DNA of 64,000 nucleotides from an uncultured Erysipelotrichaceae bacterium (lineage in GTDB: Bacteria > Bacillota_I > Bacilli_A > RF39 > UBA660): assembly GCA_902794075.1 (NCBI GenBank), contig CADBGE010000001.1, positions 276,477 through 340,476 on the forward strand, read 5' to 3'. The notes under the pieces were generated by a model. That model was not told where the DNA came from and ran no database searches. It was given only the letters and a program-made list of their open reading frames with translations. A program made the translations under genes and the position numbers. Shown piece by piece: positions 1-64,000 of the stretch. Position 1 is the stretch's first letter; the number at the start of each line of letters is the position of its first letter.

Positions 1-429
1 GTCGTTATTTCTAGTATATGTATGATTTACTTCATCATAATTATATGTATTCCAATCAGCACTATGGTCAATATAACCTTCATAAAAGCCATTTCTTTTT
101 CTATAATCAAACTCGCATTCAATATCATATTTAGATAAAATTGAACTCAACTTATCTGCATACTTATGAGAAATTCTGTTTACATCCTCACGAAAGTTTT
201 CATCGTTCCAATTTAGTTCTGATTCCTCACCTGCCAAATAGTCAACAATGTAAGTCCAAAGATAAGAAGCCCTTTCCTCAATACTATTTAGTAGTTCAGG
301 ACCCCACCCAAATTCTCCAAGACCAAAATAAAGTTTAGTTTTTGGAATTTCAGGATTGTCATGTGCAATAACCAATGTATGAACACTGCTACTATTTGTC
401 TCAAAAATACCTTTACGAATTGTTTTCAT
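1..429 (-). CDS. hypothetical protein, C-terminal part cut by window edge
   Basis: Own translation of the minus strand from ATG at 429-427 (MKTIRKGIFETNSSSVHTLVIAHDNPEIPK...) stays open for all 143 codons to position 1. It is missing from the ORF track only because no stop lies in the window. A promoter-motif copy lies directly upstream. Confidence 0.55.
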   Translation of the reverse strand, partial: MKTIRKGIFETNSSSVHTLVIAHDNPEIPKTKLYFGLGEFGWGPELLNSIEERASYLWTYIVDYLAGEESELNWNDENFREDVNRISHKYADKLSSILSKYDIECEFDYRKRNGFYEGYIDHSADWNTYNYDEVNHTYTRNND

Positions 430-454
430 AATCTTAAACTTTAATAATTATTTG

Positions 455-494
455 TTGTAATTATAAAATAAAAATGATACAACAGAAATTCAAA
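455..494 (-). promoter_or_regulatory. promoter-like motif copy (variant), minus strand TTGAAT -35-like plus AT-rich -10
   Basis: gaaattcaaa at 485-494 and ttgtaattataaaataaaaatg at 455-476, just upstream of the ATG at 429. Same layout as the other copies. Confidence 0.45.
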
Positions 495-498
495 TTCA

Positions 499-744
499 TT
501 AATCTATAAATATTATGTCTCTATTTGGTGTATTGTAATTAAATATATAACGATGACCGGGACCTCTGCATAAATCTGGATGACACCACCCATAGTAACC
601 TTCTTTCATTCGGTTAATGATGTCCATATTACATTTGCAAGTTCCCTCCTTTAAGTCATCTGACAACTTTGATTGTGGTTTAGAAAATAAACCGAAGTAT
701 GGTATAACCAATTCTTGACAATGCTTACATTTTTCATCAATCAT
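499..744 (-). CDS. small Cys/His-rich hypothetical protein
   Basis: 81-aa ORF with CKHC...CKCN...WCHPDLC. No family recognised. Confidence 0.5.
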   Translation of the reverse strand: MIDEKCKHCQELVIPYFGLFSKPQSKLSDDLKEGTCKCNMDIINRMKEGYYGWCHPDLCRGPGHRYIFNYNTPNRDIIFID

Positions 745-750
745 ATTAAT

Positions 751-807
751 TAAATTTTATGTGAAGTTAATAGTTCATATTAAATTTTATGTGAAGTTAA
801 TAGTTCA
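751..807. repeat. perfect 27-bp direct repeat at 30-bp period duplicating the 3' end of the DHH gene
   Basis: taaattttatgtgaagttaatagttca occurs at 751-777 and again at 781-807. The second copy encodes the last 8 codons plus stop (ELLTSHKI*) of ORF 780-1793. Confidence 0.9.
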
Positions 808-1793
808 ATAAACTTTTCTTCTGTTATAGTGCATCCTGCTGCACCTTTATGACCACCACCATTATAATGCCTCTTTAAGTATTCTCCACAATTAAAATCA
901 GTGTCATTATTTATATTATATAAAGATAATGTCCATGATGAATCTTTGTTTCTTTTGAATACTGCACCATGTTTAACATCACCATTATTATCCAGTGATT
1001 TAAACATTATACTATTTGAACTTCCTTGCATAAACATTACGCATGTCTTTTCATCATCAACAGTCCAACTGCAGTCTCCATATTGATTAATCAAATTTTC
1101 ATTTTGAGCATCTTGATATTTTATTATATTTTGTCCAGTATCATAAATTAAATTCATCCAGGATTCAGGCATTTCTAATTCATCAGCTTCATATTTATTT
1201 TGGATGTCTTTAATTAATGTTAAAACTTGCTCAACATTTAAATTATAATAAACTGTTATTCCAATGTTAATAGTTCTAACATACTCAAAGTCATAATGCT
1301 CTCTTTCATATGACCAGCTATCCCATGCAGATAAAATTCTATATATTGTTGGAACGCTTCTTGTAGACCATTTTAAATCATAGCAATCATATAGATAACG
1401 CCAGACATTAATGATTGCACTATTGTTAATGTCACGTAATCCATTTACATTAGATAATGTAGACATTCTTTTTATTACAGGAGCATGATGATCACACCAT
1501 ATAAAATTTTGCTCGTATAATTTATATAGCATTTCCATTTTTTCATATTCATTAAAACTTATGTCTAATAATGCTACTTTTTTATATGCAGCTGGCCAAG
1601 CTTTAATTATGTCTAATGATATTTTAGATAAATCATTATAATCAGCACCAAAAAGTGCGATATCATTTTTAGATATTAATTTAGTCCTAATTAAATAATC
1701 ACATAAAATTCCTGCGCTAAATACACCATCATTGTCTTCTTTATGGTATATAATTAAATATTTTTCTGTTTCATTCATAATTTTACGCTTCAA
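780..1793 (-). CDS. DHH/DHHA1-family phosphoesterase
   Basis: 337-aa ORF with ordered DHH-family motifs: HKEDNDGVFSAG (DxD), LLDISFN, CDHHAP (DHH) and the C-terminal DHHA1 signature GGGHKGAAG. Confidence 0.75.
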   Translation of the reverse strand: MKRKIMNETEKYLIIYHKEDNDGVFSAGILCDYLIRTKLISKNDIALFGADYNDLSKISLDIIKAWPAAYKKVALLDISFNEYEKMEMLYKLYEQNFIWCDHHAPVIKRMSTLSNVNGLRDINNSAIINVWRYLYDCYDLKWSTRSVPTIYRILSAWDSWSYEREHYDFEYVRTINIGITVYYNLNVEQVLTLIKDIQNKYEADELEMPESWMNLIYDTGQNIIKYQDAQNENLINQYGDCSWTVDDEKTCVMFMQGSSNSIMFKSLDNNGDVKHGAVFKRNKDSSWTLSLYNINNDTDFNCGEYLKRHYNGGGHKGAAGCTITEEKFIELLTSHKI

Positions 1794-2160
1794 ATTTTTT
1801 CTTTAATCTTTCATATTCATCTCTTTCTTTTTGCAATGCAATCTCCTCGAAACGTTTTCTTGTGTATTCCTTTTGGGCTATTATTTCTTTTGCCCATTCG
1901 TCTACCCATTTATAGGGATCATTAAAGAAACTGTTAATTGGGATATATATCTGTTTTTGTTCTTCATCATAATAATGACCTTGATAACAATATATAATTG
2001 CTATATCGTCATTATCATAATCTCCACCACAAAATTCCGACTTAGTATCAAAGTTAAGAACACTTACATAATTCTCTTTAATGTATGAAAATATATCATC
2101 ACAATATTTAGAAAATTTTTCTGATAATGCTCGATATGTTTGAAATTCTTCTCGTGTCAT
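1783..2160 (-). CDS. hypothetical protein
   Basis: 125-aa ORF that overlaps the downstream gene by 11 nt. No family recognised. Confidence 0.55.
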   Translation of the reverse strand: MTREEFQTYRALSEKFSKYCDDIFSYIKENYVSVLNFDTKSEFCGGDYDNDDIAIIYCYQGHYYDEEQKQIYIPINSFFNDPYKWVDEWAKEIIAQKEYTRKRFEEIALQKERDEYERLKKKFEA

Positions 2161-2166
2161 AATATC

Positions 2167-3093
2167 TTAAAAATTATTTGTTCTAATATTATATAGCATT
2201 TCATCGCATGTTAAATTTTCAATATCATGCATTTCTTTAACAATAGATGATTTAGAATAGGTACCATTTACAAGATCCATATAGAATGTATGTGTACCAT
2301 CATCACCTTGATATAATTCAGAATATTCATCATCTGAAATATTCAACGTATTCTTTACATCAAGTTGTTCAAGCGCAAGGTTATCAAATGAAAGTACATT
2401 AAACTTATGTTTATCTTTATTAGCTTCCTGTAGATATTTCTTATATGAATCAATATTTCCAAGTGGATCTAAATATTCATCATAAGCAATGCCTCGACCT
2501 TTCCTCTTAAATCCCAACATAAGAACTTTATAATTCTTATATTCAAGTTTCTTAAATTCACTAATCGGAGTAACACCTACAATGGTGTGCACAACTAAAT
2601 TAGGAAACCATTTACAGCATTCATAAAAATCATTTGAGAATTTTTTTAATGATACTCCGACACCCTGAATTAACCCAATGTTTGTCCATGTAAAAAGCTT
2701 TGAATAATTATCCTCAAATTGCTTTTGATTTACCGTAATATTAACAAATACACCTTTTGTTTTGAAGAACTTTAAGAAATCAATTAGCTGAGGATGGTCA
2801 AGATCATTGCCATTAATAGCAAGTTCTGTACCTTTATGAACATGATTCATCCATTCATATGCAGGTGTTCCATCTTCTTTAAATAGTGTAGCATGCTTAC
2901 CTTCATTTGAACAACCTTCATAGCAAAATGGACAATTCTGTGAACATTTATCAGTAATCTTCACATCCATATTTTCCGGGAAATCTGCAATGAATTCAGT
3001 AGCATTATCATCAATAGTCTGACGAATTTTTGTACCGTTATCATATAACTTCACAATGTAATTTCCGTTCTTATATATTGCAATTGTTTTCAT
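2167..3093 (-). CDS. radical SAM domain protein
   Basis: 308-aa ORF with CSQNCPFC (CxxxCxxC iron-sulfur cluster motif) near the N-terminus. Substrate unknown. Confidence 0.65.
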   Translation of the reverse strand: MKTIAIYKNGNYIVKLYDNGTKIRQTIDDNATEFIADFPENMDVKITDKCSQNCPFCYEGCSNEGKHATLFKEDGTPAYEWMNHVHKGTELAINGNDLDHPQLIDFLKFFKTKGVFVNITVNQKQFEDNYSKLFTWTNIGLIQGVGVSLKKFSNDFYECCKWFPNLVVHTIVGVTPISEFKKLEYKNYKVLMLGFKRKGRGIAYDEYLDPLGNIDSYKKYLQEANKDKHKFNVLSFDNLALEQLDVKNTLNISDDEYSELYQGDDGTHTFYMDLVNGTYSKSSIVKEMHDIENLTCDEMLYNIRTNNF

Positions 3094-3096
3094 ATT

Positions 3097-3312
3097 TTAA
3101 CTAATCTTTTTAATTAGTTTGTATAGCTCTTTCATTTTTTCAATAATCTCTTCTTTCAATTCATCATCAGGATAATCCATCATTTCGGTCTGAATTGTTG
3201 ATTCAATGATATTAAAATGACTTGACGATGTGATGTCATCACTGTCTTGCCATGTTGCTAAGCATACCTTTAGCGTTTCACATGCGTCAATTTGATTTTC
3301 AGTTGCCTTCAT
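3097..3312 (-). CDS. hypothetical protein
   Basis: 71-aa acidic ORF packed tightly between its neighbours. Confidence 0.5.
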   Translation of the reverse strand: MKATENQIDACETLKVCLATWQDSDDITSSSHFNIIESTIQTEMMDYPDDELKEEIIEKMKELYKLIKKIS

Positions 3313-3314
3313 AC

Positions 3315-4049
3315 TTATGACAATACTTTTAACAGTTCTTCATATTTCTTTTTACTTTTCACAATACCTTTGTTCAAATACATAATATCTTCTATTTTTG
3401 CTGGACGATATACTGTATCATTTACATTCCCCATAGTAGCATTTTCTGGAGCAATATGGAAACCTTCATCATTAAAGTCAAAGTCATCTGGATTCTTTTC
3501 TCTAGCAAAATAATAATGAACACAGCTATCTTCATCAATATTCTTAAACTTAAAAACAAAATGGTCTGTTGCCAAAATGTCTCCGGATCTTGCATCTCTG
3601 ATTGTCCATTTTTTATATTTTTTGTCAATCAAATCATGAGGAATATGATAATCATCACCATCAATATCAAGTAATTCATATGTTGTGTCCAATACTTTAT
3701 TAATAAAATATATTTCACCACACTCATCTATAATGCAATCTCCTTCAGAAAATTTAGCTATTTTCTGACTATTTTTTGTAGGATCAATATATGCAGAATA
3801 GATAATATCTTTAAGCCATACTCTTAAGTATTCCTCATCTATATATGATAATACCTCTTGAAGATTTTGTTCATCATTTGAACTCCATTGAAGTTTTCCT
3901 CCTTGTTTTTCTATCCATGCAATCCATTCATCGTGAACTGCTTTGTTACTGGACGAAACCCCGGAAACTACTTTATGATATTGAATTAAATCATTCTTTA
4001 TTATATCATCTTTAGTTTGCTCCATATTCTCTAAATTTTGTTTTGCCAT
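3315..4049 (-). CDS. modular repeat-family protein (short member)
   Basis: 244 aa. Shares WIAWIEKQGGK (compare WLEKQGEQK) and the WTIRDARSGDIL module with 4945-6321 and 20560-23028. Confidence 0.6.
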   Translation of the reverse strand: MAKQNLENMEQTKDDIIKNDLIQYHKVVSGVSSSNKAVHDEWIAWIEKQGGKLQWSSNDEQNLQEVLSYIDEEYLRVWLKDIIYSAYIDPTKNSQKIAKFSEGDCIIDECGEIYFINKVLDTTYELLDIDGDDYHIPHDLIDKKYKKWTIRDARSGDILATDHFVFKFKNIDEDSCVHYYFAREKNPDDFDFNDEGFHIAPENATMGNVNDTVYRPAKIEDIMYLNKGIVKSKKKYEELLKVLS

Positions 4050-4063
4050 AATTTTATTTTTTT

Positions 4064-4106
4064 TAATTACAAAATTAAAATAGTAATGAGGTCACAAAAA
4101 TTCAAA
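4064..4106 (-). promoter_or_regulatory. promoter-like motif copy (variant)
   Basis: aaattcaaa at 4098-4106 with ttaattacaaaattaaaatag at 4064-4084, upstream of the ATG at 4049. Confidence 0.45.
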
Positions 4107-4123
4107 AATCGATATAGAATTTT

Positions 4124-4333
4124 TTAATCGTTATATGATAAATTATATTTAGATAATTCTTGTTCAAGTCGTTCTTTATATAATAGAATCATGTTCTTTC
4201 CATCATCTAAACATTTTACGAGTTCACGATTATCAGTTTCATTATATAACATATTGAACTTGTCAATAAGTTCTTCAGTCTCTTCTATTTTATAAACTAA
4301 ATTAGCTATATTTGTTGCCTCTTCCCGTGTCAT
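4124..4333 (-). CDS. hypothetical protein
   Basis: 69-aa ORF (MTREEATN...). Confidence 0.5.
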   Translation of the reverse strand: MTREEATNIANLVYKIEETEELIDKFNMLYNETDNRELVKCLDDGKNMILLYKERLEQELSKYNLSYND

Positions 4334-4336
4334 AGT

Positions 4337-4846
4337 TTAATTAAGTTTAAGTTCATCAATTTCGTTTCTTAGTTTTTCAAGTTCTTCCTCTTTTTTCTTT
4401 ATCTGCTTTTCTATTTCATCTTTCTGCTGTTCATGATTAGCAAAATAATTCCCATATTCAATTGCCAAATTTGATATTCTTTTATAATATTCTTCATTAT
4501 TTTCTAATCTATTGCGTTGAACTTCAAAATATGAATATGTATCGTATCGTGGAGACATATCAACAACATCAGTATAACCTTTTTCTTTTAATGATATTAG
4601 ATAATTAATAACTTTATCAATATTATTACCATTATCATACCAAAAATCATCAGGAACTATATCTTTACTATCCATTGTCATTGTTTTATGTGATTCATCC
4701 CTTTTATTAATTGTTTCAATAGTTTTTTGAATAACATAAGATGAATAACCATAATCTTTTAAAGTATGTGTTACAATATCTTCAACTGTTGTATACATAT
4801 CATACTTCTTTTTATTCTGCTTCATTTTTAAGTTCTTTAATTTCAT
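4337..4846 (-). CDS. hypothetical protein, paralog of 30537-30992, coiled-coil C-terminus
   Basis: 169 aa. Blocks are collinear with 30537-30992 (GYS..VI...IET, L..LK..GYT, NEE.(Y/F)KRI, and a K/E-rich C-terminal heptad-like tail). Confidence 0.6.
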   Translation of the reverse strand: MKLKNLKMKQNKKKYDMYTTVEDIVTHTLKDYGYSSYVIQKTIETINKRDESHKTMTMDSKDIVPDDFWYDNGNNIDKVINYLISLKEKGYTDVVDMSPRYDTYSYFEVQRNRLENNEEYYKRISNLAIEYGNYFANHEQQKDEIEKQIKKKEEELEKLRNEIDELKLN

Positions 4847-4869
4847 TATAACTGTTATTGACTTTAAAA

Positions 4870-4910
4870 ATTACGATTATAAAATATAAAAATAGTGCTA
4901 AAAATTAAAA
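4870..4910 (-). promoter_or_regulatory. 41-bp conserved promoter motif, class copy 1
   Basis: attacgattataaaatataaaaatag...aaattaaaa. The distance between the two submotif starts is exactly 32 nt, as in the other five copies. It lies 24 nt upstream of the ATG at 4846. Confidence 0.6.
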
Positions 4911-4944
4911 CAATTTAAAATTTTTAACACTATTTTTTCTAAAT

Positions 4945-6321
4945 CTAATTTATAAATATTTTATGCCACAGTTCTTTCTTTTCACTGTCCCATTTATAAT
5001 CTGAATCATGCAATTTATTAAATAACATATTACGCTGTTCTTCAGTTGCCGGTTGTACACCTATTAACCTGGTCCAATTATTATTATGATTATCATAATT
5101 ATCGCCAATTGATAATTCTCCTCGATAATTTAAACCAAAATATGCACCTAGACTATCACATGTATAATGTCCATTATATACAAATGGTTGTTTATATAAT
5201 GAACTGATAAGAACATCTCCACACCTAGCATCAGAAATATTCCACAATCTTGCAATATTGTCTATATCCCAATCATAGCTATTATGGATGCCATCACCAA
5301 TTGATGTTGTCCTATAATAACCATTTACGACTTCATCAATATGCAAAATCAATCCATTAAAAACAATCCAATCACCAACGTTAAATTTATTCTTAATCAA
5401 TGTCCAATTATCTTCTTCAGAAAATGGAATAGGTCCTATCATAGAATCTGTTGTATATGAATCATTAGTTATGCCAATAATAGTAACTAATTGGGTCTCA
5501 TCACCACAATGAACCTTATCTCCAACTTTAAATTTTGTAATTCTTTTTGGCTCTTTAGTTACCGAATTCCATTCCAATCCCGCTTCTTTCATCTTGTGGA
5601 AAAGCAAGTCACACTGCTCTTTTGTTGCTGGATGAATATTATATACAAACGCATTGTAATACATTCTATTTTGAAGCACTAAAGAACTTTCATTATATAA
5701 AGAACAATAGCTGTGAATATAGTCCTGGTCTTTTTCTACATTCTGATATATACAAATAGTCGGAGTTATATTTGGAAGTTTTTCTATATCACCACCAATT
5801 TCAGCTTTATTTATATTACACACAAGCACATCGCCATCTCTTGCATCAGAGATGGTCCAAAGCCTCATACATATCTCATGATTGTATGGAATAATATATG
5901 GAATAATACCATGAGGCAGTCCATTTATTTCAACATAATATCCTTTTTCATCAATTTTTGTTATACAACGAACAGCTTCATAATTGTCTCCACTATATAA
6001 AATCCAATCACCAACCTTAAACTTCGGTTGGACTTTATCCGCAAACTTCTGCTCGCCTTGCTTTTCAAGCCAAGCAAGCATATCATAACAATCTACATTA
6101 TTATGATCCAGTATGCCTTCTCCAATATTATTAAGTACTAAATCAATAATTGCTTTCCTTATCTTTTTGTCATTATTCTCTTTAGGTTCTTTAAGTTCAG
6201 GAAAGATATATTCACAAGTGGTAGTACCTGCTTCAACATCAATGTCTTTTCCGTTATTTAACGCTCTTGCCCTTTCTAAAGCCTCGTCATATGCTTTTGC
6301 TTTTTCAATTATAGTTTTCAT
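4945..6321 (-). CDS. modular repeat-family protein
   Basis: 458 aa. N-terminal KAKAYDEALERA...FPELKE...WLEKQGEQK module, then two units of KFKVGDWI / W.ISDAR.GDVL beta-rich domain plus (H/Q)PAT(K/E)EQ..(L/M)LF.K(M/L)...(E/K)W(N/D)S..KE helix. Confidence 0.65.
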   Translation of the reverse strand: MKTIIEKAKAYDEALERARALNNGKDIDVEAGTTTCEYIFPELKEPKENNDKKIRKAIIDLVLNNIGEGILDHNNVDCYDMLAWLEKQGEQKFADKVQPKFKVGDWILYSGDNYEAVRCITKIDEKGYYVEINGLPHGIIPYIIPYNHEICMRLWTISDARDGDVLVCNINKAEIGGDIEKLPNITPTICIYQNVEKDQDYIHSYCSLYNESSLVLQNRMYYNAFVYNIHPATKEQCDLLFHKMKEAGLEWNSVTKEPKRITKFKVGDKVHCGDETQLVTIIGITNDSYTTDSMIGPIPFSEEDNWTLIKNKFNVGDWIVFNGLILHIDEVVNGYYRTTSIGDGIHNSYDWDIDNIARLWNISDARCGDVLISSLYKQPFVYNGHYTCDSLGAYFGLNYRGELSIGDNYDNHNNNWTRLIGVQPATEEQRNMLFNKLHDSDYKWDSEKKELWHKIFIN

Positions 6322-6323
6322 AT

Positions 6324-6716
6324 TTATTCTATATTGTTAAATTTATCCTCAAGTGAGTTTAACCATTCAAGGCGTTCGTTTTTTCCTTCTTTACTGATAT
6401 ATGTCATTTGATCTACATCTCTCATTAAAGTAAAAGCCATTACTCTATCATTATCATTCCATATAGGTTGCCTTTTTCCTTGATTTTCAAGCCAAGTAAT
6501 TGCTGCCTTAAATTGGTCTTTGAATTGCTCGTCAGTTCTTCGCAATCCATCATAAAGATACTCAAGTATCCAATTTTTAGATTGCTCATCATCTGACTCT
6601 TTGAGCTCAGGAAAAATTCTTTCTAATGTTGCTTTAAGATGTTTGTCTTCATCTTTATAAGCAATAGATGCTTTCTCAAGTGCTCCCTTATATCTTTTTT
6701 CATAATTTAAACTCAT
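6324..6716 (-). CDS. modular repeat-family protein (N-terminal module only)
   Basis: 130 aa. KRYKGALEKA...IFPELKESDDE...WLENQGKRQ matches the N-terminal module of 4945-6321 and 20560-23028. Confidence 0.6.
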   Translation of the reverse strand: MSLNYEKRYKGALEKASIAYKDEDKHLKATLERIFPELKESDDEQSKNWILEYLYDGLRRTDEQFKDQFKAAITWLENQGKRQPIWNDNDRVMAFTLMRDVDQMTYISKEGKNERLEWLNSLEDKFNNIE

Positions 6717-6751
6717 GAATATCTAACTTTTAATTATTAAATTCTAATTAT

Positions 6752-7426
6752 TTAAATTATCTTAATGCAAAGTGATGTATTATTTTCTAAGTCCATTATG
6801 GCATGTTCATAAAATTCTTTCAACGAAGCAGATTTTGTTTCATTTATTAATTTTTTAAAATCTTCAATTGTTTTACTGACATCATCTTTCTTAACACATT
6901 TTAATGCCTTCCACTTATATCCTCCGTCAAACCAAAAATTATATCTTGATTCATCTTTCCAATTCTCATGATACACTGGCATGTACTTGTGCATGGTTTT
7001 GGGGTTATGGACCTTGTCTGGCATGTACATCACCATGTTTTCTGGAATATTCATACCTTCAATAAAGAAGTGAAGAATCTGAAGAAAATTCTGCAACATC
7101 GGAAGGTAATACTGTTTAAACAAGTCAGTATCCTCAATTGGTGTTTCAAAAATACGGGGATTATAAATTAGGATTCCAAGCATCGAATGAAAATCATGAT
7201 AAATTGTTGACATTGTAGCAAACCACGGAGAATCATAATCTTCATATTCTTTATTGAATCTTAAATAAGAATATAATTCAAACACTTCTTCATACATTGG
7301 GTATATCTCACGTTTGAACATATGAAACTTGAAGCTCATCCAATATGGATGTTCCTTAATTGTATCATGTAGTTCCTTTAATCTATTTAATGCTAAATCT
7401 ATTGTCATACTTTTCAAAATATTCAT
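6752..7426 (-). CDS. hypothetical protein
   Basis: 224-aa ORF. No family recognised. Confidence 0.55.
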   Translation of the reverse strand: MNILKSMTIDLALNRLKELHDTIKEHPYWMSFKFHMFKREIYPMYEEVFELYSYLRFNKEYEDYDSPWFATMSTIYHDFHSMLGILIYNPRIFETPIEDTDLFKQYYLPMLQNFLQILHFFIEGMNIPENMVMYMPDKVHNPKTMHKYMPVYHENWKDESRYNFWFDGGYKWKALKCVKKDDVSKTIEDFKKLINETKSASLKEFYEHAIMDLENNTSLCIKII

Positions 7427-7628
7427 AAAACTCCAGAACAGAATCTATAATGTTATGTTTTGTATTTTCTAAACATGTGTCATTCATAACACTTTCATAC
7501 GCTTCTTTCCAAGTCCAAGTATTTTTTCCTGGTTGAGGTGCAGCAACATAAATACCATCTTCACCACATTCAAGCATAGACTTTTTAATTTCTGTTAATG
7601 CTATTTCTTTTGCTTGTTCTCGTGTCAT
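7383..7628 (-). CDS. hypothetical protein
   Basis: 81-aa ORF (MTREQAKE...) with a 44-nt overlap on the next gene. Confidence 0.5.
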   Translation of the reverse strand: MTREQAKEIALTEIKKSMLECGEDGIYVAAPQPGKNTWTWKEAYESVMNDTCLENTKHNIIDSVLEFYEYFEKYDNRFSIK

Positions 7629-7640
7629 AATCTTTTCTTT

Positions 7641-7802
7641 TTATGTAAAATATTTTACACCATTAGATGTATAAGCAAATCCCCAAGCTGACTTCCTCAT
7701 TTGTTCATCTCTTTTCAGCTCTGCAAAGGTGATTGGAGGTAATCCTAATTTTTTGCACCATTCATTGCCTTCTTCTAAATTTTTAAAATCTTCCTTTGTC
7801 AT
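7641..7802 (-). CDS. small hypothetical protein (below ORF-track cutoff)
   Basis: Own translation: MTKEDFKNLEEGNEWCKKLGLPPITFAELKRDEQMRKSAWGFAYTSNGVKYFT*. It fills an otherwise empty gap on the coding strand. Confidence 0.35.
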   Translation of the reverse strand: MTKEDFKNLEEGNEWCKKLGLPPITFAELKRDEQMRKSAWGFAYTSNGVKYFT

Positions 7803-7932
7803 ACGTTATTAACAATATTATAAATTCGTTCTAATATATCAATTGTGACATATCGTGAGTCAAGTTTATTAACAATCTTCTCAATAAGTCTTTTTCTTTT
7901 TTCTTCTTTTGTCATACAAATTGAATTTTTAA

Positions 7933-7973
7933 ATTACGATTATAAAATAAAAATGTTTTCACAAAAATTCAAA
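7933..7973 (-). promoter_or_regulatory. 41-bp conserved promoter motif, class copy 2
   Basis: attacgattataaaataaaaatg...aaattcaaa with 32-nt internal spacing, upstream of a short ORF starting at 7915. Confidence 0.6.
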
Positions 7974-8023
7974 TTTTAATGAAAACATTTTAGTAAATAT
8001 ATATTAATAATGGTTTATCTTCC

Positions 8024-8629
8024 TTAATCAATAATTTTTACAAGTTCACTGCTAGAACAATTTTTTTGTCCTTTAACTAGCCAATGACAATATTCTGGTG
8101 AAGTTGACTGATAATAGCCATCATCAAAATACTCCCAATATTTTCCATCCACACTTGTCAATACTCTATATTTAAAATCAGGCCCATCGCCTTCAAGAAC
8201 AATATCACCAGCCTTAATAAATTTACTTGATATTTCAAAATCAGAAAAACGTCTACCGTCAAATGTAGTATCATCAACAAGACTTAATAGACGTTCTACA
8301 TCTTTATCAGTATGTCCATCCCAATGTGGAGCCTTATATAATTCATCACAATGGAAATAATCCCAATACTTATTTTCGTAATGATATGTATATGTTCCAT
8401 CCGGCGTATCGATGCCTACGATAAACCAACCACCGTCAAAACATAAGTTTCCGTCTTCATGACGATATGATTTCCAACTAATATCAGGATAAGTTTTTAC
8501 TAAAGCAGCAAATAATACCATTCGTTGAAAATATAATGAATCATATGTATGGAAACCATCAGACAATTCACCAATATCATTAATTTTGTCAATTTGAGAC
8601 AAAATATATTCTTTATCTTTTTCTTTCAT
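8024..8629 (-). CDS. hypothetical protein
   Basis: 201-aa ORF. The N-terminus MKEKDKEYIL only weakly resembles the shared leader described in the findings. Confidence 0.55.
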   Translation of the reverse strand: MKEKDKEYILSQIDKINDIGELSDGFHTYDSLYFQRMVLFAALVKTYPDISWKSYRHEDGNLCFDGGWFIVGIDTPDGTYTYHYENKYWDYFHCDELYKAPHWDGHTDKDVERLLSLVDDTTFDGRRFSDFEISSKFIKAGDIVLEGDGPDFKYRVLTSVDGKYWEYFDDGYYQSTSPEYCHWLVKGQKNCSSSELVKIID

Positions 8630-8642
8630 GATTATAAAATAT

Positions 8643-9032
8643 TTAAATCTTCTTATTTTCTAACAACCAACAAACCATGTCAAATGCAGCATCAATAGGA
8701 TCACAATACCAATCTGTACAATACATTGTTGATCTATAAACTATATGCCACATGTTATTGTCAAAACCCTTACATAGATCTGGTTGGCAACCGCCGTCGT
8801 TAATAAAGTCTTCATCATATAACTTTGGCATCAACTCCATCAATGCGGATAGACTCCATGCTGGTATATAATTTTCAGGTTCACTTACCTCTTCCTTTAC
8901 TCTAAGTACTTGATATTTAGGACCATCTGTATGCAATCTCCCACACATCCAAATCATATCAGCCGTATTGACATCAATCCCTAATTCTACAAGTCTTTGA
9001 GATTGTTCAAGAGATGTACAAATATTAGTCAT
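8643..9032 (-). CDS. hypothetical protein, MTNICTS paralog family member 1
   Basis: 129 aa. MTNICTSLEQSQRLVELGIDVNTADM...AWSLSALMELMP...PIDAAFDMVCWLLENKKI is nearly collinear with 9052-9453. Confidence 0.6.
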   Translation of the reverse strand: MTNICTSLEQSQRLVELGIDVNTADMIWMCGRLHTDGPKYQVLRVKEEVSEPENYIPAWSLSALMELMPKLYDEDFINDGGCQPDLCKGFDNNMWHIVYRSTMYCTDWYCDPIDAAFDMVCWLLENKKI

Positions 9033-9051
9033 AATGTTATTTAATAATTTA

Positions 9052-9453
9052 TTAAATTTTCTTGTTTTCTAATAACCAACAAACCATTTCAAAAGCTGCA
9101 TCAATAGGATTATTTAAATGATATGTTTCATATAATGTAGTACCAATATTAGAAACATATTCAAAACAGTAAGTTTCTCCTTGTGAATTATATCCTTTAT
9201 ATTGTTTAAAGCCGTATCTTTTATTATCTTCTATAATTTGAAATGGCATCAATTCTAACAGTGCAGTAAGGCTCCAGGCAGGATAGCATTTTCTTCCATA
9301 ATCTTTTTCAATTTCAGGATAGTAACCAACACTTAATTTCCATCCTTCATCAATAAGACTCCAATCATCCCACATCATATCAGCAGTATTGACATCAATA
9401 CCCAACTCTATGAGTTTTTTAGACTGTTCTTGCGATGTACAAATATTAGTCAT
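9052..9453 (-). CDS. hypothetical protein, MTNICTS paralog family member 2
   Basis: 133 aa. N- and C-terminal blocks are identical to 8643-9032 while the middle diverges. Confidence 0.6.
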   Translation of the reverse strand: MTNICTSQEQSKKLIELGIDVNTADMMWDDWSLIDEGWKLSVGYYPEIEKDYGRKCYPAWSLTALLELMPFQIIEDNKRYGFKQYKGYNSQGETYCFEYVSNIGTTLYETYHLNNPIDAAFEMVCWLLENKKI

Positions 9454-9459
9454 ATAGCA

Positions 9460-10206
9460 TTATTTTTTAACTGTATCAATCAATATATCTTTATATGCCT
9501 TACAATAATTAATCATATCTTCTTCATCATCAAATTTCTTATATGTTAATTCATAATCATTAAAGAAATTAGTTGGAATAAGTGAAAAAAGAGTAAAGTT
9601 ACAGAAGAAATCATTCTTTGTGTCATTAGAATCATATAGTTCAACCACAGGAACATTTACCTGATTCTTACCCATAAAAGTTTTCTTATTTATAATGTTA
9701 TGACGAGAACCGATAACTCCCCATGCATCATTAACATCATCATAAACAACTATCCGTCCACCATTAAAACCATAACCTTTACTTGCATATTCACATTCTA
9801 CAATATTATTAATAGACATATCAAATCTATATCCAGACTTCTCTATAAAAGTCATAGCATCAATATCATATATTGTACCATTTTCTTTAAATACTGAACT
9901 CATTCTAGAATTTTGATATGAATCTTCTTTATACGACAAAGATTTACCCCACTCTTCATCAGTAAACTTTAAAGGTGACAAAATTCTAAAATTTACAGCA
10001 TTACTAAATATGCGAGCAGCAATAGGTGCAGACATTCCACTATGTCCTTGCGTATCAAACATACTAAGTAAATCTATAATATCTTGTTCTTTACCACCTT
10101 CTCTACGATAATGTTCAATTGCATTACTGTCTTTAGCATACTTGCGGATAATTGGCAAAGCAAAACGATATGTTAACCAATTAATTGTTTTTTTCTTTAT
10201 GTTCAT
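9460..10206 (-). CDS. hypothetical protein
   Basis: 248-aa ORF. No family recognised. Confidence 0.55.
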   Translation of the reverse strand: MNIKKKTINWLTYRFALPIIRKYAKDSNAIEHYRREGGKEQDIIDLLSMFDTQGHSGMSAPIAARIFSNAVNFRILSPLKFTDEEWGKSLSYKEDSYQNSRMSSVFKENGTIYDIDAMTFIEKSGYRFDMSINNIVECEYASKGYGFNGGRIVVYDDVNDAWGVIGSRHNIINKKTFMGKNQVNVPVVELYDSNDTKNDFFCNFTLFSLIPTNFFNDYELTYKKFDDEEDMINYCKAYKDILIDTVKK

Positions 10207-10214
10207 TATATTAC

Positions 10215-10472
10215 TTATTTAATTTTTTTTAATTCTTTTGCCATATTCACAGTTTGTTCATGATCCATAATTAACTCCGTGCTTATTTTTATAACACCTA
10301 GATGTTTGTATGCAGCAACATCATATTCATGATATAGAGGAAGATCTTTAATTTCTTTTGCAACCTCCCCAATATGATATTCATTGAATTCTGTACCCCA
10401 TGGTGTTGTAACTTTTTGTTGGTACAAATTAGCATACCCGGAGAATTTTGTTAAATCAGTTTTCATTATCAA
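10215..10472 (-). CDS. hypothetical protein
   Basis: 85-aa ORF. Confidence 0.5.
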   Translation of the reverse strand: MIMKTDLTKFSGYANLYQQKVTTPWGTEFNEYHIGEVAKEIKDLPLYHEYDVAAYKHLGVIKISTELIMDHEQTVNMAKELKKIK

Positions 10473-10671
10473 AAAATTTAAAAATAGTTTCTATATTGTT
10501 ACTGAATTTCTGTTCTTGCTCTTCTAAACAATCAAGTAATTCTTGTAAAGTCATTTTAGATCCATAATATGGAATAATTTCTTCTTTAATGATATGAATT
10601 TTTCGTCTTGTTTGTTCTAGAAGTGCTTGATTTTCATAAAAATCATATTTAATTTTTGTACTATTTTTCAT
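10456..10671 (-). CDS. hypothetical protein
   Basis: 71-aa ORF with 4-nt and 17-nt overlaps on its neighbours. Confidence 0.5.
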   Translation of the reverse strand: MKNSTKIKYDFYENQALLEQTRRKIHIIKEEIIPYYGSKMTLQELLDCLEEQEQKFSNNIETIFKFFDNEN

Positions 10672-11198
10672 AATTCGGGATTATCATATATGTTTCCAAT
10701 AACTTTTACCCCAATAAGAGAATCTACATCATTTATATTGCACTCATTTGGATCATAATCAAAATATGGATTAGCAATTTCATGCTTTAAATCTTCTTTA
10801 TGAATTTCTCTAAAACCACGTTCACATATTGGTATTATACCATAATCATTTTCTACACCAAACATACCATCAGTAAATGTTACTATACCTGTAACTTTAG
10901 CCAATCGTATTCCATACCCAAGTAAATGAGGTTCGCAATCAGGATTTATGCAATAGGACTGCAATTCATAAAACTCTATAATATCTCCTTCATAGATTTC
11001 TTGACCATTTTTATCATACACATTTGAAAATTCACAAATAGTATCAGGTTTTACATATACAAAATCAATGGTTTTTACAGAACCTTTACCTACTTGAAAA
11101 TATATAACCGGACTGAGTTCATCTGTATAAACTATGTTTCCGTACACCCAATTATTAAAACCTAATTTTTGAGCTCTATATTTATGTATTCTATTCAT
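10668..11198 (-). CDS. yopX: YopX-family phage protein
   Basis: 176 aa. N-terminal HKYRAQ...NWVYGN and C-terminal IGNIYDNPEL match the hallmark ends of the YopX family as I recall them. Confidence 0.65.
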   Translation of the reverse strand: MNRIHKYRAQKLGFNNWVYGNIVYTDELSPVIYFQVGKGSVKTIDFVYVKPDTICEFSNVYDKNGQEIYEGDIIEFYELQSYCINPDCEPHLLGYGIRLAKVTGIVTFTDGMFGVENDYGIIPICERGFREIHKEDLKHEIANPYFDYDPNECNINDVDSLIGVKVIGNIYDNPEL

Positions 11199-11217
11199 AT
11201 TTTTTTAATTTTTGACA

Positions 11218-11253
11218 ATATTAAAATATAAACATACATCAAAAAATTCAAAA
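11218..11253 (-). promoter_or_regulatory. promoter-like motif copy (variant)
   Basis: aaattcaaa at 11245-11253 and attaaaatata at 11221-11231, upstream of the ATG at 11198. Confidence 0.45.
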
Positions 11254-11268
11254 ATAAATTATGAAACA

Positions 11269-11910
11269 CTAAATTAAATTATACTGTTTTAACTTATTAA
11301 CTTCGTCATCTGTAAGTTTTTCATTATGAATATACTTACGATATATATTACTTAATTGCTGTGTATAGTTACGAAATTCATGTAGTAATTTACAGTTATT
11401 ATGATATTGATGTGTGCATTTCCAAAATCCGTGACATGTGTCTGAATCATCAAAATCACCACCACAGTTAGGTGCATTTTTACATGGATTCATTGATGCT
11501 ATTAATTCATCAACAGGTTTCATTAATACTAACTCTTTCATAAGGTTATCATAGCGTTCAATATCTTCTTTAATATAGTCTTCTCTAATATTATCATCAA
11601 GTATAGTTTTAATACTTAAATGATTTAATGTTCTAATATTATAAGTTTTAGAACGATGATCCATTATTTCTAATATTAAATCAAGTAATGAAGGTATATC
11701 AGATAATTCTAAAACACCCTCAGAATTTTCATCATAAGTATCTATATCATCACAAGTATCTATATCATAATCATCAGGATCTTTATAATTAGCTGTTTCA
11801 GCATATACGGAATACATTGTGTCTATACCATATTTGTTAATCTCTACATTAATATTCTTTGGATAACCTGCTGCTATCACGAGAAATTTTATATACTCAC
11901 TTGTTGTCAT
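11269..11910 (-). CDS. hypothetical protein with Cys/His-rich C-terminal region
   Basis: 213 aa with CKNAPNCGGDFDDSDTCHGFWKCTHQYHNNC. Confidence 0.55.
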   Translation of the reverse strand: MTTSEYIKFLVIAAGYPKNINVEINKYGIDTMYSVYAETANYKDPDDYDIDTCDDIDTYDENSEGVLELSDIPSLLDLILEIMDHRSKTYNIRTLNHLSIKTILDDNIREDYIKEDIERYDNLMKELVLMKPVDELIASMNPCKNAPNCGGDFDDSDTCHGFWKCTHQYHNNCKLLHEFRNYTQQLSNIYRKYIHNEKLTDDEVNKLKQYNLI

Positions 11911-12227
11911 AATACTTTTCTTATATATAATTTTGGAAAATCAAAATATTCAGAATATACATTAGTTTTTAAAAAACCATCAGGATTTAAATACTCTACA
12001 TATATGTAATCTTTATATGCACGTGCATAACCATACAAAAGAATCTTTTCTACTTTAGACACATCTTTAGGTGGTTCAACAAACTCATTAGTTATAATAT
12101 TAATATTAAGTGGAGGAATATGTAGAGCTTGAATATATACTGGTATGAAATTTTCAGTTAAATCATTTAACCTAATTAAAACTAAATTGGGTTCTTCTTT
12201 TAATTTAATATATCGTTGTTCATTCAT
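11907..12227 (-). CDS. hypothetical protein
   Basis: 106-aa ORF with 4-nt overlap coupling. Confidence 0.5.
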   Translation of the reverse strand: MNEQRYIKLKEEPNLVLIRLNDLTENFIPVYIQALHIPPLNINIITNEFVEPPKDVSKVEKILLYGYARAYKDYIYVEYLNPDGFLKTNVYSEYFDFPKLYIRKVL

Positions 12228-12564
12228 TTTTCTTAATTCCTAATATTTCATTAAATACTCCAGCGCGAAACATTTTAAAAATATCATGTCCTCTTTTAAT
12301 TTCCTTGCAAGGAGAACCATCAATATGTAACTGCATCCCCGGTTTAACCTTCACATCTTTATTTTTATAGCAAAGATATATGTCATAACCTAAATCTATC
12401 AAATCAAATGACAAATGTGCAAGTGAAGTTGTAATAATATTATCACACCCGTCATCAATCATCTGCTGTGTAAAATCATAATAATATGTTGAATCAGCAA
12501 TGCCATTTGTCAATCTTGATAAAGACCAAAAATCAACACAAAAATATATTTTCCTTTTATTCAT
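12220..12564 (-). CDS. hypothetical protein
   Basis: 114-aa ORF. Confidence 0.5.
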   Translation of the reverse strand: MNKRKIYFCVDFWSLSRLTNGIADSTYYYDFTQQMIDDGCDNIITTSLAHLSFDLIDLGYDIYLCYKNKDVKVKPGMQLHIDGSPCKEIKRGHDIFKMFRAGVFNEILGIKKNE

Positions 12565-12584
12565 AATTCTTAAATGATTTTTTA

Positions 12585-12821
12585 TTAAAAAAACTTTAAA
12601 TCTCCAAAATTATACATTGAATACATTATACTTTCATACGGTGACTTATATTCTAGAATTACAATCTGTTCAGAATTAAATGTCTCTTCTCTATCTTTAT
12701 ACTTTTTAGATATGAAATTCAAAGCTTCATAAAAATCATTAAATTTCTTGTTTGTCAATTTAACAAGCTGACCACTAGTTACACGTGTTACTGTAAAATA
12801 TGGATATTTTTGTTCACTCAT
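12585..12821 (-). CDS. hypothetical protein
   Basis: 78-aa ORF. Confidence 0.5.
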   Translation of the reverse strand: MSEQKYPYFTVTRVTSGQLVKLTNKKFNDFYEALNFISKKYKDREETFNSEQIVILEYKSPYESIMYSMYNFGDLKFF

Positions 12822-12824
12822 AAT

Positions 12825-13598
12825 TTAACTAAATTCAATTAATACTTCATCCTTTTCAAAACTATTAAAAAAATCTCTAATGTTCTTATATAATGTTTCA
12901 GTATATCCTTCTACTAAATTATTGTTTTCATCAAATGTATAAGGCAGTCGTGAACCTTCATCAGTATTCTTATACCATTCAAGAAAATTAATTAGACTTT
13001 CCGCATCAGTCCAACCAAGTGGATTTGTTCCAGTAGGTGAAGTTAAATAAAATTCATCAGGCTGGTCAACAGGATACCCATAAACCCTGAAGAACTTTTT
13101 ATTTTTAAAAGGATTATTTATTTGCCTGCGTTCATCACTATCATCATATTCATGATAATATATATTACCATTATGAATTTTAATAAAGTATTTTAATGAA
13201 TTATTATTACGAATAAAATCATAATTATCAATGATAAGTTTAGAGACTTCATCAATATCATTGGACTTATCGGCAATATTCTTAACATTTGTTATTGTAT
13301 TAAGTTCTTTATTAAGATTTTTCATATACTGTTTATATGATTCCTGATGATAAAAAATACGTTCTTTAGTGTCTTCATCAATATAACTTACATCGTTTTC
13401 GTTATATGGATAATCTCCACGATCTACACCATTCATATAACTTTCATACCAATCAATTGCTGACTTAATATAATCATTATACTGTTTCTCAGTATATGTA
13501 TCAGCAAAATCTTTAATAAAATTATAACTATCATTAATGATACTCTTTAGTACATCAATGTTTTTAACTTTTCTATAAGACCAAGTATGACAACCCAT
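12825..13598 (-). CDS. hypothetical protein
   Basis: 257-aa ORF. Confidence 0.55.
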   Translation of the reverse strand: MGCHTWSYRKVKNIDVLKSIINDSYNFIKDFADTYTEKQYNDYIKSAIDWYESYMNGVDRGDYPYNENDVSYIDEDTKERIFYHQESYKQYMKNLNKELNTITNVKNIADKSNDIDEVSKLIIDNYDFIRNNNSLKYFIKIHNGNIYYHEYDDSDERRQINNPFKNKKFFRVYGYPVDQPDEFYLTSPTGTNPLGWTDAESLINFLEWYKNTDEGSRLPYTFDENNNLVEGYTETLYKNIRDFFNSFEKDEVLIEFS

Positions 13599-13612
13599 AA
13601 TTTTTAAATATT

Positions 13613-13909
13613 TTAAATTTCTGCGTATAAATCTAATTCACTAATGTAATTTTTAATCTCTCTAATTTTATGCAATTCTTTACCTGCCCAACATGCCCAA
13701 TCCTTTCGGTTTAGAAAAAACAATATTGATAATTCTTCTTCTGAAAATGTTTTTGTATTCTTAAACATCAATTCATCATTTTCATTAAGCCAAGGCTTAT
13801 TTAAAAATTGTACATAAAATTCTTTATAGTGATATGAGCCATCGTCTGCCCATTTTGAAAAAGGAACCTCTTCACAAAATTTATCACATTTTGTTATATA
13901 TATTTTCAT
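13613..13909 (-). CDS. hypothetical protein
   Basis: 98-aa ORF. Confidence 0.5.
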   Translation of the reverse strand: MKIYITKCDKFCEEVPFSKWADDGSYHYKEFYVQFLNKPWLNENDELMFKNTKTFSEEELSILFFLNRKDWACWAGKELHKIREIKNYISELDLYAEI

Positions 13910-14094
13910 AATTTAATATTTTTGACTTTTCCGCATTTCTTACATATTAATGTTTCATTTACCCATCTATCTTCTGTATCTGGATCATAATAATGTTGTC
14001 TATAATGTACATCATAATCATGTTTACATATCCACTCTTTAATATGGCTTGCTACATAAATAATAAATATAAGTGAAACAATTATTAAGTCCAT
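13906..14094 (-). CDS. small membrane-anchored CxxC protein, paralog of 15608-15790
   Basis: 62 aa with a hydrophobic N-terminus LIIVSLIFIIYV, then CKHDYD...CKKCGKVK. Confidence 0.5.
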   Translation of the reverse strand: MDLIIVSLIFIIYVASHIKEWICKHDYDVHYRQHYYDPDTEDRWVNETLICKKCGKVKNIKL

Positions 14095-14777
14095 ATCATA
14101 ATTTTTTTAAAAATAGCAATTATTTCATTACAATGTGTAAAACTATTAACTAATGAATAATCAGTTTCATGATCATTCATAAATTTTACAAGTTCATCAA
14201 TATCTGTAAATGTCTTATGAAAATATGTTTTGTTAAATGGATTATCATAATTAATATTTTCATTATGCTTATCGTTAAGTTTATTATGAACAGGTACGCC
14301 ACATTCTTGTAAAACATAGTTATTTTCTGCTAACTGACTAAAAAATTCCATTCTTTCATCTTCAGTAGCAAATCTTGCATTATTATAATTCAATTTATGA
14401 AATCTGCAAGTATGCATTTCTGCCGAATCTTCAAAAATGTAATTAAAGTAATAATAACAATCTTTACCTACATATATTAGATCACCATCACCATCTATAA
14501 TAACAGCACCTGTAAATCGAGGGTATAATATTTCTCGTCCAAATTCCCAATTTAAATTAGTTACATTTGGAAACAGTATGCACTCACATGATGAATTCTC
14601 ACCATAGTGATTACAATTAAATATGTTATCATTATAACTACATACAATGAATTTATCTGTTACTTCAATAACTGTCACATAATCTTTATGTTCTGTTGAC
14701 CATAGATCAAGATTATCATTAGTATTAACATCAAAGTTACGAATAATGTCCGCTATATTTATCTTATTTGTCATCAT
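14085..14777 (-). CDS. hypothetical protein
   Basis: 230-aa ORF, first gene after a promoter-motif copy. Confidence 0.55.
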   Translation of the reverse strand: MMTNKINIADIIRNFDVNTNDNLDLWSTEHKDYVTVIEVTDKFIVCSYNDNIFNCNHYGENSSCECILFPNVTNLNWEFGREILYPRFTGAVIIDGDGDLIYVGKDCYYYFNYIFEDSAEMHTCRFHKLNYNNARFATEDERMEFFSQLAENNYVLQECGVPVHNKLNDKHNENINYDNPFNKTYFHKTFTDIDELVKFMNDHETDYSLVNSFTHCNEIIAIFKKIMIWT

Positions 14778-14796
14778 ATCATTAAATAATTAAATA

Positions 14797-14837
14797 ATTA
14801 CGATTATAATATATAATAAAGAAGATGAAAATTCAAA
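14797..14837 (-). promoter_or_regulatory. 41-bp conserved promoter motif, class copy 3
   Basis: attacgattataatatataataaag...aaattcaaa with 32-nt spacing. The minus strand reads TTGAAT-17nt-TATATT-ATAATCGTAAT. Confidence 0.6.
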
Positions 14838-14840
14838 AAA

Positions 14841-15035
14841 CTAATTAATTTCTTCAAATTCTGCATCTTCTACATAAATATATTTTCCATTATTCATCTT
14901 ATGTAATGATGATTTTTTTCCATTATTCATCTTATGTAATGATGATTTATGATCTTGGTAACCAAGAAAACTATATATAATTTTATAACAAAAATCGTTA
15001 ATGAATTTCACTAATATTTTAATAAGTCTTCTCAT
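14841..15035 (-). CDS. hypothetical protein containing an in-frame tandem duplication
   Basis: 64 aa. SSLHKMNNGK is repeated twice. Confidence 0.45.
   Translation of the reverse strand: MRRLIKILVKFINDFCYKIIYSFLGYQDHKSSLHKMNNGKKSSLHKMNNGKYIYVEDAEFEEIN
14885..14948. repeat. two-copy 33-bp tandem repeat
   Basis: ttccattattcatcttatgtaatgatgattt at 14885-14915 and again at 14918-14948. Confidence 0.85.
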
Positions 15036-15268
15036 AATTTATATTCATGTGGTAAGCATTGTTGTAAGAAAAATGCCTTTGATTCATCAGTCATTGTATT
15101 CAATTGCAGATATTCGCAGGACTTTAAATGAACGGGCTTTCCTTCATGTTGATAATTTGCGATACATTGTGTGAACCTATCTTCACAATCTTCACAAAAT
15201 GCGCATTCGTCACAACGAATAGTGTCTTTACCAATTTTAATAAAATCTTCTTTATTCATATCAATCAA
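15032..15268 (-). CDS. Cys-rich small protein, paralog of 20274-20531
   Basis: 78 aa. DTIRCDECAFCEDCEDRFTQCIANY compares with DTIRCENCAFNENCEDNFDGCVANY. Confidence 0.55.
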   Translation of the reverse strand: MIDMNKEDFIKIGKDTIRCDECAFCEDCEDRFTQCIANYQHEGKPVHLKSCEYLQLNTMTDESKAFFLQQCLPHEYKL

Positions 15269-15271
15269 TTC

Positions 15272-15604
15272 TTAATCTTTAATAATTAATTCATAATCTA
15301 TTCCCAATCTTGCCGCAAGTTCCTGGACTGATTTAATGAACACTTCTCTCTTATCCTCAAAATTGAAATAGTATTCATATTTTCCATCAGGAAGGTTTAT
15401 TGCAGCTTCCCAAAGTTTCGCAAGTCTTTCACGTTCAGCTTTAGACAGTTCATCATAATTACCTAAATTAGAGTGACGCATTTCGTCGGATTGCTCAAAA
15501 CAAAAATCTGAAACCCTTTCAGGTGTTATATTAGCAATACCACAGAACACCCCATCACGATAATTCCATTTATTGTTTTCTATGTATAAATAACGATTTT
15601 CCAT
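15272..15604 (-). CDS. hypothetical protein
   Basis: 110-aa ORF. Confidence 0.5.
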   Translation of the reverse strand: MENRYLYIENNKWNYRDGVFCGIANITPERVSDFCFEQSDEMRHSNLGNYDELSKAERERLAKLWEAAINLPDGKYEYYFNFEDKREVFIKSVQELAARLGIDYELIIKD

Positions 15605-15607
15605 AAT

Positions 15608-15790
15608 CTATTTCCAATCTATAACTTTTTTCTTAAACTTACCGCATTTTCTACATTGATACATCTCAACTGTATGATAATACCAATCATCAAATGTACA
15701 TTTAATTCTCGTATGTTTACCTAAATATTCATAATCATGCTTACACAATAATCTACCGAACAATCGCATAATCTTCTTTGTCGTTTTCAT
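15608..15790 (-). CDS. small CxxC protein, paralog of 13906-14094
   Basis: 60 aa with CKHDYEYLG...CRKCGKFKK. Confidence 0.5.
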   Translation of the reverse strand: MKTTKKIMRLFGRLLCKHDYEYLGKHTRIKCTFDDWYYHTVEMYQCRKCGKFKKKVIDWK

Positions 15791-16001
15791 ATATATAATC
15801 TTCTTTCAATGACATATCTTCTTCTTTCATCATTTCCATACAATGTTGTCTACCAAGTTCGAGACAGTCTTCCATTTCTGGACCATATTGATTGTATTGC
15901 TCAAGTTCTTCCCAATCTTTCTTTAACTGTTCCTCAGAAGTATTTTCAAGATACTCTTCAAGTGCCTGAATAAGTTTTGAGCGTTGTTCTTTTGTAGACA
16001 T
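15753..16001 (-). CDS. hypothetical acidic protein
   Basis: 82-aa ORF. Confidence 0.5.
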   Translation of the reverse strand: MSTKEQRSKLIQALEEYLENTSEEQLKKDWEELEQYNQYGPEMEDCLELGRQHCMEMMKEEDMSLKEDYIYENDKEDYAIVR

Positions 16002-16004
16002 AAC

Positions 16005-16832
16005 CTATTTAACTTTTGATAATAATGTTAATACCGTAATTGATTTTGGCTTGAATGTTGTTTTAATATTATTTAAACATGATGAAACAGTGTTCCCTGA
16101 TGAAACAATATCATCAAGTAATAATACATTCTTATCATTTATCATATCTGAAACATTTTCACCATTGTCATCAATATATTTTATATATTTCAAATATTCT
16201 TTTGGAACGCATTTTGCCTCAAAATATTTGGATTTCATTTTACGAAATCCTTGTTTGATTTTTTCCCATGCTTCATTAAAATTATCACCAAGTTCTTCAC
16301 GTAACATGTTCATATCATCAACCAATGAATCAAAAACATCATCAGCATTCAGTTTCACAAAATAATTTTCAATGTTATTTGGAACGTTAAGAATCTTTGC
16401 AACAGATTTCATAAATCTTTCATTAAGACTTGATGATGACGGAACAATGATAATCGTATCATATTTCTTATCTAATTTTGAACATACATCAATGAATCGT
16501 CTTAGATATTTTCTAATGTCATCATCTGATATATTGAACTTCCATCCGTTTTTATTTTTCAATGCATATATGAAAGGATTGCCATCCCTCTGACGATTTT
16601 CAGTATCATATAGTTTTGTTCTTTTGAAGATAGAAATAATATCAACATCATCAATCTTATCATACACTGGATTATTCAATAATGAAAAATCTACTCCACG
16701 TGAATGATTGTCTGTTAATGATACTGTTCTATTTTCAGTATTTATGTCTATTCCTTCAACAATAAACATATCATCATCATGTATACTTGACAATGTATAT
16801 GATTCTTTTATATATGCGTTAAGAGGTTTCAT
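16005..16832 (-). CDS. phosphoribosyltransferase-like protein (type I PRT, ComF-like) with CTS-like leader
   Basis: 275 aa. The C-terminal VLLLDDIVSSGNT is the PRPP-binding loop of type I phosphoribosyltransferases. The N-terminus is MKPLNAYIKE. Confidence 0.6.
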   Translation of the reverse strand: MKPLNAYIKESYTLSSIHDDDMFIVEGIDINTENRTVSLTDNHSRGVDFSLLNNPVYDKIDDVDIISIFKRTKLYDTENRQRDGNPFIYALKNKNGWKFNISDDDIRKYLRRFIDVCSKLDKKYDTIIIVPSSSSLNERFMKSVAKILNVPNNIENYFVKLNADDVFDSLVDDMNMLREELGDNFNEAWEKIKQGFRKMKSKYFEAKCVPKEYLKYIKYIDDNGENVSDMINDKNVLLLDDIVSSGNTVSSCLNNIKTTFKPKSITVLTLLSKVK

Positions 16833-16894
16833 GCGTTATTTATGAATTATTTTTATGAATTATTCTATAGATTGTTTTTTAATCTTGGATTGAT

Positions 16895-17158
16895 TTAATC
16901 TTGGATTAATTCAAATTCATTTTGAGAGTCATCTTCAAATATACTCATTAAATTATATATACAGCCCAAATATTCTAAATAATAATAACCGTTATTATCA
17001 ATGATTCTATAATATGAAAAACAGTCAGCATCATCACATTCTTCAAGAATTAATTCTGAACCGTTTGTGTAATAATTATGATTATAACAACTTTCATAAT
17101 TACAATCATTAAATTCGATCTTAGAAACGTAATTAAATCCTGTGGTGTTAAAAATCAT
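16895..17158 (-). CDS. hypothetical protein (start trimmed)
   Basis: The ORF-track start at 17248 reads through the promoter motif at 17184-17224. The internal Met (MIFNTTGF...) at 17158 is the plausible start. Confidence 0.45.
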   Translation of the reverse strand: MIFNTTGFNYVSKIEFNDCNYESCYNHNYYTNGSELILEECDDADCFSYYRIIDNNGYYYLEYLGCIYNLMSIFEDDSQNEFELIQD

Positions 17159-17183
17159 AACTAATGTATTTTGTAAATTAATA

Positions 17184-17224
17184 ATTACGATTACAATATA
17201 TAATAAAGATAATGAAAATTCAAA
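17184..17224 (-). promoter_or_regulatory. 41-bp conserved promoter motif, class copy 4
   Basis: attacgattacaatatataataaag...aaattcaaa with 32-nt spacing. It overlaps the stop of 17220-17819. Confidence 0.6.
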
Positions 17225-17819
17225 ATTTTGACGACTGTATTTGCGCATCTATAATATTATTTACATCATTCCATGAAACAGGTGTAAAATTATTATTGTC
17301 AACACCTACATCATATTGTGAAGGAAATAATATATCCAATCTTGAGAAATCTAAACCTTTATCTGTATATGGTGACGTATGAACATGTCCAAATAATTGA
17401 TATGATGAGTCTAAACCTCTCCATGAACCAGAATAGCAAAGAAATGGAAAATGATTCAATATGACATGACGTTTACCAATTTTTAAATTATATTGTTGAT
17501 GAATTTCTTCAAAACGCCATGCTTGCTGCTTAACTATACTTCGCCAATCATGATTACCAACACACAAATAAATTTTTCCATTTAATCTTTCAAGAATATC
17601 ATGCACACGTTTTGTTGGTCCAAGAGCAACATCTCCTAAATGGAAAACAATATCGTCTTTACCAACAGCATTATTCCAATTATTAATTAATGTTTCATCA
17701 TGTTCATCAACATCAGTAAATGGACGATTACAATATTTGATAATGTTTACATGTGAAAAATGAGTATCAGATGTAAAAAATACATTATCTTTATTTATAT
17801 CTATTGTTATTGGTTTCAT
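17220..17819 (-). CDS. calcineurin-like metallophosphoesterase
   Basis: 199 aa with ordered motifs SDTHFSH (DxH), HLGDVA (GD), VGNHD (GNHD), LNHFP and GHVH. Confidence 0.75.
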   Translation of the reverse strand: MKPITIDINKDNVFFTSDTHFSHVNIIKYCNRPFTDVDEHDETLINNWNNAVGKDDIVFHLGDVALGPTKRVHDILERLNGKIYLCVGNHDWRSIVKQQAWRFEEIHQQYNLKIGKRHVILNHFPFLCYSGSWRGLDSSYQLFGHVHTSPYTDKGLDFSRLDILFPSQYDVGVDNNNFTPVSWNDVNNIIDAQIQSSKF

Positions 17820-17821
17820 TG

Positions 17822-18016
17822 TTACATAGGTGATAAATCTTCATAATATTCCCAGATAATATCCTCAAAGCCGTCCATTATATCTTCTTGCTCAACTAAT
17901 GGATGACCTTCATATTTTTCATAAATCTTATCAATTTCTTCTCTAATTCGAGATATAATCTTTTCCGCTTCCATTTTTTTAAAATTATATATTATACATT
18001 CCTTCTGGTGCTTCAA
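17822..18016 (-). CDS. hypothetical protein
   Basis: 64-aa ORF. Confidence 0.45.
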   Translation of the reverse strand: MKHQKECIIYNFKKMEAEKIISRIREEIDKIYEKYEGHPLVEQEDIMDGFEDIIWEYYEDLSPM

Positions 18017-18365
18017 GAGCTAATCCTTTGGTAATTAAACCACTATAGTCAAACATTTTCTTATTGAGCCAATCAAATTTTGCAACCATATTAGTAATGG
18101 AACAGCCTTGTGGCGATAGTGAAAGAAAATCATTCAATTCGTCCTTTGTCATACTTGACATTGCCCGATAGTATGGCTTAAATTCTAAAGCAGTATTGAC
18201 ATTAAAAATACTACCTCTATCATTCTTTACAAGTAACCAAGACTCTGAGATTCCGACAACTGTAAAAATCATGTTCTTTTCTACAACAGGAACATTGATT
18301 TTTACGCCATAATACAATCTAGTGCCAATATCTTTAAGTACTAAATCTTTTTCTTCTTGTGTCAT
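17985..18365 (-). CDS. hypothetical protein
   Basis: 126-aa ORF. Confidence 0.5.
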   Translation of the reverse strand: MTQEEKDLVLKDIGTRLYYGVKINVPVVEKNMIFTVVGISESWLLVKNDRGSIFNVNTALEFKPYYRAMSSMTKDELNDFLSLSPQGCSITNMVAKFDWLNKKMFDYSGLITKGLALEAPEGMYNI

Positions 18366-18374
18366 ATCAGTTTA

Positions 18375-18617
18375 TTAGTTTATTAGTTCAAAATGAGTTT
18401 GATAATTACCACCAAAATTACTACAATCTATATAATCACAAATGTGTGGTTCTCTGTCAAAAAGGTCCTTTCTTTTGCGATAAAAACAACACCTTAGACA
18501 TCTTGATTGAAATTGCTCACTATTACGATACTCATTGTAAAAATACTCCTCGACAGCTTTTACTTCGTGACCAAGAACATTAAGTCTTTTTTCTCCTACT
18601 TTATAATATGTTTTCAT
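18375..18617 (-). CDS. hypothetical Cys-rich protein
   Basis: 80-aa ORF. Confidence 0.5.
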   Translation of the reverse strand: MKTYYKVGEKRLNVLGHEVKAVEEYFYNEYRNSEQFQSRCLRCCFYRKRKDLFDREPHICDYIDCSNFGGNYQTHFELIN

Positions 18618-19243
18618 ATCTTAATAGTTTTAATCTTTTGTGTTTCTGAAATAACAATAATAGCTGTATTCTTGTCGTGTACATAACGCTCAGTATGTGT
18701 TCCACAATTGACAAATATGTCAGTATTATTATTGTCAGACACTCTTAACATAGCATATTCAAGAGTACTATATCTGTCATCTTCAGGATGCAATCCTTTG
18801 CATTCATCATAAATATAAATCTTCTGTGTGCCATCAAAATAGTCAAAACTATGCAGGTAACCTTTCAGCAATCCTCTAATCATTGATTTGTAATGGATAG
18901 GCATTTCTTCTGAACTATTGGCATTCAGTAATTCAACACACCATAATTTTGACCTTCCATTAAGTTCAATAGATACTTTATAGCCTAATGCCATAAGTAC
19001 TTTTTCAACATCACATATAAGTTTATCTATATACCGTGTTGTATTGGTTTGCTCTTTCTCGTTCATATCTTTCTTTATATTATAAATTTTAATATTTTTC
19101 CCACATTCAGGACAAGTAACACAATAATCCCAATCACCTTCCATATCACCTACAAGGTGAATATCTTCAGAACCATATAAAAGTTTTGCGTTGCATTTTG
19201 GGCAACTTATATGTTTTTTCGTATGATTTTTAAGTACTCTCAT
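18614..19243 (-). CDS. hypothetical protein with N-terminal zinc-ribbon
   Basis: 209 aa with CPKCNAKL...CPECGKNIKI. Confidence 0.55.
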   Translation of the reverse strand: MRVLKNHTKKHISCPKCNAKLLYGSEDIHLVGDMEGDWDYCVTCPECGKNIKIYNIKKDMNEKEQTNTTRYIDKLICDVEKVLMALGYKVSIELNGRSKLWCVELLNANSSEEMPIHYKSMIRGLLKGYLHSFDYFDGTQKIYIYDECKGLHPEDDRYSTLEYAMLRVSDNNNTDIFVNCGTHTERYVHDKNTAIIVISETQKIKTIKI

Positions 19244-19250
19244 GTCTTTC

Positions 19251-19454
19251 TTAATCTAACATATCAATATCTTGAGTTGTGTGACCCAATAATTCTTTGT
19301 ATAAATTTAGTTCAGATTCACATACGGAGTGAGTATTATCCATTGTGGATTTAATCCATTTCCACTCATCAAACGTGATAACATTTTTGCTGCCATATCT
19401 TTCAAATGAACTTACTTCATCAAGATATTGTTGATATAATTCTTCCTGTGTCAT
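19251..19454 (-). CDS. hypothetical protein
   Basis: 67-aa ORF. Confidence 0.5.
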   Translation of the reverse strand: MTQEELYQQYLDEVSSFERYGSKNVITFDEWKWIKSTMDNTHSVCESELNLYKELLGHTTQDIDMLD

Positions 19455-19714
19455 AATTCAATTTCTTCTTCTTTTATTATTGGATAATTCTTTTGAACTT
19501 CTATTTTCTTCAGCTCCTCCTGTAATGCATTCTTTAACGCATTAATCGCAACTTCTTTAGAATTATACCATTCATGTAGTATATCATAGCAATGCAAGCT
19601 TCCATCAAATGTAACGCCTTTCCACGGAAGATACCAACGTTTTTTACAAAGTACCTTATAGACAGTATATTCTTTTCCATCATAAAAGGTCTCCGATATT
19701 AATTTATATTTCAT
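19451..19714 (-). CDS. hypothetical protein
   Basis: 87-aa ORF. Confidence 0.5.
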   Translation of the reverse strand: MKYKLISETFYDGKEYTVYKVLCKKRWYLPWKGVTFDGSLHCYDILHEWYNSKEVAINALKNALQEELKKIEVQKNYPIIKEEEIEL

Positions 19715-19731
19715 TGATGTAGTTTTTTGTG

Positions 19732-20166
19732 TTATAGTTCAATTGTCTTTTCAATGCCACAAAGTCGTAATGCATGCTGGAGTTCATGAACTTTTAGAAA
19801 TGAAAATTCGTTTTTATAACTGATTTCATGATCATTAAACTTATCGTAATTTACAATTTCCAATCTCCAATCACCATCGTGACCATCATATAAAGTTATC
19901 TTTATATAACCGTCAGCAGCGCGATTATAATAACGATAACATTCTACATCGTCTTCATCTAATGTTTTTTCAAACATGTTCTTCATAAGAATTTTTGGCG
20001 TGGTGGGAATGGCTTCGATATTCTCAAGTTTTTCTGTTATACCTAATCCATCCAAATTAAGCCACACTATATTCCTGATTGAATCAATTGCATCAATCGT
20101 CAAGATTTCTTTCTGTACATTCTTACGAATGACATAATCTCCAATCATTAACTCGTTTGCTTTCAT
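19732..20166 (-). CDS. hypothetical protein
   Basis: 144-aa ORF. Confidence 0.5.
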   Translation of the reverse strand: MKANELMIGDYVIRKNVQKEILTIDAIDSIRNIVWLNLDGLGITEKLENIEAIPTTPKILMKNMFEKTLDEDDVECYRYYNRAADGYIKITLYDGHDGDWRLEIVNYDKFNDHEISYKNEFSFLKVHELQHALRLCGIEKTIEL

Positions 20167-20182
20167 AATCTTAATTGTTATG

Positions 20183-20225
20183 TAATTACAAATCTAAAAT
20201 AGATATATCTGATTAAAAATTCAAA
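20183..20225 (-). promoter_or_regulatory. promoter-like motif copy (variant)
   Basis: aaattcaaa at 20217-20225 with gtaattacaaatctaaaatag upstream of the ATG at 20166. Confidence 0.45.
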
Positions 20226-20273
20226 GTCAAATTGTTAATTATTTGTTAAATTTTATTCTTGCATCATAGTTGT

Positions 20274-20531
20274 TTATTCAGGTTCTTGTATTGTTTCATT
20301 TATACTTATCTTATATAATATGTCCATAAATTTACTTTTTTCATCTTCCGATAATTCATTCCAATGAACCAGTTCACAATATTTCAAATGACATGCTTCA
20401 GTATATGTTTCATCCTTTGAATAGTTTGCAACGCATCCATCAAAATTGTCTTCACAATTTTCATTAAATGCACAGTTTTCACAACGAATAGTGTCATCTG
20501 CTGCTTCTAATAATTTTTTATCATATTTCAT
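20274..20531 (-). CDS. Cys-rich small protein, paralog of 15032-15268
   Basis: 85 aa with the shared DTIRCxxCAF..xCEDxFxxCxANY block. Confidence 0.55.
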   Translation of the reverse strand: MKYDKKLLEAADDTIRCENCAFNENCEDNFDGCVANYSKDETYTEACHLKYCELVHWNELSEDEKSKFMDILYKISINETIQEPE

Positions 20532-20559
20532 AATTCAATCTACCATCATTTTTTTAATT

Positions 20560-23028
20560 TCACCTTTCATAAATGGTTTTAAATGAATATCTCTCATCAA
20601 TGTCTGAACACAATTCAAGATGAGTTTTATCTTCAGCTATATCATATACTTTATAATACCAATCGCCCAAACATTCAATATTTAATATTTTATACAAAGT
20701 ACCGTAATTGTCTGTAATCAATTGACCAATACAAAACTTTGGTGTGATTTTTAAGGTTTGTTTACTTAGCTCTTTCTTCTCACTGTTCCACTCCCAGCCA
20801 GCTTGAGTCATCTCTTCAAAAAGCAGGTCACGTTGTTCTTTTGTTGCTGGAATTAAATCATTTGAGTTAATTATATTTCCATTTTCAAAATCTGCATAAA
20901 AGAAGCTATCATCATAACGACAATGCAAGAAACAATAAGAATGGTCATTACAACTGCCACCATCAGAATGATGACCTATACTTTGGAATATTCCAATAGT
21001 CCCATCTGATTTGTCAGCAACCACATCTCCATCTCTAGCGTCAGAGATTGTCCATTTGTGCCATTTATGTTCACTATCAAACGAAATGTCATAAAATAAA
21101 CCATTTTCATCAGATACAACATATCCTTTATCAATCATGTTGAACAAAGTAGTGTCATCAGACGAACATCTGATTTCCTCAACACGGCGGACAATTTTCC
21201 CAAACGAATCTTCTGTAACAATCCATTCACCAACATTGAACTTAGGCTCAAATTTATTCAATTCTTTCTTCTCATTGTCCCATTCCCAACCAGCTTCTTT
21301 CATTTTTTGGAATAATAGTTCACGTTGTTCTTTGGTTGCGGGATGCGTTTTTTCATTTTTATGTTTTACTGTGAAATATTGAAAACCTCCGTTATTCACT
21401 AAAGAACAAGAAGACATCCAATCAAAATCATAACATTTGTCGAATATACCGATGTTTCCGTATGCATCTACAAGCGCATCGCCGTGTTTTGCGTCATCGA
21501 TTGACCAAAGATGATAAATATTAACATCATCACTACCAATATAACCACCATTTGTAAGGTCATACCCGTACTCATGATTATTGAGGCTTTCGCTACAATT
21601 TTTAATTTGATAGGCTAACCCCGTAACTTCATTAACAACCCAATCACCATTATGGAACTTTGGTTTGACTTTCTTCAATTCTTTCTTCTTATTGTCATAT
21701 TCATATCCTTTTTCTTTCATCTTTGTAAACAACAGGTGATGCTGTTCTTTGGTGGCGGGATGTAAATTGGCTGTCCATGTTTTAGAATAATACGGTACTT
21801 CTTCCTGAAATGCTAATTTTCCATTTTTAAATGTGTTACCATATCCCTCAACACACGGCATACTATATAATCCTTTTACACCTTTATTATGATATTTCTT
21901 GAAAATTATAATTTTTTCCCAGGAATCATCACCTTCATGCCAATTTATAGAAAGGATATCACCTTCCTTCGCGTCAGCGATTTCCCACAATTTGAAATTA
22001 TCATACAAATCTTTAACGATTGCTATGTGGCACCCATATTCATTTTGTAAGCACCCTTCTTGTGCACAATAATACGCAGTATTCTTATCAAAAGTAACAC
22101 CTTTACCAAAGAAGTCTTTAATACATTGATACCAATTTCCAACATGAAACTTTGACTCAACTTTATCAGAAGACTTCTGCTTCATGTTTATTGGTGGAAA
22201 TTCATAATTATCTTGATCTTTAATGGCAATTAACTCATTAGTGCAATGATAATATTCATTATCAATAGACACAACTACAGGCATACCGTCTGTATAACCA
22301 TTAGCAGCCTCACGCCATGTTCTCATTGTGTCACCTTCATGAAACTTCGGTTCAACTTTGTCAGCAGGCTTTACACAATTCTGATCATCAACCTTTTCTT
22401 CTTTGACTGCTTCAAGTGCTGATTTGCCTTGTGGTTTCTCACTTTGCTTTTCAATATTACCATATTTTTCTTGCAATTTTTTAGCAATACGTTCGGTATC
22501 TGGATTATCAAGATAATTACCAATACCATCTTTTTCAGTGAGAACCATATCAACAATATATTTCCAAATACGTAAGTCTGAAAAATTGGATTTATTTTTA
22601 CTTTGCTTGTCAATCCAGCAGTCATATTCCGCTAGTATCTCGTCAGATGTTTTGCCCTTAACAGGAGTATAAAATCCATTAAATGCAAGAACAACATCAC
22701 CTTGCTTCAGTGCTTGTTTAACAGCATTTTCAATCATTGTACCTGCTACTGGTCTAAAGACATATTCATTGTTTGAATCCTGTTTTTCAAGCCAAGTTAT
22801 CCATTTTAATATTTTTTCAGCTCCTTCTTTTGTTACGCATCTTGTATTTTTGAAATGCGTGATAAGTTCTTTCCTTATCTTCTCATCCTCACTTTTGAGT
22901 TCGGGAAATACATATTCTCCTATTTCTATTGAACTTGTAGTAGCATTATCCATTGTTATAATTTCTTTCATTTTAGAAATTGCCTCATCATAGCGTTTGG
23001 CTTTATCTTTTATTGATAACTCTTTCAT
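20560..23028 (-). CDS. large modular repeat-family protein
   Basis: 822 aa. N-terminal AKRYDEAISKM...FPELKSEDEKIRK...WLEKQ module, then at least four beta-rich units (KFH.GD..., W.I.DA..GD.L) alternating with three near-identical helices (H/I)PATKEQ..LLF..M...G(W/Y)E(W/Y)(D/N)...KEL. Confidence 0.65.
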   Translation of the reverse strand: MKELSIKDKAKRYDEAISKMKEIITMDNATTSSIEIGEYVFPELKSEDEKIRKELITHFKNTRCVTKEGAEKILKWITWLEKQDSNNEYVFRPVAGTMIENAVKQALKQGDVVLAFNGFYTPVKGKTSDEILAEYDCWIDKQSKNKSNFSDLRIWKYIVDMVLTEKDGIGNYLDNPDTERIAKKLQEKYGNIEKQSEKPQGKSALEAVKEEKVDDQNCVKPADKVEPKFHEGDTMRTWREAANGYTDGMPVVVSIDNEYYHCTNELIAIKDQDNYEFPPINMKQKSSDKVESKFHVGNWYQCIKDFFGKGVTFDKNTAYYCAQEGCLQNEYGCHIAIVKDLYDNFKLWEIADAKEGDILSINWHEGDDSWEKIIIFKKYHNKGVKGLYSMPCVEGYGNTFKNGKLAFQEEVPYYSKTWTANLHPATKEQHHLLFTKMKEKGYEYDNKKKELKKVKPKFHNGDWVVNEVTGLAYQIKNCSESLNNHEYGYDLTNGGYIGSDDVNIYHLWSIDDAKHGDALVDAYGNIGIFDKCYDFDWMSSCSLVNNGGFQYFTVKHKNEKTHPATKEQRELLFQKMKEAGWEWDNEKKELNKFEPKFNVGEWIVTEDSFGKIVRRVEEIRCSSDDTTLFNMIDKGYVVSDENGLFYDISFDSEHKWHKWTISDARDGDVVADKSDGTIGIFQSIGHHSDGGSCNDHSYCFLHCRYDDSFFYADFENGNIINSNDLIPATKEQRDLLFEEMTQAGWEWNSEKKELSKQTLKITPKFCIGQLITDNYGTLYKILNIECLGDWYYKVYDIAEDKTHLELCSDIDERYSFKTIYER

Positions 23029-23231
23029 ATTCTGTTTTCTATTATATAATCTTTAATAAGTTTAAGTTGATTGTATGTAAATAAATCCATACGTCTAATC
23101 ATATCAGATATAATATCATATTCTCCCTTTGAATTTATTGGCTGAGTATATGCACAAAGTCTTGAGTGATTCATACCAGCTTCTACAAATTCAAGTAGTT
23201 TATCGGCATCTATAATATGAGACATAATCAC
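23025..23231 (-). CDS. hypothetical protein
   Basis: 68-aa ORF. Confidence 0.5.
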   Translation of the reverse strand: MIMSHIIDADKLLEFVEAGMNHSRLCAYTQPINSKGEYDIISDMIRRMDLFTYNQLKLIKDYIIENRI

Positions 23232-23602
23232 AATAGTTCTTGTTCATTCAACATCAGTATTATCTTAACACAAGCGTCAATGGCATTGTCTTCTGAAAAT
23301 CCTTGTACACATTTAATATCACTAAGAATTGAATTATGGTTTTCTATAACAACATATTCTGAAACTTTCCATCCAACACCAGCTTCATGCTCAAGGTATA
23401 TATCTGGTTTTAGAAAATCAAGCAGAGCACTAAGTGACCAACACGGAATATCGCTCTCTAATGTTGCGACGAAACAATATGGTTGATATTCATGTGTATC
23501 ATTTGAATTATACGCTACAATTCTATAACACATGTCAGCGGTCTTTAGTGGCAGTATCTCTGCCAACTTCTTTGATTGTTCTATATCCGTATATGATTTC
23601 AT
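23228..23602 (-). CDS. hypothetical protein, distant third member of the MTNICTS family
   Basis: 124 aa. SYTDIEQSKKLAEILPLKTADM...PCWSLSALLDFL...AIDACVKIIL parallels 8643-9032 and 9052-9453. Confidence 0.55.
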   Translation of the reverse strand: MKSYTDIEQSKKLAEILPLKTADMCYRIVAYNSNDTHEYQPYCFVATLESDIPCWSLSALLDFLKPDIYLEHEAGVGWKVSEYVVIENHNSILSDIKCVQGFSEDNAIDACVKIILMLNEQELL

Positions 23603-23729
23603 AATCTTCTAATAAATCAATTAAATCACTAAAATATATTCCAACAAAAGGGTCTTCTTCTCTATAATCTGCAATACACTTTTTGTTATAAAGTATATTG
23701 CGTAATTTTTCTTTTTCTTCTTGTGTCAT
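23535..23729 (-). CDS. hypothetical protein
   Basis: 64-aa ORF. The 68-nt overlap with the next gene makes its 3' end uncertain. Confidence 0.4.
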   Translation of the reverse strand: MTQEEKEKLRNILYNKKCIADYREEDPFVGIYFSDLIDLLEDYEIIYGYRTIKEVGRDTATKDR

Positions 23730-23878
23730 ATCTCTTTTATTCTAATGCATAATTGTGCATCAAGAAATAACCAATCAACTTCATAATTATTTTCTTGATT
23801 GTCAGATATATTCAATAAACTATTTTCAGCTGCTTTTTTAAGTAAGTCTAATAACAGTTCTTTATCTTCTTGTGACAT
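23726..23878 (-). CDS. small hypothetical protein (below cutoff)
   Basis: Own translation MSQEDKELLLDLLKKAAENSLLNISDNQENNYEVDWLFLDAQLCIRIKEI*, with an ATGA overlap on the next gene. Confidence 0.35.
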   Translation of the reverse strand: MSQEDKELLLDLLKKAAENSLLNISDNQENNYEVDWLFLDAQLCIRIKEI

Positions 23879-23882
23879 AATT

Positions 23883-24050
23883 TTATGAATTATAAATTCC
23901 TCTATTAATTAAATTGTTCATTTCTCTTTCAAAATATTCACATTGATATGGCAATACATTATCTATCCACTTATCTATAAGATGCCTATATTTGACATGC
24001 CAACTTGTTCGACAACGCCATTGCAAATATGTTCTAAGTTCTTTTGTCAT
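23883..24050 (-). CDS. small hypothetical protein (below cutoff)
   Basis: Own translation MTKELRTYLQWRCRTSWHVKYRHLIDKWIDNVLPYQCEYFEREMNNLINRGIYNS*. Confidence 0.35.
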   Translation of the reverse strand: MTKELRTYLQWRCRTSWHVKYRHLIDKWIDNVLPYQCEYFEREMNNLINRGIYNS

Positions 24051-24054
24051 AATC

Positions 24055-24315
24055 TTATTTTTCTTTTAATTGTTCGACTAATTCTGTCAATTCATTCTTT
24101 CTGCGCTGAGCGCAGAATCTACAATTGCCTTTATGAGCAAGATAACCATATCCTTGATACCCACTAGATTCTCTCCTATTAAGATACTCGCAACTATCTA
24201 TAACAACAATATTGAAACCATTTAAACGTTTTGCTTCTTCTATCTCAGCATCTGTTTTATATTCGCACCCCATCATTATCAAAACAGTTAATACCAATAT
24301 GATAATCTTTTTCAT
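24055..24315 (-). CDS. putative lipoprotein
   Basis: 86 aa. MKKIIILVLTVLIMMGC is a signal peptide followed by a lipobox-like Cys. Confidence 0.6.
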   Translation of the reverse strand: MKKIIILVLTVLIMMGCEYKTDAEIEEAKRLNGFNIVVIDSCEYLNRRESSGYQGYGYLAHKGNCRFCAQRRKNELTELVEQLKEK

Positions 24316-24336
24316 AGTTAAAATTTAATAGTTTCA

Positions 24337-24612
24337 TTAGATACATCCTCCACAGCATCCATACTCAACATTCTCGTTGACAACACGAGCAATCTCATCT
24401 TTGTAAGGTTCCAATTCTGAATGCTCAGATAAGTCTACTTCCCAATCGCCTTGTGTAGCCCACATATTATAATCATCGTCTTTACAGATGTAACCACCGC
24501 TCATCATAGCATGATTAAAACTATACAACTTTCCATTAACTCTGATTTTGAGAGTTCCCATACACAGGCATGGATATTTTCCGTCGTACGATACAAATTC
24601 TATTGTTGTCAT
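24337..24612 (-). CDS. hypothetical Cys-rich protein (start trimmed)
   Basis: The track start at 24684 runs through the promoter motif. MTTIEFVSYDG... at 24612 is the plausible start. Confidence 0.5.
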   Translation of the reverse strand: MTTIEFVSYDGKYPCLCMGTLKIRVNGKLYSFNHAMMSGGYICKDDDYNMWATQGDWEVDLSEHSELEPYKDEIARVVNENVEYGCCGGCI

Positions 24613-24646
24613 GATCTTAAGTTTTAATGTTGTTTTCAATTTAATT

Positions 24647-24685
24647 TGTATAAATAAAATAAAAATGTTTCTTGAAAAATTCAAA
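24647..24685 (-). promoter_or_regulatory. promoter-like motif copy (variant)
   Basis: aaattcaaa at 24677-24685 with tttgtataaataaaataaaaatg. Confidence 0.45.
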
Positions 24686-24722
24686 GAACATTCATATTAT
24701 TTTAGTTATTATTTTTTTAATG

Positions 24723-24905
24723 TTACTTAATATGATGACGCTGATGACGTTGTTGACACAAGCATTTATATGCATTAATGAAATTGTTACCTATGTGTTT
24801 GACTTTATCATTTTCATTCAATGCTCTTTTAATCGCTCCACTAAAATCCTTTTCACCAGGTTTAACACCATATAGTGATGCATAATCTATATACGGATAA
24901 TTCAT
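24723..24905 (-). CDS. hypothetical protein
   Basis: 60-aa ORF on the coding strand with no overlap. Confidence 0.45.
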   Translation of the reverse strand: MNYPYIDYASLYGVKPGEKDFSGAIKRALNENDKVKHIGNNFINAYKCLCQQRHQRHHIK

Positions 24906-24908
24906 TTT

Positions 24909-25151
24909 TTAACTATTATGATTATGATAATTTCTAGAACTTGCCCATGCAAACTCTACGCATGTTTTAATTACATCGTTAATAGATGGTTTTGAGCCTT
25001 CCTCACAAAAATATTTTTTGTTTGTTTTGTATTCATTAATTAAAAATTCTGTAGCATGTTTTATTTCTGTTTCTTCCTTTAAAATTTTTTTAAAATTAAC
25101 TACATACTTTTCTGCATCAGCAAAAATCTGTGAAATATCAGTATTTTCCAT
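24909..25151 (-). CDS. hypothetical protein
   Basis: 80-aa ORF. Confidence 0.5.
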   Translation of the reverse strand: MENTDISQIFADAEKYVVNFKKILKEETEIKHATEFLINEYKTNKKYFCEEGSKPSINDVIKTCVEFAWASSRNYHNHNS

Positions 25152-25167
25152 AAATTTAAATTTTTAA

Positions 25168-25401
25168 TTATTCACATCCAAAATTTTTAATTAAATCATT
25201 TATTAATTCTTCATTTGAATTAGGATAATCATGTTCCAAATCCATATTTGTTTTTAACCATTTAACAATTTCATCACATGCAAATTCCATTCCTGTTCTA
25301 AATAATTCCTCTGATGTGCATTGGCAATAGCCATTATCATCAAGCATTCCTAAATCATCAAGAATGTCTTGTATCTTATGATTACTTATATTCCAATTCA
25401 T
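25168..25401 (-). CDS. hypothetical protein
   Basis: 77-aa ORF. Confidence 0.5.
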   Translation of the reverse strand: MNWNISNHKIQDILDDLGMLDDNGYCQCTSEELFRTGMEFACDEIVKWLKTNMDLEHDYPNSNEELINDLIKNFGCE

Positions 25402-25414
25402 AATCTTATTTGTT

Positions 25415-25687
25415 TCATTTTACTTCAACGATTAATGTACGATATGATATCATATGATCCTTTTTAGGGAAATATGATTTGACAAGCTTCAGCATTTGCT
25501 CACGATTTTCTTTTTCTTGTTCAGTATATATTGAATAGTCACTAAATTTCATTGCATTAAGAACATCAGAAGATGTGAAGATAACGATTTTTCCATGATG
25601 GTCAACATCAATTTTAGTAACATAATCATATGAATCTCCATTATGTTCTTTAATTTTTACCTCTATGACTTTATAACTTTGTTTCAT
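25415..25687 (-). CDS. hypothetical protein
   Basis: 90-aa ORF. Confidence 0.5.
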   Translation of the reverse strand: MKQSYKVIEVKIKEHNGDSYDYVTKIDVDHHGKIVIFTSSDVLNAMKFSDYSIYTEQEKENREQMLKLVKSYFPKKDHMISYRTLIVEVK

Positions 25688-25697
25688 ATTCTTAACT

Positions 25698-26501
25698 TTA
25701 CTTTGTTACTACAAATTCATATTCCTCACCAACGTATCCTCCTGAAACACAAACTTTAGTGCCAATAGGAAGTTTCCACTTTCTGATTTTTCTTTTAAGT
25801 GCTGTTATTGTTTTTACATGTGCAGTATTTGATGTCCATTTTGAAACAACAAATTCATCCATAAAATCCCATGTATCTGTATCATCACTATACCACATAG
25901 AATCATATTTGTCATTTGTATTTTCTACAGTTACCCACCATAATCCCTTTAATGGTCTTTCAAAAGGAATTGTTTTCTTTCCGTTCGGTGACTTAATCAA
26001 TCTGAAATGAGCTCCATACTCAACATCAGTGCGATATGGTGAAACATACAATTCTGCATCAAGGATTTCTTCATAAGATGATTTTTCAAGACCTTTAATT
26101 GTCATTGTGCCGTCCTCATTGAAGATGAAATCCTCAAGTTTGGCCCAAAATGGTGCACCATCTTTATCAGGATCATAATTCTTTACATTTTCATAAAACT
26201 CACGGATTCGTTCCTGTGACCAATATCCATAATTGATCATAAGATCTTTCTGAACACTTTCGATTGGGCAGTTACGGATGATGTACGCATCAACATAATA
26301 CGGTGCAGAATATACTGGGTGAGTTACATTTTCTCCATTTTTGTCAAACCAACTCTCCTTATCCCAATAATCAAAGAAATATTCCATCAATGAAACTTCT
26401 TTTCCATACTTATCGCGCAATTTTGGCTGTGCCTTCAACCAATTACGAAACTGTATATATTCGTCGTATGAATTAACATAAATTTTATCAATAGCTGCCA
26501 T
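25698..26501 (-). CDS. hypothetical protein
   Basis: 267-aa ORF. Confidence 0.55.
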   Translation of the reverse strand: MAAIDKIYVNSYDEYIQFRNWLKAQPKLRDKYGKEVSLMEYFFDYWDKESWFDKNGENVTHPVYSAPYYVDAYIIRNCPIESVQKDLMINYGYWSQERIREFYENVKNYDPDKDGAPFWAKLEDFIFNEDGTMTIKGLEKSSYEEILDAELYVSPYRTDVEYGAHFRLIKSPNGKKTIPFERPLKGLWWVTVENTNDKYDSMWYSDDTDTWDFMDEFVVSKWTSNTAHVKTITALKRKIRKWKLPIGTKVCVSGGYVGEEYEFVVTK

Positions 26502-26506
26502 AATCT

Positions 26507-26779
26507 TTAAATTTTTTCTATTAGTTCAAAAAACATTTTAACGATAACATTATAATTTTTCTGCTCATCATCATTCAATTCCCATGGACGATTACTTACT
26601 GAATTAATATCATAATCATCGCCAGATTTTTCTGCAAATGAAAGAACATAACAATAATCTTTTCCTTGACTATCTTTTCGCCATTTGATAATTTCATACA
26701 TGTCATCCTTATTTTCAAAACCTTTATAAGGACGAACCTCAATGTCATCAATACGAATATTAATATTTTTCATAATCAT
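26507..26779 (-). CDS. hypothetical protein
   Basis: 90-aa ORF, first gene after a promoter-motif copy. Confidence 0.5.
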   Translation of the reverse strand: MIMKNINIRIDDIEVRPYKGFENKDDMYEIIKWRKDSQGKDYCYVLSFAEKSGDDYDINSVSNRPWELNDDEQKNYNVIVKMFFELIEKI

Positions 26780-26788
26780 ATTTTTTAA

Positions 26789-26829
26789 ATTACGATTATA
26801 AAATATATAAATGATTAGGAAAATTCAAA
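26789..26829 (-). promoter_or_regulatory. 41-bp conserved promoter motif, class copy 5
   Basis: attacgattataaaatatataaatg...aaattcaaa with 32-nt spacing. Confidence 0.6.
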
Positions 26830-26832
26830 AAA

Positions 26833-27306
26833 TTATGATTTATCTTTATAATAATTTACCCATTTACGAAATGCTTTATCATGTTTTTCACGGTATTCGT
26901 CATATTTATTCATAAATTCATCAAACGTGATTTCCTCAAATGAATTCACAAATTTCTCAATGAATGTTTCACCAATGTTAGACCATTGATTATCTACATC
27001 AACGGTAAGCCAACACATATCGGAATAGTCTTCTTCAAATTCTCCGTAAAAACCACAAAACTCAAAAACATATTTTTTATCACTTCTATCATACCATAAA
27101 TCATGAACAATACCATACCAATCCTGACTTTGTTCAAACCAATGCTTAAAATGATATGGAGTATTCTTCTTAAGAGCTGATGTAACTTTAGTAACTTTTA
27201 ACTTTGATTCTTTATCACGAAGAATTTGTATTTGATCATAAAGTTCTCCAATCTTATCCTCTAATTCCTGATATTCTTTATTTATCATTGAAATGTTATC
27301 GCTCAT
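26833..27306 (-). CDS. hypothetical protein
   Basis: 157-aa ORF with an N-terminal coiled-coil-like stretch. Confidence 0.55.
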   Translation of the reverse strand: MSDNISMINKEYQELEDKIGELYDQIQILRDKESKLKVTKVTSALKKNTPYHFKHWFEQSQDWYGIVHDLWYDRSDKKYVFEFCGFYGEFEEDYSDMCWLTVDVDNQWSNIGETFIEKFVNSFEEITFDEFMNKYDEYREKHDKAFRKWVNYYKDKS

Positions 27307-27370
27307 AATAATTTAATTTTTAATAATTATGTACTAAAATCTATATAATTTATAAACTATTGTAAAATTT

Positions 27371-27419
27371 ATATTATATAATATAGTATTTTTTCATAAG
27401 AAATTCAAATTTAGACATA
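27371..27419 (-). promoter_or_regulatory. promoter-like motif copy (variant), marks the phage side of the IS junction
   Basis: aaattcaaa at 27411-27419 with tatattatataatatag upstream of the ATG at 27306. Confidence 0.45.
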
Positions 27420-27444
27420 CATTTTTAAACATTTTAACACACAT

Positions 27445-28653
27445 CTAAACTTTTATTCTAATTGGGTTGTACACGAACCTCATATCTGCTGGTACTATAT
27501 TTTGTACATCACAGTTACATTTTTCTATTCCTAAACGCATAATATTGAATGATCCATTTATGTCAGCATTAATGTATAAACCATTTGCAGTTCTAAACAT
27601 TCCTCTATTTATGCGTTTTCCTTTATATGTTTCATGCTTACAAATCTTTTCATTATCAATAAAACTACACTTAGATGTATATGCTTCATTCACTATAATC
27701 ATATGTATTCCTGCTAACTTACACTTGTAATTAAGCATTTGTATTAACATATTGTATGGCACAGAAACAAAGTTTTGATTGTTTGTCTTACCTATGTTGA
27801 TACTGTCTTTCCAACCATTGTTCTTACCTACAAATAATGTATTAAGATTGTTTGTTTTCATATATTCAACTATAGAATAAGATATCTTATGCATATAATC
27901 TTTTATCTTGTTATTTCTACGATTAGTAAGTCTTTGTATTCTTTTGCTTGTATGTTTATGTTTTGTCAACTTAGATTGAAGCTGTCCCTTTCTTTTGTTA
28001 TAGAAATGATTAATTGATTTTAATTTTCTTCCATCATATATCATTGACTGACATACATTTGATGTCAATGTAGCTAAATTGTTTAATCCAAGATCTATAC
28101 TTCCAAATCTATTATTGTTTTCTTTTAACTCATATTCTTTATTATATATTATTTCTATTATGATATGATTTCCTCTTGGTATTATTCTAACTTGCTGTAT
28201 GTTTTCTTTGTCTGTTTTTAGTTCAATCCTATTGTGTTTGTCTATCTTTAATGTCAATATATTGTTCTTTATTTTAAAACATTGGTTAGTGTATGTTACT
28301 ATATTTCTACCTTTTTCTTTGTCTTTATAATGCGGCAATCTAACTTTCTTGCCTTTTATCTTAACTGATTTTATTGCTTTATAAAAAGACTTATATTGTT
28401 TGTCTATCTGCATTAATATCTGTTGTGCGCATTGTGTGTAAGGCAGAGAACGATAATCTATTTGGTTTTCAGATGATAACCGTTTATTCAAATCATAATA
28501 TGAAAGATGTGTTTTTGTTTCTTTGTAATGCTGTCTTATCTGATATAGTGCATAGTTATATAGATTCTTAGACTTTAAGCACAACTGATCTAACATAGAA
28601 AAATATCTATGTCTATTGTTTATAATTACCTGTTGTGTCAATTGAATTTTCAT
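27445..28653 (-). CDS. tnpB: TnpB (OrfB) RNA-guided endonuclease-family protein
   Basis: 402 aa. RuvC-I GSIDLGLNNLATL (D), RuvC-II IIVNEAYTSKCS (E), RuvC-III INADINGSFNI (D). The zinc-finger region has only two Cys (KCSF...ICKHE). Confidence 0.85.
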   Translation of the reverse strand: MKIQLTQQVIINNRHRYFSMLDQLCLKSKNLYNYALYQIRQHYKETKTHLSYYDLNKRLSSENQIDYRSLPYTQCAQQILMQIDKQYKSFYKAIKSVKIKGKKVRLPHYKDKEKGRNIVTYTNQCFKIKNNILTLKIDKHNRIELKTDKENIQQVRIIPRGNHIIIEIIYNKEYELKENNNRFGSIDLGLNNLATLTSNVCQSMIYDGRKLKSINHFYNKRKGQLQSKLTKHKHTSKRIQRLTNRRNNKIKDYMHKISYSIVEYMKTNNLNTLFVGKNNGWKDSINIGKTNNQNFVSVPYNMLIQMLNYKCKLAGIHMIIVNEAYTSKCSFIDNEKICKHETYKGKRINRGMFRTANGLYINADINGSFNIMRLGIEKCNCDVQNIVPADMRFVYNPIRIKV

Positions 28654-29252
28654 ATGTCAACTTCCAAGTTTTCTTCTATCAACTTAAGTTTATTTTTTCT
28701 ACGTTTAGAATACATTTTCATAGCAAAACAATGTATAAGAGATATAATGTCTTCAAATATTTCTTTATCATCATTGTCATTATTTTCTAATATGTCATTC
28801 ATAACTATTATATCACAATTAAATGATTTAAATAACTCTTTCCACATATTGAAACTAACTCTACTAAACCTATCTTTATTTGATATTAACACTGTTTTTA
28901 TTTTATGTTCTATCACATCAAATAACATATCTTTAAAGTTTTGTCTGTCAAAAGACACACCTGATGCAATGTCTTTATATATTTTGTTCACTACAAAACC
29001 ATTGCTATTTGCAAATAATTTTAATGTTTCTATCTGATTTTCTAAATCTTTTTTCTGTTTAGAAGTAGACACTCTTGCATATATGACAATATCACGTATT
29101 GGGCTAATACCAGCTATAGCATAAACATCATCATCGTTATAAATCAAATGTTTATCATTTATTTTTGTTGTTCGTATCTTTCCTTGTTTGGCATATTTAT
29201 ATATAGTATTTCTATGCAAACGTGTTAATTTATGTACATCTTTATATTCCAA
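28650..29252 (-). CDS. tnpA: IS607-type serine recombinase transposase TnpA
   Basis: 200 aa. N-terminal MerR-like HTH (LTRLHRNTIYKYAKQGKI) followed by the resolvase catalytic block VIYARVSTSKQKKDLENQ. Confidence 0.85.
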   Translation of the reverse strand: MEYKDVHKLTRLHRNTIYKYAKQGKIRTTKINDKHLIYNDDDVYAIAGISPIRDIVIYARVSTSKQKKDLENQIETLKLFANSNGFVVNKIYKDIASGVSFDRQNFKDMLFDVIEHKIKTVLISNKDRFSRVSFNMWKELFKSFNCDIIVMNDILENNDNDDKEIFEDIISLIHCFAMKMYSKRRKNKLKLIEENLEVDI

Positions 29253-29280
29253 AATTATATATGTTATATATTTATTTATA

Positions 29281-29320
29281 TATAAAAATAAAAATCTGTA
29301 CTAAATATAATACAGATTTT
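29281..29320 (-). terminator. rho-independent terminator-like hairpin downstream of 29342-29629
   Basis: aaaatctgta (29291-29300) pairs with tacagatttt (29311-29320). On the minus strand the hairpin is followed by TATTTTTATA. Confidence 0.5.
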
Positions 29321-29341
29321 ATAAAAAATTATAAATAATAT

Positions 29342-29629
29342 TTAAATGTTTATTATATTTCTTCTATCAAATTCAGTTATAATATTTTGTGACGGTTTGT
29401 CAACTGATGCCAAATACTTATGATAAAGTTTTTTACAAATAAACGGATTTCCATTACAGCCATTTTCATTCTTATTAGACCAAGGAAGCATACATTCAGG
29501 ATAACCATCATCCCACCACTCACATTTGTTTCCAAATTCAAAAAGCAATTTATTCGCCTTTCTATTAACAGCTATTCTTGGTTTATTTTTAGCCATCTTT
29601 TTTCTTTTGTATACTACATATTTAGCCAC
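29342..29629 (-). CDS. hypothetical basic Cys-rich protein
   Basis: 95-aa ORF. Confidence 0.5.
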   Translation of the reverse strand: MAKYVVYKRKKMAKNKPRIAVNRKANKLLFEFGNKCEWWDDGYPECMLPWSNKNENGCNGNPFICKKLYHKYLASVDKPSQNIITEFDRRNIINI

Positions 29630-30242
29630 CTATACAAACTAATGCATTATTTTCCCAATCAAAAATCTTTAATATATGAATTAAATCAAATATGAGATAT
29701 TCATATGAATTTGCTCCAGAAATAATCCATTTATTATCCATATCTATATTTATATTCAAAAAATGTCTCTTCTCATCGTCAAACCATTCATATTTCCAAC
29801 CATTAGCTTTAATGTTCCATTCTGCTTGATTAGCCTTCATGGCTTCTTCTGCAGTCCACCCTTCTTTTTTATGTAGATACATTGGCGGGTTTAACCACAT
29901 ATCACCCAATTTGTTTTTACTATCAACACGTCTTCCATTAAACCATTTTAAAATATGATTAGTCCGCACTTCTTCTATAATGTTCAAAAATTGTTCTTTG
30001 GATATTGTACCAAAATACATATCATCCTCAATGGACAATTCATTCTTAAATAAACAGGTTGAAAACTTATCTTCACATCCACTCATAATAACATCAGTCA
30101 ATGTGTCATACTTGACGCGTTCTTTTTGGAGTTCATTGAACATTATACCATCTTTATCTGCGCGATAATCATCTTCTGTAAAATTTTCATACTTATGGAC
30201 GATTTCTTTTGGTACGCAATATAAACTAATTCTAAAACCCAT
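29622..30242 (-). CDS. hypothetical protein
   Basis: 206-aa ORF. Confidence 0.55.
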   Translation of the reverse strand: MGFRISLYCVPKEIVHKYENFTEDDYRADKDGIMFNELQKERVKYDTLTDVIMSGCEDKFSTCLFKNELSIEDDMYFGTISKEQFLNIIEEVRTNHILKWFNGRRVDSKNKLGDMWLNPPMYLHKKEGWTAEEAMKANQAEWNIKANGWKYEWFDDEKRHFLNINIDMDNKWIISGANSYEYLIFDLIHILKIFDWENNALVCIGG

Positions 30243-30256
30243 GTTATTAATTATTA

Positions 30257-30517
30257 TTAATTTTCTTGGTAACTATTCAGAATATTTAAGAGTTTTGTCA
30301 TAACCTCAATGTCGTAGTGATATTCTGGATTCATGACCTCTATGAGGTTGTTCACTTTATAGGCGCACGAACCGATAATTGCCTCATATGAGCAAAGTTC
30401 GTCTGTTCGCAAGTCTTCGATAACTTCTTCGATTGTGTCTATTGTTATCTGATGCGGTTTGACATAAGAACTGATACTTAGTTCTTCTACCTGTTCAATA
30501 ATTTTTCTAAATTTCAT
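30257..30517 (-). CDS. hypothetical protein
   Basis: 86-aa ORF. Confidence 0.5.
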   Translation of the reverse strand: MKFRKIIEQVEELSISSYVKPHQITIDTIEEVIEDLRTDELCSYEAIIGSCAYKVNNLIEVMNPEYHYDIEVMTKLLNILNSYQEN

Positions 30518-30536
30518 AGTTTTATACGTATTTATG

Positions 30537-30992
30537 TCACAATTTCTTTTTCAATTCTTCTATTTCTTTTTGTTTTTTCTTAATTTCCGCTTGTATTTTC
30601 TTCTTTTCTGTTTCCTGCCTAGAATATGTCTCTGCTAAAGTATGAGCTTCTTTGCAAATCCTTTTAAAGAATTCTTCATTAGTCTCAAGTTCATTCTTCC
30701 ATGCAACGATGTAATTATCTTCATATCCGGACCATCGTTCTTCAAGATTTGTATAACCTTGTGATTTTAGAGTCTGAAGATATACAATTACATCATCAAT
30801 ATTATTAAATAATCTTTCTTTTTCAACATCTTTTGTATGATCAGTATTCTTTCTTTTGTCTGCCTCATTCTTTTTTAAAGTCTCAATGACTCTTTCGATA
30901 ACATTTTCTGAATATCCACAGTACTCAAATTCATATTTTACTATATCATCGATAGTATAAAGTTCGTCCCAAATCCATTCTGTTTTTGACAT
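30537..30992 (-). CDS. hypothetical protein, paralog of 4337-4846
   Basis: 151 aa with shared blocks and a K/E-rich coiled-coil tail. Confidence 0.6.
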   Translation of the reverse strand: MSKTEWIWDELYTIDDIVKYEFEYCGYSENVIERVIETLKKNEADKRKNTDHTKDVEKERLFNNIDDVIVYLQTLKSQGYTNLEERWSGYEDNYIVAWKNELETNEEFFKRICKEAHTLAETYSRQETEKKKIQAEIKKKQKEIEELKKKL

Positions 30993-30998
30993 AATACT

Positions 30999-31232
30999 TT
31001 ATAATGTTATATTAAACTCTTCGATTATATCTTCTTTATATGTACAGCAGAATACTGTTTCACCAAATATATCTCTATAACGAGGTCTCTCACAATCATC
31101 AATATAAATGCCACATGGAATAGTATCATCGATCATACCATACTCACCATGATACCAAATATTAATATATGAACCTTTCCAAAACCCCATGTCAAACATT
31201 AATTCTGGAGTAAGTTTTGTTTTGTTTTCCAT
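30999..31232 (-). CDS. hypothetical protein
   Basis: 77-aa ORF, first gene after a promoter-motif copy. Confidence 0.5.
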   Translation of the reverse strand: MENKTKLTPELMFDMGFWKGSYINIWYHGEYGMIDDTIPCGIYIDDCERPRYRDIFGETVFCCTYKEDIIEEFNITL

Positions 31233-31247
31233 ATTTTGGCAATTTTA

Positions 31248-31288
31248 ATTACGATTATAATATATAAATGATTGTGCAAAAATTCAAA
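31248..31288 (-). promoter_or_regulatory. 41-bp conserved promoter motif, class copy 6
   Basis: attacgattataatatataaatg...aaattcaaa with 32-nt spacing. Confidence 0.6.
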
Positions 31289-31295
31289 AATTAAG

Positions 31296-31490
31296 TTAAC
31301 ATTCTTTTATAATATATAATTCGTTACATATTGGACAATGAACACCAACACATCGTTTAGACATTGGCAATATTCCAAGAAACGCATGAGGATCCCAATA
31401 ATAGTCAGTTCTTATATCTTTTCTATCAAATTCAAAAACACAACCACAGTTTTCACATTTAACAGGATTTGGACTTTTAATAATTTTCAT
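31296..31490 (-). CDS. zinc-ribbon small protein
   Basis: 64 aa with CENCGC...CPICNELY. Confidence 0.5.
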   Translation of the reverse strand: MKIIKSPNPVKCENCGCVFEFDRKDIRTDYYWDPHAFLGILPMSKRCVGVHCPICNELYIIKEC

Positions 31491-31804
31491 TTTAAATCAA
31501 ACAATTGTTCTCGTGTATAATTCCATCCGCTATCTGTATCTCTGCAAATTATATTAAATAAATCTTCTGGCGCAGTTTCTTTTATCTTATCTAACAATTT
31601 ATTCTTCAATTGTTCTAATCGTTCATGTGTGAAGTATTGTCTTTCTACCTCACGTTCATCTGCATACAAATCATATGGATCACAATATTTTTCAGATACG
31701 TCATAATCTACGGGTACATTTATGTAATCCATTTCTAACGTTATGAACGGCTCAAAAGTATATACTCTGTTATCTACATATTCTTCATTCATTTGTTCAT
31801 TCAT
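31487..31804 (-). CDS. hypothetical acidic protein
   Basis: 105-aa ORF. Confidence 0.5.
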   Translation of the reverse strand: MNEQMNEEYVDNRVYTFEPFITLEMDYINVPVDYDVSEKYCDPYDLYADEREVERQYFTHERLEQLKNKLLDKIKETAPEDLFNIICRDTDSGWNYTREQLFDLK

Positions 31805-31931
31805 TTTCTTTATTCATTAATTTGTTAATGTCATTTCTCAATTTATTAATGTTCTTAAGAACCTCACCTATACCTAATGAGATTAAAATAACATAAGCAG
31901 ACATTGCAACAAATAGTATAAAAACTTCCAT
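31797..31931 (-). CDS. small single-pass membrane protein (below cutoff)
   Basis: Own translation MEVFILFVAMSAYVILISLGIGEVLKNINKLRNDINKLMNKENE*. Confidence 0.3.
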   Translation of the reverse strand: MEVFILFVAMSAYVILISLGIGEVLKNINKLRNDINKLMNKENE

Positions 31932-31939
31932 ATAAAAAT

Positions 31940-32101
31940 TCATTCGTCAGTATTTTCACTATATGTATAAATTGCGGCACATACACCACTTATTATAGCA
32001 TATAATATTCTATAAGTTGGATTAGAAAAAGTTTGAGTAGCTATCGCACTATATATTGCAACAAGCAACAATATATTTCTAATATAAGGACTTAGCTTCA
32101 T
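31940..32101 (-). CDS. small two-helix membrane protein (below cutoff)
   Basis: Own translation MKLSPYIRNILLLVAIYSAIATQTFSNPTYRILYAIISGVCAAIYTYSENTDE*. Confidence 0.3.
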   Translation of the reverse strand: MKLSPYIRNILLLVAIYSAIATQTFSNPTYRILYAIISGVCAAIYTYSENTDE

Positions 32102-32106
32102 AATTT

Positions 32107-32283
32107 TTAATTTTCTTCAATTAAAACAAACGGGCAACCATCAATATCGGAATCTTCATGAGCATTAAAATCTTTTGTAGTTACCCATCCACCCATATTG
32201 TCAGACATTCCGATCTCAACATCAACATTGCCGATATTAGTTCGGATTTCTTCCAATTTCTTTATTAATTCGTCTACTGTCAT
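32107..32283 (-). CDS. small hypothetical protein (below cutoff)
   Basis: Own translation MTVDELIKKLEEIRTNIGNVDVEIGMSDNMGGWVTTKDFNAHEDSDIDGCPFVLIEEN*. Confidence 0.35.
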   Translation of the reverse strand: MTVDELIKKLEEIRTNIGNVDVEIGMSDNMGGWVTTKDFNAHEDSDIDGCPFVLIEEN

Positions 32284-32291
32284 TTTTTCTA

Positions 32292-32645
32292 TTATTTAAT
32301 GTTTGACAAAGTTAACACATCACCTACTTTATACTTTTCAGGTTCATCCCAGAAAATGTATTTATCATAAATAAACTTTTTATCTTTTTTAAAAAAGAAA
32401 TGATTTTCTATAGTATATTTCCATAATTTTTTTGATATACAAGATTCATCATATTGAGTTTCAGATTCCTCAATCTTCGTTACATAAAAATGTATTGGAA
32501 CTATCTCGCTTTTTGAACCTGCTTTAAATCTGTTTGTGTTAAAATACGTTTGTTTACTTTGTATTATGTTTATTACTATAAGTAACATAAATACCGTTGA
32601 CAAAACTGTAGTAACAATAAATAAACTATTTGTTCCCATAATCAT
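32292..32645 (-). CDS. membrane protein (start trimmed)
   Basis: The track start at 32738 runs through the promoter motif at 32657-32699. The start at MIMGTNSLFIVTTVLSTVFMLLIVINII gives a one-TM protein. Confidence 0.5.
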   Translation of the reverse strand: MIMGTNSLFIVTTVLSTVFMLLIVINIIQSKQTYFNTNRFKAGSKSEIVPIHFYVTKIEESETQYDESCISKKLWKYTIENHFFFKKDKKFIYDKYIFWDEPEKYKVGDVLTLSNIK

Positions 32646-32656
32646 ATATAAAATTT

Positions 32657-32699
32657 TAATTACATATATAAAATATAAAAATAGCATTAAAAATTCAAA
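32657..32699 (-). promoter_or_regulatory. promoter-like motif copy (variant)
   Basis: aaattcaaa at 32691-32699 with taattacatatataaaatataaaaatag. Confidence 0.45.
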
Positions 32700-32724
32700 T
32701 GATTTAAAATTTTTAACACTATAC

Positions 32725-32913
32725 TTATTTATCATCAACCAAATCCCAAAAATTTCTATTTACTAAATCAGCAAATTCCTCAGGAATGTCTTTTTGGTTT
32801 TCTACAATATCATCAAGAATCTCAATAACTTCTCCAAGTGACTTGTCTTCATAATGTTTCTTAAACCATTCAGATTCACCCAAATGTTCATATCGTTCTT
32901 TATTATTGTTCAT
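32725..32913 (-). CDS. hypothetical protein
   Basis: 62-aa ORF. Confidence 0.5.
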   Translation of the reverse strand: MNNNKERYEHLGESEWFKKHYEDKSLGEVIEILDDIVENQKDIPEEFADLVNRNFWDLVDDK

Positions 32914-33317
32914 ATGTCTAAGTTATCAGGAATTAAATCATCTGTGTAACACCAATAGTCAAAAATTTCACGTTCTAAACCCCATATATTTCCGTTACTG
33001 TCTGTGAATGTACCATCTTCATTTATTGTGCACAATTCTTCATTCCAGCCATCATACCAGAATATGCATAACGCATAATACACATAATTGGAATTAATTT
33101 GACGTGTTGGCTTTTCATTACCTGGATGCCATAGATCTTTTAATTCATTAATCGGCTGTCTATATTGAGCAAGCATATTTTGCATTTCTTTAAGCTGCTT
33201 CTCATTCATTTTAGTTAATTCTTTATATGCGTTATTTTCTTCTCGAAGATGCTCAATAGTTTTCACCATCACTTTTATTTCTTCATCTGTATATGGAATA
33301 TGTTCTTGTTCAATCAT
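32910..33317 (-). CDS. hypothetical protein (start trimmed)
   Basis: The track start at 33377 lies inside the promoter motif. MIEQEHIPYTDEE at 33317 is the plausible start. Confidence 0.5.
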   Translation of the reverse strand: MIEQEHIPYTDEEIKVMVKTIEHLREENNAYKELTKMNEKQLKEMQNMLAQYRQPINELKDLWHPGNEKPTRQINSNYVYYALCIFWYDGWNEELCTINEDGTFTDSNGNIWGLEREIFDYWCYTDDLIPDNLDI

Positions 33318-33332
33318 AATGTTAAAGTCATT

Positions 33333-33378
33333 TATAATTATAATTATAATATAAAAAAGGATGACTGAAAAATTCAAT
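33333..33378 (-). promoter_or_regulatory. promoter-like motif copy (variant, aaattcaat)
   Basis: aaattcaat at 33370-33378 with tttataattataattataatataaaaaag. Confidence 0.4.
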
Positions 33379-33423
33379 CACCCAAAATAAAGATATAAAA
33401 CACAATATGAAACTTCTAAATGC

Positions 33424-33771
33424 TTAATTCTTATCACAAATCTTATATCGTTCAAACAACCTATAAAATTTTGTATAGATGTCCTTTAATTCATAGATAT
33501 CGTCAATGTTTGCTTTCTTTACATCTACAAGAGAATCATGTGATTCATTATCAAGTTCATACTCATCATATGACATATTGAAAAATACTGGGAACGCATC
33601 AAGAATCTCGTCATATTCATCAGAATTAATGTACAATACACATGAAATAACATCGGATGAATCTTGTTCATTTGAATATAATTCGCATGTTGTAGTTGTA
33701 GTCTTTAGAACATCGATAACAAATTCACAATCTTGAACGCCGTTTAAATCAATAACAAATTCCTTTACCAT
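33424..33771 (-). CDS. hypothetical acidic protein
   Basis: 115-aa ORF. Confidence 0.5.
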   Translation of the reverse strand: MVKEFVIDLNGVQDCEFVIDVLKTTTTTCELYSNEQDSSDVISCVLYINSDEYDEILDAFPVFFNMSYDEYELDNESHDSLVDVKKANIDDIYELKDIYTKFYRLFERYKICDKN

Positions 33772-33789
33772 ATTAATTTACATTATATA

Positions 33790-34002
33790 TTAATTATTAT
33801 TATTATTTCTAAAGAAACTACCAATAATACCTAACAAAATAACAATCCCAAATGATTGCCAAAATGTTAAAATAGGTGCACCGCTCCAGAATATAGGTGC
33901 AAGCCAATTCCATAACAGCATGAATACATAAGGAGTAAATGCCATACACAATATAACTATCACAAGTGCAGTAATGCAATTAGTTGTATCATTATTCTTC
34001 AT
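33790..34002 (-). CDS. small two-TM membrane protein
   Basis: 70 aa. ITALVIVILCMAFTPYVFMLLW and FGIVILLGIIGSFF are hydrophobic spans. Confidence 0.55.
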   Translation of the reverse strand: MKNNDTTNCITALVIVILCMAFTPYVFMLLWNWLAPIFWSGAPILTFWQSFGIVILLGIIGSFFRNNNNN

Positions 34003-34139
34003 AATTACTAAGCTTTATATAATCTGATGGTTTATATTTACAATTCGGGCCATAAATAGTATTCATCATCTTTGCCCAATTAACAGATGATCCTGTATAA
34101 ATACGTTTACGTTTCTTGTTCATAATATCTATTTATAAT

Positions 34140-34715
34140 TTATGAGAAATTTTCGTGAATTGTCCAACGAAGTCCATCGTTAAAGAAATCTGTTTGATAC
34201 CCAGTAGAGAATGTATATCCAAGTTCTTTATATTTTTCTTGGTCCTTAGAAAAATCATATAACTTCGTTTCGTTATTATAAGAACAACTATCATAACCAT
34301 CAGGATACCATGAAAACGCCATCTCCAAGAATTCAGCCTTGTCCTGCACTTCATAGTATTCATCAATAACAACAATGTCATCTTGCATAATAAAATCAGT
34401 CAATCCCTGCTTTGTCAGCGGATAACGATATTCATATTCATACTTGGGAATATATTCTCCGTTCTCCATGTATGACATATTGTGCTTGATGATATTCGGA
34501 CACCATTGAAATTTCCATCCGTTACTACGTTTGCCGATATGAAGCTTACCCCACTCATTCGTTTGGTCATATTCATCAGGCTCACCATAGATCTTGTTGA
34601 CCATGTCAATGACCTCCTTAAAGTGTTCTCCATTCTTCGTTGAACGAATAAGATCTGTCAACTCATTGATCTGTCCAAAGGTTGGTTTATGACGAAGATA
34701 GTAATTTGTACTCAT
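34140..34715 (-). CDS. hypothetical protein
   Basis: 191-aa ORF. The nested same-strand ORFs 34133-34381 and 34415-34633 are in other frames. Confidence 0.55.
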   Translation of the reverse strand: MSTNYYLRHKPTFGQINELTDLIRSTKNGEHFKEVIDMVNKIYGEPDEYDQTNEWGKLHIGKRSNGWKFQWCPNIIKHNMSYMENGEYIPKYEYEYRYPLTKQGLTDFIMQDDIVVIDEYYEVQDKAEFLEMAFSWYPDGYDSCSYNNETKLYDFSKDQEKYKELGYTFSTGYQTDFFNDGLRWTIHENFS

Positions 34716-34745
34716 AATTGTTATGTTTATGAAATATTACAATTA

Positions 34746-34786
34746 TAATATAATTATCTTTAATGAAAAATTCAATTCATTCTATT
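34746..34786 (-). promoter_or_regulatory. promoter-like motif copy (variant)
   Basis: aaaattcaat at 34777-34786 with attacaattataatataatta. Confidence 0.4.
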
Positions 34787-35164
34787 TAAAATATGTTCAA
34801 ATCCGCATTCATAAAGTTTAAATTTATTATTTTCGCCTGGAACGGTTGGCTGAACATATTCATATCCTGTCTCAATGTTCTGAACAACAAAATAAAATCC
34901 CTTCAATTTATCATCCCATAATACTGCCACATTCCAGTTGGAATCTTTCATAAATATAAAATCGTATGTCTCATCAAGTGTTGGCGCATATATAATATTG
35001 ATATTACTAGTCATTTCAATATATGCACATTCTTCAAATGAAATATGGCATTCTTTATATTCACAAGCATTATTCTTTACATATTGTTTTGGAGAATATT
35101 TGTTATACCCATGCTCATTAAGTTTGAGAGCCAACGAAAGAGATACATAATCTTGTGTAGTCAT
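34772..35164 (-). CDS. hypothetical protein
   Basis: 130-aa ORF. Confidence 0.5.
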   Translation of the reverse strand: MTTQDYVSLSLALKLNEHGYNKYSPKQYVKNNACEYKECHISFEECAYIEMTSNINIIYAPTLDETYDFIFMKDSNWNVAVLWDDKLKGFYFVVQNIETGYEYVQPTVPGENNKFKLYECGFEHILNRMN

Positions 35165-35180
35165 AATCTTACTTTTTTAA

Positions 35181-35837
35181 TTAAAAACAACAATTACATT
35201 CATCATCCTCGCAATTAAGTAAATAATCTTCTCCAGTACATGTTCCGTCTATATAATCCTTATATGTATAGTCATATGTTTCTTCATCAGTTCCATAATA
35301 TACGGAATCATTAATCTTAAAGTCAGGTCCCCACTTCTCAAGAACAGTCTTAGGATTGCTTGTAGGACACTTGAAGATTGCACCGCGGATAGCATGTTCA
35401 TCCATATTAGTGCGATAGAATCCCATGAAATCCTCCATCAGCTTGTAGACCTTCTCAGCATTTTCCTTACCAATAAGTTCATCAAGCTTTTCGGTCTCTT
35501 CTCCAGTACGAACAAGTTCACCAGTTCCGAAGATGTCCTTATGTACAGTACGATGACCGCCTTCCTTGAAGTTCTGCATCAGAAACTCACAAGCCGTTTT
35601 AAACATATCGTTCGCTCCATAAGCCTCAAGATAATCTTCAACAATCTGTCGTTGTACCTGCTCAGGTAGATAATGCCATTCATAACATCTATCTTTATTT
35701 ATATCAAGAATGTGCTTCTTATAGCATTCCTCATATAACATAATATCAACAGAGGGCTGTGCACGTCGATACATTTCCTTAATCATATTGGTACAAGCCT
35801 CTGCAATGACTTTATCTCTTGTAATATAGTTATTCAT
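35181..35837 (-). CDS. hypothetical protein
   Basis: 218-aa ORF. Confidence 0.55.
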   Translation of the reverse strand: MNNYITRDKVIAEACTNMIKEMYRRAQPSVDIMLYEECYKKHILDINKDRCYEWHYLPEQVQRQIVEDYLEAYGANDMFKTACEFLMQNFKEGGHRTVHKDIFGTGELVRTGEETEKLDELIGKENAEKVYKLMEDFMGFYRTNMDEHAIRGAIFKCPTSNPKTVLEKWGPDFKINDSVYYGTDEETYDYTYKDYIDGTCTGEDYLLNCEDDECNCCF

Positions 35838-35859
35838 AATTTTATATATATTTAAATGT

Positions 35860-36150
35860 TTAATATGCTAACTTATATCCTGCCTCAAGAAACAATTCAC
35901 AGATTGCGTCAATCTCCTCCCAGGTGCCTTCAACACCAAGTCCTTCTGTGATTGCATCAGTCATTGTTGGATAAAGTTTTACACGGTCGCCCCACTTACG
36001 AGCAAGATATCCTCCAGAACAGATTCCACCTATCTCATACATATGTGCCTCGCCAAGTGATCCGATCTCCTTTCCATTGTCATCAAACAATGTCCAATAA
36101 ACATTGTTGATACTAGGTCCTGATGTCACTAGATGCTTCTTTACAGTCAT
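35860..36150 (-). CDS. hypothetical protein
   Basis: 96-aa ORF. Confidence 0.5.
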   Translation of the reverse strand: MTVKKHLVTSGPSINNVYWTLFDDNGKEIGSLGEAHMYEIGGICSGGYLARKWGDRVKLYPTMTDAITEGLGVEGTWEEIDAICELFLEAGYKLAY

Positions 36151-36246
36151 AATCTTAATAAGTATTTTAGAATAATAACAACAATAAAATATATATAAAT
36201 AATGAAAAATTCAATAAGATGACAAATATTTTTTAATAATACTTAA

Positions 36247-36666
36247 CTATGATATCATTTTATGAATATCTTCATCACTAAAAACATAACAACTAAGTGC
36301 ATGAATATGATTATTCTTATTGTTGATTGGATATAACAAATAACTATCATCGTACCAATCTAAATGAACGTCTGAACTTAATTCATTTTTTCTATATGGT
36401 CGTTCTCCAACAATGCATTTTATTAGAACATTGTCATATCTATCATACATCCAAACTTCTTCTTTCTTTTCAAACACATGATCGTTTCGTCCTCTAAATA
36501 TTGTAGGTTTCTCACTATTTAATTCATTATAATTTACTATAAAATGATGTGTTTGGCATTCACATATTACATTGCCTTTAGCATCATATGAAATTTCAGT
36601 TAAATTATCTTCTGACTGTCCGCCATGAACTGGATTAAGTATGTATGTTTTTAATATAAAAAGCAA
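36247..36666 (-). CDS. hypothetical protein
   Basis: 139-aa ORF. The start is uncertain. Confidence 0.45.
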   Translation of the reverse strand: MLFILKTYILNPVHGGQSEDNLTEISYDAKGNVICECQTHHFIVNYNELNSEKPTIFRGRNDHVFEKKEEVWMYDRYDNVLIKCIVGERPYRKNELSSDVHLDWYDDSYLLYPINNKNNHIHALSCYVFSDEDIHKMIS

Positions 36667-36981
36667 TTGTTATCATGATTATGCTTTACTATAAATCGTT
36701 GGGCATGGATTCTACTATCAAAGAAGCCAAATGGAGTTCGGGAACATTCTATTATGTTCTTATCTGAATCGTCAGCATATTCATTGGCTATAATTTTTGT
36801 CAATCTATATATTAACTTATTTAACATTTTATTGTTTGTTGTTTGTTGTTACATTATTTTTGAATTTATCACAATTAAAATATAAAAATATTCTTAAAAA
36901 AATTCAATGAATTCCAATGATATTTTTAAATATTTTTATATATACTAAGTATAACTTAATGATTAAATTTATAGATTAGAT

Positions 36982-38607
36982 ATGAAGAACATTGATGAAT
37001 ATATAATAGAACAAGAATTTAATGACAACTTTTTAATAGAAGAAGGTTTTCTTTCATGGATAGCCAAACTTGGAAAAAAATTCTGGAATTGGTTAACAAG
37101 TAAAAATTATAAGTCAGATGATTTGGATTGGTCTCTTTATAATGACAAAGGAAAACGTCTAAAAATGAAGTGGTATGATATAAGCAATGATCATTTGACA
37201 TCAATGTTCAACGGAAAGAATGGATTAGAAGAACAGTTCATTAATATTATAAAAACATTAAAAAAATACAACAAGTTCAGTAAACATATACAAGGACGAA
37301 ACGCGATAAACATAAATAAGATTCCTCCTATAGTAATATTATATACAACTAATAAAAAATTCATATATTCATTACTTAAAGGTTCATATAAAAATGTATA
37401 TAACAAATATGAGAACAAGATTCATAACATTCAAAATCCTGTAATGATATTGTCAATAGAAATAGCAAGAGATAATGACAATAGTATAGAAAGAATTTGG
37501 GATGATTATATATATTCAGAAATAACAGATGCATTCTTGGATTCATATGATATTGTTTTCTTTGATGTAAACAACATAAATAAACTAAAAAAATATTTAA
37601 AGGATGAATGGGGAATTTCTAATTCGTTTCCTATTGCTGATGGAATAGAAGAATGGGAAGACATTAGTGATGAGATCGAAGATGAAGAAGATGACTCAAC
37701 TGAAGAAGATGATTCAGCAAAAGAAGATGATTCAACAAAAGAAGATGATTCAAACAATGGTTCAGAAAAAGCTCCAGACCCAGATGATGGTTCAGTAAAA
37801 ATTCATTCAGAAGATGATAAAAATATTAATCACACAATAGTTTTCTTTGATGAGAAAAAAGAAAAGGTAGCAGAATCAAACATTATAATATATAATAAAA
37901 AAACAAAGGATATATTTGAAGATATACTTGAAGGCATGCCTATAGATAACAAAGGATACTATAATCTATTGATGACTGATTTAGAAATTTCTGATAAATA
38001 TAGTGAATCAGACTATAGAAATGTAATATCTGATTTTATAATACCAGTAATATTTGAAAAGTGCACACATATTATAAAAGAAATAAATGAAAAAGAATCA
38101 ACAGCAAAGCAAATAAAAGTATATATAAAATTAGATGATGAAAAATATGAAAAGCACATAAAGGCATTAAGTGCACTTTCAAAGTCAAAGAAGATAAAAG
38201 AATCTATAAAAAAGATATTTATAATAATAGGCTCAACTACAGAAAATTTAATGGCCGGAGAAAAGAAAGCCGAAAAGACAGAAATAAAAGAATCACTTGA
38301 CATTGACAATTTATTTTGGATGCTTGACACATGGTTCACAAATAATGAACAGGAACGTTCAACATTTATGAGCATTATTGACAATTGTATAATAAAAAGA
38401 ACATATACTAAGAATGATCTTGCTAAAATATGTGATAATATAAACTTTGAAATAAGACCGTTTATCAATTTTCTATGTAAAGACGCTGTTGTATCAGACA
38501 ATAATTCTGAAGACTATAGCATTGATTATTATTATGAACTAAAAAAAGTAATTGATGCACTAATATCTAATAAAGCAACAAATAATAAATATGTTCGTTT
38601 TTCATAA
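36982..38607 (+). CDS. hypothetical protein with acidic low-complexity repeat and CTS-like leader
   Basis: 541 aa, the only plus-strand gene in this stretch. The N-terminus is MKNIDEYIIE. The central repeat is EEDDSTEEDDSAKEDDSTKEDDS. Confidence 0.6.
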   Translation: MKNIDEYIIEQEFNDNFLIEEGFLSWIAKLGKKFWNWLTSKNYKSDDLDWSLYNDKGKRLKMKWYDISNDHLTSMFNGKNGLEEQFINIIKTLKKYNKFSKHIQGRNAININKIPPIVILYTTNKKFIYSLLKGSYKNVYNKYENKIHNIQNPVMILSIEIARDNDNSIERIWDDYIYSEITDAFLDSYDIVFFDVNNINKLKKYLKDEWGISNSFPIADGIEEWEDISDEIEDEEDDSTEEDDSAKEDDSTKEDDSNNGSEKAPDPDDGSVKIHSEDDKNINHTIVFFDEKKEKVAESNIIIYNKKTKDIFEDILEGMPIDNKGYYNLLMTDLEISDKYSESDYRNVISDFIIPVIFEKCTHIIKEINEKESTAKQIKVYIKLDDEKYEKHIKALSALSKSKKIKESIKKIFIIIGSTTENLMAGEKKAEKTEIKESLDIDNLFWMLDTWFTNNEQERSTFMSIIDNCIIKRTYTKNDLAKICDNINFEIRPFINFLCKDAVVSDNNSEDYSIDYYYELKKVIDALISNKATNNKYVRFS

Positions 38608-38720
38608 ACGAACAACTTGCGGCAAAGCAATATGTAAGATTTAGTTAAGAATTTTTTAAACAATTTTTAACATATTTTTAAACATATGATATGGTGTCTA
38701 GAACATCTTAGATACTATCT

Positions 38721-38799
38721 AGATCATCCTCTATTGACATTTTATATTCGTTTTAATAATTTTATCATTACGATTTTTTATGTCAATAGAGGATGATCT
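38721..38799. repeat. perfect 20-bp inverted repeat with 39-bp AT-rich spacer between convergent genes
   Basis: agatcatcctctattgacat (38721-38740) is the exact reverse complement of atgtcaatagaggatgatct (38780-38799). Confidence 0.9.
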
Positions 38800-38824
38800 A
38801 TGAACTTTTTATATATGAAATGAA

Positions 38825-40129
38825 TTATGCTATTCTTTTCTGTTTTATATTGTCAATCATGCAAAAATTGTTCTTTTCAGGAAATAATGTATTGTCATCC
38901 TTTGCATTCCAGTTTAACAGAATTCTTACCGCCTCGGACACCATATATTCAGCAGTCTTCACAGGAACATTTTGACCAAGCTGATATGAAATTTTTCCAG
39001 CATGAATATCATCAACAGCAAGTTCAAAATCATGAGGCATCCCCATTAGTTCCATATTCTCTCTAAGATTTATTAATCTATTTTCGTATGGATGAATAGT
39101 ATTTTCAATGTTACGGAACATTACAGCAGGACATGTATCAATTGACATCTTAGGTGTGAACATAAAGAATCCAAGTCCATGCTTATATTTATATTCAACG
39201 TCATTAATCTTTCTATGCCAAGATTCCTTTTGTTTATCTGTTATGTCATAATCATCAGTAAACTTTCTAAATCTATCAAACATATCCTGAGCACATAGTT
39301 CTGACACAAGATCTTTCTTATGCATCTTTTCTCGCCAATTTTCACCATATTCGGCTAGGAAGAAATCCATTAATATCTTAGCATAATACCTCCATGGAGA
39401 AATTTCATACTTAAGCCCCTTAGGAATTGCTTTGAAGTAGTCAGTCGCAGAAATATGCTCATTCACAAAGTTTATGATACGAGGTTCATCATTTCCTTCA
39501 GTTATCTTAAAGAAGAACACAAATGTACGAGGCCGCCTTTGACAGTTCTTATGAAGCTGAGTATCTGTTTTAAAATATGTAACCGTATAACCATACTTTT
39601 TGGCAAGTTCGTTAAACCAATTACGAAGTTGTTCTCCCTTTATTGTAAATAACGCAGGAGCATTCTCAAATATATATACACGTGGCTTAAGTTCAGATAG
39701 TGTATATTCTGCGATGAACTTCATATTACAGTTCTTAATATTCTTCGTTTCCTCGCCAAATGTCGACACAGTGCTAAGTCCTGAACAGATAGGCACAGCA
39801 ACAACTAGGTCAAGGTCTTTATTATATATATTAACTGAATTTCCTGATTCATCTACAATTTCTTGTTTCATATTGTCATCACCATCAAACATCTGCCTTG
39901 TGGCAAACTGATAATATGCAGGCATACGATTATGTTTCTTTAGATAATTTGTAAGATGACGTTCATTGCCACATCCAGTTATCTCATTATTCTTATTCTT
40001 CTTTATGTCATTGAGCCCCTTGAAGCTCAATATGAATTCTGCAGGATGTCCTATTGCATTCTCTGCACCTAAGTACATTCCACCAGTAAGTGGCTGTATT
40101 GCTGCCCATCTAATTTCTTCTTTAGTCAT
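38825..40129 (-). CDS. DNA (cytosine-5)-methyltransferase
   Basis: 434 aa with ordered C5-MTase motifs: PICSGLS (motif IV PC), FENAPAL (motif VI ENV-like), QRRPRTFVFF (motif VIII QxRxR), GQNVPV (motif X GNxVP). Confidence 0.8.
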   Translation of the reverse strand: MTKEEIRWAAIQPLTGGMYLGAENAIGHPAEFILSFKGLNDIKKNKNNEITGCGNERHLTNYLKKHNRMPAYYQFATRQMFDGDDNMKQEIVDESGNSVNIYNKDLDLVVAVPICSGLSTVSTFGEETKNIKNCNMKFIAEYTLSELKPRVYIFENAPALFTIKGEQLRNWFNELAKKYGYTVTYFKTDTQLHKNCQRRPRTFVFFFKITEGNDEPRIINFVNEHISATDYFKAIPKGLKYEISPWRYYAKILMDFFLAEYGENWREKMHKKDLVSELCAQDMFDRFRKFTDDYDITDKQKESWHRKINDVEYKYKHGLGFFMFTPKMSIDTCPAVMFRNIENTIHPYENRLINLRENMELMGMPHDFELAVDDIHAGKISYQLGQNVPVKTAEYMVSEAVRILLNWNAKDDNTLFPEKNNFCMIDNIKQKRIA

Positions 40130-40164
40130 ATATCTTTTATTTATATATAATTATAGTATTTTTA

Positions 40165-40887
40165 TCATTTTATGTAATTATAATGTCTATCATAAACATG
40201 CAAAGAACCGCAGTTATATTCAATGTATGGTTTATGTTCACTCATTGGAATACCGTTTGTAATTAAATCATCATATAACTTATCATATACATATTTATGC
40301 CAATGTAAATCATTGTTAAAACCAAACACCGCATCGCATGATCTTTGATATACTATATATTTCAATTCATATACTTCTATATTGTTATCAGGATGCTGTA
40401 TTTCATTTAAGAAACAATGAACATAATGCGTACACATAAAATCCATCATTCCATTTTTATTCCAATCAGTCTGCATCTGAGGTCTTGTGTATATCATAAC
40501 GGCCTGTCTTGTTAAATTATTTCTTAATAATGACTTAAGACAATATCCATACTGATTTCCGTTTTCTTCAGAAAAAATACACCATCCATAATTAGAATTA
40601 ATATACCCGTTAGGTGTACTTACAAGTTTCCATATCTTTGGTGTCTTTCCAGGAATGTCATTTACATTCAAAGATTCTGATTCATACCATTCTATTTCTT
40701 TATTTGCATAATCATAATTTGGTTCACGAATTATATAATCCTTGTCACAGATAAAATGAATGTTCTGCAGTTCAACTGTGTTTCCTCTAAATTCATTATT
40801 CTTATATTTGTTTTTAAATAATTTTAAAATGTCTTCCGTATTATAAGTATCATTGTTCATAATCATAAAGTTAAAAAATAAAGTCAT
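40165..40887 (-). CDS. deoxycytidylate (dCMP) hydroxymethylase, T4 gp42-like (thymidylate synthase superfamily)
   Basis: 240 aa. The blocks EIEWYESESLNVNDIPGKTPKIW, INSNYGW, AVMIYTRPQMQ, MDFMCTHYV (catalytic Cys), QRSCDAVFGFNND and GSLHVYDRHY match my recollection of T4 gp42 block by block. An Asp (NND) sits where thymidylate synthases carry the uracil-specifying Asn. The true start may be an internal Met at about 40866. Confidence 0.75.
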   Translation of the reverse strand: MTLFFNFMIMNNDTYNTEDILKLFKNKYKNNEFRGNTVELQNIHFICDKDYIIREPNYDYANKEIEWYESESLNVNDIPGKTPKIWKLVSTPNGYINSNYGWCIFSEENGNQYGYCLKSLLRNNLTRQAVMIYTRPQMQTDWNKNGMMDFMCTHYVHCFLNEIQHPDNNIEVYELKYIVYQRSCDAVFGFNNDLHWHKYVYDKLYDDLITNGIPMSEHKPYIEYNCGSLHVYDRHYNYIK

Positions 40888-40959
40888 TTATAATTATAAT
40901 ATATAAATAATGTTAAAATATTTTTAATTATACACGAGAATATATTATCAAAAACAATA

Positions 40960-41181
40960 ATGGCAAAAGTAGTAAAACTAAAGGACAGACAATCAAACCC
41001 TATTTTACCACTAACACGTTCTACTTTAGTAGAAATGAACAGTGGAGAATCTGCTCAAGAAAAAATTGATTCATTAGAAGATTCATTATTGGACATTGAA
41101 TATAATTTAGCAAACACGGCATTAGTTATTGATTCATCAACAAATACTTCTGAAATAGAATCACAACTTGCACAAATATAA
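40960..41181 (+). CDS. tail-fibre-associated protein, N-terminal anchor module only
   Basis: 73 aa. MAKVVKLKDRQSNPILPLTRSTLVEMNSGESAQEKIDSLEDSLLDIEYNLANTALV is a paralog of the first 55 aa of 41739-42221. Confidence 0.55.
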   Translation: MAKVVKLKDRQSNPILPLTRSTLVEMNSGESAQEKIDSLEDSLLDIEYNLANTALVIDSSTNTSEIESQLAQI

Positions 41182-41193
41182 AGAAATTGAATC

Positions 41194-41685
41194 ATGAGTA
41201 TACAAAGTCAAATAAATAGATTACAAAATGCAAAGACGGCTTTAAAAACTGCTATAGAAGGTAAAGGTGTAACTGTTCCTAGTAGTACAAAGTTAGATGG
41301 TTATGCTGATTTGGTTGACAGTATTAGTGGAGGAAGTAGTTCATCTGACGGTTGGGCATACTTTTATTATAATGGATGTTATGCTGATGATTTCTCTAGA
41401 GTATATAATTACATTACACAGAGCAATGTTACTCTTGAAATAAATTATTGGTTGGATGCATCTTATACTGGATGGATGCCTAAACAACTTCCAGTAAAAG
41501 CCACTACTAATACTAATTATATCCCAGTATACTTTAGAGCTAAAGCGAATAGTTCAGCTGGAGGTTATTTTCAGTTTGGAACGAACGGGCATATGTGTAA
41601 AGTAACGGTCATGAAATTTGAAGATGTTGATACTTCAATAAATTATATTGGTAAGATAGAAGCTATAAATGGAGGAGCAAGTTAA
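41194..41685 (+). CDS. tail-fibre-like protein
   Basis: 163 aa. The N-terminal IQSQINRLQNAKTALKTAIEGKGVTVPSSTKLDGYADLVDSI is a motif I associate with phage tail-fibre proteins. It lies in the structural cassette. Confidence 0.5.
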   Translation: MSIQSQINRLQNAKTALKTAIEGKGVTVPSSTKLDGYADLVDSISGGSSSSDGWAYFYYNGCYADDFSRVYNYITQSNVTLEINYWLDASYTGWMPKQLPVKATTNTNYIPVYFRAKANSSAGGYFQFGTNGHMCKVTVMKFEDVDTSINYIGKIEAINGGAS

Positions 41686-41738
41686 TAACTAACAACATAA
41701 AAGAACTATCGTAAGTAATTAAAATGTAACATATAACA

Positions 41739-42221
41739 ATGGCAAAATCTGTTAAATTAAAAGATAGAAATAATAATCAAATATTACCTATCACTCGTGC
41801 AACTACTGTTGAAATGAATGATGGAACTAATATGCAAGAGAAGCTAGATTCAATTGAAGATAATATATTAGAAGTTAATTATGATTCAACAAACACTGCA
41901 TTGGTATTTAGGAGCGGTATTGTGAAAACTTATACAATAACTTTGAAAGATGAAAATAAAGTTGTATCGGATATTACTTTAAATGGAACATTATATCAAA
42001 CTAAAGATTTTCCAATGGAAATTAACGAGGGAGATTCGTTGAATGTTTCTATTTTTTGTTATGATACATGTAATTATTCAACAAAAATGTGTGATACTAT
42101 TGTTTCAACATCAGAATCTTTTAGTATACAGAGTGTAAGTGGAAATATAGTAATAACAGTTAAAACAATTTCGCCATCCGGAGGAGATGATCCTGTTAAT
42201 CCTGTTATTCCAAGATCATAA
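41739..42221 (+). CDS. tail-fibre-associated protein (anchor module plus C-terminal domain)
   Basis: 160 aa that shares its N-terminal 55 aa with 40960-41181. Confidence 0.55.
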   Translation: MAKSVKLKDRNNNQILPITRATTVEMNDGTNMQEKLDSIEDNILEVNYDSTNTALVFRSGIVKTYTITLKDENKVVSDITLNGTLYQTKDFPMEINEGDSLNVSIFCYDTCNYSTKMCDTIVSTSESFSIQSVSGNIVITVKTISPSGGDDPVNPVIPRS

Positions 42222-42298
42222 TTAATTATATTACCGTATAAATTTTAAATATAAAATTGAAAATAACGAAGTAAAATAATATAGCATATTCAAAAAAT

Positions 42299-44095
42299 AT
42301 GGCAAATATAGATAAAATAACATTAAGAGGTGTAAATTATTCCATCATTGATTCATCAGTTCCAAGTTATGTAAAAGGTATAACACAAACTGATATAACA
42401 AATTGGAATAATAAGTTAGATTCATTTACTGAAACTGACCCAAGTATTTCATCATACTTAAGAGCTATCACTGAACAAGATATAAGTAATTGGAATAATA
42501 AGTTAGATTCATTTACAGAAACAGATCCAACTGTTCCAAGTCACGTTAAATCTATAACACAACAAAATATTTCAAATTGGAACAGTAAAGTTTCTTATGA
42601 TTCACGTTGGACTGATGCAGCCGTTATTTCCTCACAAGCTATAAATTTAGTAAGTTCAAAAGCAGCCCCGGATTTTGATGAAGGCATTATTTTCAATGAC
42701 ATTAATAAGATATTCACCGGAACCAATTTAAAAAGCACTGTTTCTGGAAATAATACTGATTATAAATTCACACGTGAAGTAAATGGTGATGTTGCTGTGT
42801 TGTCGGATATTCCAGATATTTCAAGTTATGTTTCAAAATCTGAACTTAATTCTGCTGGGTATCTAACTTCATTCACTGAAACAGATCCTACAGTTCCAAG
42901 TCATGTTAAATCTATAACTGAACAAAATATTACTAATTGGAACACAGCTCATACAAATAGTCATACACATAGTAATAAGACAGTTATTGACGGAATTACC
43001 TCAACTGATATTTCAAATTGGAATAGTAAAACAGATAATGTTGGTACAATAACAGGTATCACAATGAATGGCGCAAGCAAAGGTACATCAGGTGTTGTTG
43101 ACTTAGGTACTGTATTGACTGAACATCAATCTCTTTCATCATACGCAACATCTGCAAATTATGATTCATCTACTAAGAAGATATATTTGAAACACGGAAC
43201 AACAACTTTATCTGAGATTGATGCAACAGACTTCATTAAGGATGGTATGGTTGATACAGCATATGTTCAAGGTGCAAACCTGGTAATATCATTTAATACT
43301 GATGCTGGTAAAGAAGCAGTTAATGTTCCTATTTCAGACATATTTAATGCTAATAATTATTATACAAAATCGGAGATTGATAATGCAAGTTATCTACAGT
43401 GGGATGAAAAATCATCAGTGGAACAAAACACTGATACATTAAGTATGAATAGATTATATATAGAAACTTCATCAGATACAGACATTCCGTTAAATGGTCA
43501 CATTGCATTTACTGATAATAATAGATGTTTTAATGGATTTTCAATATGCGATTACCAAGCAGATTATGGAGATAGTGTACGATATTCATTTACTCGAGAT
43601 GTAAAAGGCGATGTTGCTATAACAAATGATATAACTAAGGCTATCAATAGTTATGTTATTTCTGCATCATATCTTCAATCATTTACTGAAACAGATCCTA
43701 CCGTTCCCACACATGTTAAATCTATAACACAACAGAACATAAATGATTGGAATAATAAGTTAAGTGCAGAAACACAACTCAGTAAGGGTACAACTACTGG
43801 TTCAGGCAATGCTGTAACAGATATATCAGTTTCTAATCATCAGATAACATTAACGAAGGGTTCAACATTTCTTACTGCTCATCAAGATATAAAGACTATA
43901 AATAATCAGACAATAACTGGCACTGGCAATGTTACGATTAATGAACTTCCAACTGTGTCATCATCCGATAATGGAAAAGTTCTTCAGGTTGTAAATGGCA
44001 TATGGACCCTTGTGACTCCATTACATCTATATAGTGGAACAGGAACACCTGATAATTCACAAGGAAATAATGGTGACCTTTATATGCAAATTTAA
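42299..44095 (+). CDS. tail fibre protein with FTETDP(T/S)(V/I)(P/S)(S/T)(H/Y)(V/L)(K/R)(S/A)IT..(N/D)I..WN repeats
   Basis: 598 aa with four full copies of the roughly 28-aa repeat (aa about 42, 71, 199, 467) and one degenerate copy (GITSTDISNWNSK). Confidence 0.65.
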   Translation: MANIDKITLRGVNYSIIDSSVPSYVKGITQTDITNWNNKLDSFTETDPSISSYLRAITEQDISNWNNKLDSFTETDPTVPSHVKSITQQNISNWNSKVSYDSRWTDAAVISSQAINLVSSKAAPDFDEGIIFNDINKIFTGTNLKSTVSGNNTDYKFTREVNGDVAVLSDIPDISSYVSKSELNSAGYLTSFTETDPTVPSHVKSITEQNITNWNTAHTNSHTHSNKTVIDGITSTDISNWNSKTDNVGTITGITMNGASKGTSGVVDLGTVLTEHQSLSSYATSANYDSSTKKIYLKHGTTTLSEIDATDFIKDGMVDTAYVQGANLVISFNTDAGKEAVNVPISDIFNANNYYTKSEIDNASYLQWDEKSSVEQNTDTLSMNRLYIETSSDTDIPLNGHIAFTDNNRCFNGFSICDYQADYGDSVRYSFTRDVKGDVAITNDITKAINSYVISASYLQSFTETDPTVPTHVKSITQQNINDWNNKLSAETQLSKGTTTGSGNAVTDISVSNHQITLTKGSTFLTAHQDIKTINNQTITGTGNVTINELPTVSSSDNGKVLQVVNGIWTLVTPLHLYSGTGTPDNSQGNNGDLYMQI

Positions 44096-44153
44096 TGGAT
44101 TTCGTTAATGTACAAAAACTATAATATAATTTAATTATAATGTAATTTAGCTA

Positions 44154-46043
44154 ATGAGTAGATTTATAATAGATAGTACACAAACATCAACATTTGTTCC
44201 ATCGGCATATGACAGAGATAATAGTGTTGTTCATTCAGTTGGTAATGCAAATAATGGATTAAAAGGCGTTGATAGCTCAAACACTTCTGCTTCATTATAT
44301 TTACCGACTGGAGCGAGTGCCGAAATGTGGGCATATTATAATTTTGATTGTTCAACTATACCGCAAGATGCAGTTATAAATAATGTGACTTGTAGATTCC
44401 ATGGTTATCCTGGTGCTTCAAGCAGCGCTTATCAATCTAATAACTATTATCAAGTTTCAATAGGGACCAATAAATTAACTCCAACTACTGGATTTTCAAG
44501 CTCAAGCACTATATATACTAATACACCGAATCATGAATTTACGAGATCTGAACTTGATAATATAAAAATATGTATTCATTCTCAGAGAAATAGTTCAACA
44601 TACACTACATCAACATCTGTTCGTGTTGTATTTTACGGTGCAGAACTAAATGTAAATTATAGTCTCGGTCATTATGAATATGATGTTAATGTTGTTTCAA
44701 ACACTGATTTTGCAACAGTATCACAATCAGAAAATGTTGTTGATGAAGGAAATTCAATAACCATTCCAATCACAATAAGAAACATCAATAATATTATAAT
44801 AGAAGATAATAATATTGACATAAAATCACAACTTGTTCATCAATCAGGTAATATATATAATTACACAATATCAAATGTTAATTATGACCATGATATTGTA
44901 ATTAATAGAACAACTATTGATATAGAACCTGAAGATCCAGAATATAATTATTACACATTATCGTTATCATGTATAAATGGTGAAACAACACCAGATGGTG
45001 GAGCATATCGTTATGTTGAAGGAAGTAATCAGACAATTGAGATAGTGCCGAATGACACTATAATTACAATAGCACGAGATAATGGTGTTGATATTTCTTC
45101 ACAATTACAGCAAGGACGACAAATATATTCATGTGAATATACATCTGCTACTGTATCAGGTGCAACATATTCATTTACTCAAAATTCTGATGGATGGTTC
45201 ACTAATCAGAATACTTCGTCATCTCAAAGAAATACATATGCAATGATTAGGATTAATCTTAATCTTGAGGTTGAGTGTTTAGTAACCATAAAATATTATG
45301 GCAATTTACAAGGTGCGACAGATACGTTTAGTATTGGCAATATTGATGAAAATGTTGCTGTTAATAATTCAACAAATGGTTCTAAGATGTACACGACTTC
45401 ACCAAGAAATACAATTGACAACCCAAATACAACAAGTTTTGCAGATATACAGGGCGAACATTTTATCATATTAAAATTAAGACGTCCAAATAACTCAAGC
45501 TCAACATCAGTTACACATACCATAAATTTTAAAATAGAAATTACCCCATTAGTTCCAACTCATACTTGGATATATAATTTATCTAATATTCAAGATAATC
45601 ATTCGTTAATGTTTGTTTTTGGTGATGTAGAATATTATACCATTAACACAACAACTGATGTTACTAATGCTAAATTTTTACCATACGGAAATTGGGTATC
45701 TCTCCCGAATGAAACATATAAGTTGGTCATAATTCCTGATAACATTACACAAAAATTTCAAATAACGGATAATGATGTTGATGTTACGAATTATATGGAA
45801 TATCATGAATTTACTGATGAGAACAATCAGTTATCAGTAAATTATGTATATAAAATATTTAATGTCAATTCAAATCATAATCTTGTCATATCTAATCAAA
45901 CAAATCAATCTTCAAAATATATCAAAATGAATGGATCTTGGAACCTCATTAAGAATATATATGTAAAACAAAATGGAGAATGGATATTGAACAATGATTA
46001 TGATATAACATCAATTAATAAGATATCTTTTCTTAATTCTTAA
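44154..46043 (+). CDS. tail fibre / receptor-binding candidate
   Basis: 629-aa Ser/Thr/Asn-rich ORF, last gene of the fibre cassette. No specific family recognised. Confidence 0.5.
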   Translation: MSRFIIDSTQTSTFVPSAYDRDNSVVHSVGNANNGLKGVDSSNTSASLYLPTGASAEMWAYYNFDCSTIPQDAVINNVTCRFHGYPGASSSAYQSNNYYQVSIGTNKLTPTTGFSSSSTIYTNTPNHEFTRSELDNIKICIHSQRNSSTYTTSTSVRVVFYGAELNVNYSLGHYEYDVNVVSNTDFATVSQSENVVDEGNSITIPITIRNINNIIIEDNNIDIKSQLVHQSGNIYNYTISNVNYDHDIVINRTTIDIEPEDPEYNYYTLSLSCINGETTPDGGAYRYVEGSNQTIEIVPNDTIITIARDNGVDISSQLQQGRQIYSCEYTSATVSGATYSFTQNSDGWFTNQNTSSSQRNTYAMIRINLNLEVECLVTIKYYGNLQGATDTFSIGNIDENVAVNNSTNGSKMYTTSPRNTIDNPNTTSFADIQGEHFIILKLRRPNNSSSTSVTHTINFKIEITPLVPTHTWIYNLSNIQDNHSLMFVFGDVEYYTINTTTDVTNAKFLPYGNWVSLPNETYKLVIIPDNITQKFQITDNDVDVTNYMEYHEFTDENNQLSVNYVYKIFNVNSNHNLVISNQTNQSSKYIKMNGSWNLIKNIYVKQNGEWILNNDYDITSINKISFLNS

Positions 46044-46048
46044 TTTTG

Positions 46049-46120
46049 CGGAAATGCAGGGTTCCGACCCCTATCCACAAAAGTGAACGATCTGCTTAGC
46101 AGACCGCCATATTACTTTCC
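46049..46120 (-). tRNA. atypical tRNA-like gene, anticodon TAA (Leu-like); possibly a pseudogene
   Basis: Manual fold on the minus strand. Acceptor GGAAAGT/CATTTCC has only 5 clean pairs. Anticodon arm GGTCT-GCTAAGC-AGATC has C at position 33. T arm is TAGGG-GTCGGAA-CCCTG. Only 8 nt separate the acceptor and anticodon arm (no D arm), with a 15-nt region after it. Confidence 0.3.
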
Positions 46121-46140
46121 TACCTGCTGCTCATTAAGTG

Positions 46141-46217
46141 TACCGATGGACAGGATTGAACTGTCATGTAACCAATTACTCTTTCAACGCCTTATGAGAG
46201 CGAGGAGATACATCGGT
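46141..46217 (-). tRNA. atypical tRNA-like gene, anticodon CAT (Met or Ile2-like), no canonical D arm
   Basis: Minus strand: acceptor ACCGATG/CATCGGT, anticodon arm TCGCT-CTCATAA-GGCGT, canonical T arm GACAG-TTCAATC-CTGTC. Only 7 nt precede the anticodon arm and 21 nt (TGAAAGAGTAATTGGTTACAT) follow it. Confidence 0.5.
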
Positions 46218-46219
46218 AT

Positions 46220-46889
46220 TTGCGGAAATTATGATAAAAACTCTTTTATTTGTTGAATAATTTCTTTTGAATTATTGCAACAATATTCCCAATCTATTCT
46301 TAATTCTTTCCAGCCGTTCTTTTTTAATAAATTATCCTTTCTTTTATCACAATCTTGTTGATATTTTGAAATTTTATGAAATCTCCCATCCATTTCTATA
46401 ACTTTTTTATCATCAACCCAAGCAAAATCTAAAGAAAATGAATAAAACGGATATTCATGAATATAATTTGTATTAAGATTTTCATTTTTAATAACATTCA
46501 TTAACCATTGTTCTGGATATGATATATTATTTTTTCCTCTTAAATGTGCCCATGTTGGTGCAAGTCCTAATTTATGTTTTTCTTTCATTATTTGTGAAAG
46601 ATTATTTTTTTCTGCATCAGATAATTTGTGACCTTTAAAAATTTTTCTATTGGGATTACATTTACAAAATGTTTCATGTCTTTTATAACATTGATATGAC
46701 ATTAACATTTCTCGTCCGCAATATTGACAAACAAAATTATTTTTTATTTTATTATCTAATCGTTCGGATCTATTAGGATTAAGCTTACAATATTTTTCAT
46801 GTAATCTGCATCCATTTAATTTTTTATATGTTTTATTACAAAACTTACAATTAAACATTTTTATTTTATTTTTTATTTATTGCGGAAAT
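46220..46889 (-). mobile_element. free-standing homing-endonuclease cassette bounded by 10-bp direct repeats
   Basis: ttgcggaaat occurs at 46220-46229 and 46880-46889, flanking ORF 46229-46858. The right copy is the 3' end of the Ser-like tRNA. The left copy is an orphan abutting the 5' end of the CAT tRNA-like gene. A third copy at 46046-46055 ends the TAA tRNA-like gene. Confidence 0.55.
46229..46858 (-). CDS. homing endonuclease-like protein (zinc knuckles plus DUF559/Vsr-like PD-(D/E)xK domain)
   Basis: 209 aa. Two CxxC...H...C knuckles (CKFCNKTYKKLNGCRLHEKYC and CQYCGREMLMSYQCYKRHETFC). The C-terminal FSLDFAWVDDKKVIEMDGRFH...W.ELRI is typical of DUF559-type endonuclease domains. Confidence 0.65.
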   Translation of the reverse strand: MFNCKFCNKTYKKLNGCRLHEKYCKLNPNRSERLDNKIKNNFVCQYCGREMLMSYQCYKRHETFCKCNPNRKIFKGHKLSDAEKNNLSQIMKEKHKLGLAPTWAHLRGKNNISYPEQWLMNVIKNENLNTNYIHEYPFYSFSLDFAWVDDKKVIEMDGRFHKISKYQQDCDKRKDNLLKKNGWKELRIDWEYCCNNSKEIIQQIKEFLS

Positions 46890-46968
46890 GGGCGGTCACG
46901 ATCCGCATGCGACTTAACGCACCAACAGGTTAGCAATCTGTGTCCTCTCCTTGAGAATTCCTATTTCC
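46883..46968 (-). tRNA. type II tRNA-Ser(GCT)-like gene with non-canonical T loop
   Basis: Minus strand: acceptor GGAAATA/CATTTCC, G73, anticodon arm ACAGA-TTGCTAA-CCTGT, long variable hairpin GTGCG-TTAAGT-CGCAT, T arm (T)GCGG-ATCGTGA-CCGC(C). Confidence 0.45.
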
Positions 46969-46974
46969 AAATAG

Positions 46975-47047
46975 TGGGTCAAGTACGTTCCGCCCGTACT
47001 CCTCGAGTGCTTCAAACTCGCGCTTCTACTAAGTTAGCTTTTGACCC
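46975..47047 (-). tRNA. tRNA-Phe(GAA)-like gene with non-canonical T loop
   Basis: Cloverleaf spacing is correct (7-2-17-1-17-4-17-7). Acceptor GGGTCAA/TTGACCC, anticodon arm CGAGT-TTGAAGC-ACTCG, T arm GTACG-GGCGGAA-CGTAC. Positions 8-9 are AA and the D loop lacks GG. Confidence 0.5.
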
Positions 47048-47073
47048 AAATTAGCTTCTTCTCTATTTTATTG

Positions 47074-47150
47074 TTGGAAGGATGAGAATCGAACTCACAT
47101 GTAACCAATTATCCTTTCAACGGTGTATCAGACCGAGGGAATACCTTCCA
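47074..47150 (-). tRNA. atypical tRNA-like gene, anticodon GAT (Ile-like), no canonical D arm
   Basis: Minus strand: acceptor TGGAAGG/CCTTCCA, anticodon arm TCGGT-CTGATAC-ACCGT, canonical T arm GTGAG-TTCGATT-CTCAT. Architecture matches 46141-46217, including the identical TGAAAG and TAATTGGTTACAT segments. Confidence 0.5.
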
Positions 47151-47159
47151 TTATATTTG

Positions 47160-47231
47160 CAGGTCGTGAAGGAATCAAACCTCCATCTTCGGGTTTGGAG
47201 TCCGACATAATAATCATTATACCAACGACCT
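47160..47231 (-). tRNA. tRNA-Trp(CCA)
   Basis: Manual cloverleaf: acceptor AGGTCGT/ACGACCT, anticodon arm TCGGA-CTCCAAA-CCCGA (A31-C39 mismatch), T arm GGAGG-TTTGATT-CCTTC, G73. Confidence 0.7.
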
Positions 47232-47239
47232 ATTTTTTG

Positions 47240-47315
47240 AGTCCCAGACAGGATTCGAACCTGTGATGAATACGATTTTGCAGATCGTCGCCTTCGTCCT
47301 CTCAGCCACTGAGAC
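47240..47315 (-). tRNA. tRNA-Cys(GCA)
   Basis: Acceptor GTCTCAG/CTGGGAC, anticodon arm ACGAT-CTGCAAA-ATCGT, T arm ACAGG-TTCGAAT-CCTGT, and the U73 discriminator expected for Cys. Confidence 0.75.
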
Positions 47316-47331
47316 TTTTTATAAAATCTTG

Positions 47332-47404
47332 GGAGTTATACGGGAATCGCACCCGTGACAACAGAACCACAATCTGTTATGTTAACTACTACACTAATAA
47401 CTCC
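47332..47404 (-). tRNA. tRNA-His(GTG)
   Basis: Acceptor GAGTTAT/ATAACTC, an encoded G-1 opposite C73 (His identity feature), anticodon arm ACAGA-TTGTGGT-TCTGT, T arm ACGGG-TGCGATT-CCCGT. Confidence 0.75.
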
Positions 47405-47413
47405 ATATATTTG

Positions 47414-47486
47414 TCTTTCTACAAGGATTCGAACCCTGACCATGAAATTCGTAGTTTCGTATGCTAATCCATTACACCATAGAAAG
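47414..47486 (-). tRNA. tRNA-Arg(ACG)
   Basis: Acceptor CTTTCTA/TAGAAAG, anticodon loop CTACGAA, T arm CAGGG-TTCGAAT-CCTTG, A73. Confidence 0.75.
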
Positions 47487-47688
47487 TATTAATTATATAA
47501 TAAAAAAGAAACCCACATTTTCATGCAGGTTTCTGAAGTATAAATGCAAATATTGTGTAATAAAATATTCTATGATAAAATTATACTTCCATATCACCTG
47601 CGTTAATGCCTTTAAAGCACCAACTACAAAAACTAATATGTCGCATAATTTTGTTCATTTTTCTATTATTTATTAGTATAATATATTA

Positions 47689-47719
47689 ATAATATATTTT
47701 TTCTTAGAAAAAAATTCAA
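47689..47719 (-). promoter_or_regulatory. promoter-like motif copy upstream of the tRNA array
   Basis: aaattcaaa at 47711-47719. The minus strand reads TTGAAT followed about 17-18 nt later by an AT-rich -10-like hexamer. The next minus-strand feature is tRNA-Arg. Confidence 0.4.
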
Positions 47720-47747
47720 AAATACATAAAAAATAATTAATTTAATT

Positions 47748-48263
47748 TTAGAACATGAATGATTGTGCCTTAGGATTTGTTCTAATGAAAGCATCACATA
47801 AAAACTTTACAAATTCATTTACATTGTTCAATTTAATGTAATGCCGTTGTGATGATTTGTTGCTAACCAATGTGCCAACATTTTCAGGCAGTCTATCTAT
47901 GAAAAACTTATAAAATCTATCATTGTCTTTCTTATAAGCAAAATCATATAATACTTCAATCACATCATCGGAATCATTTTCATCATACATAAATTTAGGA
48001 TATCTAATCTGTATTGATGATGTAATCCAATTTGAATTTTGTGGTCCAGCCTTTTCAAAATCTTTAGAATTTATATATAATATATCAAAATGCACACTGT
48101 CAATTTGAGGTAGTAATACAGACATATTTGAAATATTTTTTTCTTTTATGTAATCATTAATCATTGAAGCAATCTTAAAGAAATCTTGCTTAGTTTTCAA
48201 CATTGTAGTTCCTTCATTAAACATTTTTTCAGAACCGTTTAAATATTCTTGTAAACTTTTCAT
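47748..48263 (-). CDS. hypothetical protein with CTS-like leader
   Basis: 171 aa with N-terminus MKSLQEYLNG. Confidence 0.55.
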   Translation of the reverse strand: MKSLQEYLNGSEKMFNEGTTMLKTKQDFFKIASMINDYIKEKNISNMSVLLPQIDSVHFDILYINSKDFEKAGPQNSNWITSSIQIRYPKFMYDENDSDDVIEVLYDFAYKKDNDRFYKFFIDRLPENVGTLVSNKSSQRHYIKLNNVNEFVKFLCDAFIRTNPKAQSFMF

Positions 48264-48310
48264 AAAACCGTTTTTTTTTTGTCTTATATATTAAAAATAA
48301 TCAACAATTC

Positions 48311-49057
48311 TTAACTAAAGTTTTCATTCATCATTGCATATTCACCAAGTCTTCTCTTATAATGTCCAGGTTTTGTGCATCGTGTTTTCTTTACAACCGC
48401 AAGTGTGTATGCAATATCTGATGCATTGATTTCTCTATTATGAAATCTGCAGTTCTTAAGTCTTTTATAAAATTCAGTTGTTCTAACGCCACGTTCTCCA
48501 CAGTTATATACAAGACTTCCTAATCCATCAACAATTCCTTGAGGCCATTTATATGATGCATTCACCTCATTCAGCATATCTGTGACTGCCTTGTCAACCC
48601 ATGCAATGTCTTTGGCAAACAGTTCATCAGCGCGTTTCTGAGTAATCTTCTTAATTCCTTGCTCATGTTTTTCTTGAAGATAGTGACCCCAGCCGATTGT
48701 GTTATGTTTTTCTCCTGGAATATGATATGCAGTTAACTTACATTTCTCATACGACTTGATGAATTCATGCCCACGTTTTGACATTCTATAAACTCGAGGA
48801 GCATGAACAGCAACAGCAACATCCTTAATCTTTTCAATCTTATCAGATTCAGAACGATTCTTCAGAACATATATTGTATCATACTTTACTATATATTCAT
48901 CTTCATCAGGAACCTCGATATATGTAATGTTCTGCATGTCATAGTATTCAATAGTCTTATTAATGTTACTTACAATATACGGTGACATTACTACAAATGG
49001 TAAAGCAGCAGGAATAATTGCTTTTACAAATTGCGACTTAAAAAATGTACTGTTCAT
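48311..49057 (-). CDS. GH24 phage lysozyme with N-terminal hydrophobic anchor
   Basis: 248 aa. GHEFIKSYEKCKLTAYHIPGEKHNTIGWGH fits the GH24 E-x8-(D)-x5-T catalytic region, with His in place of the usual Asp. N-terminal FVKAIIPAALPFVVMSPYIV is a membrane or signal-anchor segment. Confidence 0.7.
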   Translation of the reverse strand: MNSTFFKSQFVKAIIPAALPFVVMSPYIVSNINKTIEYYDMQNITYIEVPDEDEYIVKYDTIYVLKNRSESDKIEKIKDVAVAVHAPRVYRMSKRGHEFIKSYEKCKLTAYHIPGEKHNTIGWGHYLQEKHEQGIKKITQKRADELFAKDIAWVDKAVTDMLNEVNASYKWPQGIVDGLGSLVYNCGERGVRTTEFYKRLKNCRFHNREINASDIAYTLAVVKKTRCTKPGHYKRRLGEYAMMNENFS

Positions 49058-49152
49058 ATTTTTGATTTTTGTATCTACAAAATATTAATTTTTTTGTATC
49101 TACAAAATATAAACAGTACATTAAAAATTAAATGCATATGTTATAAATAATG

Positions 49153-50184
49153 TTAAATGTCACCACTTAACTTTTTTACAGTGTATTCGATTGTTCTTTT
49201 TAGTCCTTCATTAATGTCAACTTCAGGTGTCCAATTCAAAAGTTCATTGGCTCTAGTATTGTCACATTGTGAATACTTATTTACCTCATGATCAAGAATA
49301 TTTCTAGATATCTTATATTCTCCTTCATATAGTTCAGGATATTTATCCCAATACTTTGAACTATCATTATATACCGCATCAATATTCGTATTCATAATAT
49401 TTTTTGCAATGTCATATAATTCTCTTACGCTGTATGAAGTATTTGAACTACAGTTTATTACATTAAATCCACTCAATGTTCGTGCACGATAAACAAGTTC
49501 AAGAAGATCATCTATATAAATATAATCACGGGCCTGTTTACCGTCACTGAAGAAGTTTGGAGTTCTGTCATAATATAGTTCACGAATCATATATCCAACA
49601 AACGGAGGCTGCTTTCTAAGACAATCAATATGAGGTCCATATACATTTGCAAATCTTATGCATGTTACATTCATTCCGTAAGTATCGCAAAATGACTGCG
49701 CAAATCGTTCAGCACAATACTTCGTATTTGGATATATTAGTGTAGGTAGATTATATTCATTGATGTCATCTTCTTTAGTTGGGAAGTCAACGACATTTTC
49801 ATACATTGCATTTGTTGATGCTTGTACAACACTATAAACATTATGACGTCTGCACAACTCAAGAACTTTCACAAGTCCATTTACATTTACATCAACTGCT
49901 TCTGCTGGATTACATTGACAATCAGGAAGCGGAGCAATTCCAGCAATATTGAACACACATTCTATTCTATTGTCTTCAAATAATTGTTCAAACTCTTTAC
50001 TGCGAATATCCATTACATATAGAATCTCATTTAAGTCAACGTCATCAAAAATTAGATTATCTTCATGACCATAACTCATATTGTCAACAAGAATAAGATC
50101 ATATCCAAGCTTATATAACTTATATGCAAGTTGTCCACCAATAAAACCTGCAGCTCCAGTAATTAAAATTATTTCTCTGTCCAT
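49153..50184 (-). CDS. NAD-dependent nucleotide-sugar epimerase/dehydratase (extended SDR)
   Basis: 343 aa with Rossmann ILITGAAGFIGGQL (TGxxGxxG) and catalytic YPNTKYCAE (YxxxK). Confidence 0.75.
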   Translation of the reverse strand: MDREIILITGAAGFIGGQLAYKLYKLGYDLILVDNMSYGHEDNLIFDDVDLNEILYVMDIRSKEFEQLFEDNRIECVFNIAGIAPLPDCQCNPAEAVDVNVNGLVKVLELCRRHNVYSVVQASTNAMYENVVDFPTKEDDINEYNLPTLIYPNTKYCAERFAQSFCDTYGMNVTCIRFANVYGPHIDCLRKQPPFVGYMIRELYYDRTPNFFSDGKQARDYIYIDDLLELVYRARTLSGFNVINCSSNTSYSVRELYDIAKNIMNTNIDAVYNDSSKYWDKYPELYEGEYKISRNILDHEVNKYSQCDNTRANELLNWTPEVDINEGLKRTIEYTVKKLSGDI

Positions 50185-50211
50185 TTTTTATAATATATAT
50201 TAAAGATTATT

Positions 50212-50892
50212 TCATTCACTAAATTTCAGTACTTGTTCTGTTCTATACATTTCGCCATTTCTTAGTATATCATAATATATGACATTTGAAATATATAGCT
50301 TATCATATTCTTTTACGCATTCACAAAGGTCAATGAACTTATTTATGTCATTAAAATAATATCCGCCTGCACAAAATTCAGAACTAATCACACGTTTCTC
50401 AATTATGTTTAACACAACATCATCAGATGTAGTTGATACATAACTTTTATTAGAAGGATTTATTTCAATTACATCTTCAAGTTTATATGTATATACTGTA
50501 TTTTCATTATTTAGCTCGGCAATATTAAAACTTGCATCGGCATCTTTGATGAACAATCCATATCTACTGTATGGTATCTGATTTACTGTCTGAAGAATAG
50601 TATCAACAACATTTCTTGTTTCATTAACAACAATGACATGCGTCTTATCAACAAAACTTTCATTATTAAGTTGAATTTCAAGCATATTCTTAATATGATA
50701 TATGTCATCAATCTTCTTATTTACTACAATATATATCTTATTGAAATCATCCAATGGAAGATCTAACATATTGTTTATGATATTCATCCGTCCAAAATCA
50801 TTTAATTTAAAAATCTCTGGAATGAATTGTTCATATATTTCATTATATGCAGCAGCAGGAATTACAAGTATTTTATTATTGTTCATAGTCAA
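50212..50892 (-). CDS. nucleotide-diphospho-sugar transferase-fold protein lacking the NTP-binding glycine loop
   Basis: 226 aa, collinear with the N-terminal domain of 51792-53177 (VVDTI vs AIETI, KDADAS vs LDCDLV, AGGYYF vs AGVYGF, YISNVIY vs YVSYIYN). It has LVIPAAAYNE instead of GGLGTR. Confidence 0.45.
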   Translation of the reverse strand: MTMNNNKILVIPAAAYNEIYEQFIPEIFKLNDFGRMNIINNMLDLPLDDFNKIYIVVNKKIDDIYHIKNMLEIQLNNESFVDKTHVIVVNETRNVVDTILQTVNQIPYSRYGLFIKDADASFNIAELNNENTVYTYKLEDVIEINPSNKSYVSTTSDDVVLNIIEKRVISSEFCAGGYYFNDINKFIDLCECVKEYDKLYISNVIYYDILRNGEMYRTEQVLKFSE

Positions 50893-50897
50893 AAAGA

Positions 50898-51788
50898 TTA
50901 AAATTTTTCATTAAGAATGTTATTAATTGTGTCAATTAAGTATATAGTAACAGAATCCTTTTTAGCATATTGTACTATTCGTAAGAAGTTCATAAGTTGG
51001 AATATTGCATATGAATCTTTGTAAAATGAATACTTACTAAAGTTTATGTCAAGTTGTTCATCAATGTATTTGCAAATCATATCATAACGAGTCTTATCAT
51101 ATTCCTTGCTATTATACATTAATGTACTCCACTTATATTTAGTATCCTGTCTAAGTTTCACAATGTCGATAATCGGAGATTCAATGAAAGAATCTAAAAA
51201 ATCAATCAAAGCAAATTCATTATCCCTAAATATGATGTTTGAGAATGTCAGATCGCCATGACACTTCCCAACATAAAAGTTTTCAAACTTCATAACAGGC
51301 TTAAATATTTCATCACATCGTTCAATGATTTTCATTATTGATGAATAATACGGAGAATCATTTTTATATATATTCATCATATTCTTTTTAACTGACATCC
51401 ATTTCTTATAAAGTTCATCAGTTTCATATTCAGCAACGCATATACTTGATTCAATTTCATTACGAACATATTCGCAGATAGTTGATATAAATTTATCAAT
51501 AATCATCTTATCTGCATACTCAAAGAATGAAACAAAATTTTTTCCATATACATATTCCATTATGCCATGATATTCGCCAGGCCATGTTTCATCAGAATTT
51601 ATAATCTTTGGCACAACAATATTCTTTGTTATGTTTGTTTTTGCCGCAGATAACTGTTTATCAAACTGCGCCTTAAGTCTTGGAATATATTTTTCATTCT
51701 TTGTGTACTTATCAATAACAAGAATGTCTTTATTCTTTTTAATGTCTATGTAACATCCTGAATGTCCTTCTACTTCAATTTTTTTCAT
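50898..51788 (-). CDS. APH/choline-kinase-family small-molecule kinase
   Basis: 296 aa. GKCHGDLTFSNIIF...ALIDFLD is Brenner's HGDxxxxN catalytic loop plus the D-F-x-D metal-binding motif of the aminoglycoside / choline / anomeric sugar kinase family. Confidence 0.7.
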   Translation of the reverse strand: MKKIEVEGHSGCYIDIKKNKDILVIDKYTKNEKYIPRLKAQFDKQLSAAKTNITKNIVVPKIINSDETWPGEYHGIMEYVYGKNFVSFFEYADKMIIDKFISTICEYVRNEIESSICVAEYETDELYKKWMSVKKNMMNIYKNDSPYYSSIMKIIERCDEIFKPVMKFENFYVGKCHGDLTFSNIIFRDNEFALIDFLDSFIESPIIDIVKLRQDTKYKWSTLMYNSKEYDKTRYDMICKYIDEQLDINFSKYSFYKDSYAIFQLMNFLRIVQYAKKDSVTIYLIDTINNILNEKF

Positions 51789-51791
51789 AAT

Positions 51792-53177
51792 TTATTCTAA
51801 TGATATTTGGTTGTTCTTTATAATTTTTTGAAATTCGTCCTTATCTATAAACTTTGAAAGTCCATTTATACTGTTTACATTTATAATGTTCTTTACTTCA
51901 GCTTTATATGCTGCAAGGAATCCTACATCACTATCTTCATATACATATATATTGTTTGATGATATGAAAGGATATTGCATTATTATTTTTTGATATACCT
52001 CAGAATTTGGTTTTCCATTTTTAACATTATCACCAGTTATAATATAATCAAATAAATCATCAATTTCAAAATATTTTAATACATTATCAACATTTTTCTT
52101 TGATGCAGTTGTCGCAAGACATACAATATTTCCATTTTGTTTTGCATGATATAGATATGAATATAGATTTTTATTAATAGATATTTTGTCAAAGTATTTC
52201 TTATATACACGAGATTTTATTTTCTTTACTTCATTTAGTTTAGATTCATCAAGCTTGAGTGCATTAAGAAGTTCATTGATTCGTAATCCAAAATTACTAT
52301 AATAATTATCTTCAGTTAATTCGTAATCATATATCTTTTTAAATGTTTCCTTATATGCTAAATAATTTGCGTTTTTAGTATCAATAAGTGTTCCATCAAG
52401 ATCAGATATATATAATTTCTTAAACTTATTATTAGACGATATGAAATTCATAATCTCGTCACTAGTTCCAATTGAAGTATATTCATCAAGATGTGACAAT
52501 ATAATTTTCGCACCATCATTAATCATTAGATTATATATATAAGATACATAATATTCGTTTGCTTCAAAGTCAGAAACGTTTTTGTCAAGAATCATCTTTG
52601 CATATTTCTTAAACGACTTTCCATTAGAAAATCCATACACACCAGCCAACGCATGATTAGAAATTGGACATTTTTCTGCAGTACGTTTGACTAAATTATT
52701 TTCATTTATTTCAGCATAACTATACTTGTGAAGATTAGAATCAAATGACAATAGAAATCCATCAATGGCTTCATCAGCATCAATTCGTTCAATTATATCA
52801 TATAGATCATTACTTTTAAATACAAGATCACAATCAAGAACTACACATATATCATCATCATCAATAAATGATTCAGCACACATTATAGTCTCAATTGCGC
52901 CTTTAGTTAAATAATCTATTTGAACTAAATTAAATTCATCAGCAAAATTCCAACCAATCTGATTTACTTTTTTTATATAAAAATCGTTCATAATCTCATT
53001 ACGAACAATCATTGTTAACTTTGTTCTATAACTATTCTTAATTTCATTAAATCCACTAAGAGCATATTCAAATAAATATTTCTCAAACAAATTAATAAAA
53101 GGTTTAGGAGAATTATACATATCGGATGTTCGCGTTCCTAAACCGCCCATTGGCATTATAATATGTAAATTTTTCAT
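51792..53177 (-). CDS. bifunctional sugar-phosphate nucleotidyltransferase / HAD-superfamily hydrolase or mutase
   Basis: 461 aa. N-terminal IIMPMGGLGTR (GxGTR nucleotidyltransferase loop). C-terminal half carries ISDLDGTLIDT (HAD motif I DxDxT) and YEDSDVGFLAA (HAD motif IV). Confidence 0.7.
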   Translation of the reverse strand: MKNLHIIMPMGGLGTRTSDMYNSPKPFINLFEKYLFEYALSGFNEIKNSYRTKLTMIVRNEIMNDFYIKKVNQIGWNFADEFNLVQIDYLTKGAIETIMCAESFIDDDDICVVLDCDLVFKSNDLYDIIERIDADEAIDGFLLSFDSNLHKYSYAEINENNLVKRTAEKCPISNHALAGVYGFSNGKSFKKYAKMILDKNVSDFEANEYYVSYIYNLMINDGAKIILSHLDEYTSIGTSDEIMNFISSNNKFKKLYISDLDGTLIDTKNANYLAYKETFKKIYDYELTEDNYYSNFGLRINELLNALKLDESKLNEVKKIKSRVYKKYFDKISINKNLYSYLYHAKQNGNIVCLATTASKKNVDNVLKYFEIDDLFDYIITGDNVKNGKPNSEVYQKIIMQYPFISSNNIYVYEDSDVGFLAAYKAEVKNIINVNSINGLSKFIDKDEFQKIIKNNQISLE

Positions 53178-53282
53178 ATATTTAAATTGATCATCTTTAT
53201 ATTTTTAATATATAAAAAGTCCTTACCAAAATTTAAATTTTGATAAGTTTATCATAGCATAAATAAAATTATAATAAAAGAT

Positions 53283-54893
53283 ATGAGAACATTTGATGAG
53301 TTCTTAAAAAATCATTATAAATCTAAAAATGTAAGCATTCTTAGTGAGGATGATTCACAAAAAAATAGTGATAATATAAATATAGATAATAATGTATCTG
53401 AAGAAATTGTTGTAGCAAATGATGTAAAGGATACTGAAAATATAGTTGATAAAATGGATAAAAAATCTGGATATTTTTTCAACAATATTATATTTTTCAC
53501 AAATAGTAGAGATCCCTCAAAAAATAAGACGTTAAAAAATCTTGAAGATGCTGTAAAAGGAACTGATATTACTATATATACGTTTGTTGCTGAAGAAGTT
53601 GATTATAAGGCAACAGAAAAAAGTATTAGTATAAAAGACAGTAAAACAAAGTTAAAGATCGATAAACAGTCAAACATTGATACTATTGTTATTGTTCGTC
53701 TTGGAGCACAAGATTCAGAACTTTGTGTTGAATGCATAAAAGAATTACAACAGTGGGGATTATTTGTTCTTAATCCAATTCAGAATGCAAAGAAAGCTTC
53801 TAATAAATATTCATCAGCTGTTCTTATGGAAAGATATGGAATTCCACAGCCAAAGTTTACATTGCTTACGAAGAATGACATTGAAAAAGGTGATGAAAGT
53901 CTTTCAAAAAAATTAAAGAATATTTATTCGGACATTGGAGATGATGAGAAAGCCGATAAGAAAAAGGAATATGTTGTAAAATTGTTAAATGGTCATGGTG
54001 GTACAGGTGTATTTATGTGCAACGGAAAGACAATATTAAGTATCCTTCAAGCTATGTTTGCTGTTGATGAAGAACTTGAACTTCTCTGTCAGAAGAAAGA
54101 AGAAGCTGACGGAGGAGACATACGGGTTCATGTTCTTACAATGAGAACAAAGCAGATGATACTTGCTCAGATGAAGCGAGTTAAGATATCTGGAGATTTC
54201 CGTTCAAATGTTTCTTTAGGTGCAACCGCAGAAAAAGTTGAATTAACTAAAGAACAAGAAGATATTGCATTGAAGGTTGCAAAGATTTCTGGTATGCCGT
54301 GGTGTGCAGTTGACATAATGCCATTGGTTAAAGATTCTAATCCAGAAATTGGCGATAATGTTGTACTTGAATATAATTCATCCCCAGGTACAGAAGGAAT
54401 ATCTGATGTAATTGATGAAAACTTTGTTAAGATTCTTCTTGATAATATAAATGACATTAATGAACTTGTTCTTTATCCAAAATCTATTGGATACATAGAG
54501 AATATTACATTTAAGTTCAATGATGATGATGCACCGGTTACAATGGAAGCAAAACTTGATACAGGTAACGGTGCATATGCTTCAACAATAGGTTGTGAAA
54601 AGGTTGAAGTTAAAGATGATGAGGTTGTTGCCACACTTAATGACAAGGAATATCATTTTAAGAAACATGGATCATCAAATCCTCGAGTAGGTCAGGTAAC
54701 AGAATCAAGAACTACAGTTATTGTTCCTGAGATTCAGATTGGAACTCGTAAATTGCTTGATGTTGAATTTGCTCTTGTTGACAATAGAAAGAAGTCAACA
54801 AAGATACTACTTAATAGAGATATATTATCTAAGATGGCTTACATGATTAACCCAGCTCAGAAAAAAACATTAGATGAAAATAAAAAAATATGA
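53283..54893 (+). CDS. RimK-type ATP-grasp ligase fused to a C-terminal retropepsin-like (Zn_protease/DUF785-like) domain, with CTS-like leader
   Basis: 536 aa. LNGHGGTGVF, GGDIRVHVL, SGDFRSNVSLGATAE and CAVDIM...LEYNSSPG parallel E. coli RimK blocks as I recall them. C-terminal MEAKLDTGNGAYASTIG resembles the AKxDTGA signature of the RimK-associated protease-like domain. The N-terminus is MRTFDEFLKN. Confidence 0.7.
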   Translation: MRTFDEFLKNHYKSKNVSILSEDDSQKNSDNINIDNNVSEEIVVANDVKDTENIVDKMDKKSGYFFNNIIFFTNSRDPSKNKTLKNLEDAVKGTDITIYTFVAEEVDYKATEKSISIKDSKTKLKIDKQSNIDTIVIVRLGAQDSELCVECIKELQQWGLFVLNPIQNAKKASNKYSSAVLMERYGIPQPKFTLLTKNDIEKGDESLSKKLKNIYSDIGDDEKADKKKEYVVKLLNGHGGTGVFMCNGKTILSILQAMFAVDEELELLCQKKEEADGGDIRVHVLTMRTKQMILAQMKRVKISGDFRSNVSLGATAEKVELTKEQEDIALKVAKISGMPWCAVDIMPLVKDSNPEIGDNVVLEYNSSPGTEGISDVIDENFVKILLDNINDINELVLYPKSIGYIENITFKFNDDDAPVTMEAKLDTGNGAYASTIGCEKVEVKDDEVVATLNDKEYHFKKHGSSNPRVGQVTESRTTVIVPEIQIGTRKLLDVEFALVDNRKKSTKILLNRDILSKMAYMINPAQKKTLDENKKI

Positions 54894-55690
54894 AGTCGTT
54901 AAAACATTACATAAAATCTGATAAATCATATTTAATTTCATTATCTGAAAAACTGTTAATCAATAAGAACTATGACATTTATAATTATCGTCCAACAACG
55001 AGAGAAGAACTAAAGGCTTCAATACAAGAACACTATAATAATGATATATATGATTTAAATGATATAGATGTATCTAATATAACTGACTTTAGTTCACTTT
55101 TTTACAGAGATAAAAATACAGGAAACAAAGATTTTAACATTAGTGATTGGAATGTAAGCAATGGTATGAATTTTTCTTTGATGTTTTATGAATGTAAAGA
55201 ATTTAATTTTGATATAAGTAAATGGAATGTTAGTAATGGCATTGATTTTTCACATATGTTTTCTGAATGTCACAAATTTAATTGTAACTTGAGTGATTGG
55301 GACGTAAGTAATGGCAAGAATTTTTCATATATGTTTAATGAGTGTGAAAACTTTAATCAAAACTTAAAATATTGGAATGTAAGTAAATGTAAAGATTTTT
55401 CTGGTATGTTCAAAAAGTGCTATAAATTTAATTCAAATTTAAGTAAGTGGAATGTAAGTAATGGAGAAGATTTTTCTTCAATGTTTTATAATTGTCAAGA
55501 ATTTAATTCTAACTTAAGTAAATGGGATGTGAGTAGTGGAGAAGATTTTGCATGGATGTTTGGATATTGTAAAAAATTTAATTCAGACATTAGTAAATGG
55601 AATATATCTGATAAATCAATTTTATATATTAATCAGATGTTTTATGGCTGTCCTATAGATGATAAATATAAGCCAAAGGGAGTACAATGA
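54890..55690 (+). CDS. DUF285 / BspA-type repeat protein with CTS-like leader
   Basis: 266 aa with seven tandem units of about 25 aa of F..MF..C..FN..(I/L)S.W(N/D)VS.G..; 4-nt overlap with the upstream gene. The N-terminus is MKSLKHYIKS. Confidence 0.7.
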   Translation: MKSLKHYIKSDKSYLISLSEKLLINKNYDIYNYRPTTREELKASIQEHYNNDIYDLNDIDVSNITDFSSLFYRDKNTGNKDFNISDWNVSNGMNFSLMFYECKEFNFDISKWNVSNGIDFSHMFSECHKFNCNLSDWDVSNGKNFSYMFNECENFNQNLKYWNVSKCKDFSGMFKKCYKFNSNLSKWNVSNGEDFSSMFYNCQEFNSNLSKWDVSSGEDFAWMFGYCKKFNSDISKWNISDKSILYINQMFYGCPIDDKYKPKGVQ

Positions 55691-55765
55691 AGTCATTAAG
55701 AAACTATAATACAGTGATATGAACTAATTAATGATTATCTTATAATTTAAATTTTATTTATGTTG

Positions 55766-55791
55766 TAGCAGGATGACATCCTGCTATTTTT
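55766..55791 (+). terminator. rho-independent terminator
   Basis: tagcagga-tgaca-tcctgcta hairpin (55766-55786) followed by ttttt. Confidence 0.7.
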
Positions 55792-55871
55792 ATATATTTG
55801 TATGAACTATCCTCTTGTTAATAATTTCAAAATATTTTTAATATATAATAAATTTTAATAGAAATCAACAC

Positions 55872-56747
55872 ATGCCTACTAAAAAAATTAAAAATTATGA
55901 CATATACTTTGGCGGATATGTTCAACGAAGTAAAAGCATTAAGAAAATTTCATTTGATAATTCATCTTTAATATTATATAAAGGCGACGAATACGATTTA
56001 AATTTTACTGTATATCCTAATGATGCTTTTTATAGTGAAATTGAATGGGCATCAAGCGATGAAAAAGTCGTTAGTATTGATGAAGACGGACATATTGTTG
56101 CCTTAAAAGGTGGTAAAGCTACTATATCTATTACAATAAACAATATTGTAGCAAGATGCTTTATTACAGTTCGTGAAGTAATTCATTTTGAAGATCCATT
56201 AGTAAAAAGTATTCTTGTTCGCAATTATGATTTTGATGGTGATGGAGAGATTTCATATATAGAGGCTGCACGTGTAACATCTATACCATTTCCAATGTTT
56301 ACAGGCATGCCAATACAATCATTTGATGAACTTTCATATTTTAAAAATGTTAAAACAATTGCACCACATGCTTTTGATTCTTGTGATAAGTTAACAAGCA
56401 TATCATTTCCTGCAGGATTAGAAAAAATAAATAAAAATGCATTTTCATATTGTAATTCATTAACTGAAATTATGATTACACCAAATGTGAAAAGTATTGG
56501 TACAAACGCTTTTTCTGATTGTGCAAATTTAAAGGTTGCTTATATAAATAGTAATATTCCCCCAAAGAATGGTAACAAAATTCTTGACAGATGTCCAAAT
56601 TTAGATAGAATAATTGTTCCAGGCGAATATGTTGATGATTACCTTAATGCTATAAATTGGGGTATGCTTAATGATGAAGAATATTTATACTATTCATATA
56701 TAATTATACAATGTTTTGATTATACGTTTGACTTCTTTTTATCATGA
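55872..56747 (+). CDS. Big_2 Ig-like domain plus BspA-type LRR_5 protein
   Basis: 291 aa. N-terminal SLILYKGDEYDLNFTVYPNDA...WASSDEKVVSIDEDGHIVALKGGKATISI is Big_2-like. The C-terminal half has AFDSCDKLTSISFPAGLEKINKNAFSYCNSLTEIMITPNVKSIGTNAFSDC repeats. Confidence 0.65.
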   Translation: MPTKKIKNYDIYFGGYVQRSKSIKKISFDNSSLILYKGDEYDLNFTVYPNDAFYSEIEWASSDEKVVSIDEDGHIVALKGGKATISITINNIVARCFITVREVIHFEDPLVKSILVRNYDFDGDGEISYIEAARVTSIPFPMFTGMPIQSFDELSYFKNVKTIAPHAFDSCDKLTSISFPAGLEKINKNAFSYCNSLTEIMITPNVKSIGTNAFSDCANLKVAYINSNIPPKNGNKILDRCPNLDRIIVPGEYVDDYLNAINWGMLNDEEYLYYSYIIIQCFDYTFDFFLS

Positions 56748-58720
56748 TTAGAGAACTTATAAACATAAGAAATCTTCCGTATGTTGTAGAACTATACGAT
56801 GCATATGATGACAATATTGTTCATTATGAACAGTTTGTTATGTTTCGTAACTATGACATATATAATGATGTATTTGCTGATAAAGAATTATATTTTGTTG
56901 ATAAAAATGTATGGGATTCAAATGGACCAAATGGAAATATAATTTGGCCAATATGCGAAGAACTTGGGTCTGGATTTGGAACAGAATATAAATATTTTAA
57001 TGGATTTTTTTCTGAATATGGACTTACAAATGGATATGATGTAAATATACTATATAATAAATTTAAAAATGTTGCTAATGTAAGATGCAACAAAATAAGA
57101 ATATATAGACCAACGGTTAAGGACACAAATGATATGATTATTCATGTCGACAATTTTATAAATAATATTCATATTCATTATTTATGTACTACATATAATT
57201 CATGCCCAATCAATTCAAACAATGAATTTAAATTAAACAATGTTACTTATTCAGAATACATTGAATTTTATGTTCCTAATGTATATGATTTATTTGATAA
57301 TGATAAACTAAATAATCATATTGGATGTTATTTTAAAGAAAATCTTAATGTTGTTGAGTTCTGTTCAAATGTTAAGGAGGATATGCTGTTTATTGATGAA
57401 GATGAAAAACATGTATTTTTTCCATTAGACATATTTTCATTACCATACGAATTAAAAGAAAAAGAGTATAATGGCGAAGTATATACAGTAAAGCATTATA
57501 AATCAGTTGCTAAATCAATTGAAAATAACTACATATCATATCCTGTAAACATAACATTATGGTCATATGATGAGATACTAAATAACAAATTTATAAAGGA
57601 TGATTTTTGGGGTGAAGCATCTGCAACATTTATAAAAGATCTTAAATTTACATTATCAGCAAATCTTGGTTTTGTAAATAATCATGTGTCCGTTATTGCA
57701 AAGTTTAATTTTCCAAATCGTGATGAATTTGAGAATGCCTATAAAGATGATGTAGACATTACACCAGTCTGTCATGCATATATGAAGTATAATAATGTTG
57801 TAGAAAATTATTATGATAATGTTGAATATGAAATGATTGAAAAATATAGAGAAGAACTTAATGTAACTCCTCTTAATGACGAAGATAAAATAATCGTTAC
57901 TGACTATTTTATAAAACGTGGACAAACAGTAAATGTGGATAATGATAAGGAATTACGAGAAAAATATATAGAAATGAAAATTCAGTCTCTATATGATGAA
58001 CTTAATGAAGATTCAGACACTAAACTAAAATTCATCGGATTTAGAGTTATAATAGGTTCAGATCCAAATTTTAAACATATCATATATGACAACAATGTTA
58101 AGATAAAATTTACGGAACTTGATGATTTTTCATTCAACATAAATGATATGTTCGAAAGTTGGAATAATGTATATGACGGTTATTATGCAGTTAAAGTAAT
58201 ATTTGTTGATAGATTATTAGGAACTGAAATAATGTCTAATTCCGTTATTTTATCTCCTGAATGGATTAAGTATATGATTAATTCAACAAACGAACGCATC
58301 ATTAATTTTGATAACATTAATAAAGATAATGAAATTGATAATGATATGGAATATAATTTTATAGAAAATATTCGTTGCATAGTAAATAAGAAACGGGATG
58401 ATAAAAATAAAATTATTCGCGGAAATAATTCTCCAAAAATATTATATAAACCAATATTTTATCGTGTCTCAAATTTACAAAATGTAAGAATAAGAAGAAA
58501 TGTAAAGCAGAAGATTGGAATTAATCTTGCTGAATATATGACAAAGGTTGAGACATTTAAACTTCTTCTTAATGGCAATGAATATATTGAATATGGACGT
58601 GCTGATGCATTTGTAATATTTGAAATATCAGGAAATAACTTTTCATCATCAAATGGAGCATATGACATACTAAACCAAGATGATGAATATATTTCAAGTG
58701 GCGCATATTCATTAATGTAA
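56744..58720 (+). CDS. large virion structural protein (baseplate/tail candidate)
   Basis: 658-aa ORF immediately upstream of the gp25-like and J-like genes. No family recognised. Confidence 0.5.
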   Translation: MIRELINIRNLPYVVELYDAYDDNIVHYEQFVMFRNYDIYNDVFADKELYFVDKNVWDSNGPNGNIIWPICEELGSGFGTEYKYFNGFFSEYGLTNGYDVNILYNKFKNVANVRCNKIRIYRPTVKDTNDMIIHVDNFINNIHIHYLCTTYNSCPINSNNEFKLNNVTYSEYIEFYVPNVYDLFDNDKLNNHIGCYFKENLNVVEFCSNVKEDMLFIDEDEKHVFFPLDIFSLPYELKEKEYNGEVYTVKHYKSVAKSIENNYISYPVNITLWSYDEILNNKFIKDDFWGEASATFIKDLKFTLSANLGFVNNHVSVIAKFNFPNRDEFENAYKDDVDITPVCHAYMKYNNVVENYYDNVEYEMIEKYREELNVTPLNDEDKIIVTDYFIKRGQTVNVDNDKELREKYIEMKIQSLYDELNEDSDTKLKFIGFRVIIGSDPNFKHIIYDNNVKIKFTELDDFSFNINDMFESWNNVYDGYYAVKVIFVDRLLGTEIMSNSVILSPEWIKYMINSTNERIINFDNINKDNEIDNDMEYNFIENIRCIVNKKRDDKNKIIRGNNSPKILYKPIFYRVSNLQNVRIRRNVKQKIGINLAEYMTKVETFKLLLNGNEYIEYGRADAFVIFEISGNNFSSSNGAYDILNQDDEYISSGAYSLM

Positions 58721-58744
58721 AGTAAAATATATATAAAAACAATT

Positions 58745-59098
58745 ATGACAGATTTTGCTCTTGATGATTCTGTGTTTATACAATCAAATATTTCTGCAGC
58801 ATTACAAGAATTAGACATTCTTTTTAATACTGAAAATACTGAATTAATAGGATATCCTACTTATGGAGTAAATTTTGAACAATTTTTATGGCAATTAAGT
58901 CCATCTCCAAATGCTCTTAAGACTTATATAGAAGAACATATTCAGAAATATACTTTTTTCTGTAAAGATTTTGATGTAGTCGTTAATGTTAATGTTATAG
59001 ATGGTGAATATAGAAATATATATAATGTTATGATAATATTACGTACTGATCCAAAATCTAAACAAGCTGCGGGATTTAGAATCTATCAACTACGTTGA
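58745..59098 (+). CDS. baseplate wedge protein, gp25/GpW-like
   Basis: 117 aa. ALQELDILFNTENTELIGYPTYGVNFEQFLWQ fits the gp25/W pattern (I..IL.T..GE....P.FG..L..L.F). The size is typical. Confidence 0.55.
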   Translation: MTDFALDDSVFIQSNISAALQELDILFNTENTELIGYPTYGVNFEQFLWQLSPSPNALKTYIEEHIQKYTFFCKDFDVVVNVNVIDGEYRNIYNVMIILRTDPKSKQAAGFRIYQLR

Positions 59099-59130
59099 TG
59101 CTTATGAAATAATATTAACTTAGATAATAT

Positions 59131-60825
59131 ATGAAACTATTTAATGTAATAGAAACATCTTTTGATAGATATGATGAAACTATAAAAAAATATTTATCAA
59201 ATGTATTTGGAAGCCTTGGAATGCAATATTCTCACTCCCAAATATTTGGTGCTGTGTATGATGGCATAAGAGGCATTTTACAGAATGCAATGTTCTATAT
59301 AGAAGATGCTTTAACAGAACAAAACATATTTACAGCAACTCGACAAAAATCAGTATATTCATTAGCAAAAATATCCGGTTATGAACCTTATTATGGTTGT
59401 GCAGCCACAGGAACAATCATTGCACAAATAAATGCTAATGTTGAACTTGAAAATAAAACTACAAAAATATTTATACAGAACTATTCAAGAATTGTCAATC
59501 AAAGAACCGGCGTAACTTATTTAATAGTATTGCCTACAGAATATTATGTAATAGATCTTTCAAAACCAATTGTTAAGCATGAGTTCAAAGTTGTTCAGGG
59601 ACGACTGGAAAATGACCAATATGTTGCATCTGGAAGACCATGGGAAACTGTAAGTATAGATACAAATGAGTTATGGGATAAAGAATATATGACAGTTAAA
59701 GTTAATGGCAAGGAATATACTCAATGTGTAAGTGTCTATGATATGACTCCGGGAGGTGAAGAATATGTTGCAAGAACTGGCTTTGACGGAAAAATAGAAA
59801 TAATGTTTGGTAATGGAACATTTGGTAATATAGTGCCAGGTGGTTCAACAATAGACATTCAAATGGTTAAACATATTGGTGCATCAGGAAATGTCATTAA
59901 TAATGAGGCTGGAATATTTGCCATGCAGTCATCAGGATATGACACAATAGGAAATGGTGTAAATGTAAATGCTTATATGACGTTTAAACTTCAAAATCCA
60001 ATATGTGGTGGTACTAATTCTGATTCCGCTAATTTTATAAAAACAATAATTGGATATAATTCACGTTCATTAGTACTTGCTTCTGAGGACAACTTCAAAT
60101 TATTCTTTAAAAGATTTTCATTTATTGGATATGTGAATTGTTGGTCAGAAAAAAATTCAATGTGTATAACAGCAACATGTCTAAGTAATAAAGCACAACA
60201 AGTAAAAGGCGTTGATGAATATTATGATCTTAATCCTGATGATCTATTACTTAATGATGAACAAAAGATTATGATTCAGGAAACATTAAGTAATTCAAAA
60301 AGAACATTTGCTGGTGTTACATTAAAATTTCAAGATCCTATCATTAGACGATATGCAATAATATGTTATGTCAAAATAAGCAATATATATGACAAGGAAA
60401 CTGTTACGATAGGAATTAAATCAACACTTGCTAATTATTTCATGAAGTTGTTCAACAATGTTCATTTTATTCCAAAGTCAGATTTAATTAAACAAATATT
60501 GGATAACAATAGTTCAATTAAGTCTATAGATATAGACATCATTTCTGAATTAGCAGAACAGACATATTATAATGGTTATTATAATAAATATGAACTACGA
60601 CTTGTAAATGGTGAATATAAATATGTTCCTATAAAAGTGATGTATGAACCTGGAACATTCCCGGGGCTTGATGATTTTGGAAATATAGTTCTTAGTTCAA
60701 AACTTGAAATTCCAGTATTACATGGTGGATTTAATTATTATATGAATAAGACAAATGATAAAAAGGTTGGATTAAGTCAAAATAATTGTATGAGGATTCA
60801 AACTGTACAGGTTTATTTCATATAA
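59131..60825 (+). CDS. baseplate J/gp6-like protein (tentative)
   Basis: 564-aa ORF directly after the gp25-like gene, matching the conserved gp25-J synteny. No motif was verified. Confidence 0.4.
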   Translation: MKLFNVIETSFDRYDETIKKYLSNVFGSLGMQYSHSQIFGAVYDGIRGILQNAMFYIEDALTEQNIFTATRQKSVYSLAKISGYEPYYGCAATGTIIAQINANVELENKTTKIFIQNYSRIVNQRTGVTYLIVLPTEYYVIDLSKPIVKHEFKVVQGRLENDQYVASGRPWETVSIDTNELWDKEYMTVKVNGKEYTQCVSVYDMTPGGEEYVARTGFDGKIEIMFGNGTFGNIVPGGSTIDIQMVKHIGASGNVINNEAGIFAMQSSGYDTIGNGVNVNAYMTFKLQNPICGGTNSDSANFIKTIIGYNSRSLVLASEDNFKLFFKRFSFIGYVNCWSEKNSMCITATCLSNKAQQVKGVDEYYDLNPDDLLLNDEQKIMIQETLSNSKRTFAGVTLKFQDPIIRRYAIICYVKISNIYDKETVTIGIKSTLANYFMKLFNNVHFIPKSDLIKQILDNNSSIKSIDIDIISELAEQTYYNGYYNKYELRLVNGEYKYVPIKVMYEPGTFPGLDDFGNIVLSSKLEIPVLHGGFNYYMNKTNDKKVGLSQNNCMRIQTVQVYFI

Positions 60826-60851
60826 ACATATATTATTATATTATTTAATTA

Positions 60852-60879
60852 AAAGGAGAGTACTTAAGTACTCTCCTTT
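60852..60879. terminator. bidirectional rho-independent terminator between convergent genes
   Basis: Perfect 28-bp palindrome aaaggagagtactt/aagtactctccttt, flanked by an A run on the left and T-rich sequence on the right. Confidence 0.7.
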
Positions 60880-60908
60880 GTTGTCATTGAACTTTAAAAA
60901 TTCAATTT

Positions 60909-62504
60909 TTAATATTTTGCATTTCTATTTGCACGTCTTGCCTGATTCCTCATTTGGTCAGATATCATCTTTCTTACATCCTCCTCTGTAAAGTCAGGAT
61001 CATCCGCACAAGTTTCAAAAATCTTTGCACAAATTGCAAACGTACGAATAGAAATTTCCATGTCTTCACCATTTTGAGACATTTCCTTAAGGTAATCATA
61101 TGCCTTAATCTTTGAACGACTTGACAAATGCTCGGGATCAATGGCAGGCATAATTCGTTTTACAATATACAACAAATCCTCATTTGTAAAATTAATGTCC
61201 ATCACAAAAGAACGACCTCTAAGAGCAGTGTCCAATGCCCCAACATTATAATTTGTGATAATAATTATTGAACCATTATAGAACATCTTTTTAGGAATTG
61301 GGTCTCCATCATCATCAAGCAACCTTCCTGCAACGCCGTACATAACGAGACGTCCCTCATCATCAGTTGTTGAATCCAATGCACCTTTAAGAATGTTGAT
61401 ACAATCCTCTGGTGCGCGAGGTCCAACGAGAGAATCAGCGTCATCAATAACAACAATGTCACCCTTTGCACGATATTGATAAAGTGCCATATAAAGTTGT
61501 CGTGGAGAACAACGACCTTTGATTGTGTACAAATTTGTTCCTTCTTTATATCCTGATGCTTTAAGTTGTTGCATTACGTTATATGTTTTACCTACACCAG
61601 GAGCACCACAAAGAATAACAGATGGATTAATTCCTCTTGCGACCATACTTACATATTTACGCATTTTCTTAAAAACAAATTCAGGGTCCTCTCGTTCAGC
61701 ATCAAGTTCATCTTGTTGCTTTTTCATTATCTCATCAATTTCTGCAATAACCTGAACATTTTTCTTTATTGCGGCCTTTAACTCAGGAAGTGTATTTGCA
61801 CCGCCCTTTACAGCATTCCAAACTTCTTTAACTTCATCAAGTAATCTTTTATATGTTTCCTTTGCCTTAGCTGAATCATTTTTGTTTAATCTTGCATTAT
61901 CTTTTTCACTTGACTTCATTTTTGCAAAATCTCTTGCACTTGAAATGTTTTTGGATTCGATCATAAATGATTTTTTAATTAACGATTCAGATAAATTATT
62001 TGTTATATAATATGGTAACGCACCAACAAAAAATTCAAATGATTTGCATTCTTTAACAAATATTTCCTTGCCTAATTTTTTGATTTCATTTGTAGTTATG
62101 TCAATGCTATCTGAATTAATAATTGTCCATATAACAGGAAGAAAATATACTATGCTAGACCCAAGTGTGTATATAGAAAGATCAGTCTTAACAGGTTTAT
62201 CTGAAAACAATATATTGTAGTTACTAAAAAAGTCTATAGAATATACTTCATTTGATTCTGATGATCTTAAGAAATTCAAACTAAACATTTTTATATTTGT
62301 ATTATTGACAAGAAAATACTTTGTGATCATATATTCATTATCGACTTTCGTTTTTTCTGTGCCAACAATATGTGTTATGTGCTTTTTAGTATGCTTATTT
62401 AAACTATTGCATATTAACGAAAAAACTTTATCCATATCATCATTCTTAAAGCCTTCTCTAATGATAGTTTTTCGTTTTTCTATAAATTCCTTATATGATA
62501 TCAT
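60909..62504 (-). CDS. AAA+ ATPase with large unknown N-terminal domain and CTS-like leader
   Basis: 531 aa with Walker A LCGAPGVGKTY, Walker B DIVVIDDADSL and N-terminus MISYKEFIEK. Confidence 0.7.
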   Translation of the reverse strand: MISYKEFIEKRKTIIREGFKNDDMDKVFSLICNSLNKHTKKHITHIVGTEKTKVDNEYMITKYFLVNNTNIKMFSLNFLRSSESNEVYSIDFFSNYNILFSDKPVKTDLSIYTLGSSIVYFLPVIWTIINSDSIDITTNEIKKLGKEIFVKECKSFEFFVGALPYYITNNLSESLIKKSFMIESKNISSARDFAKMKSSEKDNARLNKNDSAKAKETYKRLLDEVKEVWNAVKGGANTLPELKAAIKKNVQVIAEIDEIMKKQQDELDAEREDPEFVFKKMRKYVSMVARGINPSVILCGAPGVGKTYNVMQQLKASGYKEGTNLYTIKGRCSPRQLYMALYQYRAKGDIVVIDDADSLVGPRAPEDCINILKGALDSTTDDEGRLVMYGVAGRLLDDDGDPIPKKMFYNGSIIIITNYNVGALDTALRGRSFVMDINFTNEDLLYIVKRIMPAIDPEHLSSRSKIKAYDYLKEMSQNGEDMEISIRTFAICAKIFETCADDPDFTEEDVRKMISDQMRNQARRANRNAKY

Positions 62505-62627
62505 AAAGTAAAATATTATGTATAATTAAAAATATTCATATATATTTGATGATATAAAAATGTGGCATAAAAAATGGGAACATATGTTCCCACTTAATAA
62601 TATGATTATAGAATTATTTTAATTGGA

Positions 62628-64000
62628 TTATCCACATCTTGACCAACCACAGTCAATGCAATGTATGCAACCATTCTCACGAATAAGCTTACCACCACAG
62701 TCTGGACATTTTTCTCCTTCAAGAACTTCATCCTTTTCATACTTACGAAGTATACGAACCATTGCTGATGTAAAGCTTGTGATATTGTCATCAACTTTCT
62801 GAGCAGTCTTAATAATATATTTTAGATTTGCTCCAGTACGCATTAGCATTGATGAATATAATGCTGTCGCAAGTTCCTCGGTTGTAAGCTTAGAACTGAT
62901 GTTCTCAATAACTATATTTTCAGATTCAAACTTATATACTGACTTCTTTATCTTAGTAATAGTTCCTTTATGCTGAGGTATTATTTTATTATTTTCAGAT
63001 CTATATACAAATATTTCATACGGCTTATTCTTATATAATCCAACCATTACATAGAATACTTCACCCTTAACCTTTGTTGAATAAAAATCTGCAGGAAGTG
63101 TCTTAGGACGTTTAGGAGCGTTCACATAACTTTCAAATTTGTCATCTTCCTTTTTCTGTTCTTTCTTTATCATAATACCTTCACGAGAACCGTCACGATA
63201 TACTGTGATGCCCTTTAGTCCGTTTCTCCAAGCTTCCATGTAAATGTTACTTACTTCTTCCTCAGTCACATCATTTGGAAGATTGACAGTAGAACTGATT
63301 GAATGTGTAATAAGATACTTCTGAACAATTCCTTGAACTTCAACACGTTTTTGCCAATCAATGTCCTGAGCACATGAACCATACCATGGTGACTGCTTAT
63401 AGATCTCTTCCCATTCCTTTTCTGTGAGTTCATCAAACTTTGAGAGCAGTTCAGGCATATTTGCTTCAGCCCATTTCTTTAGCTGTGGATGAACAACGAC
63501 AAATTCTGTAAAGTTAATGCCAAGCTTGTCAGTGTAGTCAATCCTATCTTCTGATGTAACGCATTTGCGACGACGAACATAATATGGCATAAATACTGGC
63601 TCAATTCCTGATGAAGTCTGAGTTAACATTGAGATTGTTCCTGTAGGTCCTGCTGTTGTGAATGAAATATTACGACGACCATTGTTCTTCATCTGCTCGT
63701 ATCGTCCAGGATATTCACTGTATATGAATCTAAACCATTCATTGAGATATGGCGTACCCCATTCATCTTTTATATTATTGTTTGTTTCAAGTTCTTTATC
63801 ATAATCTGGAAAAGTTCCACGTTCAAGAGCCATGTCAGTCTGACAGTCAAGAACAGCACTCATCATAAGCTTACAAACCTTCTCAATGAATTCATTTGAT
63901 TCTTTAGTACAAAACTTATATCCCATTGCTGCACACATATCTGACATTGCAGTAAATTCTAATCCGCAACGACGACCATTTTTGCCTTTTTCTAAAATTC
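62628..64000 (-). CDS. nrdJ: ribonucleotide reductase large subunit, class II (NrdJ-like), N-terminus outside the window
   Basis: TTAGPTGTISMLTQTSSGIEPVF is the conserved RNR active-site finger region. The C-terminal CPDCGGKL...CIHCIDCGWSRCG zinc-ribbon/redox tail is typical of NrdJ. The frame stays open upstream of the track Met at 63947 to the window edge (...GRRCGLEFTAMSDM). Confidence 0.7.
   Translation of the reverse strand, partial: ILEKGKNGRRCGLEFTAMSDMCAAMGYKFCTKESNEFIEKVCKLMMSAVLDCQTDMALERGTFPDYDKELETNNNIKDEWGTPYLNEWFRFIYSEYPGRYEQMKNNGRRNISFTTAGPTGTISMLTQTSSGIEPVFMPYYVRRRKCVTSEDRIDYTDKLGINFTEFVVVHPQLKKWAEANMPELLSKFDELTEKEWEEIYKQSPWYGSCAQDIDWQKRVEVQGIVQKYLITHSISSTVNLPNDVTEEEVSNIYMEAWRNGLKGITVYRDGSREGIMIKKEQKKEDDKFESYVNAPKRPKTLPADFYSTKVKGEVFYVMVGLYKNKPYEIFVYRSENNKIIPQHKGTITKIKKSVYKFESENIVIENISSKLTTEELATALYSSMLMRTGANLKYIIKTAQKVDDNITSFTSAMVRILRKYEKDEVLEGEKCPDCGGKLIRENGCIHCIDCGWSRCG

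Follow-up and report, generated by a model that had tools for sequence, protein, structure and literature searches.

A kinase, nucleotidyltransferase-HAD and epimerase module of a gut jumbo phage, a possible source of a sugar donor for DNA glycosylation

Which compound is activated by four adjacent genes of a gut jumbo phage, and to which acceptor is it then transferred? The genes lie in a 64-kb stretch of DNA (hereafter, the window) from a phage genome of about 400 kb. All four ORFs occupy the minus strand at 49153-53177, with intergenic gaps of 3, about 5-11 and 27 nt (3-27 nt overall), in agreement with the original prediction of co-oriented, tightly packed genes. The features discussed below are:

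51792-53177, minus strand: nucleotidyltransferase-HAD (NT-HAD) fusion protein, 461 aa
52422..53177, minus strand: nucleotidyltransferase domain of the fusion, residues 1-252, with intact GLGTR loop, Lys25 and DCD motif
51792..52421, minus strand: HAD-IA phosphatase domain of the fusion, beta-phosphoglucomutase-like, residues 253-461, with DLDGT, TTAS, GKP and EDSDVG
50898-51788, minus strand: APH-fold kinase, 296 aa
50212-50892, minus strand: NT-like paralogue, 226 aa if translation begins at a TTG, 224 aa if it begins at the ATG at 50886
49153-50184, minus strand: extended SDR, 343 aa
40165..40887, minus strand: ThyA homologue (Pfam Thymidylat_synt, phrog_160)
53283..54893, plus strand: RimK-like ATP-grasp protein (Pfam RimK, 8.9e-24)
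47507..47534, minus strand: terminator-like hairpin, the only one downstream of the module

Domains and folds of the four proteins

Every motif predicted for the four proteins is present. In the NT-HAD protein, GLGTR lies at residues 12-16, PKP at 24-26, DLDGT at 259-263, GKP at 388-390 and EDSDVG at 414-419. The nucleotidyltransferase domain matches phrog_3980 (3.3e-43) and PDB 4evw (1.5e-11), while its match to TIGR01208 (rmlA_long, 2.8e-10) is under the family cut-off; P9, G12, G14, R16, K25, D115 and D117 are invariant among 18 aligned homologues. The HAD domain matches Pfam HAD_2 (1.9e-26) and the sugar-phosphate phosphatase 3kbb (5e-15), and TIGR02009 under the family cut-off (1.2e-19). 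The SDR carries TGAAGFIG (9-16), STNAMY (123-128) and YPNTK (151-155), lacks the Asp-Glu dyad of 4,6-dehydratases, and matches Pfam Epimerase (2.2e-43) and, best in the PDB, the Thermotoga maritima UDP-glucose 4-epimerase 4zrm (2.6e-39). Its match to the heptose epimerase model TIGR02197 (7.6e-23) is sub-threshold. Judged from these similarities, it is an extended, NDP-sugar 4-epimerase-like SDR, closest to UDP-hexose 4-epimerases.

The kinase contains GHSGC, K27, HGDLTFSN (177-184) and IDFLD, with DFLD at 196-199. Its Pfam matches, EcKL (2.3e-5) and APH (5.6e-5), are barely over the cut-offs; the AlphaFold model (pLDDT 91.8) shows the APH fold when compared with PDB structures, and the catalytic residues are invariant. 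The family comprises 1288 representatives. Among viral proteins, NT-kinase fusions are among its best structural matches. It is proposed to be a small-molecule kinase of the APH/choline-kinase fold that acts as an anomeric sugar(-phosphate) kinase. The top PDB fold matches are aminoglycoside kinases (TM 0.45-0.56, about 15% identity); this likeness is at the level of the fold only and the genomic context opposes an antibiotic kinase, an identity that had been named as speaking against sugar activation.

The fourth protein lacks the NTP-binding G-loop and its Lys (PAAAYNEIYEQFIPEIF), having PAAAY in place of the loop, and retains KDAD (116-119), KSY, NIIEKRVIS and FCAGGYYF. It has no match in Pfam, NCBIfam or PHROG, and its model (pLDDT 90.6) has a sugar-nucleotidyltransferase fold (4evw, E 1.5e-11, TM 0.71). 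The top fold matches are 4evw, IPCT, LicC, UGPase and RmlA, with PntC also among the neighbours. The earlier description of a transferase-fold paralogue that has lost the NTP loop and kept a DAD triad is retained; the suggested GT-A-like transferase is rejected, because all top structural matches are nucleotidyltransferases and the DxD is common to the active NT paralogue. Of 80 bacterial loci, 79 have the NT-like gene after the kinase gene, four of them not directly; the remaining locus is cut at a contig end. The two genes are fused in 11 loci from 11 bacterial species. Wherever separate NT and HAD genes are present, the NT-like protein is loop-less; where they are absent, the partner bears the loop, is about 355 aa long and has a HAD-type C-terminal domain. 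The NT-like paralogue is a degenerate nucleotidyltransferase without the loop, descended from an NT-HAD protein; it always accompanies the kinase and probably serves as its non-catalytic partner.

Profile HMM and structure-prediction searches thus give strong statistical support to the domains of the NT-HAD protein and the SDR, support the APH fold of the kinase and assign an NT fold to the fourth protein. The predicted kinase, nucleotidyltransferase, HAD and SDR module for an activated sugar is supported by the Pfam, PHROG and PDB matches and by the models.

Related phage loci and the genomic setting

The gene set is conserved in five places from independent metagenome assemblies, with many homologues at 55-98% identity. 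Five related jumbo-phage loci (L022, L102, L103, L104 and L119), which share a GC content of 25-28% with the window, hold orthologues of the module in one same-strand cluster. Its order is dNMP-kinase-like gene (phrog_761, 1.4e-10), ThyA-like gene, NT, HAD, SDR (not in L102), kinase, loop-less NT-like gene, glycosyltransferase, TAGT and second glycosyltransferase. The TAGT matches PF20691 (1.5e-22) and phrog_842, beta-glucosyl-HMC-alpha-glucosyltransferase (3.2e-20). Besides it, each cluster encodes one or two T4 beta-glucosyltransferase (T4-BGT)-like enzymes, whose family profile has T4 DNA beta-glucosyltransferase as its best PDB match (5e-4). The L022 cluster additionally encodes a dCMP deaminase; this locus, which is mis-binned as a Clostridia MAG, ends short of the RimK gene. 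The window SDR shares 62-66% identity with the SDRs of these DNA-glycosylation loci (62% in L022), and the window ThyA homologue is 52-56% identical to their module-flanking ThyA-like genes (56% in L022). In L011, where NT and HAD are fused as in the window, a cluster-type glycosyltransferase and a ThyA-like gene directly follow the module. Neither kind of gene borders the module in the window or in the two loci most closely related to it, L154 and L155. Transferases adjoining the module in relatives are always of the DNA-glycosyltransferase type (TAGT or T4-BGT-like).

The window ThyA homologue lies 9 kb from the module, with lysis and tail-fibre genes between, and matches Pfam Thymidylat_synt (1.8e-7) and phrog_160 (3.2e-32). 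In an alignment with E. coli ThyA, C146 and D169 are kept and L143 and N177 are both replaced by D. According to the signature criteria adopted here, L143D and N177D with D169 kept is the dCMP-hydroxymethylase pattern, and D169N marks the 5-hydroxycytosine type (PMC13326640). Since D169 is kept, the window protein would be of the 5-hydroxymethylcytosine (hmC) type and not of the D169N 5-hydroxycytosine type, and, as an enzyme with the dCMP-hydroxymethylase pattern, it probably makes the acceptor base.

Endolysin and tail-fibre genes border the module to one side, baseplate and adhesin-like genes to the other, and this tail, baseplate and lysis setting counts against a DNA-donor function, as does the absence of the SDR from some relatives such as L102. 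The predicted hmC glycosyltransferases were not found nearby: a search covering 82 kb of the ~400-kb genome, made up of the 64-kb window and about 9 kb of flanking sequence on either side, gave no TAGT, no T4-BGT-like protein and no Pfam glycosyltransferase of any kind. Neither flippase nor polymerase accompanies the module in the window, and no arabinose-5-phosphate or heptose isomerase is present with it. The downstream hairpin weakly suggests a single transcript over the NT-HAD, kinase, NT-like, SDR and endolysin genes and a 171-aa ORF; it is weak evidence of a terminator, because one site was found against 0.8 expected by chance. The RimK-like gene is transcribed divergently from the module, has the same position in L102-L104 and L119 (71-74% identity), and also adjoins the module in L011, L155 and probably L154. 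In Yersinia phage YerA41 the homologue bears a structural-protein annotation, and the RimK-like protein may lie outside the pathway despite its conserved position.

Bacterial cassettes and known pathways

The NT, HAD, kinase and pseudo-NT genes are collinear with a cassette of Bacteroidales and other gut bacteria that lies within Wzx/Wzy polysaccharide loci. It is present in about 65 species, mostly Bacteroidales, and examples are Bacteroides xylanisolvens XB1A, Segatella copri, Palleniella muris and Akkermansia. Phage and bacterial cassettes share the gene order, a fourth protein without the NTP loop and 29-46% identity in all four proteins. They differ in that the bacterial NT and HAD are separate genes, an SDR orthologue adjoins in few loci only, and the surroundings consist of GT2/GT4 glycosyltransferase, flippase, EpsG/Wzy polymerase, acyltransferase and pyruvyl transferase genes. 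No curated NCBIfam model names any cassette protein, and a literature search found no paper describing the bacterial four-gene cassette. Because bacteria use the cassette for capsule or O-antigen synthesis, its product is not intrinsically a donor for DNA modification. The kinase, NT and HAD trio is repeatedly found as a set, in four architectures: as separate genes in bacteria; with the NT-HAD fusion in the phage clade of the window; as a kinase with an NT-HAD fusion of roughly 350 aa in some bacteria and about 40 environmental phage loci; and as NT-HAD-kinase triple fusions on giant-virus-like contigs. The domain combination, first regarded as unusual, is not so: besides the giant-virus triple fusions, about 50 IMG/VR viral loci and about 65 bacterial species have it.

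Of the known systems, the phage UDP-arabinose pathway AfhE/AfhF comes closest; it is analogous and not orthologous. Phages RB69, DLP3 and HY126 make UDP-arabinose for DNA via a 1,5-bisphosphate, using AfhE, in which an NT and an APH-like kinase are fused, and the HAD phosphatase AfhF; the genes (AfhE/AfhF in the E. coli phage HY126, gp52:53, gp51 and gp55 in RB69, gp81-83 in DLP3) lie beside a ThyA homologue, and the DNA base is arabinosyl-5-hydroxycytosine (PMC13326640). Both systems are phage-encoded and comprise the same three superfamilies (APH/choline-kinase-like kinase, GxGxR nucleotidyltransferase and HAD phosphatase), with the shared logic of sugar-n-phosphate to 1,n-bisphosphate to sugar-1-phosphate to NDP-sugar, and relatives of the window link the module to ThyA, a nucleotide kinase and 2-3 DNA glycosyltransferases. 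However, the kinase family matches RB69 gp52 only marginally (hhalign probability 65%, E 6e-5), the NT domain has no significant match to that of AfhE, and the fusion joins NT to HAD rather than to kinase. Moreover, the window HAD is of subfamily IA (beta-PGM-like) instead of the small GmhB/1xpj-like type of AfhF, and the type-A HAD domain has no similarity to RB69 gp51. The module also lacks an arabinose-5-phosphate isomerase, has an additional pseudo-nucleotidyltransferase and 4-epimerase-like SDR, and goes with a ThyA homologue in which D169 is kept, unlike the D169N type of the arabinose system. In view of these differences, the sugar is probably not arabinofuranose.

The remaining pathways resemble the module in part. 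ADP-L-glycero-beta-D-manno-heptose is made by the HldE kinase/adenylyltransferase, the GmhB HAD phosphatase and the HldD SDR epimerase, and the GDP-heptose variant employs HddA, GmhB and HddC. These share the kinase, phosphatase, nucleotidyltransferase and epimerase steps and a sugar bisphosphate intermediate, but their kinases have the PfkB or GHMP fold, not the APH fold, the module lacks a GmhA isomerase, the SDR is nearer to GalE-type 4-epimerases than to HldD (4zrm, 2.6e-39, against 3sxp, 7.8e-11), and all matches of window proteins to this pathway are far under the family cut-offs. AmgK/MurU/MupP (MurNAc salvage) and LicA/LicC (phosphocholine activation), the analogies suggested originally, combine a kinase of the APH fold with a small GxGxR nucleotidyltransferase, and MurNAc salvage includes a HAD-IA phosphatase, MupP. 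The window proteins, however, have no significant sequence similarity to these (choline kinase, E 0.023), and the module has an NDP-sugar epimerase-type SDR and neither LicB/LicD partners nor a peptidoglycan context. T-even phages glucosylate hmC by means of the dCMP hydroxymethylase gp42 and alpha/beta-glucosyltransferases, with a TAGT-type beta-glucosyl-HMC alpha-glucosyltransferase in T2/T6, and use host UDP-glucose without encoding donor-synthesis genes. The hydroxymethylase signature and the TAGT and T4-BGT-like enzymes of the relatives recall this system. In contrast, the window phage encodes its own donor pathway, which points to a sugar that the host supplies not at all or insufficiently.

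Proposed route and its alternatives

With somewhat more confidence than doubt, the four genes are read as a pathway complete in itself that converts a sugar phosphate into an NDP-sugar, which would be the donor for hmC DNA glycosylation. The APH-fold kinase would phosphorylate the anomeric carbon of a distally phosphorylated sugar, or of a free sugar, assisted by the loop-less NT paralogue as a non-catalytic sugar-phosphate-binding partner. The HAD-IA domain would then take off the distal phosphate, the fused NT domain would join the sugar-1-phosphate to an NTP, and the SDR would epimerise the resulting NDP-sugar, with C4 as the probable position. Transfer of the sugar onto 5-hydroxymethylcytosine supplied through the ThyA-type dCMP hydroxymethylase would most likely fall to DNA glycosyltransferases whose genes lie in other parts of the ~400-kb genome. 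For the window phage we infer this acceptor, since the window and about 9 kb on either side hold no glycosyltransferase. The predicted hmC-glycosylation donor is thus largely supported, though not by the window taken alone: it is favoured by the relatives' DNA-glycosylation clusters, the ThyA signature and the AfhE/AfhF precedent, and disfavoured by the lack of a glycosyltransferase near the window module.

The same gap fits a reading in which the same NDP-sugar biochemistry serves a non-DNA acceptor, either virion proteins (tail fibres, baseplate, Big_2/LRR surface proteins) or, via host glycosyltransferases, the host capsule or LPS, where the change could exclude superinfecting phages or mask receptors. 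This is unlikely, though it draws on collinearity with the polysaccharide-locus cassette, on a neighbour-joining tree in which the phage kinase clades group with the Bacteroidales cassette, on the position between endolysin/tail-fibre and baseplate/adhesin-like genes, and on cyanophages, in which relatives of the NT and HAD genes lie amid ordinary glycosyltransferase genes. The window module, however, lacks any glycosyltransferase, flippase or polymerase of its own, and the relatives' adjoining transferases, all TAGT or T4-BGT-like, are flanked by ThyA-like, dNMP-kinase-like and dCMP-deaminase genes.

It is quite improbable that the module, on the model of LicA/LicC, inositol-1-phosphate or CDP-alcohol pathways, activates a head group other than a sugar, such as a phospho-alcohol, and yields a CDP-linked donor for phospho-group transfer in place of a glycosyl donor. 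Choline kinase is the only PDB sequence match of the kinase (E 0.023), its homologue in the bacterial locus L013 weakly matches Choline_kinase, and inositol-1-phosphate cytidylyltransferase, LicC and PntC are structural neighbours of the NT-like paralogue. Against this, the SDR is of the extended NDP-sugar epimerase type, the HAD domain is of the sugar-phosphate phosphatase/beta-phosphoglucomutase type, the relatives' adjoining transferases are glycosyltransferases, and none of the 80 bacterial loci has a LicD-type, CDP-alcohol or Stealth phosphotransferase beside the cassette.

A remnant with no role or a generic metabolic one, its glycosyltransferases lost when an ancestral DNA-modification locus broke up, would accord with the rearrangement relative to related loci (9 kb of lysis and tail-fibre genes displacing the ThyA-like gene), a DUF559 endonuclease (46229-46858) between module and tail-fibre genes, an IS607-like element (27445-29252) elsewhere in the window and the glycosyltransferases missing from 82 kb, but is very improbable given that none of the four ORFs is disrupted and their catalytic residues are invariant, that L154 preserves the order of the four genes (52-57% identity) while L155 and L011 preserve the NT-HAD, kinase and NT-like genes, and that about 320 kb of the genome lie outside the glycosyltransferase search.

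Summarizing, under the favoured reading of a donor for DNA glycosylation, the most likely purpose of the sugar is protection of the phage genome, because relatives carry the module genes in a cytosine-glycosylation cluster; DNA hypermodified in this way would withstand host nucleases.

The nucleotide-sugar synthesis module

The window is AT-rich (26-34% GC) and matches a 400,026-bp metagenomic contig on which tail-fibre, baseplate, endolysin and ribonucleotide-reductase genes are also present, and it therefore belongs to a jumbo phage. On that contig (ENA ERZ27280413, k141_844548) the window occupies roughly 229,205-293,204 of the reverse strand; a related contig of 397 kb is ERZ27280333, k141_837951. 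The four genes that the original prediction had grouped as an activated-sugar pathway are co-oriented ORFs on the minus strand, separated by spacers of 3, about 5-11 and 27 nt, and that observation was confirmed in every detail, for ORFs, domains and motifs alike. Together they constitute a nucleotide-sugar synthesis module. A megablast search with the module against 50,697 phage records gave no match, so the GenBank phage collections do not contain this phage. The promoter scan was uninformative, since sigma-70-like sites were rarer than in shuffled sequence.

Genes of the module, with window coordinates
51792-53177, minus strand: nucleotidyltransferase (NT)-HAD fusion, 461 aa; NT, residues 1-252; HAD-IA, residues 253-461
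50898-51788, minus strand: APH/choline-kinase-fold kinase, 296 aa; AlphaFold model pLDDT 91.8
50212-50892, minus strand: loop-less NT-like protein, 226 aa; no family match; model pLDDT 90.6
49153-50184, minus strand: extended SDR, 343 aa; Pfam Epimerase, 2.2e-43

Nucleotidyltransferases were recognised by an N-terminal G-x-G-x-R loop, a conserved Lys further on, acidic metal-binding residues and a Rossmann-like alpha/beta/alpha fold. In the NT domain of the fusion protein GLGTR (12-16), K25, D115 and D117 are invariant among 18 homologues, the DCD motif is intact, and the domain matches PDB entry 4evw (1.5e-11) and phrog_3980 (3.3e-43). The threshold of Pfam PF00483 is reached in some homologues only, which indicates a divergent subfamily. 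The HAD-IA class is defined by DxDG[TV], S/T, Lys and acidic DD/ED motifs, with a C1 cap between motifs I and II; the second domain carries DLDGT (259-263), TTAS, GKP (388-390) and EDSDVG (414-419) and matches HAD_2 at 1.9e-26. Its top PDB match is a sugar-phosphate phosphatase and its top NCBIfam match the beta-phosphoglucomutase subfamily, where a score of 71 bits on TIGR02009, below the cut-off of 153, shows that it is not a curated beta-phosphoglucomutase. It is a predicted phosphatase or mutase, both of which fit its sequence.

The kinase has the features of the APH/choline-kinase/EcKL group, namely a bilobal ePK-like fold, a beta3 Lys, the Brenner motif HxDxxxxN and a downstream metal-binding Asp: K27, HGDLTFSN (177-184) and IDFLD (195-199) are invariant in 23 homologues, and APH(3') and APH(2'') head the PDB fold search with the model (TM 0.45-0.56). 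The Pfam scores, 24.3 bits for EcKL and 23.5 bits for APH, lie just above the cut-offs. The family is large, with about 1300 cluster representatives in a whole-database search, and a structure search of viral models places NT-kinase fusion proteins among its nearest viral relatives. The SDR combines TGAAGFIG (9-16), STNAMY (123-128) and YPNTK (151-155), that is, the TGxxGxxG motif and the Ser/Thr...YxxxK triad, and the Asp-Glu dyad that 4,6-dehydratases add after the Ser/Thr is absent. The closest solved relative is the UDP-glucose 4-epimerase of T. maritima (2.6e-39), and the SDR scores below every NCBIfam equivalog cut-off.

The 226-aa protein has a nucleotidyltransferase fold in its model (4evw, E 1.5e-11, TM 0.71), and its best fold matches are 4evw, inositol-1-phosphate cytidylyltransferase, LicC, UGPases and RmlA. 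Its loop region reads PAAAYNEIYEQFIPEIF, with no Gly-x-Gly and no NTP-binding Arg or Lys; judged from this loss of loop and Lys, it is not expected to be an active nucleotidyltransferase. The suggestion that it might be a GT-A-like transferase was not supported. Such an enzyme would be expected to show a GT-A fold, a DxD for metal-mediated binding of the NDP-sugar, and glycosyltransferases as its nearest relatives. All 50 of the 50 PDB fold matches listed are nucleotidyltransferases, Pfam, NCBIfam and PHROG gave no glycosyltransferase match, and its KDAD aligns with the LDCD of the active paralogue, so that the DxD is a feature of the NT family.

Several other genes of the window were recorded alongside the module. 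The first two listed below lie close together and are probable anti-defence genes; in the IS607-like pair the serine resolvase gene (PF00239, 1.6e-22) overlaps that of a TnpB-type transposase (phrog_506, 2e-52).

Other genes of the window
9460-10206, minus strand: homologue of the Thoeris inhibitor Tad3 (PF25185, 1.3e-23)
8024-8629, minus strand: WDGH-domain protein (PF25311, 5e-39)
27445-29252, minus strand: IS607-like pair
62628-63947, minus strand (L158:5846-9877): class I ribonucleotide reductase large subunit, 1343 aa, with an intein (PF14890) inside

A dCMP-hydroxymethylase-type gene in the window and DNA-modification loci in its relatives

The gene at 40165-40887 encodes a ThyA homologue. 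In this family N177D marks a dCMP substrate, L143D/E a hydroxymethyl product and D169N a 5-hydroxycytosine product (PMC13326640). Aligned with E. coli ThyA, the window protein keeps Cys146 and Asp169 and has Asp at 143 and 177; these residues argue for the dCMP-hydroxymethylase type, and the hydroxymethylase assumed in the original prediction is thus supported at the level of the signature. The ThyA homologues of L011, a member of the window's fused NT-HAD clade, and of L022 (see below) also keep Asp at 169. Directly downstream (38825-40129, minus strand) lies a gene for a 434-aa protein resembling C5-cytosine DNA methyltransferases (PF00145, 1.1e-14), an odd pairing if cytosine were fully replaced by 5-hydroxymethylcytosine (hmC); no such gene was found adjoining the ThyA-like gene in the relatives examined.

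On the use of the product, the decisive evidence is that of five relatives. Four of them, L102, L103, L104 and L119, are IMG/VR jumbo-phage contigs of 236-435 kb and 25-27% GC. The fifth, L022, is a 39.8-kb sequence of 28% GC from goat ileum (GenBank JAFRDD010000173.1, "MAG: Clostridia bacterium RGIG2387"), almost certainly a jumbo-phage fragment mis-binned in a bacterial MAG. Their ThyA-like proteins are 52-56% identical to that of the window (56% in L022), and the SDR, present in four of the five loci and absent in L102, is 62-66% identical (62% in L022). In all five, a single same-strand cluster holds, in this order, genes for a dNMP-kinase-like protein (phrog_761 thymidylate kinase, 1.4e-10), the ThyA-like protein, NT, HAD, SDR, kinase, NT-like protein, a glycosyltransferase, a DNA glycosyltransferase of the TAGT type (PF20691, 1.5e-22; phrog_842 beta-glucosyl-HMC-alpha-glucosyltransferase, 3.2e-20) and another glycosyltransferase. 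The order of the last genes differs between contigs, the TAGT gene preceding the kinase in L102 and L022, and L104 and L022 have a single 435-aa glycosyltransferase. Among PDB entries, the profile of this 435-aa family matches T4 DNA beta-glucosyltransferase best (5e-4, weak but specific), and one member exceeds the Pfam Glyco_trans_1_2 threshold. One such glycosyltransferase gene and a ThyA-like gene also follow the module directly in L011, so that a DNA glycosyltransferase adjoins orthologous genes in L011, L022, L102-L104 and L119. L022 encodes a dCMP deaminase as well. The close relatives L154 and L155 have no transferases adjoining the module.

No glycosyltransferase was found in the window or in about 9 kb at each end (~18 kb of flanks), together 82 kb of the roughly 400-kb genome, by Pfam on about 45 ORFs, phmmer with single sequences and hmmsearch with TAGT and GT444 family profiles. 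The proposal that the module supplies a donor for hmC glycosylation stands as the best supported reading on the strength of the relatives' loci, but its transferase was not found in the window or its flanks. In the window the SDR and ThyA-like genes stand about 9 kb apart, with endolysin, DUF559 endonuclease and tail-fibre genes in between, and the ancestral locus has apparently been split up there. The gene for the DUF559/Vsr-like endonuclease (46229-46858, minus strand) is situated between the module and the tail-fibre genes; its product has N-terminal Cys-rich repeats and may be a homing enzyme tied to the rearrangement that parted the module from the ThyA-like gene.

The most conserved neighbour of the module (53283-54893, plus strand) encodes a 536-aa RimK-like ATP-grasp protein that is extended at length at its C-terminus. 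In the distant jumbo-phage relatives L102-L104 and L119 it is 71-74% identical and holds the same divergent position, compared with 30-43% identity for the module's own enzymes; L022 stops short of this gene. Homologues also occur in Pelagibacter phage Mosig, in cyanophages and in Yersinia phage YerA41, where the protein is annotated as structural; YerA41 is known for its heavily modified DNA. Further observations concern individual genes. An additional 549-aa protein, encoded between the kinase and NT-like genes of L102 (10855-12504), scores 6.5e-11 on phrog_3980, the PHROG that the NT domain of the window also matches. This may be another enzyme with an NT part and, if so, would point to a second donor sugar in L102. 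A 541-aa protein of the window without a family match (36982-38607, plus strand) shares a domain, at 35-39% identity, with ORFs of 108-114 aa that directly follow the last glycosyltransferase gene of the DNA-modification locus in L102, L103 and L104. L022 has a homing-endonuclease-like ORF (phrog_3339) between its ThyA-like gene and a second ORF, of 193 aa, that resembles ThyA more weakly, and in L154 a GIY-YIG endonuclease ORF interrupts the anaerobic ribonucleotide reductase gene adjoining the module.

A capsule cassette in Bacteroidales and related viral forms

The bacterial set comprised 80 loci, one per species and mostly from Bacteroidales, including Bacteroides xylanisolvens, Segatella copri, Palleniella, Muribaculaceae and Alistipes, along with Akkermansia, Helicobacter bilis and Lentisphaerae. 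The kinase gene is followed by the NT-like gene in 79 of them, immediately in all but four, the remaining locus being cut off by a contig edge, and the full series NT, HAD-IA, kinase and NT-like is collinear in about 65 of the 80. Identities to the phage proteins are 35-43% for the NT, 30-43% for the HAD, 39-46% for the kinase and 29-37% for the NT-like protein. These four-gene cassettes lie inside Wzx/Wzy polysaccharide loci, together with genes for Wzz, flippase, polymerase, GT2/GT4 glycosyltransferases, pyruvyl transferase and acyltransferases. The module is therefore a recurrent unit and not a chance neighbourhood, and its invariant core is kinase, nucleotidyltransferase and HAD. When the flanks were clustered to look for a dedicated fifth cassette gene, nothing emerged beyond generic polysaccharide genes and two uncharacterised families with proteins of about 400 aa (38 and 11 loci), neither of which is related to the phage glycosyltransferases. 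None of the four cassette proteins is named by a curated NCBIfam model, and a literature search on the cassette in Bacteroides capsule loci found nothing relevant. Since no curated equivalog cut-off was reached by the phage or the bacterial cassette proteins, a substrate cannot be transferred by annotation.

The bacterial loci also bear on the role of the NT-like protein. Every cassette copy that accompanies a separate NT shows the same loop loss. When separate NT and HAD genes are present, the NT-like protein has 225-240 aa and no loop; when they are absent, it has about 355 aa, the loop is intact (PxAGxSxRF...PKW), and the C-terminus forms a HAD-type domain, for which the best match is the T4-PNKP-like phosphatase 4xrp (3.5e-4). 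Moreover, 11 species have the kinase and, joined to its C-terminus, the loop-less form in a single chain of 524-553 aa (bacterial loci L027, L030, L035, L037, L041, L050, L058, L060, L072, L076 and L099, Bacteroidales), which is independent evidence that both proteins act together. On the best reading, the 226-aa protein is the degenerate remainder of a copy of an original NT-HAD enzyme, kept as a partner of the kinase.

Two other functions of the kinase were considered and rejected. An antibiotic (aminoglycoside) kinase is contradicted by the NCBIfam APH models, the best of which gives 18 bits where the cut-off is 620, by about 15% identity to the APHs in the PDB, where the fold matches are generic at TM about 0.5, and by a context of polysaccharide or DNA-modification loci in >130 loci. 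Phosphorylation of hmC in DNA, as performed by 5-HMUDK enzymes, was dismissed because orthologues of the kinase sit in bacterial capsule loci.

Among environmental phages in IMG/VR, mostly a two-gene form of kinase and NT-HAD occurs, often followed by an SDR. Many marine or freshwater phage contigs (L128, L130-L134, L139, L142-L144 and L153) carry kinase, a 350-aa NT-HAD and SDR in a window-like order, with SDR identities of 34-38%, and this three-gene form is a widespread viral module. In giant-virus-like contigs (L003-L005 [P0042], P0039 and P0040) NT, HAD-IA and an EcKL-type kinase form one chain of 776-801 aa. Judging by the eukaryotic-virus-like genes on these contigs (ubiquitin hydrolase, papain-like protease and ERCC4), the trio also appears to occur in nucleocytoplasmic large DNA viruses. 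A tblastn search with the NT-HAD protein also retrieved cyanophage clusters of NT, a hypothetical protein and HAD; the hypothetical protein was rejected as a homologue of the NT-like protein (12-22% identity, poor alignment), and these clusters were therefore not used as orthologous context. In a rough neighbour-joining tree of the kinase, the window clade (window, L155, L154 and L011), a second jumbo-phage clade (L022, L102-L104 and L119) and the Bacteroidales cassette form one group, from which the two-gene forms in environmental phages and in other bacteria stand apart. This grouping fits an exchange of genes among gut jumbo phages and Bacteroidales and hints at a Bacteroidales host for the phage, but the tree lacks the robustness that a direction would require.

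Proposed pathway and its use

Phages RB69, DLP3 and HY126 make UDP-arabinofuranose for arabinosyl-5-hydroxycytosine DNA through the Afh pathway (PMC13326640). In that pathway an isomerase gives arabinose-5-phosphate, AfhE, in which an NT and an APH-like kinase are combined, turns Ara5P into Ara-1,5-P2 and, at a later step, Ara1P into UDP-Ara, the HAD phosphatase AfhF turns Ara-1,5-P2 into Ara1P, and the adjoining genes encode a ThyA homologue, a nucleotide kinase and as many as three DNA arabinosyltransferases (PMC13326640). The module has the same three activities and, in its relatives, the same neighbours. Analogy was retained, but orthology was rejected, because the similarity of the kinase is marginal (hhalign probability 65%, E 6e-5 for its family against RB69 gp52) and that of the NT and of the type-A HAD is absent: the NT gives a non-significant E of 0.26 against RB69 gp53, and the HAD belongs to a different subfamily. 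A tblastn search of the 50,697 phage records returned no match in RB69 or DLP3. AfhE is an N-terminal NT fused to a C-terminal kinase, whereas the module has a separate kinase and an NT fused to the HAD. Similarly, the Afh pathway includes an isomerase and a D169N ThyA (5-hydroxy-dCMP synthase), whereas no SIS/isomerase domain was found in the ORFs scanned in the window or related loci, and D169 is kept in the window. The ADP-heptose pathway (HldE, GmhB and HldD), which terminates with an SDR epimerase, has the same order of steps as the module, this last enzyme included.

In the proposed mechanism, the kinase with its pseudo-NT partner would phosphorylate C1 of a sugar phosphate drawn from central metabolism, and the HAD-IA domain would then remove the distal phosphate. 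The phosphatase might instead act before the anomeric kinase, the order of MupP/AmgK/MurU, and the product would be the same. The NT domain, as its motifs and fold support, would form the NDP-sugar, which the SDR would epimerise, probably at C4. Epimerisation at C4 implies a pyranose, so that the sugar is probably not arabinofuranose. Finally, to judge from the relatives, DNA glycosyltransferases would move the sugar onto hmC, and the two or three transferases encoded there suggest a di- or trisaccharide in those phages.

DNA glycosylation is, by a modest preference, the probable use of the sugar. Transfer to virion proteins or host polysaccharide is considered unlikely, though a real alternative, since the bacterial home of the cassette is capsule synthesis. 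A phospho-alcohol donor, the other product named in the original prediction, is unlikely given an SDR of the epimerase type, a HAD of the sugar-phosphatase type and glycosyltransferases as partners. With DNA as the destination, a broader reading is put forward tentatively and as a whole: gut/rumen jumbo phages of about 250-430 kb may place a sugar new to DNA, or an oligosaccharide of up to three units, on hmC; the donor may come from a previously uncharacterised kinase/HAD/nucleotidyltransferase route; a catalytically dead NT may be indispensable to an APH-fold anomeric kinase, as a subunit for specificity or channelling; and the same route may make an unidentified building block of many Bacteroidales capsules. 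A phage pathway for a DNA donor sugar is already known; in this one the pseudoenzyme component is unusual, and the link to a widespread uncharacterised capsule cassette is unexpected.

If the module does serve DNA glycosylation, it would be a second, independently assembled phage pathway making its own nucleotide sugar for DNA hypermodification, and the reach of such pathways would widen from T4-like arabinosyl-5-hydroxycytosine to hmC-type chemistry in very large gut/rumen phages. It would predict a new DNA modification, with a bearing on restriction evasion and on the sequencing and engineering of these uncultured phages. The recurrent pairing of kinase and pseudo-NT, fusions included, makes it possible to test whether a pseudoenzyme can act as a partner when sugars are activated. 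Moreover, a functional handle would be gained on a four-gene cassette in the polysaccharide loci of dozens of abundant gut Bacteroidales, such as Segatella copri and Bacteroides xylanisolvens.

Follow-up and report, generated by a model that had tools for sequence, protein, structure and literature searches.

Six otherwise unrelated proteins encoded in the stretch of 64,000 nucleotides from an AT-rich jumbo phage analyzed here (the window) begin with almost the same ten residues, and the question is what this shared leader does. In a preliminary description, it was compared to the capsid targeting sequence (CTS) of phage T4, and its bearers were suggested to be loaded into a phage head and injected together with the DNA. 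Capsid-packed proteins, among them anti-restriction and host take-over factors, are the first phage weapons that a host encounters.

The leader peptide and its bearers in the window

The six open reading frames (ORFs), designated here by their lowest coordinate, and the first ten residues of each were found as described, with the upstream-most start codon being used in every case. The regular expression ^M..[LIFY].E[YF][IL] matches 4 of the 105 N-termini in the window, where 0.03-0.08 matches are expected, and the looser pattern of the preliminary description matches exactly the six ORFs. In none of 5000 column or row shuffles was the count of either pattern attained, and the leader pattern is found at none of the 396 internal Met positions of the window. 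When scored with a matrix trained on related jumbo-phage loci, the N-termini show a bimodal distribution, with ORFs 36982 (20.0), 47748 (19.1), 16005 (16.4), and 54890 (16.1) at the top and the next ORF at 5.3. These four are the window members of a leader that is sharply delimited by the consensus M-K-x-[LI]-x-[EQ]-[YF]-I-x-E-[SAG]; the RimK-type protein at 53283 and the AAA+ protein at 60909, with scores of 1.6 and -1.3, respectively, carry conserved, non-canonical variants of it. Other elements of the preliminary description did not hold. The weak seventh leader proposed at 8024-8629 belongs to a WDGH-domain protein and is absent from the 16 best matrix scores, and the presence of I/L-x-E within the first 22 residues of four of the six proteins is not significant, because 34% of all N-termini in the window contain such a sequence. 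I-x-E at positions 8-10 is found in the window only in 16005 (IKE followed by S) and 36982 (IIE followed by Q); 47748 and 54890 lack it and have G and S, respectively, at position 10. A search of the window against Rfam revealed no group I intron. In IMG/VR, no exact match to the window was found, GenBank phages yielded no near match, and a 439-residue product had no exact record.

The RimK-type ATP-grasp ligase (53283-54893, plus strand) carries a C-terminal DUF785 (retropepsin-like) domain. Its variant leader, MRTFDEFLKNH (residues 1-11; 53283-53315), is followed by a hypervariable acidic linker (residues 12-61) and a conserved body from residue ~62 onward. The protein matches Pfam RimK (8.9e-24) and NCBIfam rimK_fam (4.5e-32, below the curated cut-off). 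In an AF2 model with a mean pLDDT of just 57, residues 4-11 form a helix and residues 12-61 are disordered. In Foldseek comparisons of this model, the ligase part matched the RimK structures 7qys/5zk6 (~2e-8), and the C-terminal domain, which was not detected with Pfam, matched the DUF785 structure 2pma_A (TM 0.73) and the aspartic peptidase 9g59_B, with TM values of 0.72-0.73. In RimK orthologues, the leader is kept as MKTFEEFLxxxY next to a divergent linker; many orthologues have a different N-terminus, xYNYxDPxxIAEAL, in its place, which counts against capsid targeting. A RimK homologue of phage YerA41 with the label "structural protein" was considered as a lead to packaging and dropped: the protein has no leader, and the label is weak because ribonucleotide reductase is also flagged as particle-associated in the YerA41 record.

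Directly downstream, the ATG of a gene for a DUF285 repeat protein (54890-55690, plus strand; leader MKSLKHYIKS, 54890-54919) overlaps the RimK stop codon (ATGA), and the gene is translationally coupled to that of RimK. Its product contains tandem repeats and matches DUF285 (PF03382, 7.6e-78) in three stretches. The gene occupies a variable slot, which is empty in a 397-kb relative (L032). Dozens of DUF285 paralogues with the N-terminus MKxLxxYIxEKLxI are present in relatives; in a large subfamily, position 11 is K, which also counts against capsid targeting.

The remaining bearers are scattered over the window. ORF 36982 (36982-38607, plus strand) encodes an acidic protein of 541 residues with the leader MKNIDEYIIE (36982-37011). 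No match to a Pfam, PHROG, or NCBIfam family was found, and its C-terminal 105 residues match two small leader proteins of relatives (L009_2544 and L012_2764). The 171-residue protein encoded at 47748-48263 (minus strand; leader MKSLQEYLNG, 48234-48263) likewise yielded no match in family profile searches of the Pfam/PHROG type. The PRTase-like protein (16005-16832, minus strand; leader MKPLNAYIKE, 16803-16832) scores 25.7 bits with Pfam Pribosyltran, slightly under the cut-off, and matches NCBIfam HGPRTase across the C-terminal motif (1e-8). Its 120 orthologues, with 50-94% identity, keep the sequence MK[ST]LQ[EQ][MIL][LI]KES[FY], and a few of them lack the first ~20 residues. The AAA+ ATPase (60909-62504, minus strand; Pfam AAA 2.4e-8 and phrog_1250) begins with MISYKEFIEK as part of a longer leader-like N-terminus of 17 residues (62454-62504), which ends in I-x-E followed by G. 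In a 25-sequence alignment of its orthologues, this segment reads M-x-x-F-[LK]-x-F-[LV]-E-x-R...[IV]-x-E17, with E17 being invariant. The AF2 model shows a helix at residues 4-10, followed by disordered residues 11-16 and a fold that starts at residue ~20. BCS1-like AAA+ translocases have been proposed to act on head cargo in jumbo phages (PMC7824862). An assignment of the AAA+ protein to this type was not supported: Foldseek returned generic AAA+ folds only (NSF/Sec18, ORC, and clamp loaders), with E-values of at least 1e-3, and a PDB sequence search gave no match.

A promoter-like motif of the form TATTTTTAATATATA is located 83 nt upstream of the RimK gene (53200-53214, plus strand). The pattern TATTTTTAATN{0,1}TATA has 5 matches in the window versus 0.11 expected, all of them intergenic and each facing a start codon 30-83 nt away. 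The other four precede ORF 47748 by 36 nt (48285-48299, minus strand), the AAA+ gene (62521-62534, minus strand), a fibre-like gene cluster at 40960-46043 (40919-40932, plus strand), and a Big_2/LRR gene with the baseplate operon at 55872-60825 (55833-55847, plus strand), which contains a baseplate wedge gene (phrog_219, 2.6e-23) and a weak gp25 match. A variant of the motif is present 61 nt upstream of ORF 36982. Thus, four of the six leader genes are preceded by the motif, or five when the DUF285 gene, coupled to RimK, is included, and the fibre and baseplate operons share it with them. ORF 16005 sits in an early-looking block of minus-strand genes and has no promoter motif, an observation that counts against capsid targeting. 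In relatives, the motif precedes one tail tube gene and one head gene; it was not found upstream of their capsid or sheath genes and is, therefore, not a universal late promoter.

The leader and the head genes of related jumbo phages

Related jumbo-phage contigs of up to ~440 kb are found in gut and rumen-type metagenomes. RimK-centered loci were obtained with an alignment as the query, the single RimK protein having returned nothing. The leader starts 74 of the 727 ORFs in these loci (10.2%) and 36 of the 702 ORFs in capsid-centered loci (5.1%); both sets represent non-random parts of the genomes, and a genome-wide frequency of 5-10% would mean a very large cargo list. At internal Met positions in related loci, the frequency is 0.05% (4/7810), which amounts to a 100-200-fold enrichment at ORF starts. 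The bodies behind the leader are mostly unrelated, with the 74 leader proteins falling into 54 body families, among which PRTase, ATP-grasp, DUF285, HAD, AAA_33, MATCAP peptidase, and RNA-ligase-like proteins. Among the bearers are a HAD phosphatase, a P-loop kinase, and RNA-ligase-like proteins, the T4 counterparts of which are cytosolic and not packaged; this counts against capsid targeting.

The constraint falls on the leader peptide rather than on the DNA. The information content amounts to 2.0 bits at the second codon positions of residues 4 and 8 and to ~0.7 bits at third positions, and the DNA upstream of leader genes is A-rich, not conserved, and devoid of a Shine-Dalgarno sequence. 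Of the 272 unique leaders in the relatives, 244 have E10, and position 11 is S, A, or G in 48%, versus 17% in the background. Subtypes that lack E10 include ESIIGRKG, ESILSST, and the YLNG and YIKS forms in the window. When the leader was sought as a DNA pattern, about half of 120 IMG/VR stretches found in this way had no leader ORF; the DNA pattern therefore also yields chance matches. The AAA+ ATPase is conserved beside leader genes, also in marine T4-like contigs. In such marine contigs, the gp21 homologue itself begins with MKLISEYITEG, and leader proteins of 248 and 412 residues are annotated just as hypothetical in cultured cyanophages and pelagiphages.

Leader genes stand in tandem arrays of 5-9 genes, some of which lie near neck and protease genes. 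A 548-residue product encoded before such arrays was considered as a portal protein and turned out to be a T4 neck (gp13/14-like) protein. They are concentrated ahead of the protease and capsid genes: relative to the capsid gene, the distribution is strongly skewed, with 33 leader genes among 320 upstream ORFs versus 3 among 339 downstream tail genes (Fisher p = 3e-8). Sheath, tube, neck, and baseplate proteins have no such N-terminus.

The preliminary description had named the absence of a prohead protease from the genome as an argument against packaging. The relatives encode a gp21-type protease beside a gp23-type capsid protein. These genes lie outside the window and are known from relatives whose RimK orthologues are 71-74% identical to the window protein; they share contigs with the RimK orthologues, i.e., locus L177 with L002 (435 kb) and L173 with L006 (376 kb). 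The head module was reached via a scan for the leader DNA pattern, which led to locus L141, and a subsequent capsid protein search. With T4 head proteins, phmmer gave no match in the RimK loci, the L141 protease, used as a single query, retrieved no protein other than itself, and neither a protease nor RimK is annotated in the supplementary text of the Jug-phage paper. Protease and scaffold are parts of one fusion protein of 540-580 residues, the gene for which immediately precedes the capsid gene. This protein matches phrog_207 (head maturation protease) with 5e-41 and an HMM of T4 and marine gp21 sequences with 1e-19 to 1e-24; the match to Pfam is limited to a sub-threshold one to Peptidase_S80. 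In an hhalign comparison with T4 gp21 (98.9% probability, E 3e-17), GELEHP and ISSRG are aligned to GELNHP and VSSRG of T4, which we take to hold the catalytic His and Ser. The scaffold part contains 6-9 NW[VI]xEEF repeats, with a chance expectation of 0.54 for [WYF][IVL]xE[ED]. The capsid protein matches Pfam Gp23 (4e-28). A putative processing site in the capsid protein, which the preliminary description had proposed to look for, was found in all 31 sequences from relatives as HE[IVM][HYF]E followed by [SAG], before a variable linker; this [IVM]-x-E-[SAG] motif is located where gp23 of T4 is cut.

Comparison with T4 and other phages

The T4 sequence that was given in the preliminary description, MKTYQEFIAE, is indeed the start of IPII and IPIII in the T4 record. 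When the matrix of the jumbo-phage clade was applied to the 282 ORFs of T4, IPII and IPIII ranked second and third, with 9.1-10.8 bits. The core regular expression matches IPII, IPIII, and gp61.1 only, and a generalized pattern matches IPII, IPIII, gp67, gp24, Alt, and gp61.1 only and none of 1076 internal Met positions. At the level of sequence, the leader pattern singles out in T4 only head-core proteins plus gp61.1. The CTS of T4 and its diverse cargo have been described (PMC3012670, PMC5694885), and the bearers reported are IPI, IPII, IPIII, Alt, gp24, and gp67 (Mullaney and Black, 1996, as cited in PMC5694885).

The leader resembles the T4 CTS in its location, being a short peptide (10-19 residues) with which proteins that are otherwise unrelated begin, and in its spacing, M-x-x-h-x-E-h-h-x-E, often followed by a small residue. 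The leader MKTFEEFL of the RimK type is nearly identical to those of IPI and gp61.1 (MKTFKEF), and, as in T4, the jumbo relatives combine a gp23-type shell protein with a gp21-type protease and [ILVM]-x-E sites. The systems differ in that the jumbo leader is found on 5-10% of the ORFs in the sampled loci and in arrays of 5-9 genes, versus about six proteins in T4. Moreover, the predicted cargo consists mainly of enzymes and DUF285 repeat proteins, whereas that of T4 consists of small basic proteins; the jumbo protease, unlike that of T4, is fused to a scaffold with NW[VI]xEEF repeats, and some leader subtypes have no E10.

T-even phages reportedly possess hypervariable internal-protein loci, which are said to have been treated by Repoila et al. 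in 1994 and by Comeau and Krisch. Similarly, unrelated genes that share only the leader occupy variable positions here, examples being the slot after RimK and the arrays close to neck and protease genes. However, scale and gene content are different, and there is little conservation of the leader DNA that could drive cassette exchange.

The jumbo myoviruses phiKZ, 201phi2-1, and SPN3US contain many head cargo proteins, including enzymes, and their prohead protease cuts after Glu (PMC5694885). The phages discussed here are likewise jumbo phages with a prohead protease predicted to cut after Glu. The propeptides in phiKZ, 201phi2-1, and SPN3US are long (often >100 residues), lack a common leader consensus, and are cut at S/A/G-x-E, whereas the jumbo leader is short and T4-like and has a strict consensus with I-x-E, next to a gp23-like capsid protein.

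Possible functions of the leader

The analogy with T4 drawn in the preliminary description gains from the T4 sequence itself, the protease, the site motif, the gene neighborhood, the shared promoter-like motif, and the T4 control, and it loses in that only two of the six proteins have a canonical I-x-E. Because of the protease and capsid protein in the relatives, the clustering of leader genes, the positive scores of the T4 CTS, and the specificity of the pattern in T4, capsid targeting is the best explanation for the shared leader, and we give it a slightly better than even chance of being correct. From this explanation, we infer scaffold binding, cleavage, packaging, and injection of the leader proteins. 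The leader would be a portable peptide of ~10-17 residues, predicted to form a short amphipathic helix, and the counterpart in this lineage of the T4 CTS. Leader-bearing proteins would be produced together with the structural proteins and dock via the leader on the scaffolding core of the prohead, presumably formed by the C-terminal part of the protease-scaffold fusion, after which the gp23-type shell would close around core and cargo. The gp21-type serine protease would then cut after Glu in [ILVM]-x-E, so that the leader is lost at E10 or, in the AAA+ protein, at E17; it would also trim the propeptide of the capsid protein and chop up the scaffold. The mature cargo would remain in the head and be ejected with the DNA.

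Alternatively, the leader may be a tag that is recognized or cleaved by the gp21-type protease or another phage factor and that governs how active or stable its bearers are in the cytoplasm, e.g., as a zymogen-style mask or a timed degron, with no capsid loading involved. I-x-E followed by S fits the inferred specificity of the protease, many bearers are enzymes with cytosolic T4 counterparts (see above), and the leader is missing from some orthologues. However, known gp21-type proteases work inside the prohead (PMC5694885), the protease here is fused to a scaffold, leader genes are grouped with head genes rather than evenly spread, and the pattern marks packaged or core proteins in T4. We regard such a tag as quite unlikely. 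Targeting to another assembly or compartment is also conceivable, such as the baseplate or tail, the membrane, a replication factory, or a chaperone like the neighboring AAA+ ATPase. The absence of the leader from sheath, tube, neck, and baseplate proteins, its depletion among tail genes, its lack of hydrophobic or signal-peptide character, and its close similarity to a head-specific tag of T4 all argue against this option, even though leader genes in the window adjoin baseplate and fibre genes with which they have the promoter-like motif in common, the AAA+ ATPase is conserved next to leader genes up to the marine T4-like contigs, and AAA+ translocases for head cargo have been proposed by others (PMC7824862). 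It appears unlikely to us.

A role in expression or folding, i.e., a favored coding start or a nascent helix in a host without Shine-Dalgarno sequences, spread by recombination and unrelated to targeting, would be consistent with the A-rich upstream regions that lack such sequences, with the frequent AUG-AAA starts in the window, and with the tandem arrays, in which recombination could spread a 5' cassette. Yet, it is the amino-acid pattern that is conserved, with hydrophobic residues at 4, 7, and 8 and Glu at 6 and 10, whereas third codon positions vary and the 5' UTR shows no conservation. Furthermore, highly expressed structural genes do not have the leader, internal Met positions and ~90% of the genes do not show the pattern, and the E10-[SAG] junction matches the site in the capsid protein. 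This role seems as improbable as that of a cytoplasmic tag. Finally, a G+C content of 29% in the genome could favor K, I, Y, N, E, F, and L in coding sequences and create similar N-termini by chance, and the many IMG/VR stretches with the DNA pattern and no leader ORF illustrate such an effect. This explanation is refuted by the shuffles and the internal-Met controls, and the leader is kept across orthologues; its probability is close to nil.

When capsid targeting is extended to the clade, a widespread group of AT-rich, uncultured jumbo phages with a T4-like head core would load dozens of different enzymes via a T4-type code and deliver them to the host together with the DNA. Among this cargo would be a RimK-type glutamate ligase with a peptidase domain, a MATCAP-like carboxypeptidase, PRTase, kinases, phosphatases, RNA-ligase-like proteins, the AAA+ ATPase, and DUF285 proteins of large families; what these phages inject would be readable from N-termini alone, and gp61.1 of T4 would be an unrecognized internal protein. 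We consider this joint reading a serious possibility, with a somewhat less than even chance of being right.

To our knowledge, virion proteomics is the only way to find the capsid cargo of phages beyond a few models, and it cannot be applied to uncultured ones. Because of the close resemblance of the leader to the capsid-loading tag of T4, it may be possible to predict from sequence the injected cargo of a large group of uncultured phages from gut and rumen. If the leader is such a tag from T4 to these phages, the injected proteome of thousands of metagenomic phages could be read in this way, and unusual injected activities would be indicated, e.g., the glutamylation of proteins by RimK and the trimming of C-termini by a MATCAP-like peptidase. 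The leader would also provide a portable tag for putting foreign proteins into large capsids. The targeting code of T4 would then be ancient within the gp23/gp21 lineage rather than a peculiarity of the T-even phages.

Six window proteins and their N-termini

The window, with a G+C content of 29% and ~105-110 plausible genes, was described in the preliminary description as containing six ORFs with a shared N-terminus, and their coordinates and first residues proved exact. Three of them lie on the minus strand (16005-16832, 47748-48263 and 60909-62504) and three on the plus strand (36982-38607, 53283-54893 and 54890-55690). The looser of the patterns considered, i.e., that of the preliminary description, matched exactly these six among the window N-termini, and a T4-derived core pattern, ^M..[LIFY].E[YF][IL], matched 4 of 105. 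The observed counts were attained in none of 5000 column and within-peptide shuffles (0.01-0.08 matches expected), and none of 396 internal Met positions in the window fits the leader pattern. Chance as the source of the shared N-terminus is excluded. When the N-termini were scored with a position matrix trained on related loci, the scores were bimodal: 36982 (20.0), 47748 (19.1), 16005 (16.4) and 54890 (16.1) stood far above the next-best ORF (5.3), but the two remaining members, the RimK protein (1.6) and the AAA+ protein (-1.3), scored low. A proposed seventh member, 8024-8629, is a WDGH-domain protein without fit to the leader, and an [LI]-x-E in the first 22 residues, noted for four of the six, is uninformative, as 34% of the N-termini in the whole window contain one.

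A RimK-type ATP-grasp ligase is encoded at 53283-54893 (Pfam, 8.9e-24; NCBIfam rimK_fam, 4.5e-32, which is below the curated cut-off). Confidence in its AF2 model is low on the whole (mean pLDDT 57); the model has a short helix at residues 4-11 and disorder at residues 12-61, and includes a confident, all-beta C-terminal domain. In Foldseek, the model matched RimK structures at ~2e-8, and the C-terminal domain matched the DUF785 protein 2pma_A and the aspartic peptidase 9g59_B (TM 0.72-0.73); therefore, the earlier label of a RimK-protease fusion stands at the fold level, although the domain was not detected by Pfam. The other proteins are a DUF285 repeat protein (54890-55690; 7.6e-78), an AAA+ ATPase of phrog_1250 with only generic AAA+ structural matches (60909-62504) and a PRTase-like protein with a weak PRTase signature (16005-16832); family searches gave no match for 36982-38607 and 47748-48263.

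Nearby genes in the window encode a Big_2/LRR protein, a protein with a weak gp25-like match and a gp6-like baseplate wedge protein, which is 20-28% identical to those of Tenacibaculum jumbo phages, Sphingomonas phage PAU and Lak megaphages. No close relative was found among GenBank phages. Four tRNA genes (Trp, Cys, His, Arg) are located at 47159-47486 on the minus strand, just downstream of leader gene 47748-48263. The match of a 439-aa ORF at 62628-63947, also on the minus strand, to the ribonucleotide reductase large-subunit barrel is confined to the C-terminal portion of the profile (positions 292-523); a 397 kb relative has a single 859-aa gene instead. The window gene may be split or interrupted; Rfam detected no group I intron in the window. 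Furthermore, near-identical N-termini are shared within each of two pairs of paralogues located next to or near one another, 8643-9032/9052-9453 (MTNICTS[LQ]EQS...) and 40960-41181/41739-42221 (MAK[VS]VKLKDR...).

The leader in related phages and in T4

More than 2000 metagenomic homologues of RimK were found, on contigs reaching 399-435 kb. In a first group of these, MKTFEEFLxxxY is kept at the N-terminus, ahead of a hypervariable acidic linker and the conserved body. In 29 RimK-centred IMG/VR loci, where the leader was called by an iterated matrix, 74 of 727 ORFs start with M-K-x-[LI]-x-[EQN]-[YFS]-I-x-[EG], as do 36 of 702 ORFs in 41 capsid-centred loci; these fractions apply to the loci concerned, which are a non-random sample of the genome. 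At internal Met positions, the leader was found 4 times in 7810. By comparison of residues 21 onward, the 74 proteins belong to 54 families, and recognisable bodies include HAD phosphatase, AAA_33 kinase, MATCAP-type peptidase, cytidylyltransferase-like, RNA-ligase-like and AAA_5 proteins. The constraint on the leader acts on the peptide. At residues 4 and 8, the second codon base never varies (2.0 bits); third positions hold ~0.7 bits, and the 45 nt upstream display A-richness alone.

Orthologues of the PRTase-like protein (50-58% identity) keep MK[ST]LQ[EQ][MIL][LI]KES[FY], except for a few without the first ~20 residues, and nearly all DUF285 paralogues start with MKxLxxYIxEKLxI. Among the AAA+ orthologues, M-x-x-F-[LK]-x-F-[LV]-E-x-R...[IV]-x-E17-[GS] is conserved, with E17 invariant, and in the AF2 model the AAA+ fold begins directly past the [IV]-x-E17 end of the leader. 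A scan of IMG/VR with a leader DNA pattern matched at least 120 stretches; approximately half have no leader ORF and are chance matches, and the other half include arrays of 5-9 leader genes, several of them on RimK-bearing contigs. In some relatives, a leader-bearing MATCAP-type peptidase (tubulin tyrosine carboxypeptidase family; Pfam, 1e-15) directly follows RimK (L018:11457-12665 and L019:7423-9727). This neighbourhood of a glutamate ligase and a C-terminal peptidase suggests editing of a protein's C-terminal tail. In a subset, the leader runs on into a conserved acidic stretch, e.g., MKTLNDYIIESLLDDEEELIGR and MRSLYESLMDDDDVVLQRAD (L081, e.g., L081:3020-3532, L017 and L014), which suggests that the leader of some subfamilies is longer and has two parts.

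In T4, head proteins enter the core via the capsid targeting sequence, and the internal proteins of T-even phages are diverse except for this sequence (PMC3012670; PMC5694885). The T4 sequence quoted in the preliminary description, MKTYQEFIAE, is indeed the start of IPII and IPIII in the T4 record; other N-termini there are MKTFKEFT (IPI), MAKINELLRE (gp24), MEGLIEAIKS (gp67) and MELITELFDE (Alt). When 282 ORFs, covering 98% of T4, were ranked with a matrix trained on the jumbo clade only, gp61.1 (MKTFKEFIKED) came first, followed by IPIII and IPII, and all others scored ≤6. A generalised pattern, ^M..[LIFY].E[YFLA][ILF].[ES], matched six T4 ORFs (IPII, IPIII, gp67, gp24, Alt and gp61.1) and none of 1076 internal Met positions; its sensitivity is circular, because it was fitted to known cases, but its specificity is informative. 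The best match to the jumbo matrix and the sole pattern match outside the known head-core proteins, gp61.1, is a hypothetical protein of 54 aa (gene 61.1, NC_000866 18966-19130), and may be an internal protein that has escaped recognition. The gp21 homologue of marine T4-like contigs itself starts with MKLISEYITEG. Homologues of the window AAA+ protein (24-27% identity) starting with MSRLTEFKRYLTEAL occur near leader genes in marine T4-like phages with 35-37% G+C (L051, L042, L155 and L060); therefore, the association between this ATPase and leader proteins may be old.

Head genes and predicted cleavage sites in relatives

A DNA-pattern match (L141/L156) contains a gp21-like protease gene adjoining a capsid protein gene, and a search with this capsid protein yielded the 41 capsid-centred loci. 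Six of these are on contigs that also bear RimK orthologues, e.g., L177 with L002 (435 kb, RimK 74% identical to that of the window) and L173 with L006 (376 kb). A gene for a protease-scaffold fusion (540-580 aa) comes first, followed by those for capsid protein, sheath and tube. Over its full length, the fusion matches phrog_207 'head maturation protease' (5e-41); it also matches a custom HMM of T4 and marine gp21 (1e-19 to 1e-24), and its Pfam match, to Peptidase_S80, is sub-threshold. Its N-terminal domain aligns in hhalign with T4 gp21 and marine homologues (98.9% probability, E 3e-17), pairing GELEHP with GELNHP and ISSRGAG with VSSRGLG; the T4 motifs presumably hold the catalytic His and Ser of gp21. 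The capsid protein belongs to Pfam Gp23 (4e-28). Judged from these similarities, the head machinery of the relatives is of T4 type. The prohead protease asked for in the preliminary description was found in relatives, with RimK on the same contig; the head genes of the window phage itself lie beyond the window.

The protease tail in L173:8266-9894, L177:8170-9897 and 24 more loci is acidic and coiled-coil scaffold-like. This scaffold part carries 6-9 tandem NW[VI]xEEFAPEV repeats (0.54 [WYF][IVL]xE[ED] matches expected by chance), which are mislabelled 'Trp_leader1' by Pfam. The motif ...SQYA-x-x-HE-[IVM]-[HYF]-E, with S/A/G next, is common to all 31 capsid proteins examined; past this site come a variable G/A/P-rich linker and then Y-[AT]-T-P-x-N-T-x-G-M-G-N. 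The site resembles the T4 gp23 propeptide junction, L-T-E|A, in position and form. Of 272 unique leaders, 244 have Glu as residue 10; residue 11, on which selection did not draw, is one of S, A and G in 48% vs. 17% in the background. Thus, the predicted sites in capsid protein, scaffold and leader share one hydrophobic-x-Glu motif of the T4 kind.

The members of a family of tiny proteins (57-79 aa) consist of the leader directly followed by [FA]-T-[TA]-P-x-N-T-x-G-M-G-N...GSGD, the same motif as in the capsid N-terminal arm just past the predicted cleavage site (L007:14801-14992, L006:11883-12056, L001:12630-12830, L011:11571-11759 and L041:1414-1608). They could be core peptides or capsid-arm mimics; none were found in the window.

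Gene position and possible function of the leader

In the capsid-centred loci, leader genes account for 33 of 320 ORFs on the head side, i.e., upstream of the capsid gene, where they often abut the protease gene, vs. 3 of 339 downstream, amid the tail genes (Fisher p = 3e-8). A promoter-like motif, TATTTTTAAT(N0-1)TATA, occurs five times in the window (0.11 expected), always intergenic and 30-83 nt ahead of a start codon (40919-40932, 48285-48299, 53200-53214, 55833-55847 and 62521-62534). The genes behind these sites are 47748, RimK with the coupled DUF285 gene, the AAA+ gene, a fibre-like cluster and a Big_2/baseplate operon, and a variant is present ahead of 36982, near 36921. The motif is limited to intergenic regions of the 36-63 kb part; none was found in the window's 36 kb minus-strand block, and 16005, within this long block, is without it. 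In relatives, it was found ahead of RimK, a leader gene and one gene each for a tail tube and a head protein, and not ahead of capsid or sheath genes.

Some observations speak against capsid targeting. The leader is borne by enzymes whose T4 counterparts are cytosolic, and E10 is absent from two of the four canonical window leaders. Furthermore, many RimK orthologues, including those among L001-L029 as well as P0048, P0060 and P0078, form a second group with a different conserved N-terminus, x-Y-N-Y-x-D-P-x-x-I-A-E-A-L or IDYRNASTLERLLEAH, which might be another targeting module. The leader might instead be a tag for a cytoplasmic protease or a degron, address proteins to an assembly other than the head, or serve as an expression or folding cassette; each of these readings, weighed against the head-side position of the leader genes, the constraint on the peptide and the site motif common to leader and capsid protein, appears unlikely, and to a similar degree.

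No such leader was found described for huge phages in the literature searched. The paper on Jug phages, whose genomes are similar (360-402 kb, 27-30% G+C) and include an annotated prohead protease, does not mention it. The best explanation, and one we consider somewhat probable, is that the leader is a T4-type capsid-targeting and processing leader, which would have been greatly expanded in this jumbo lineage.
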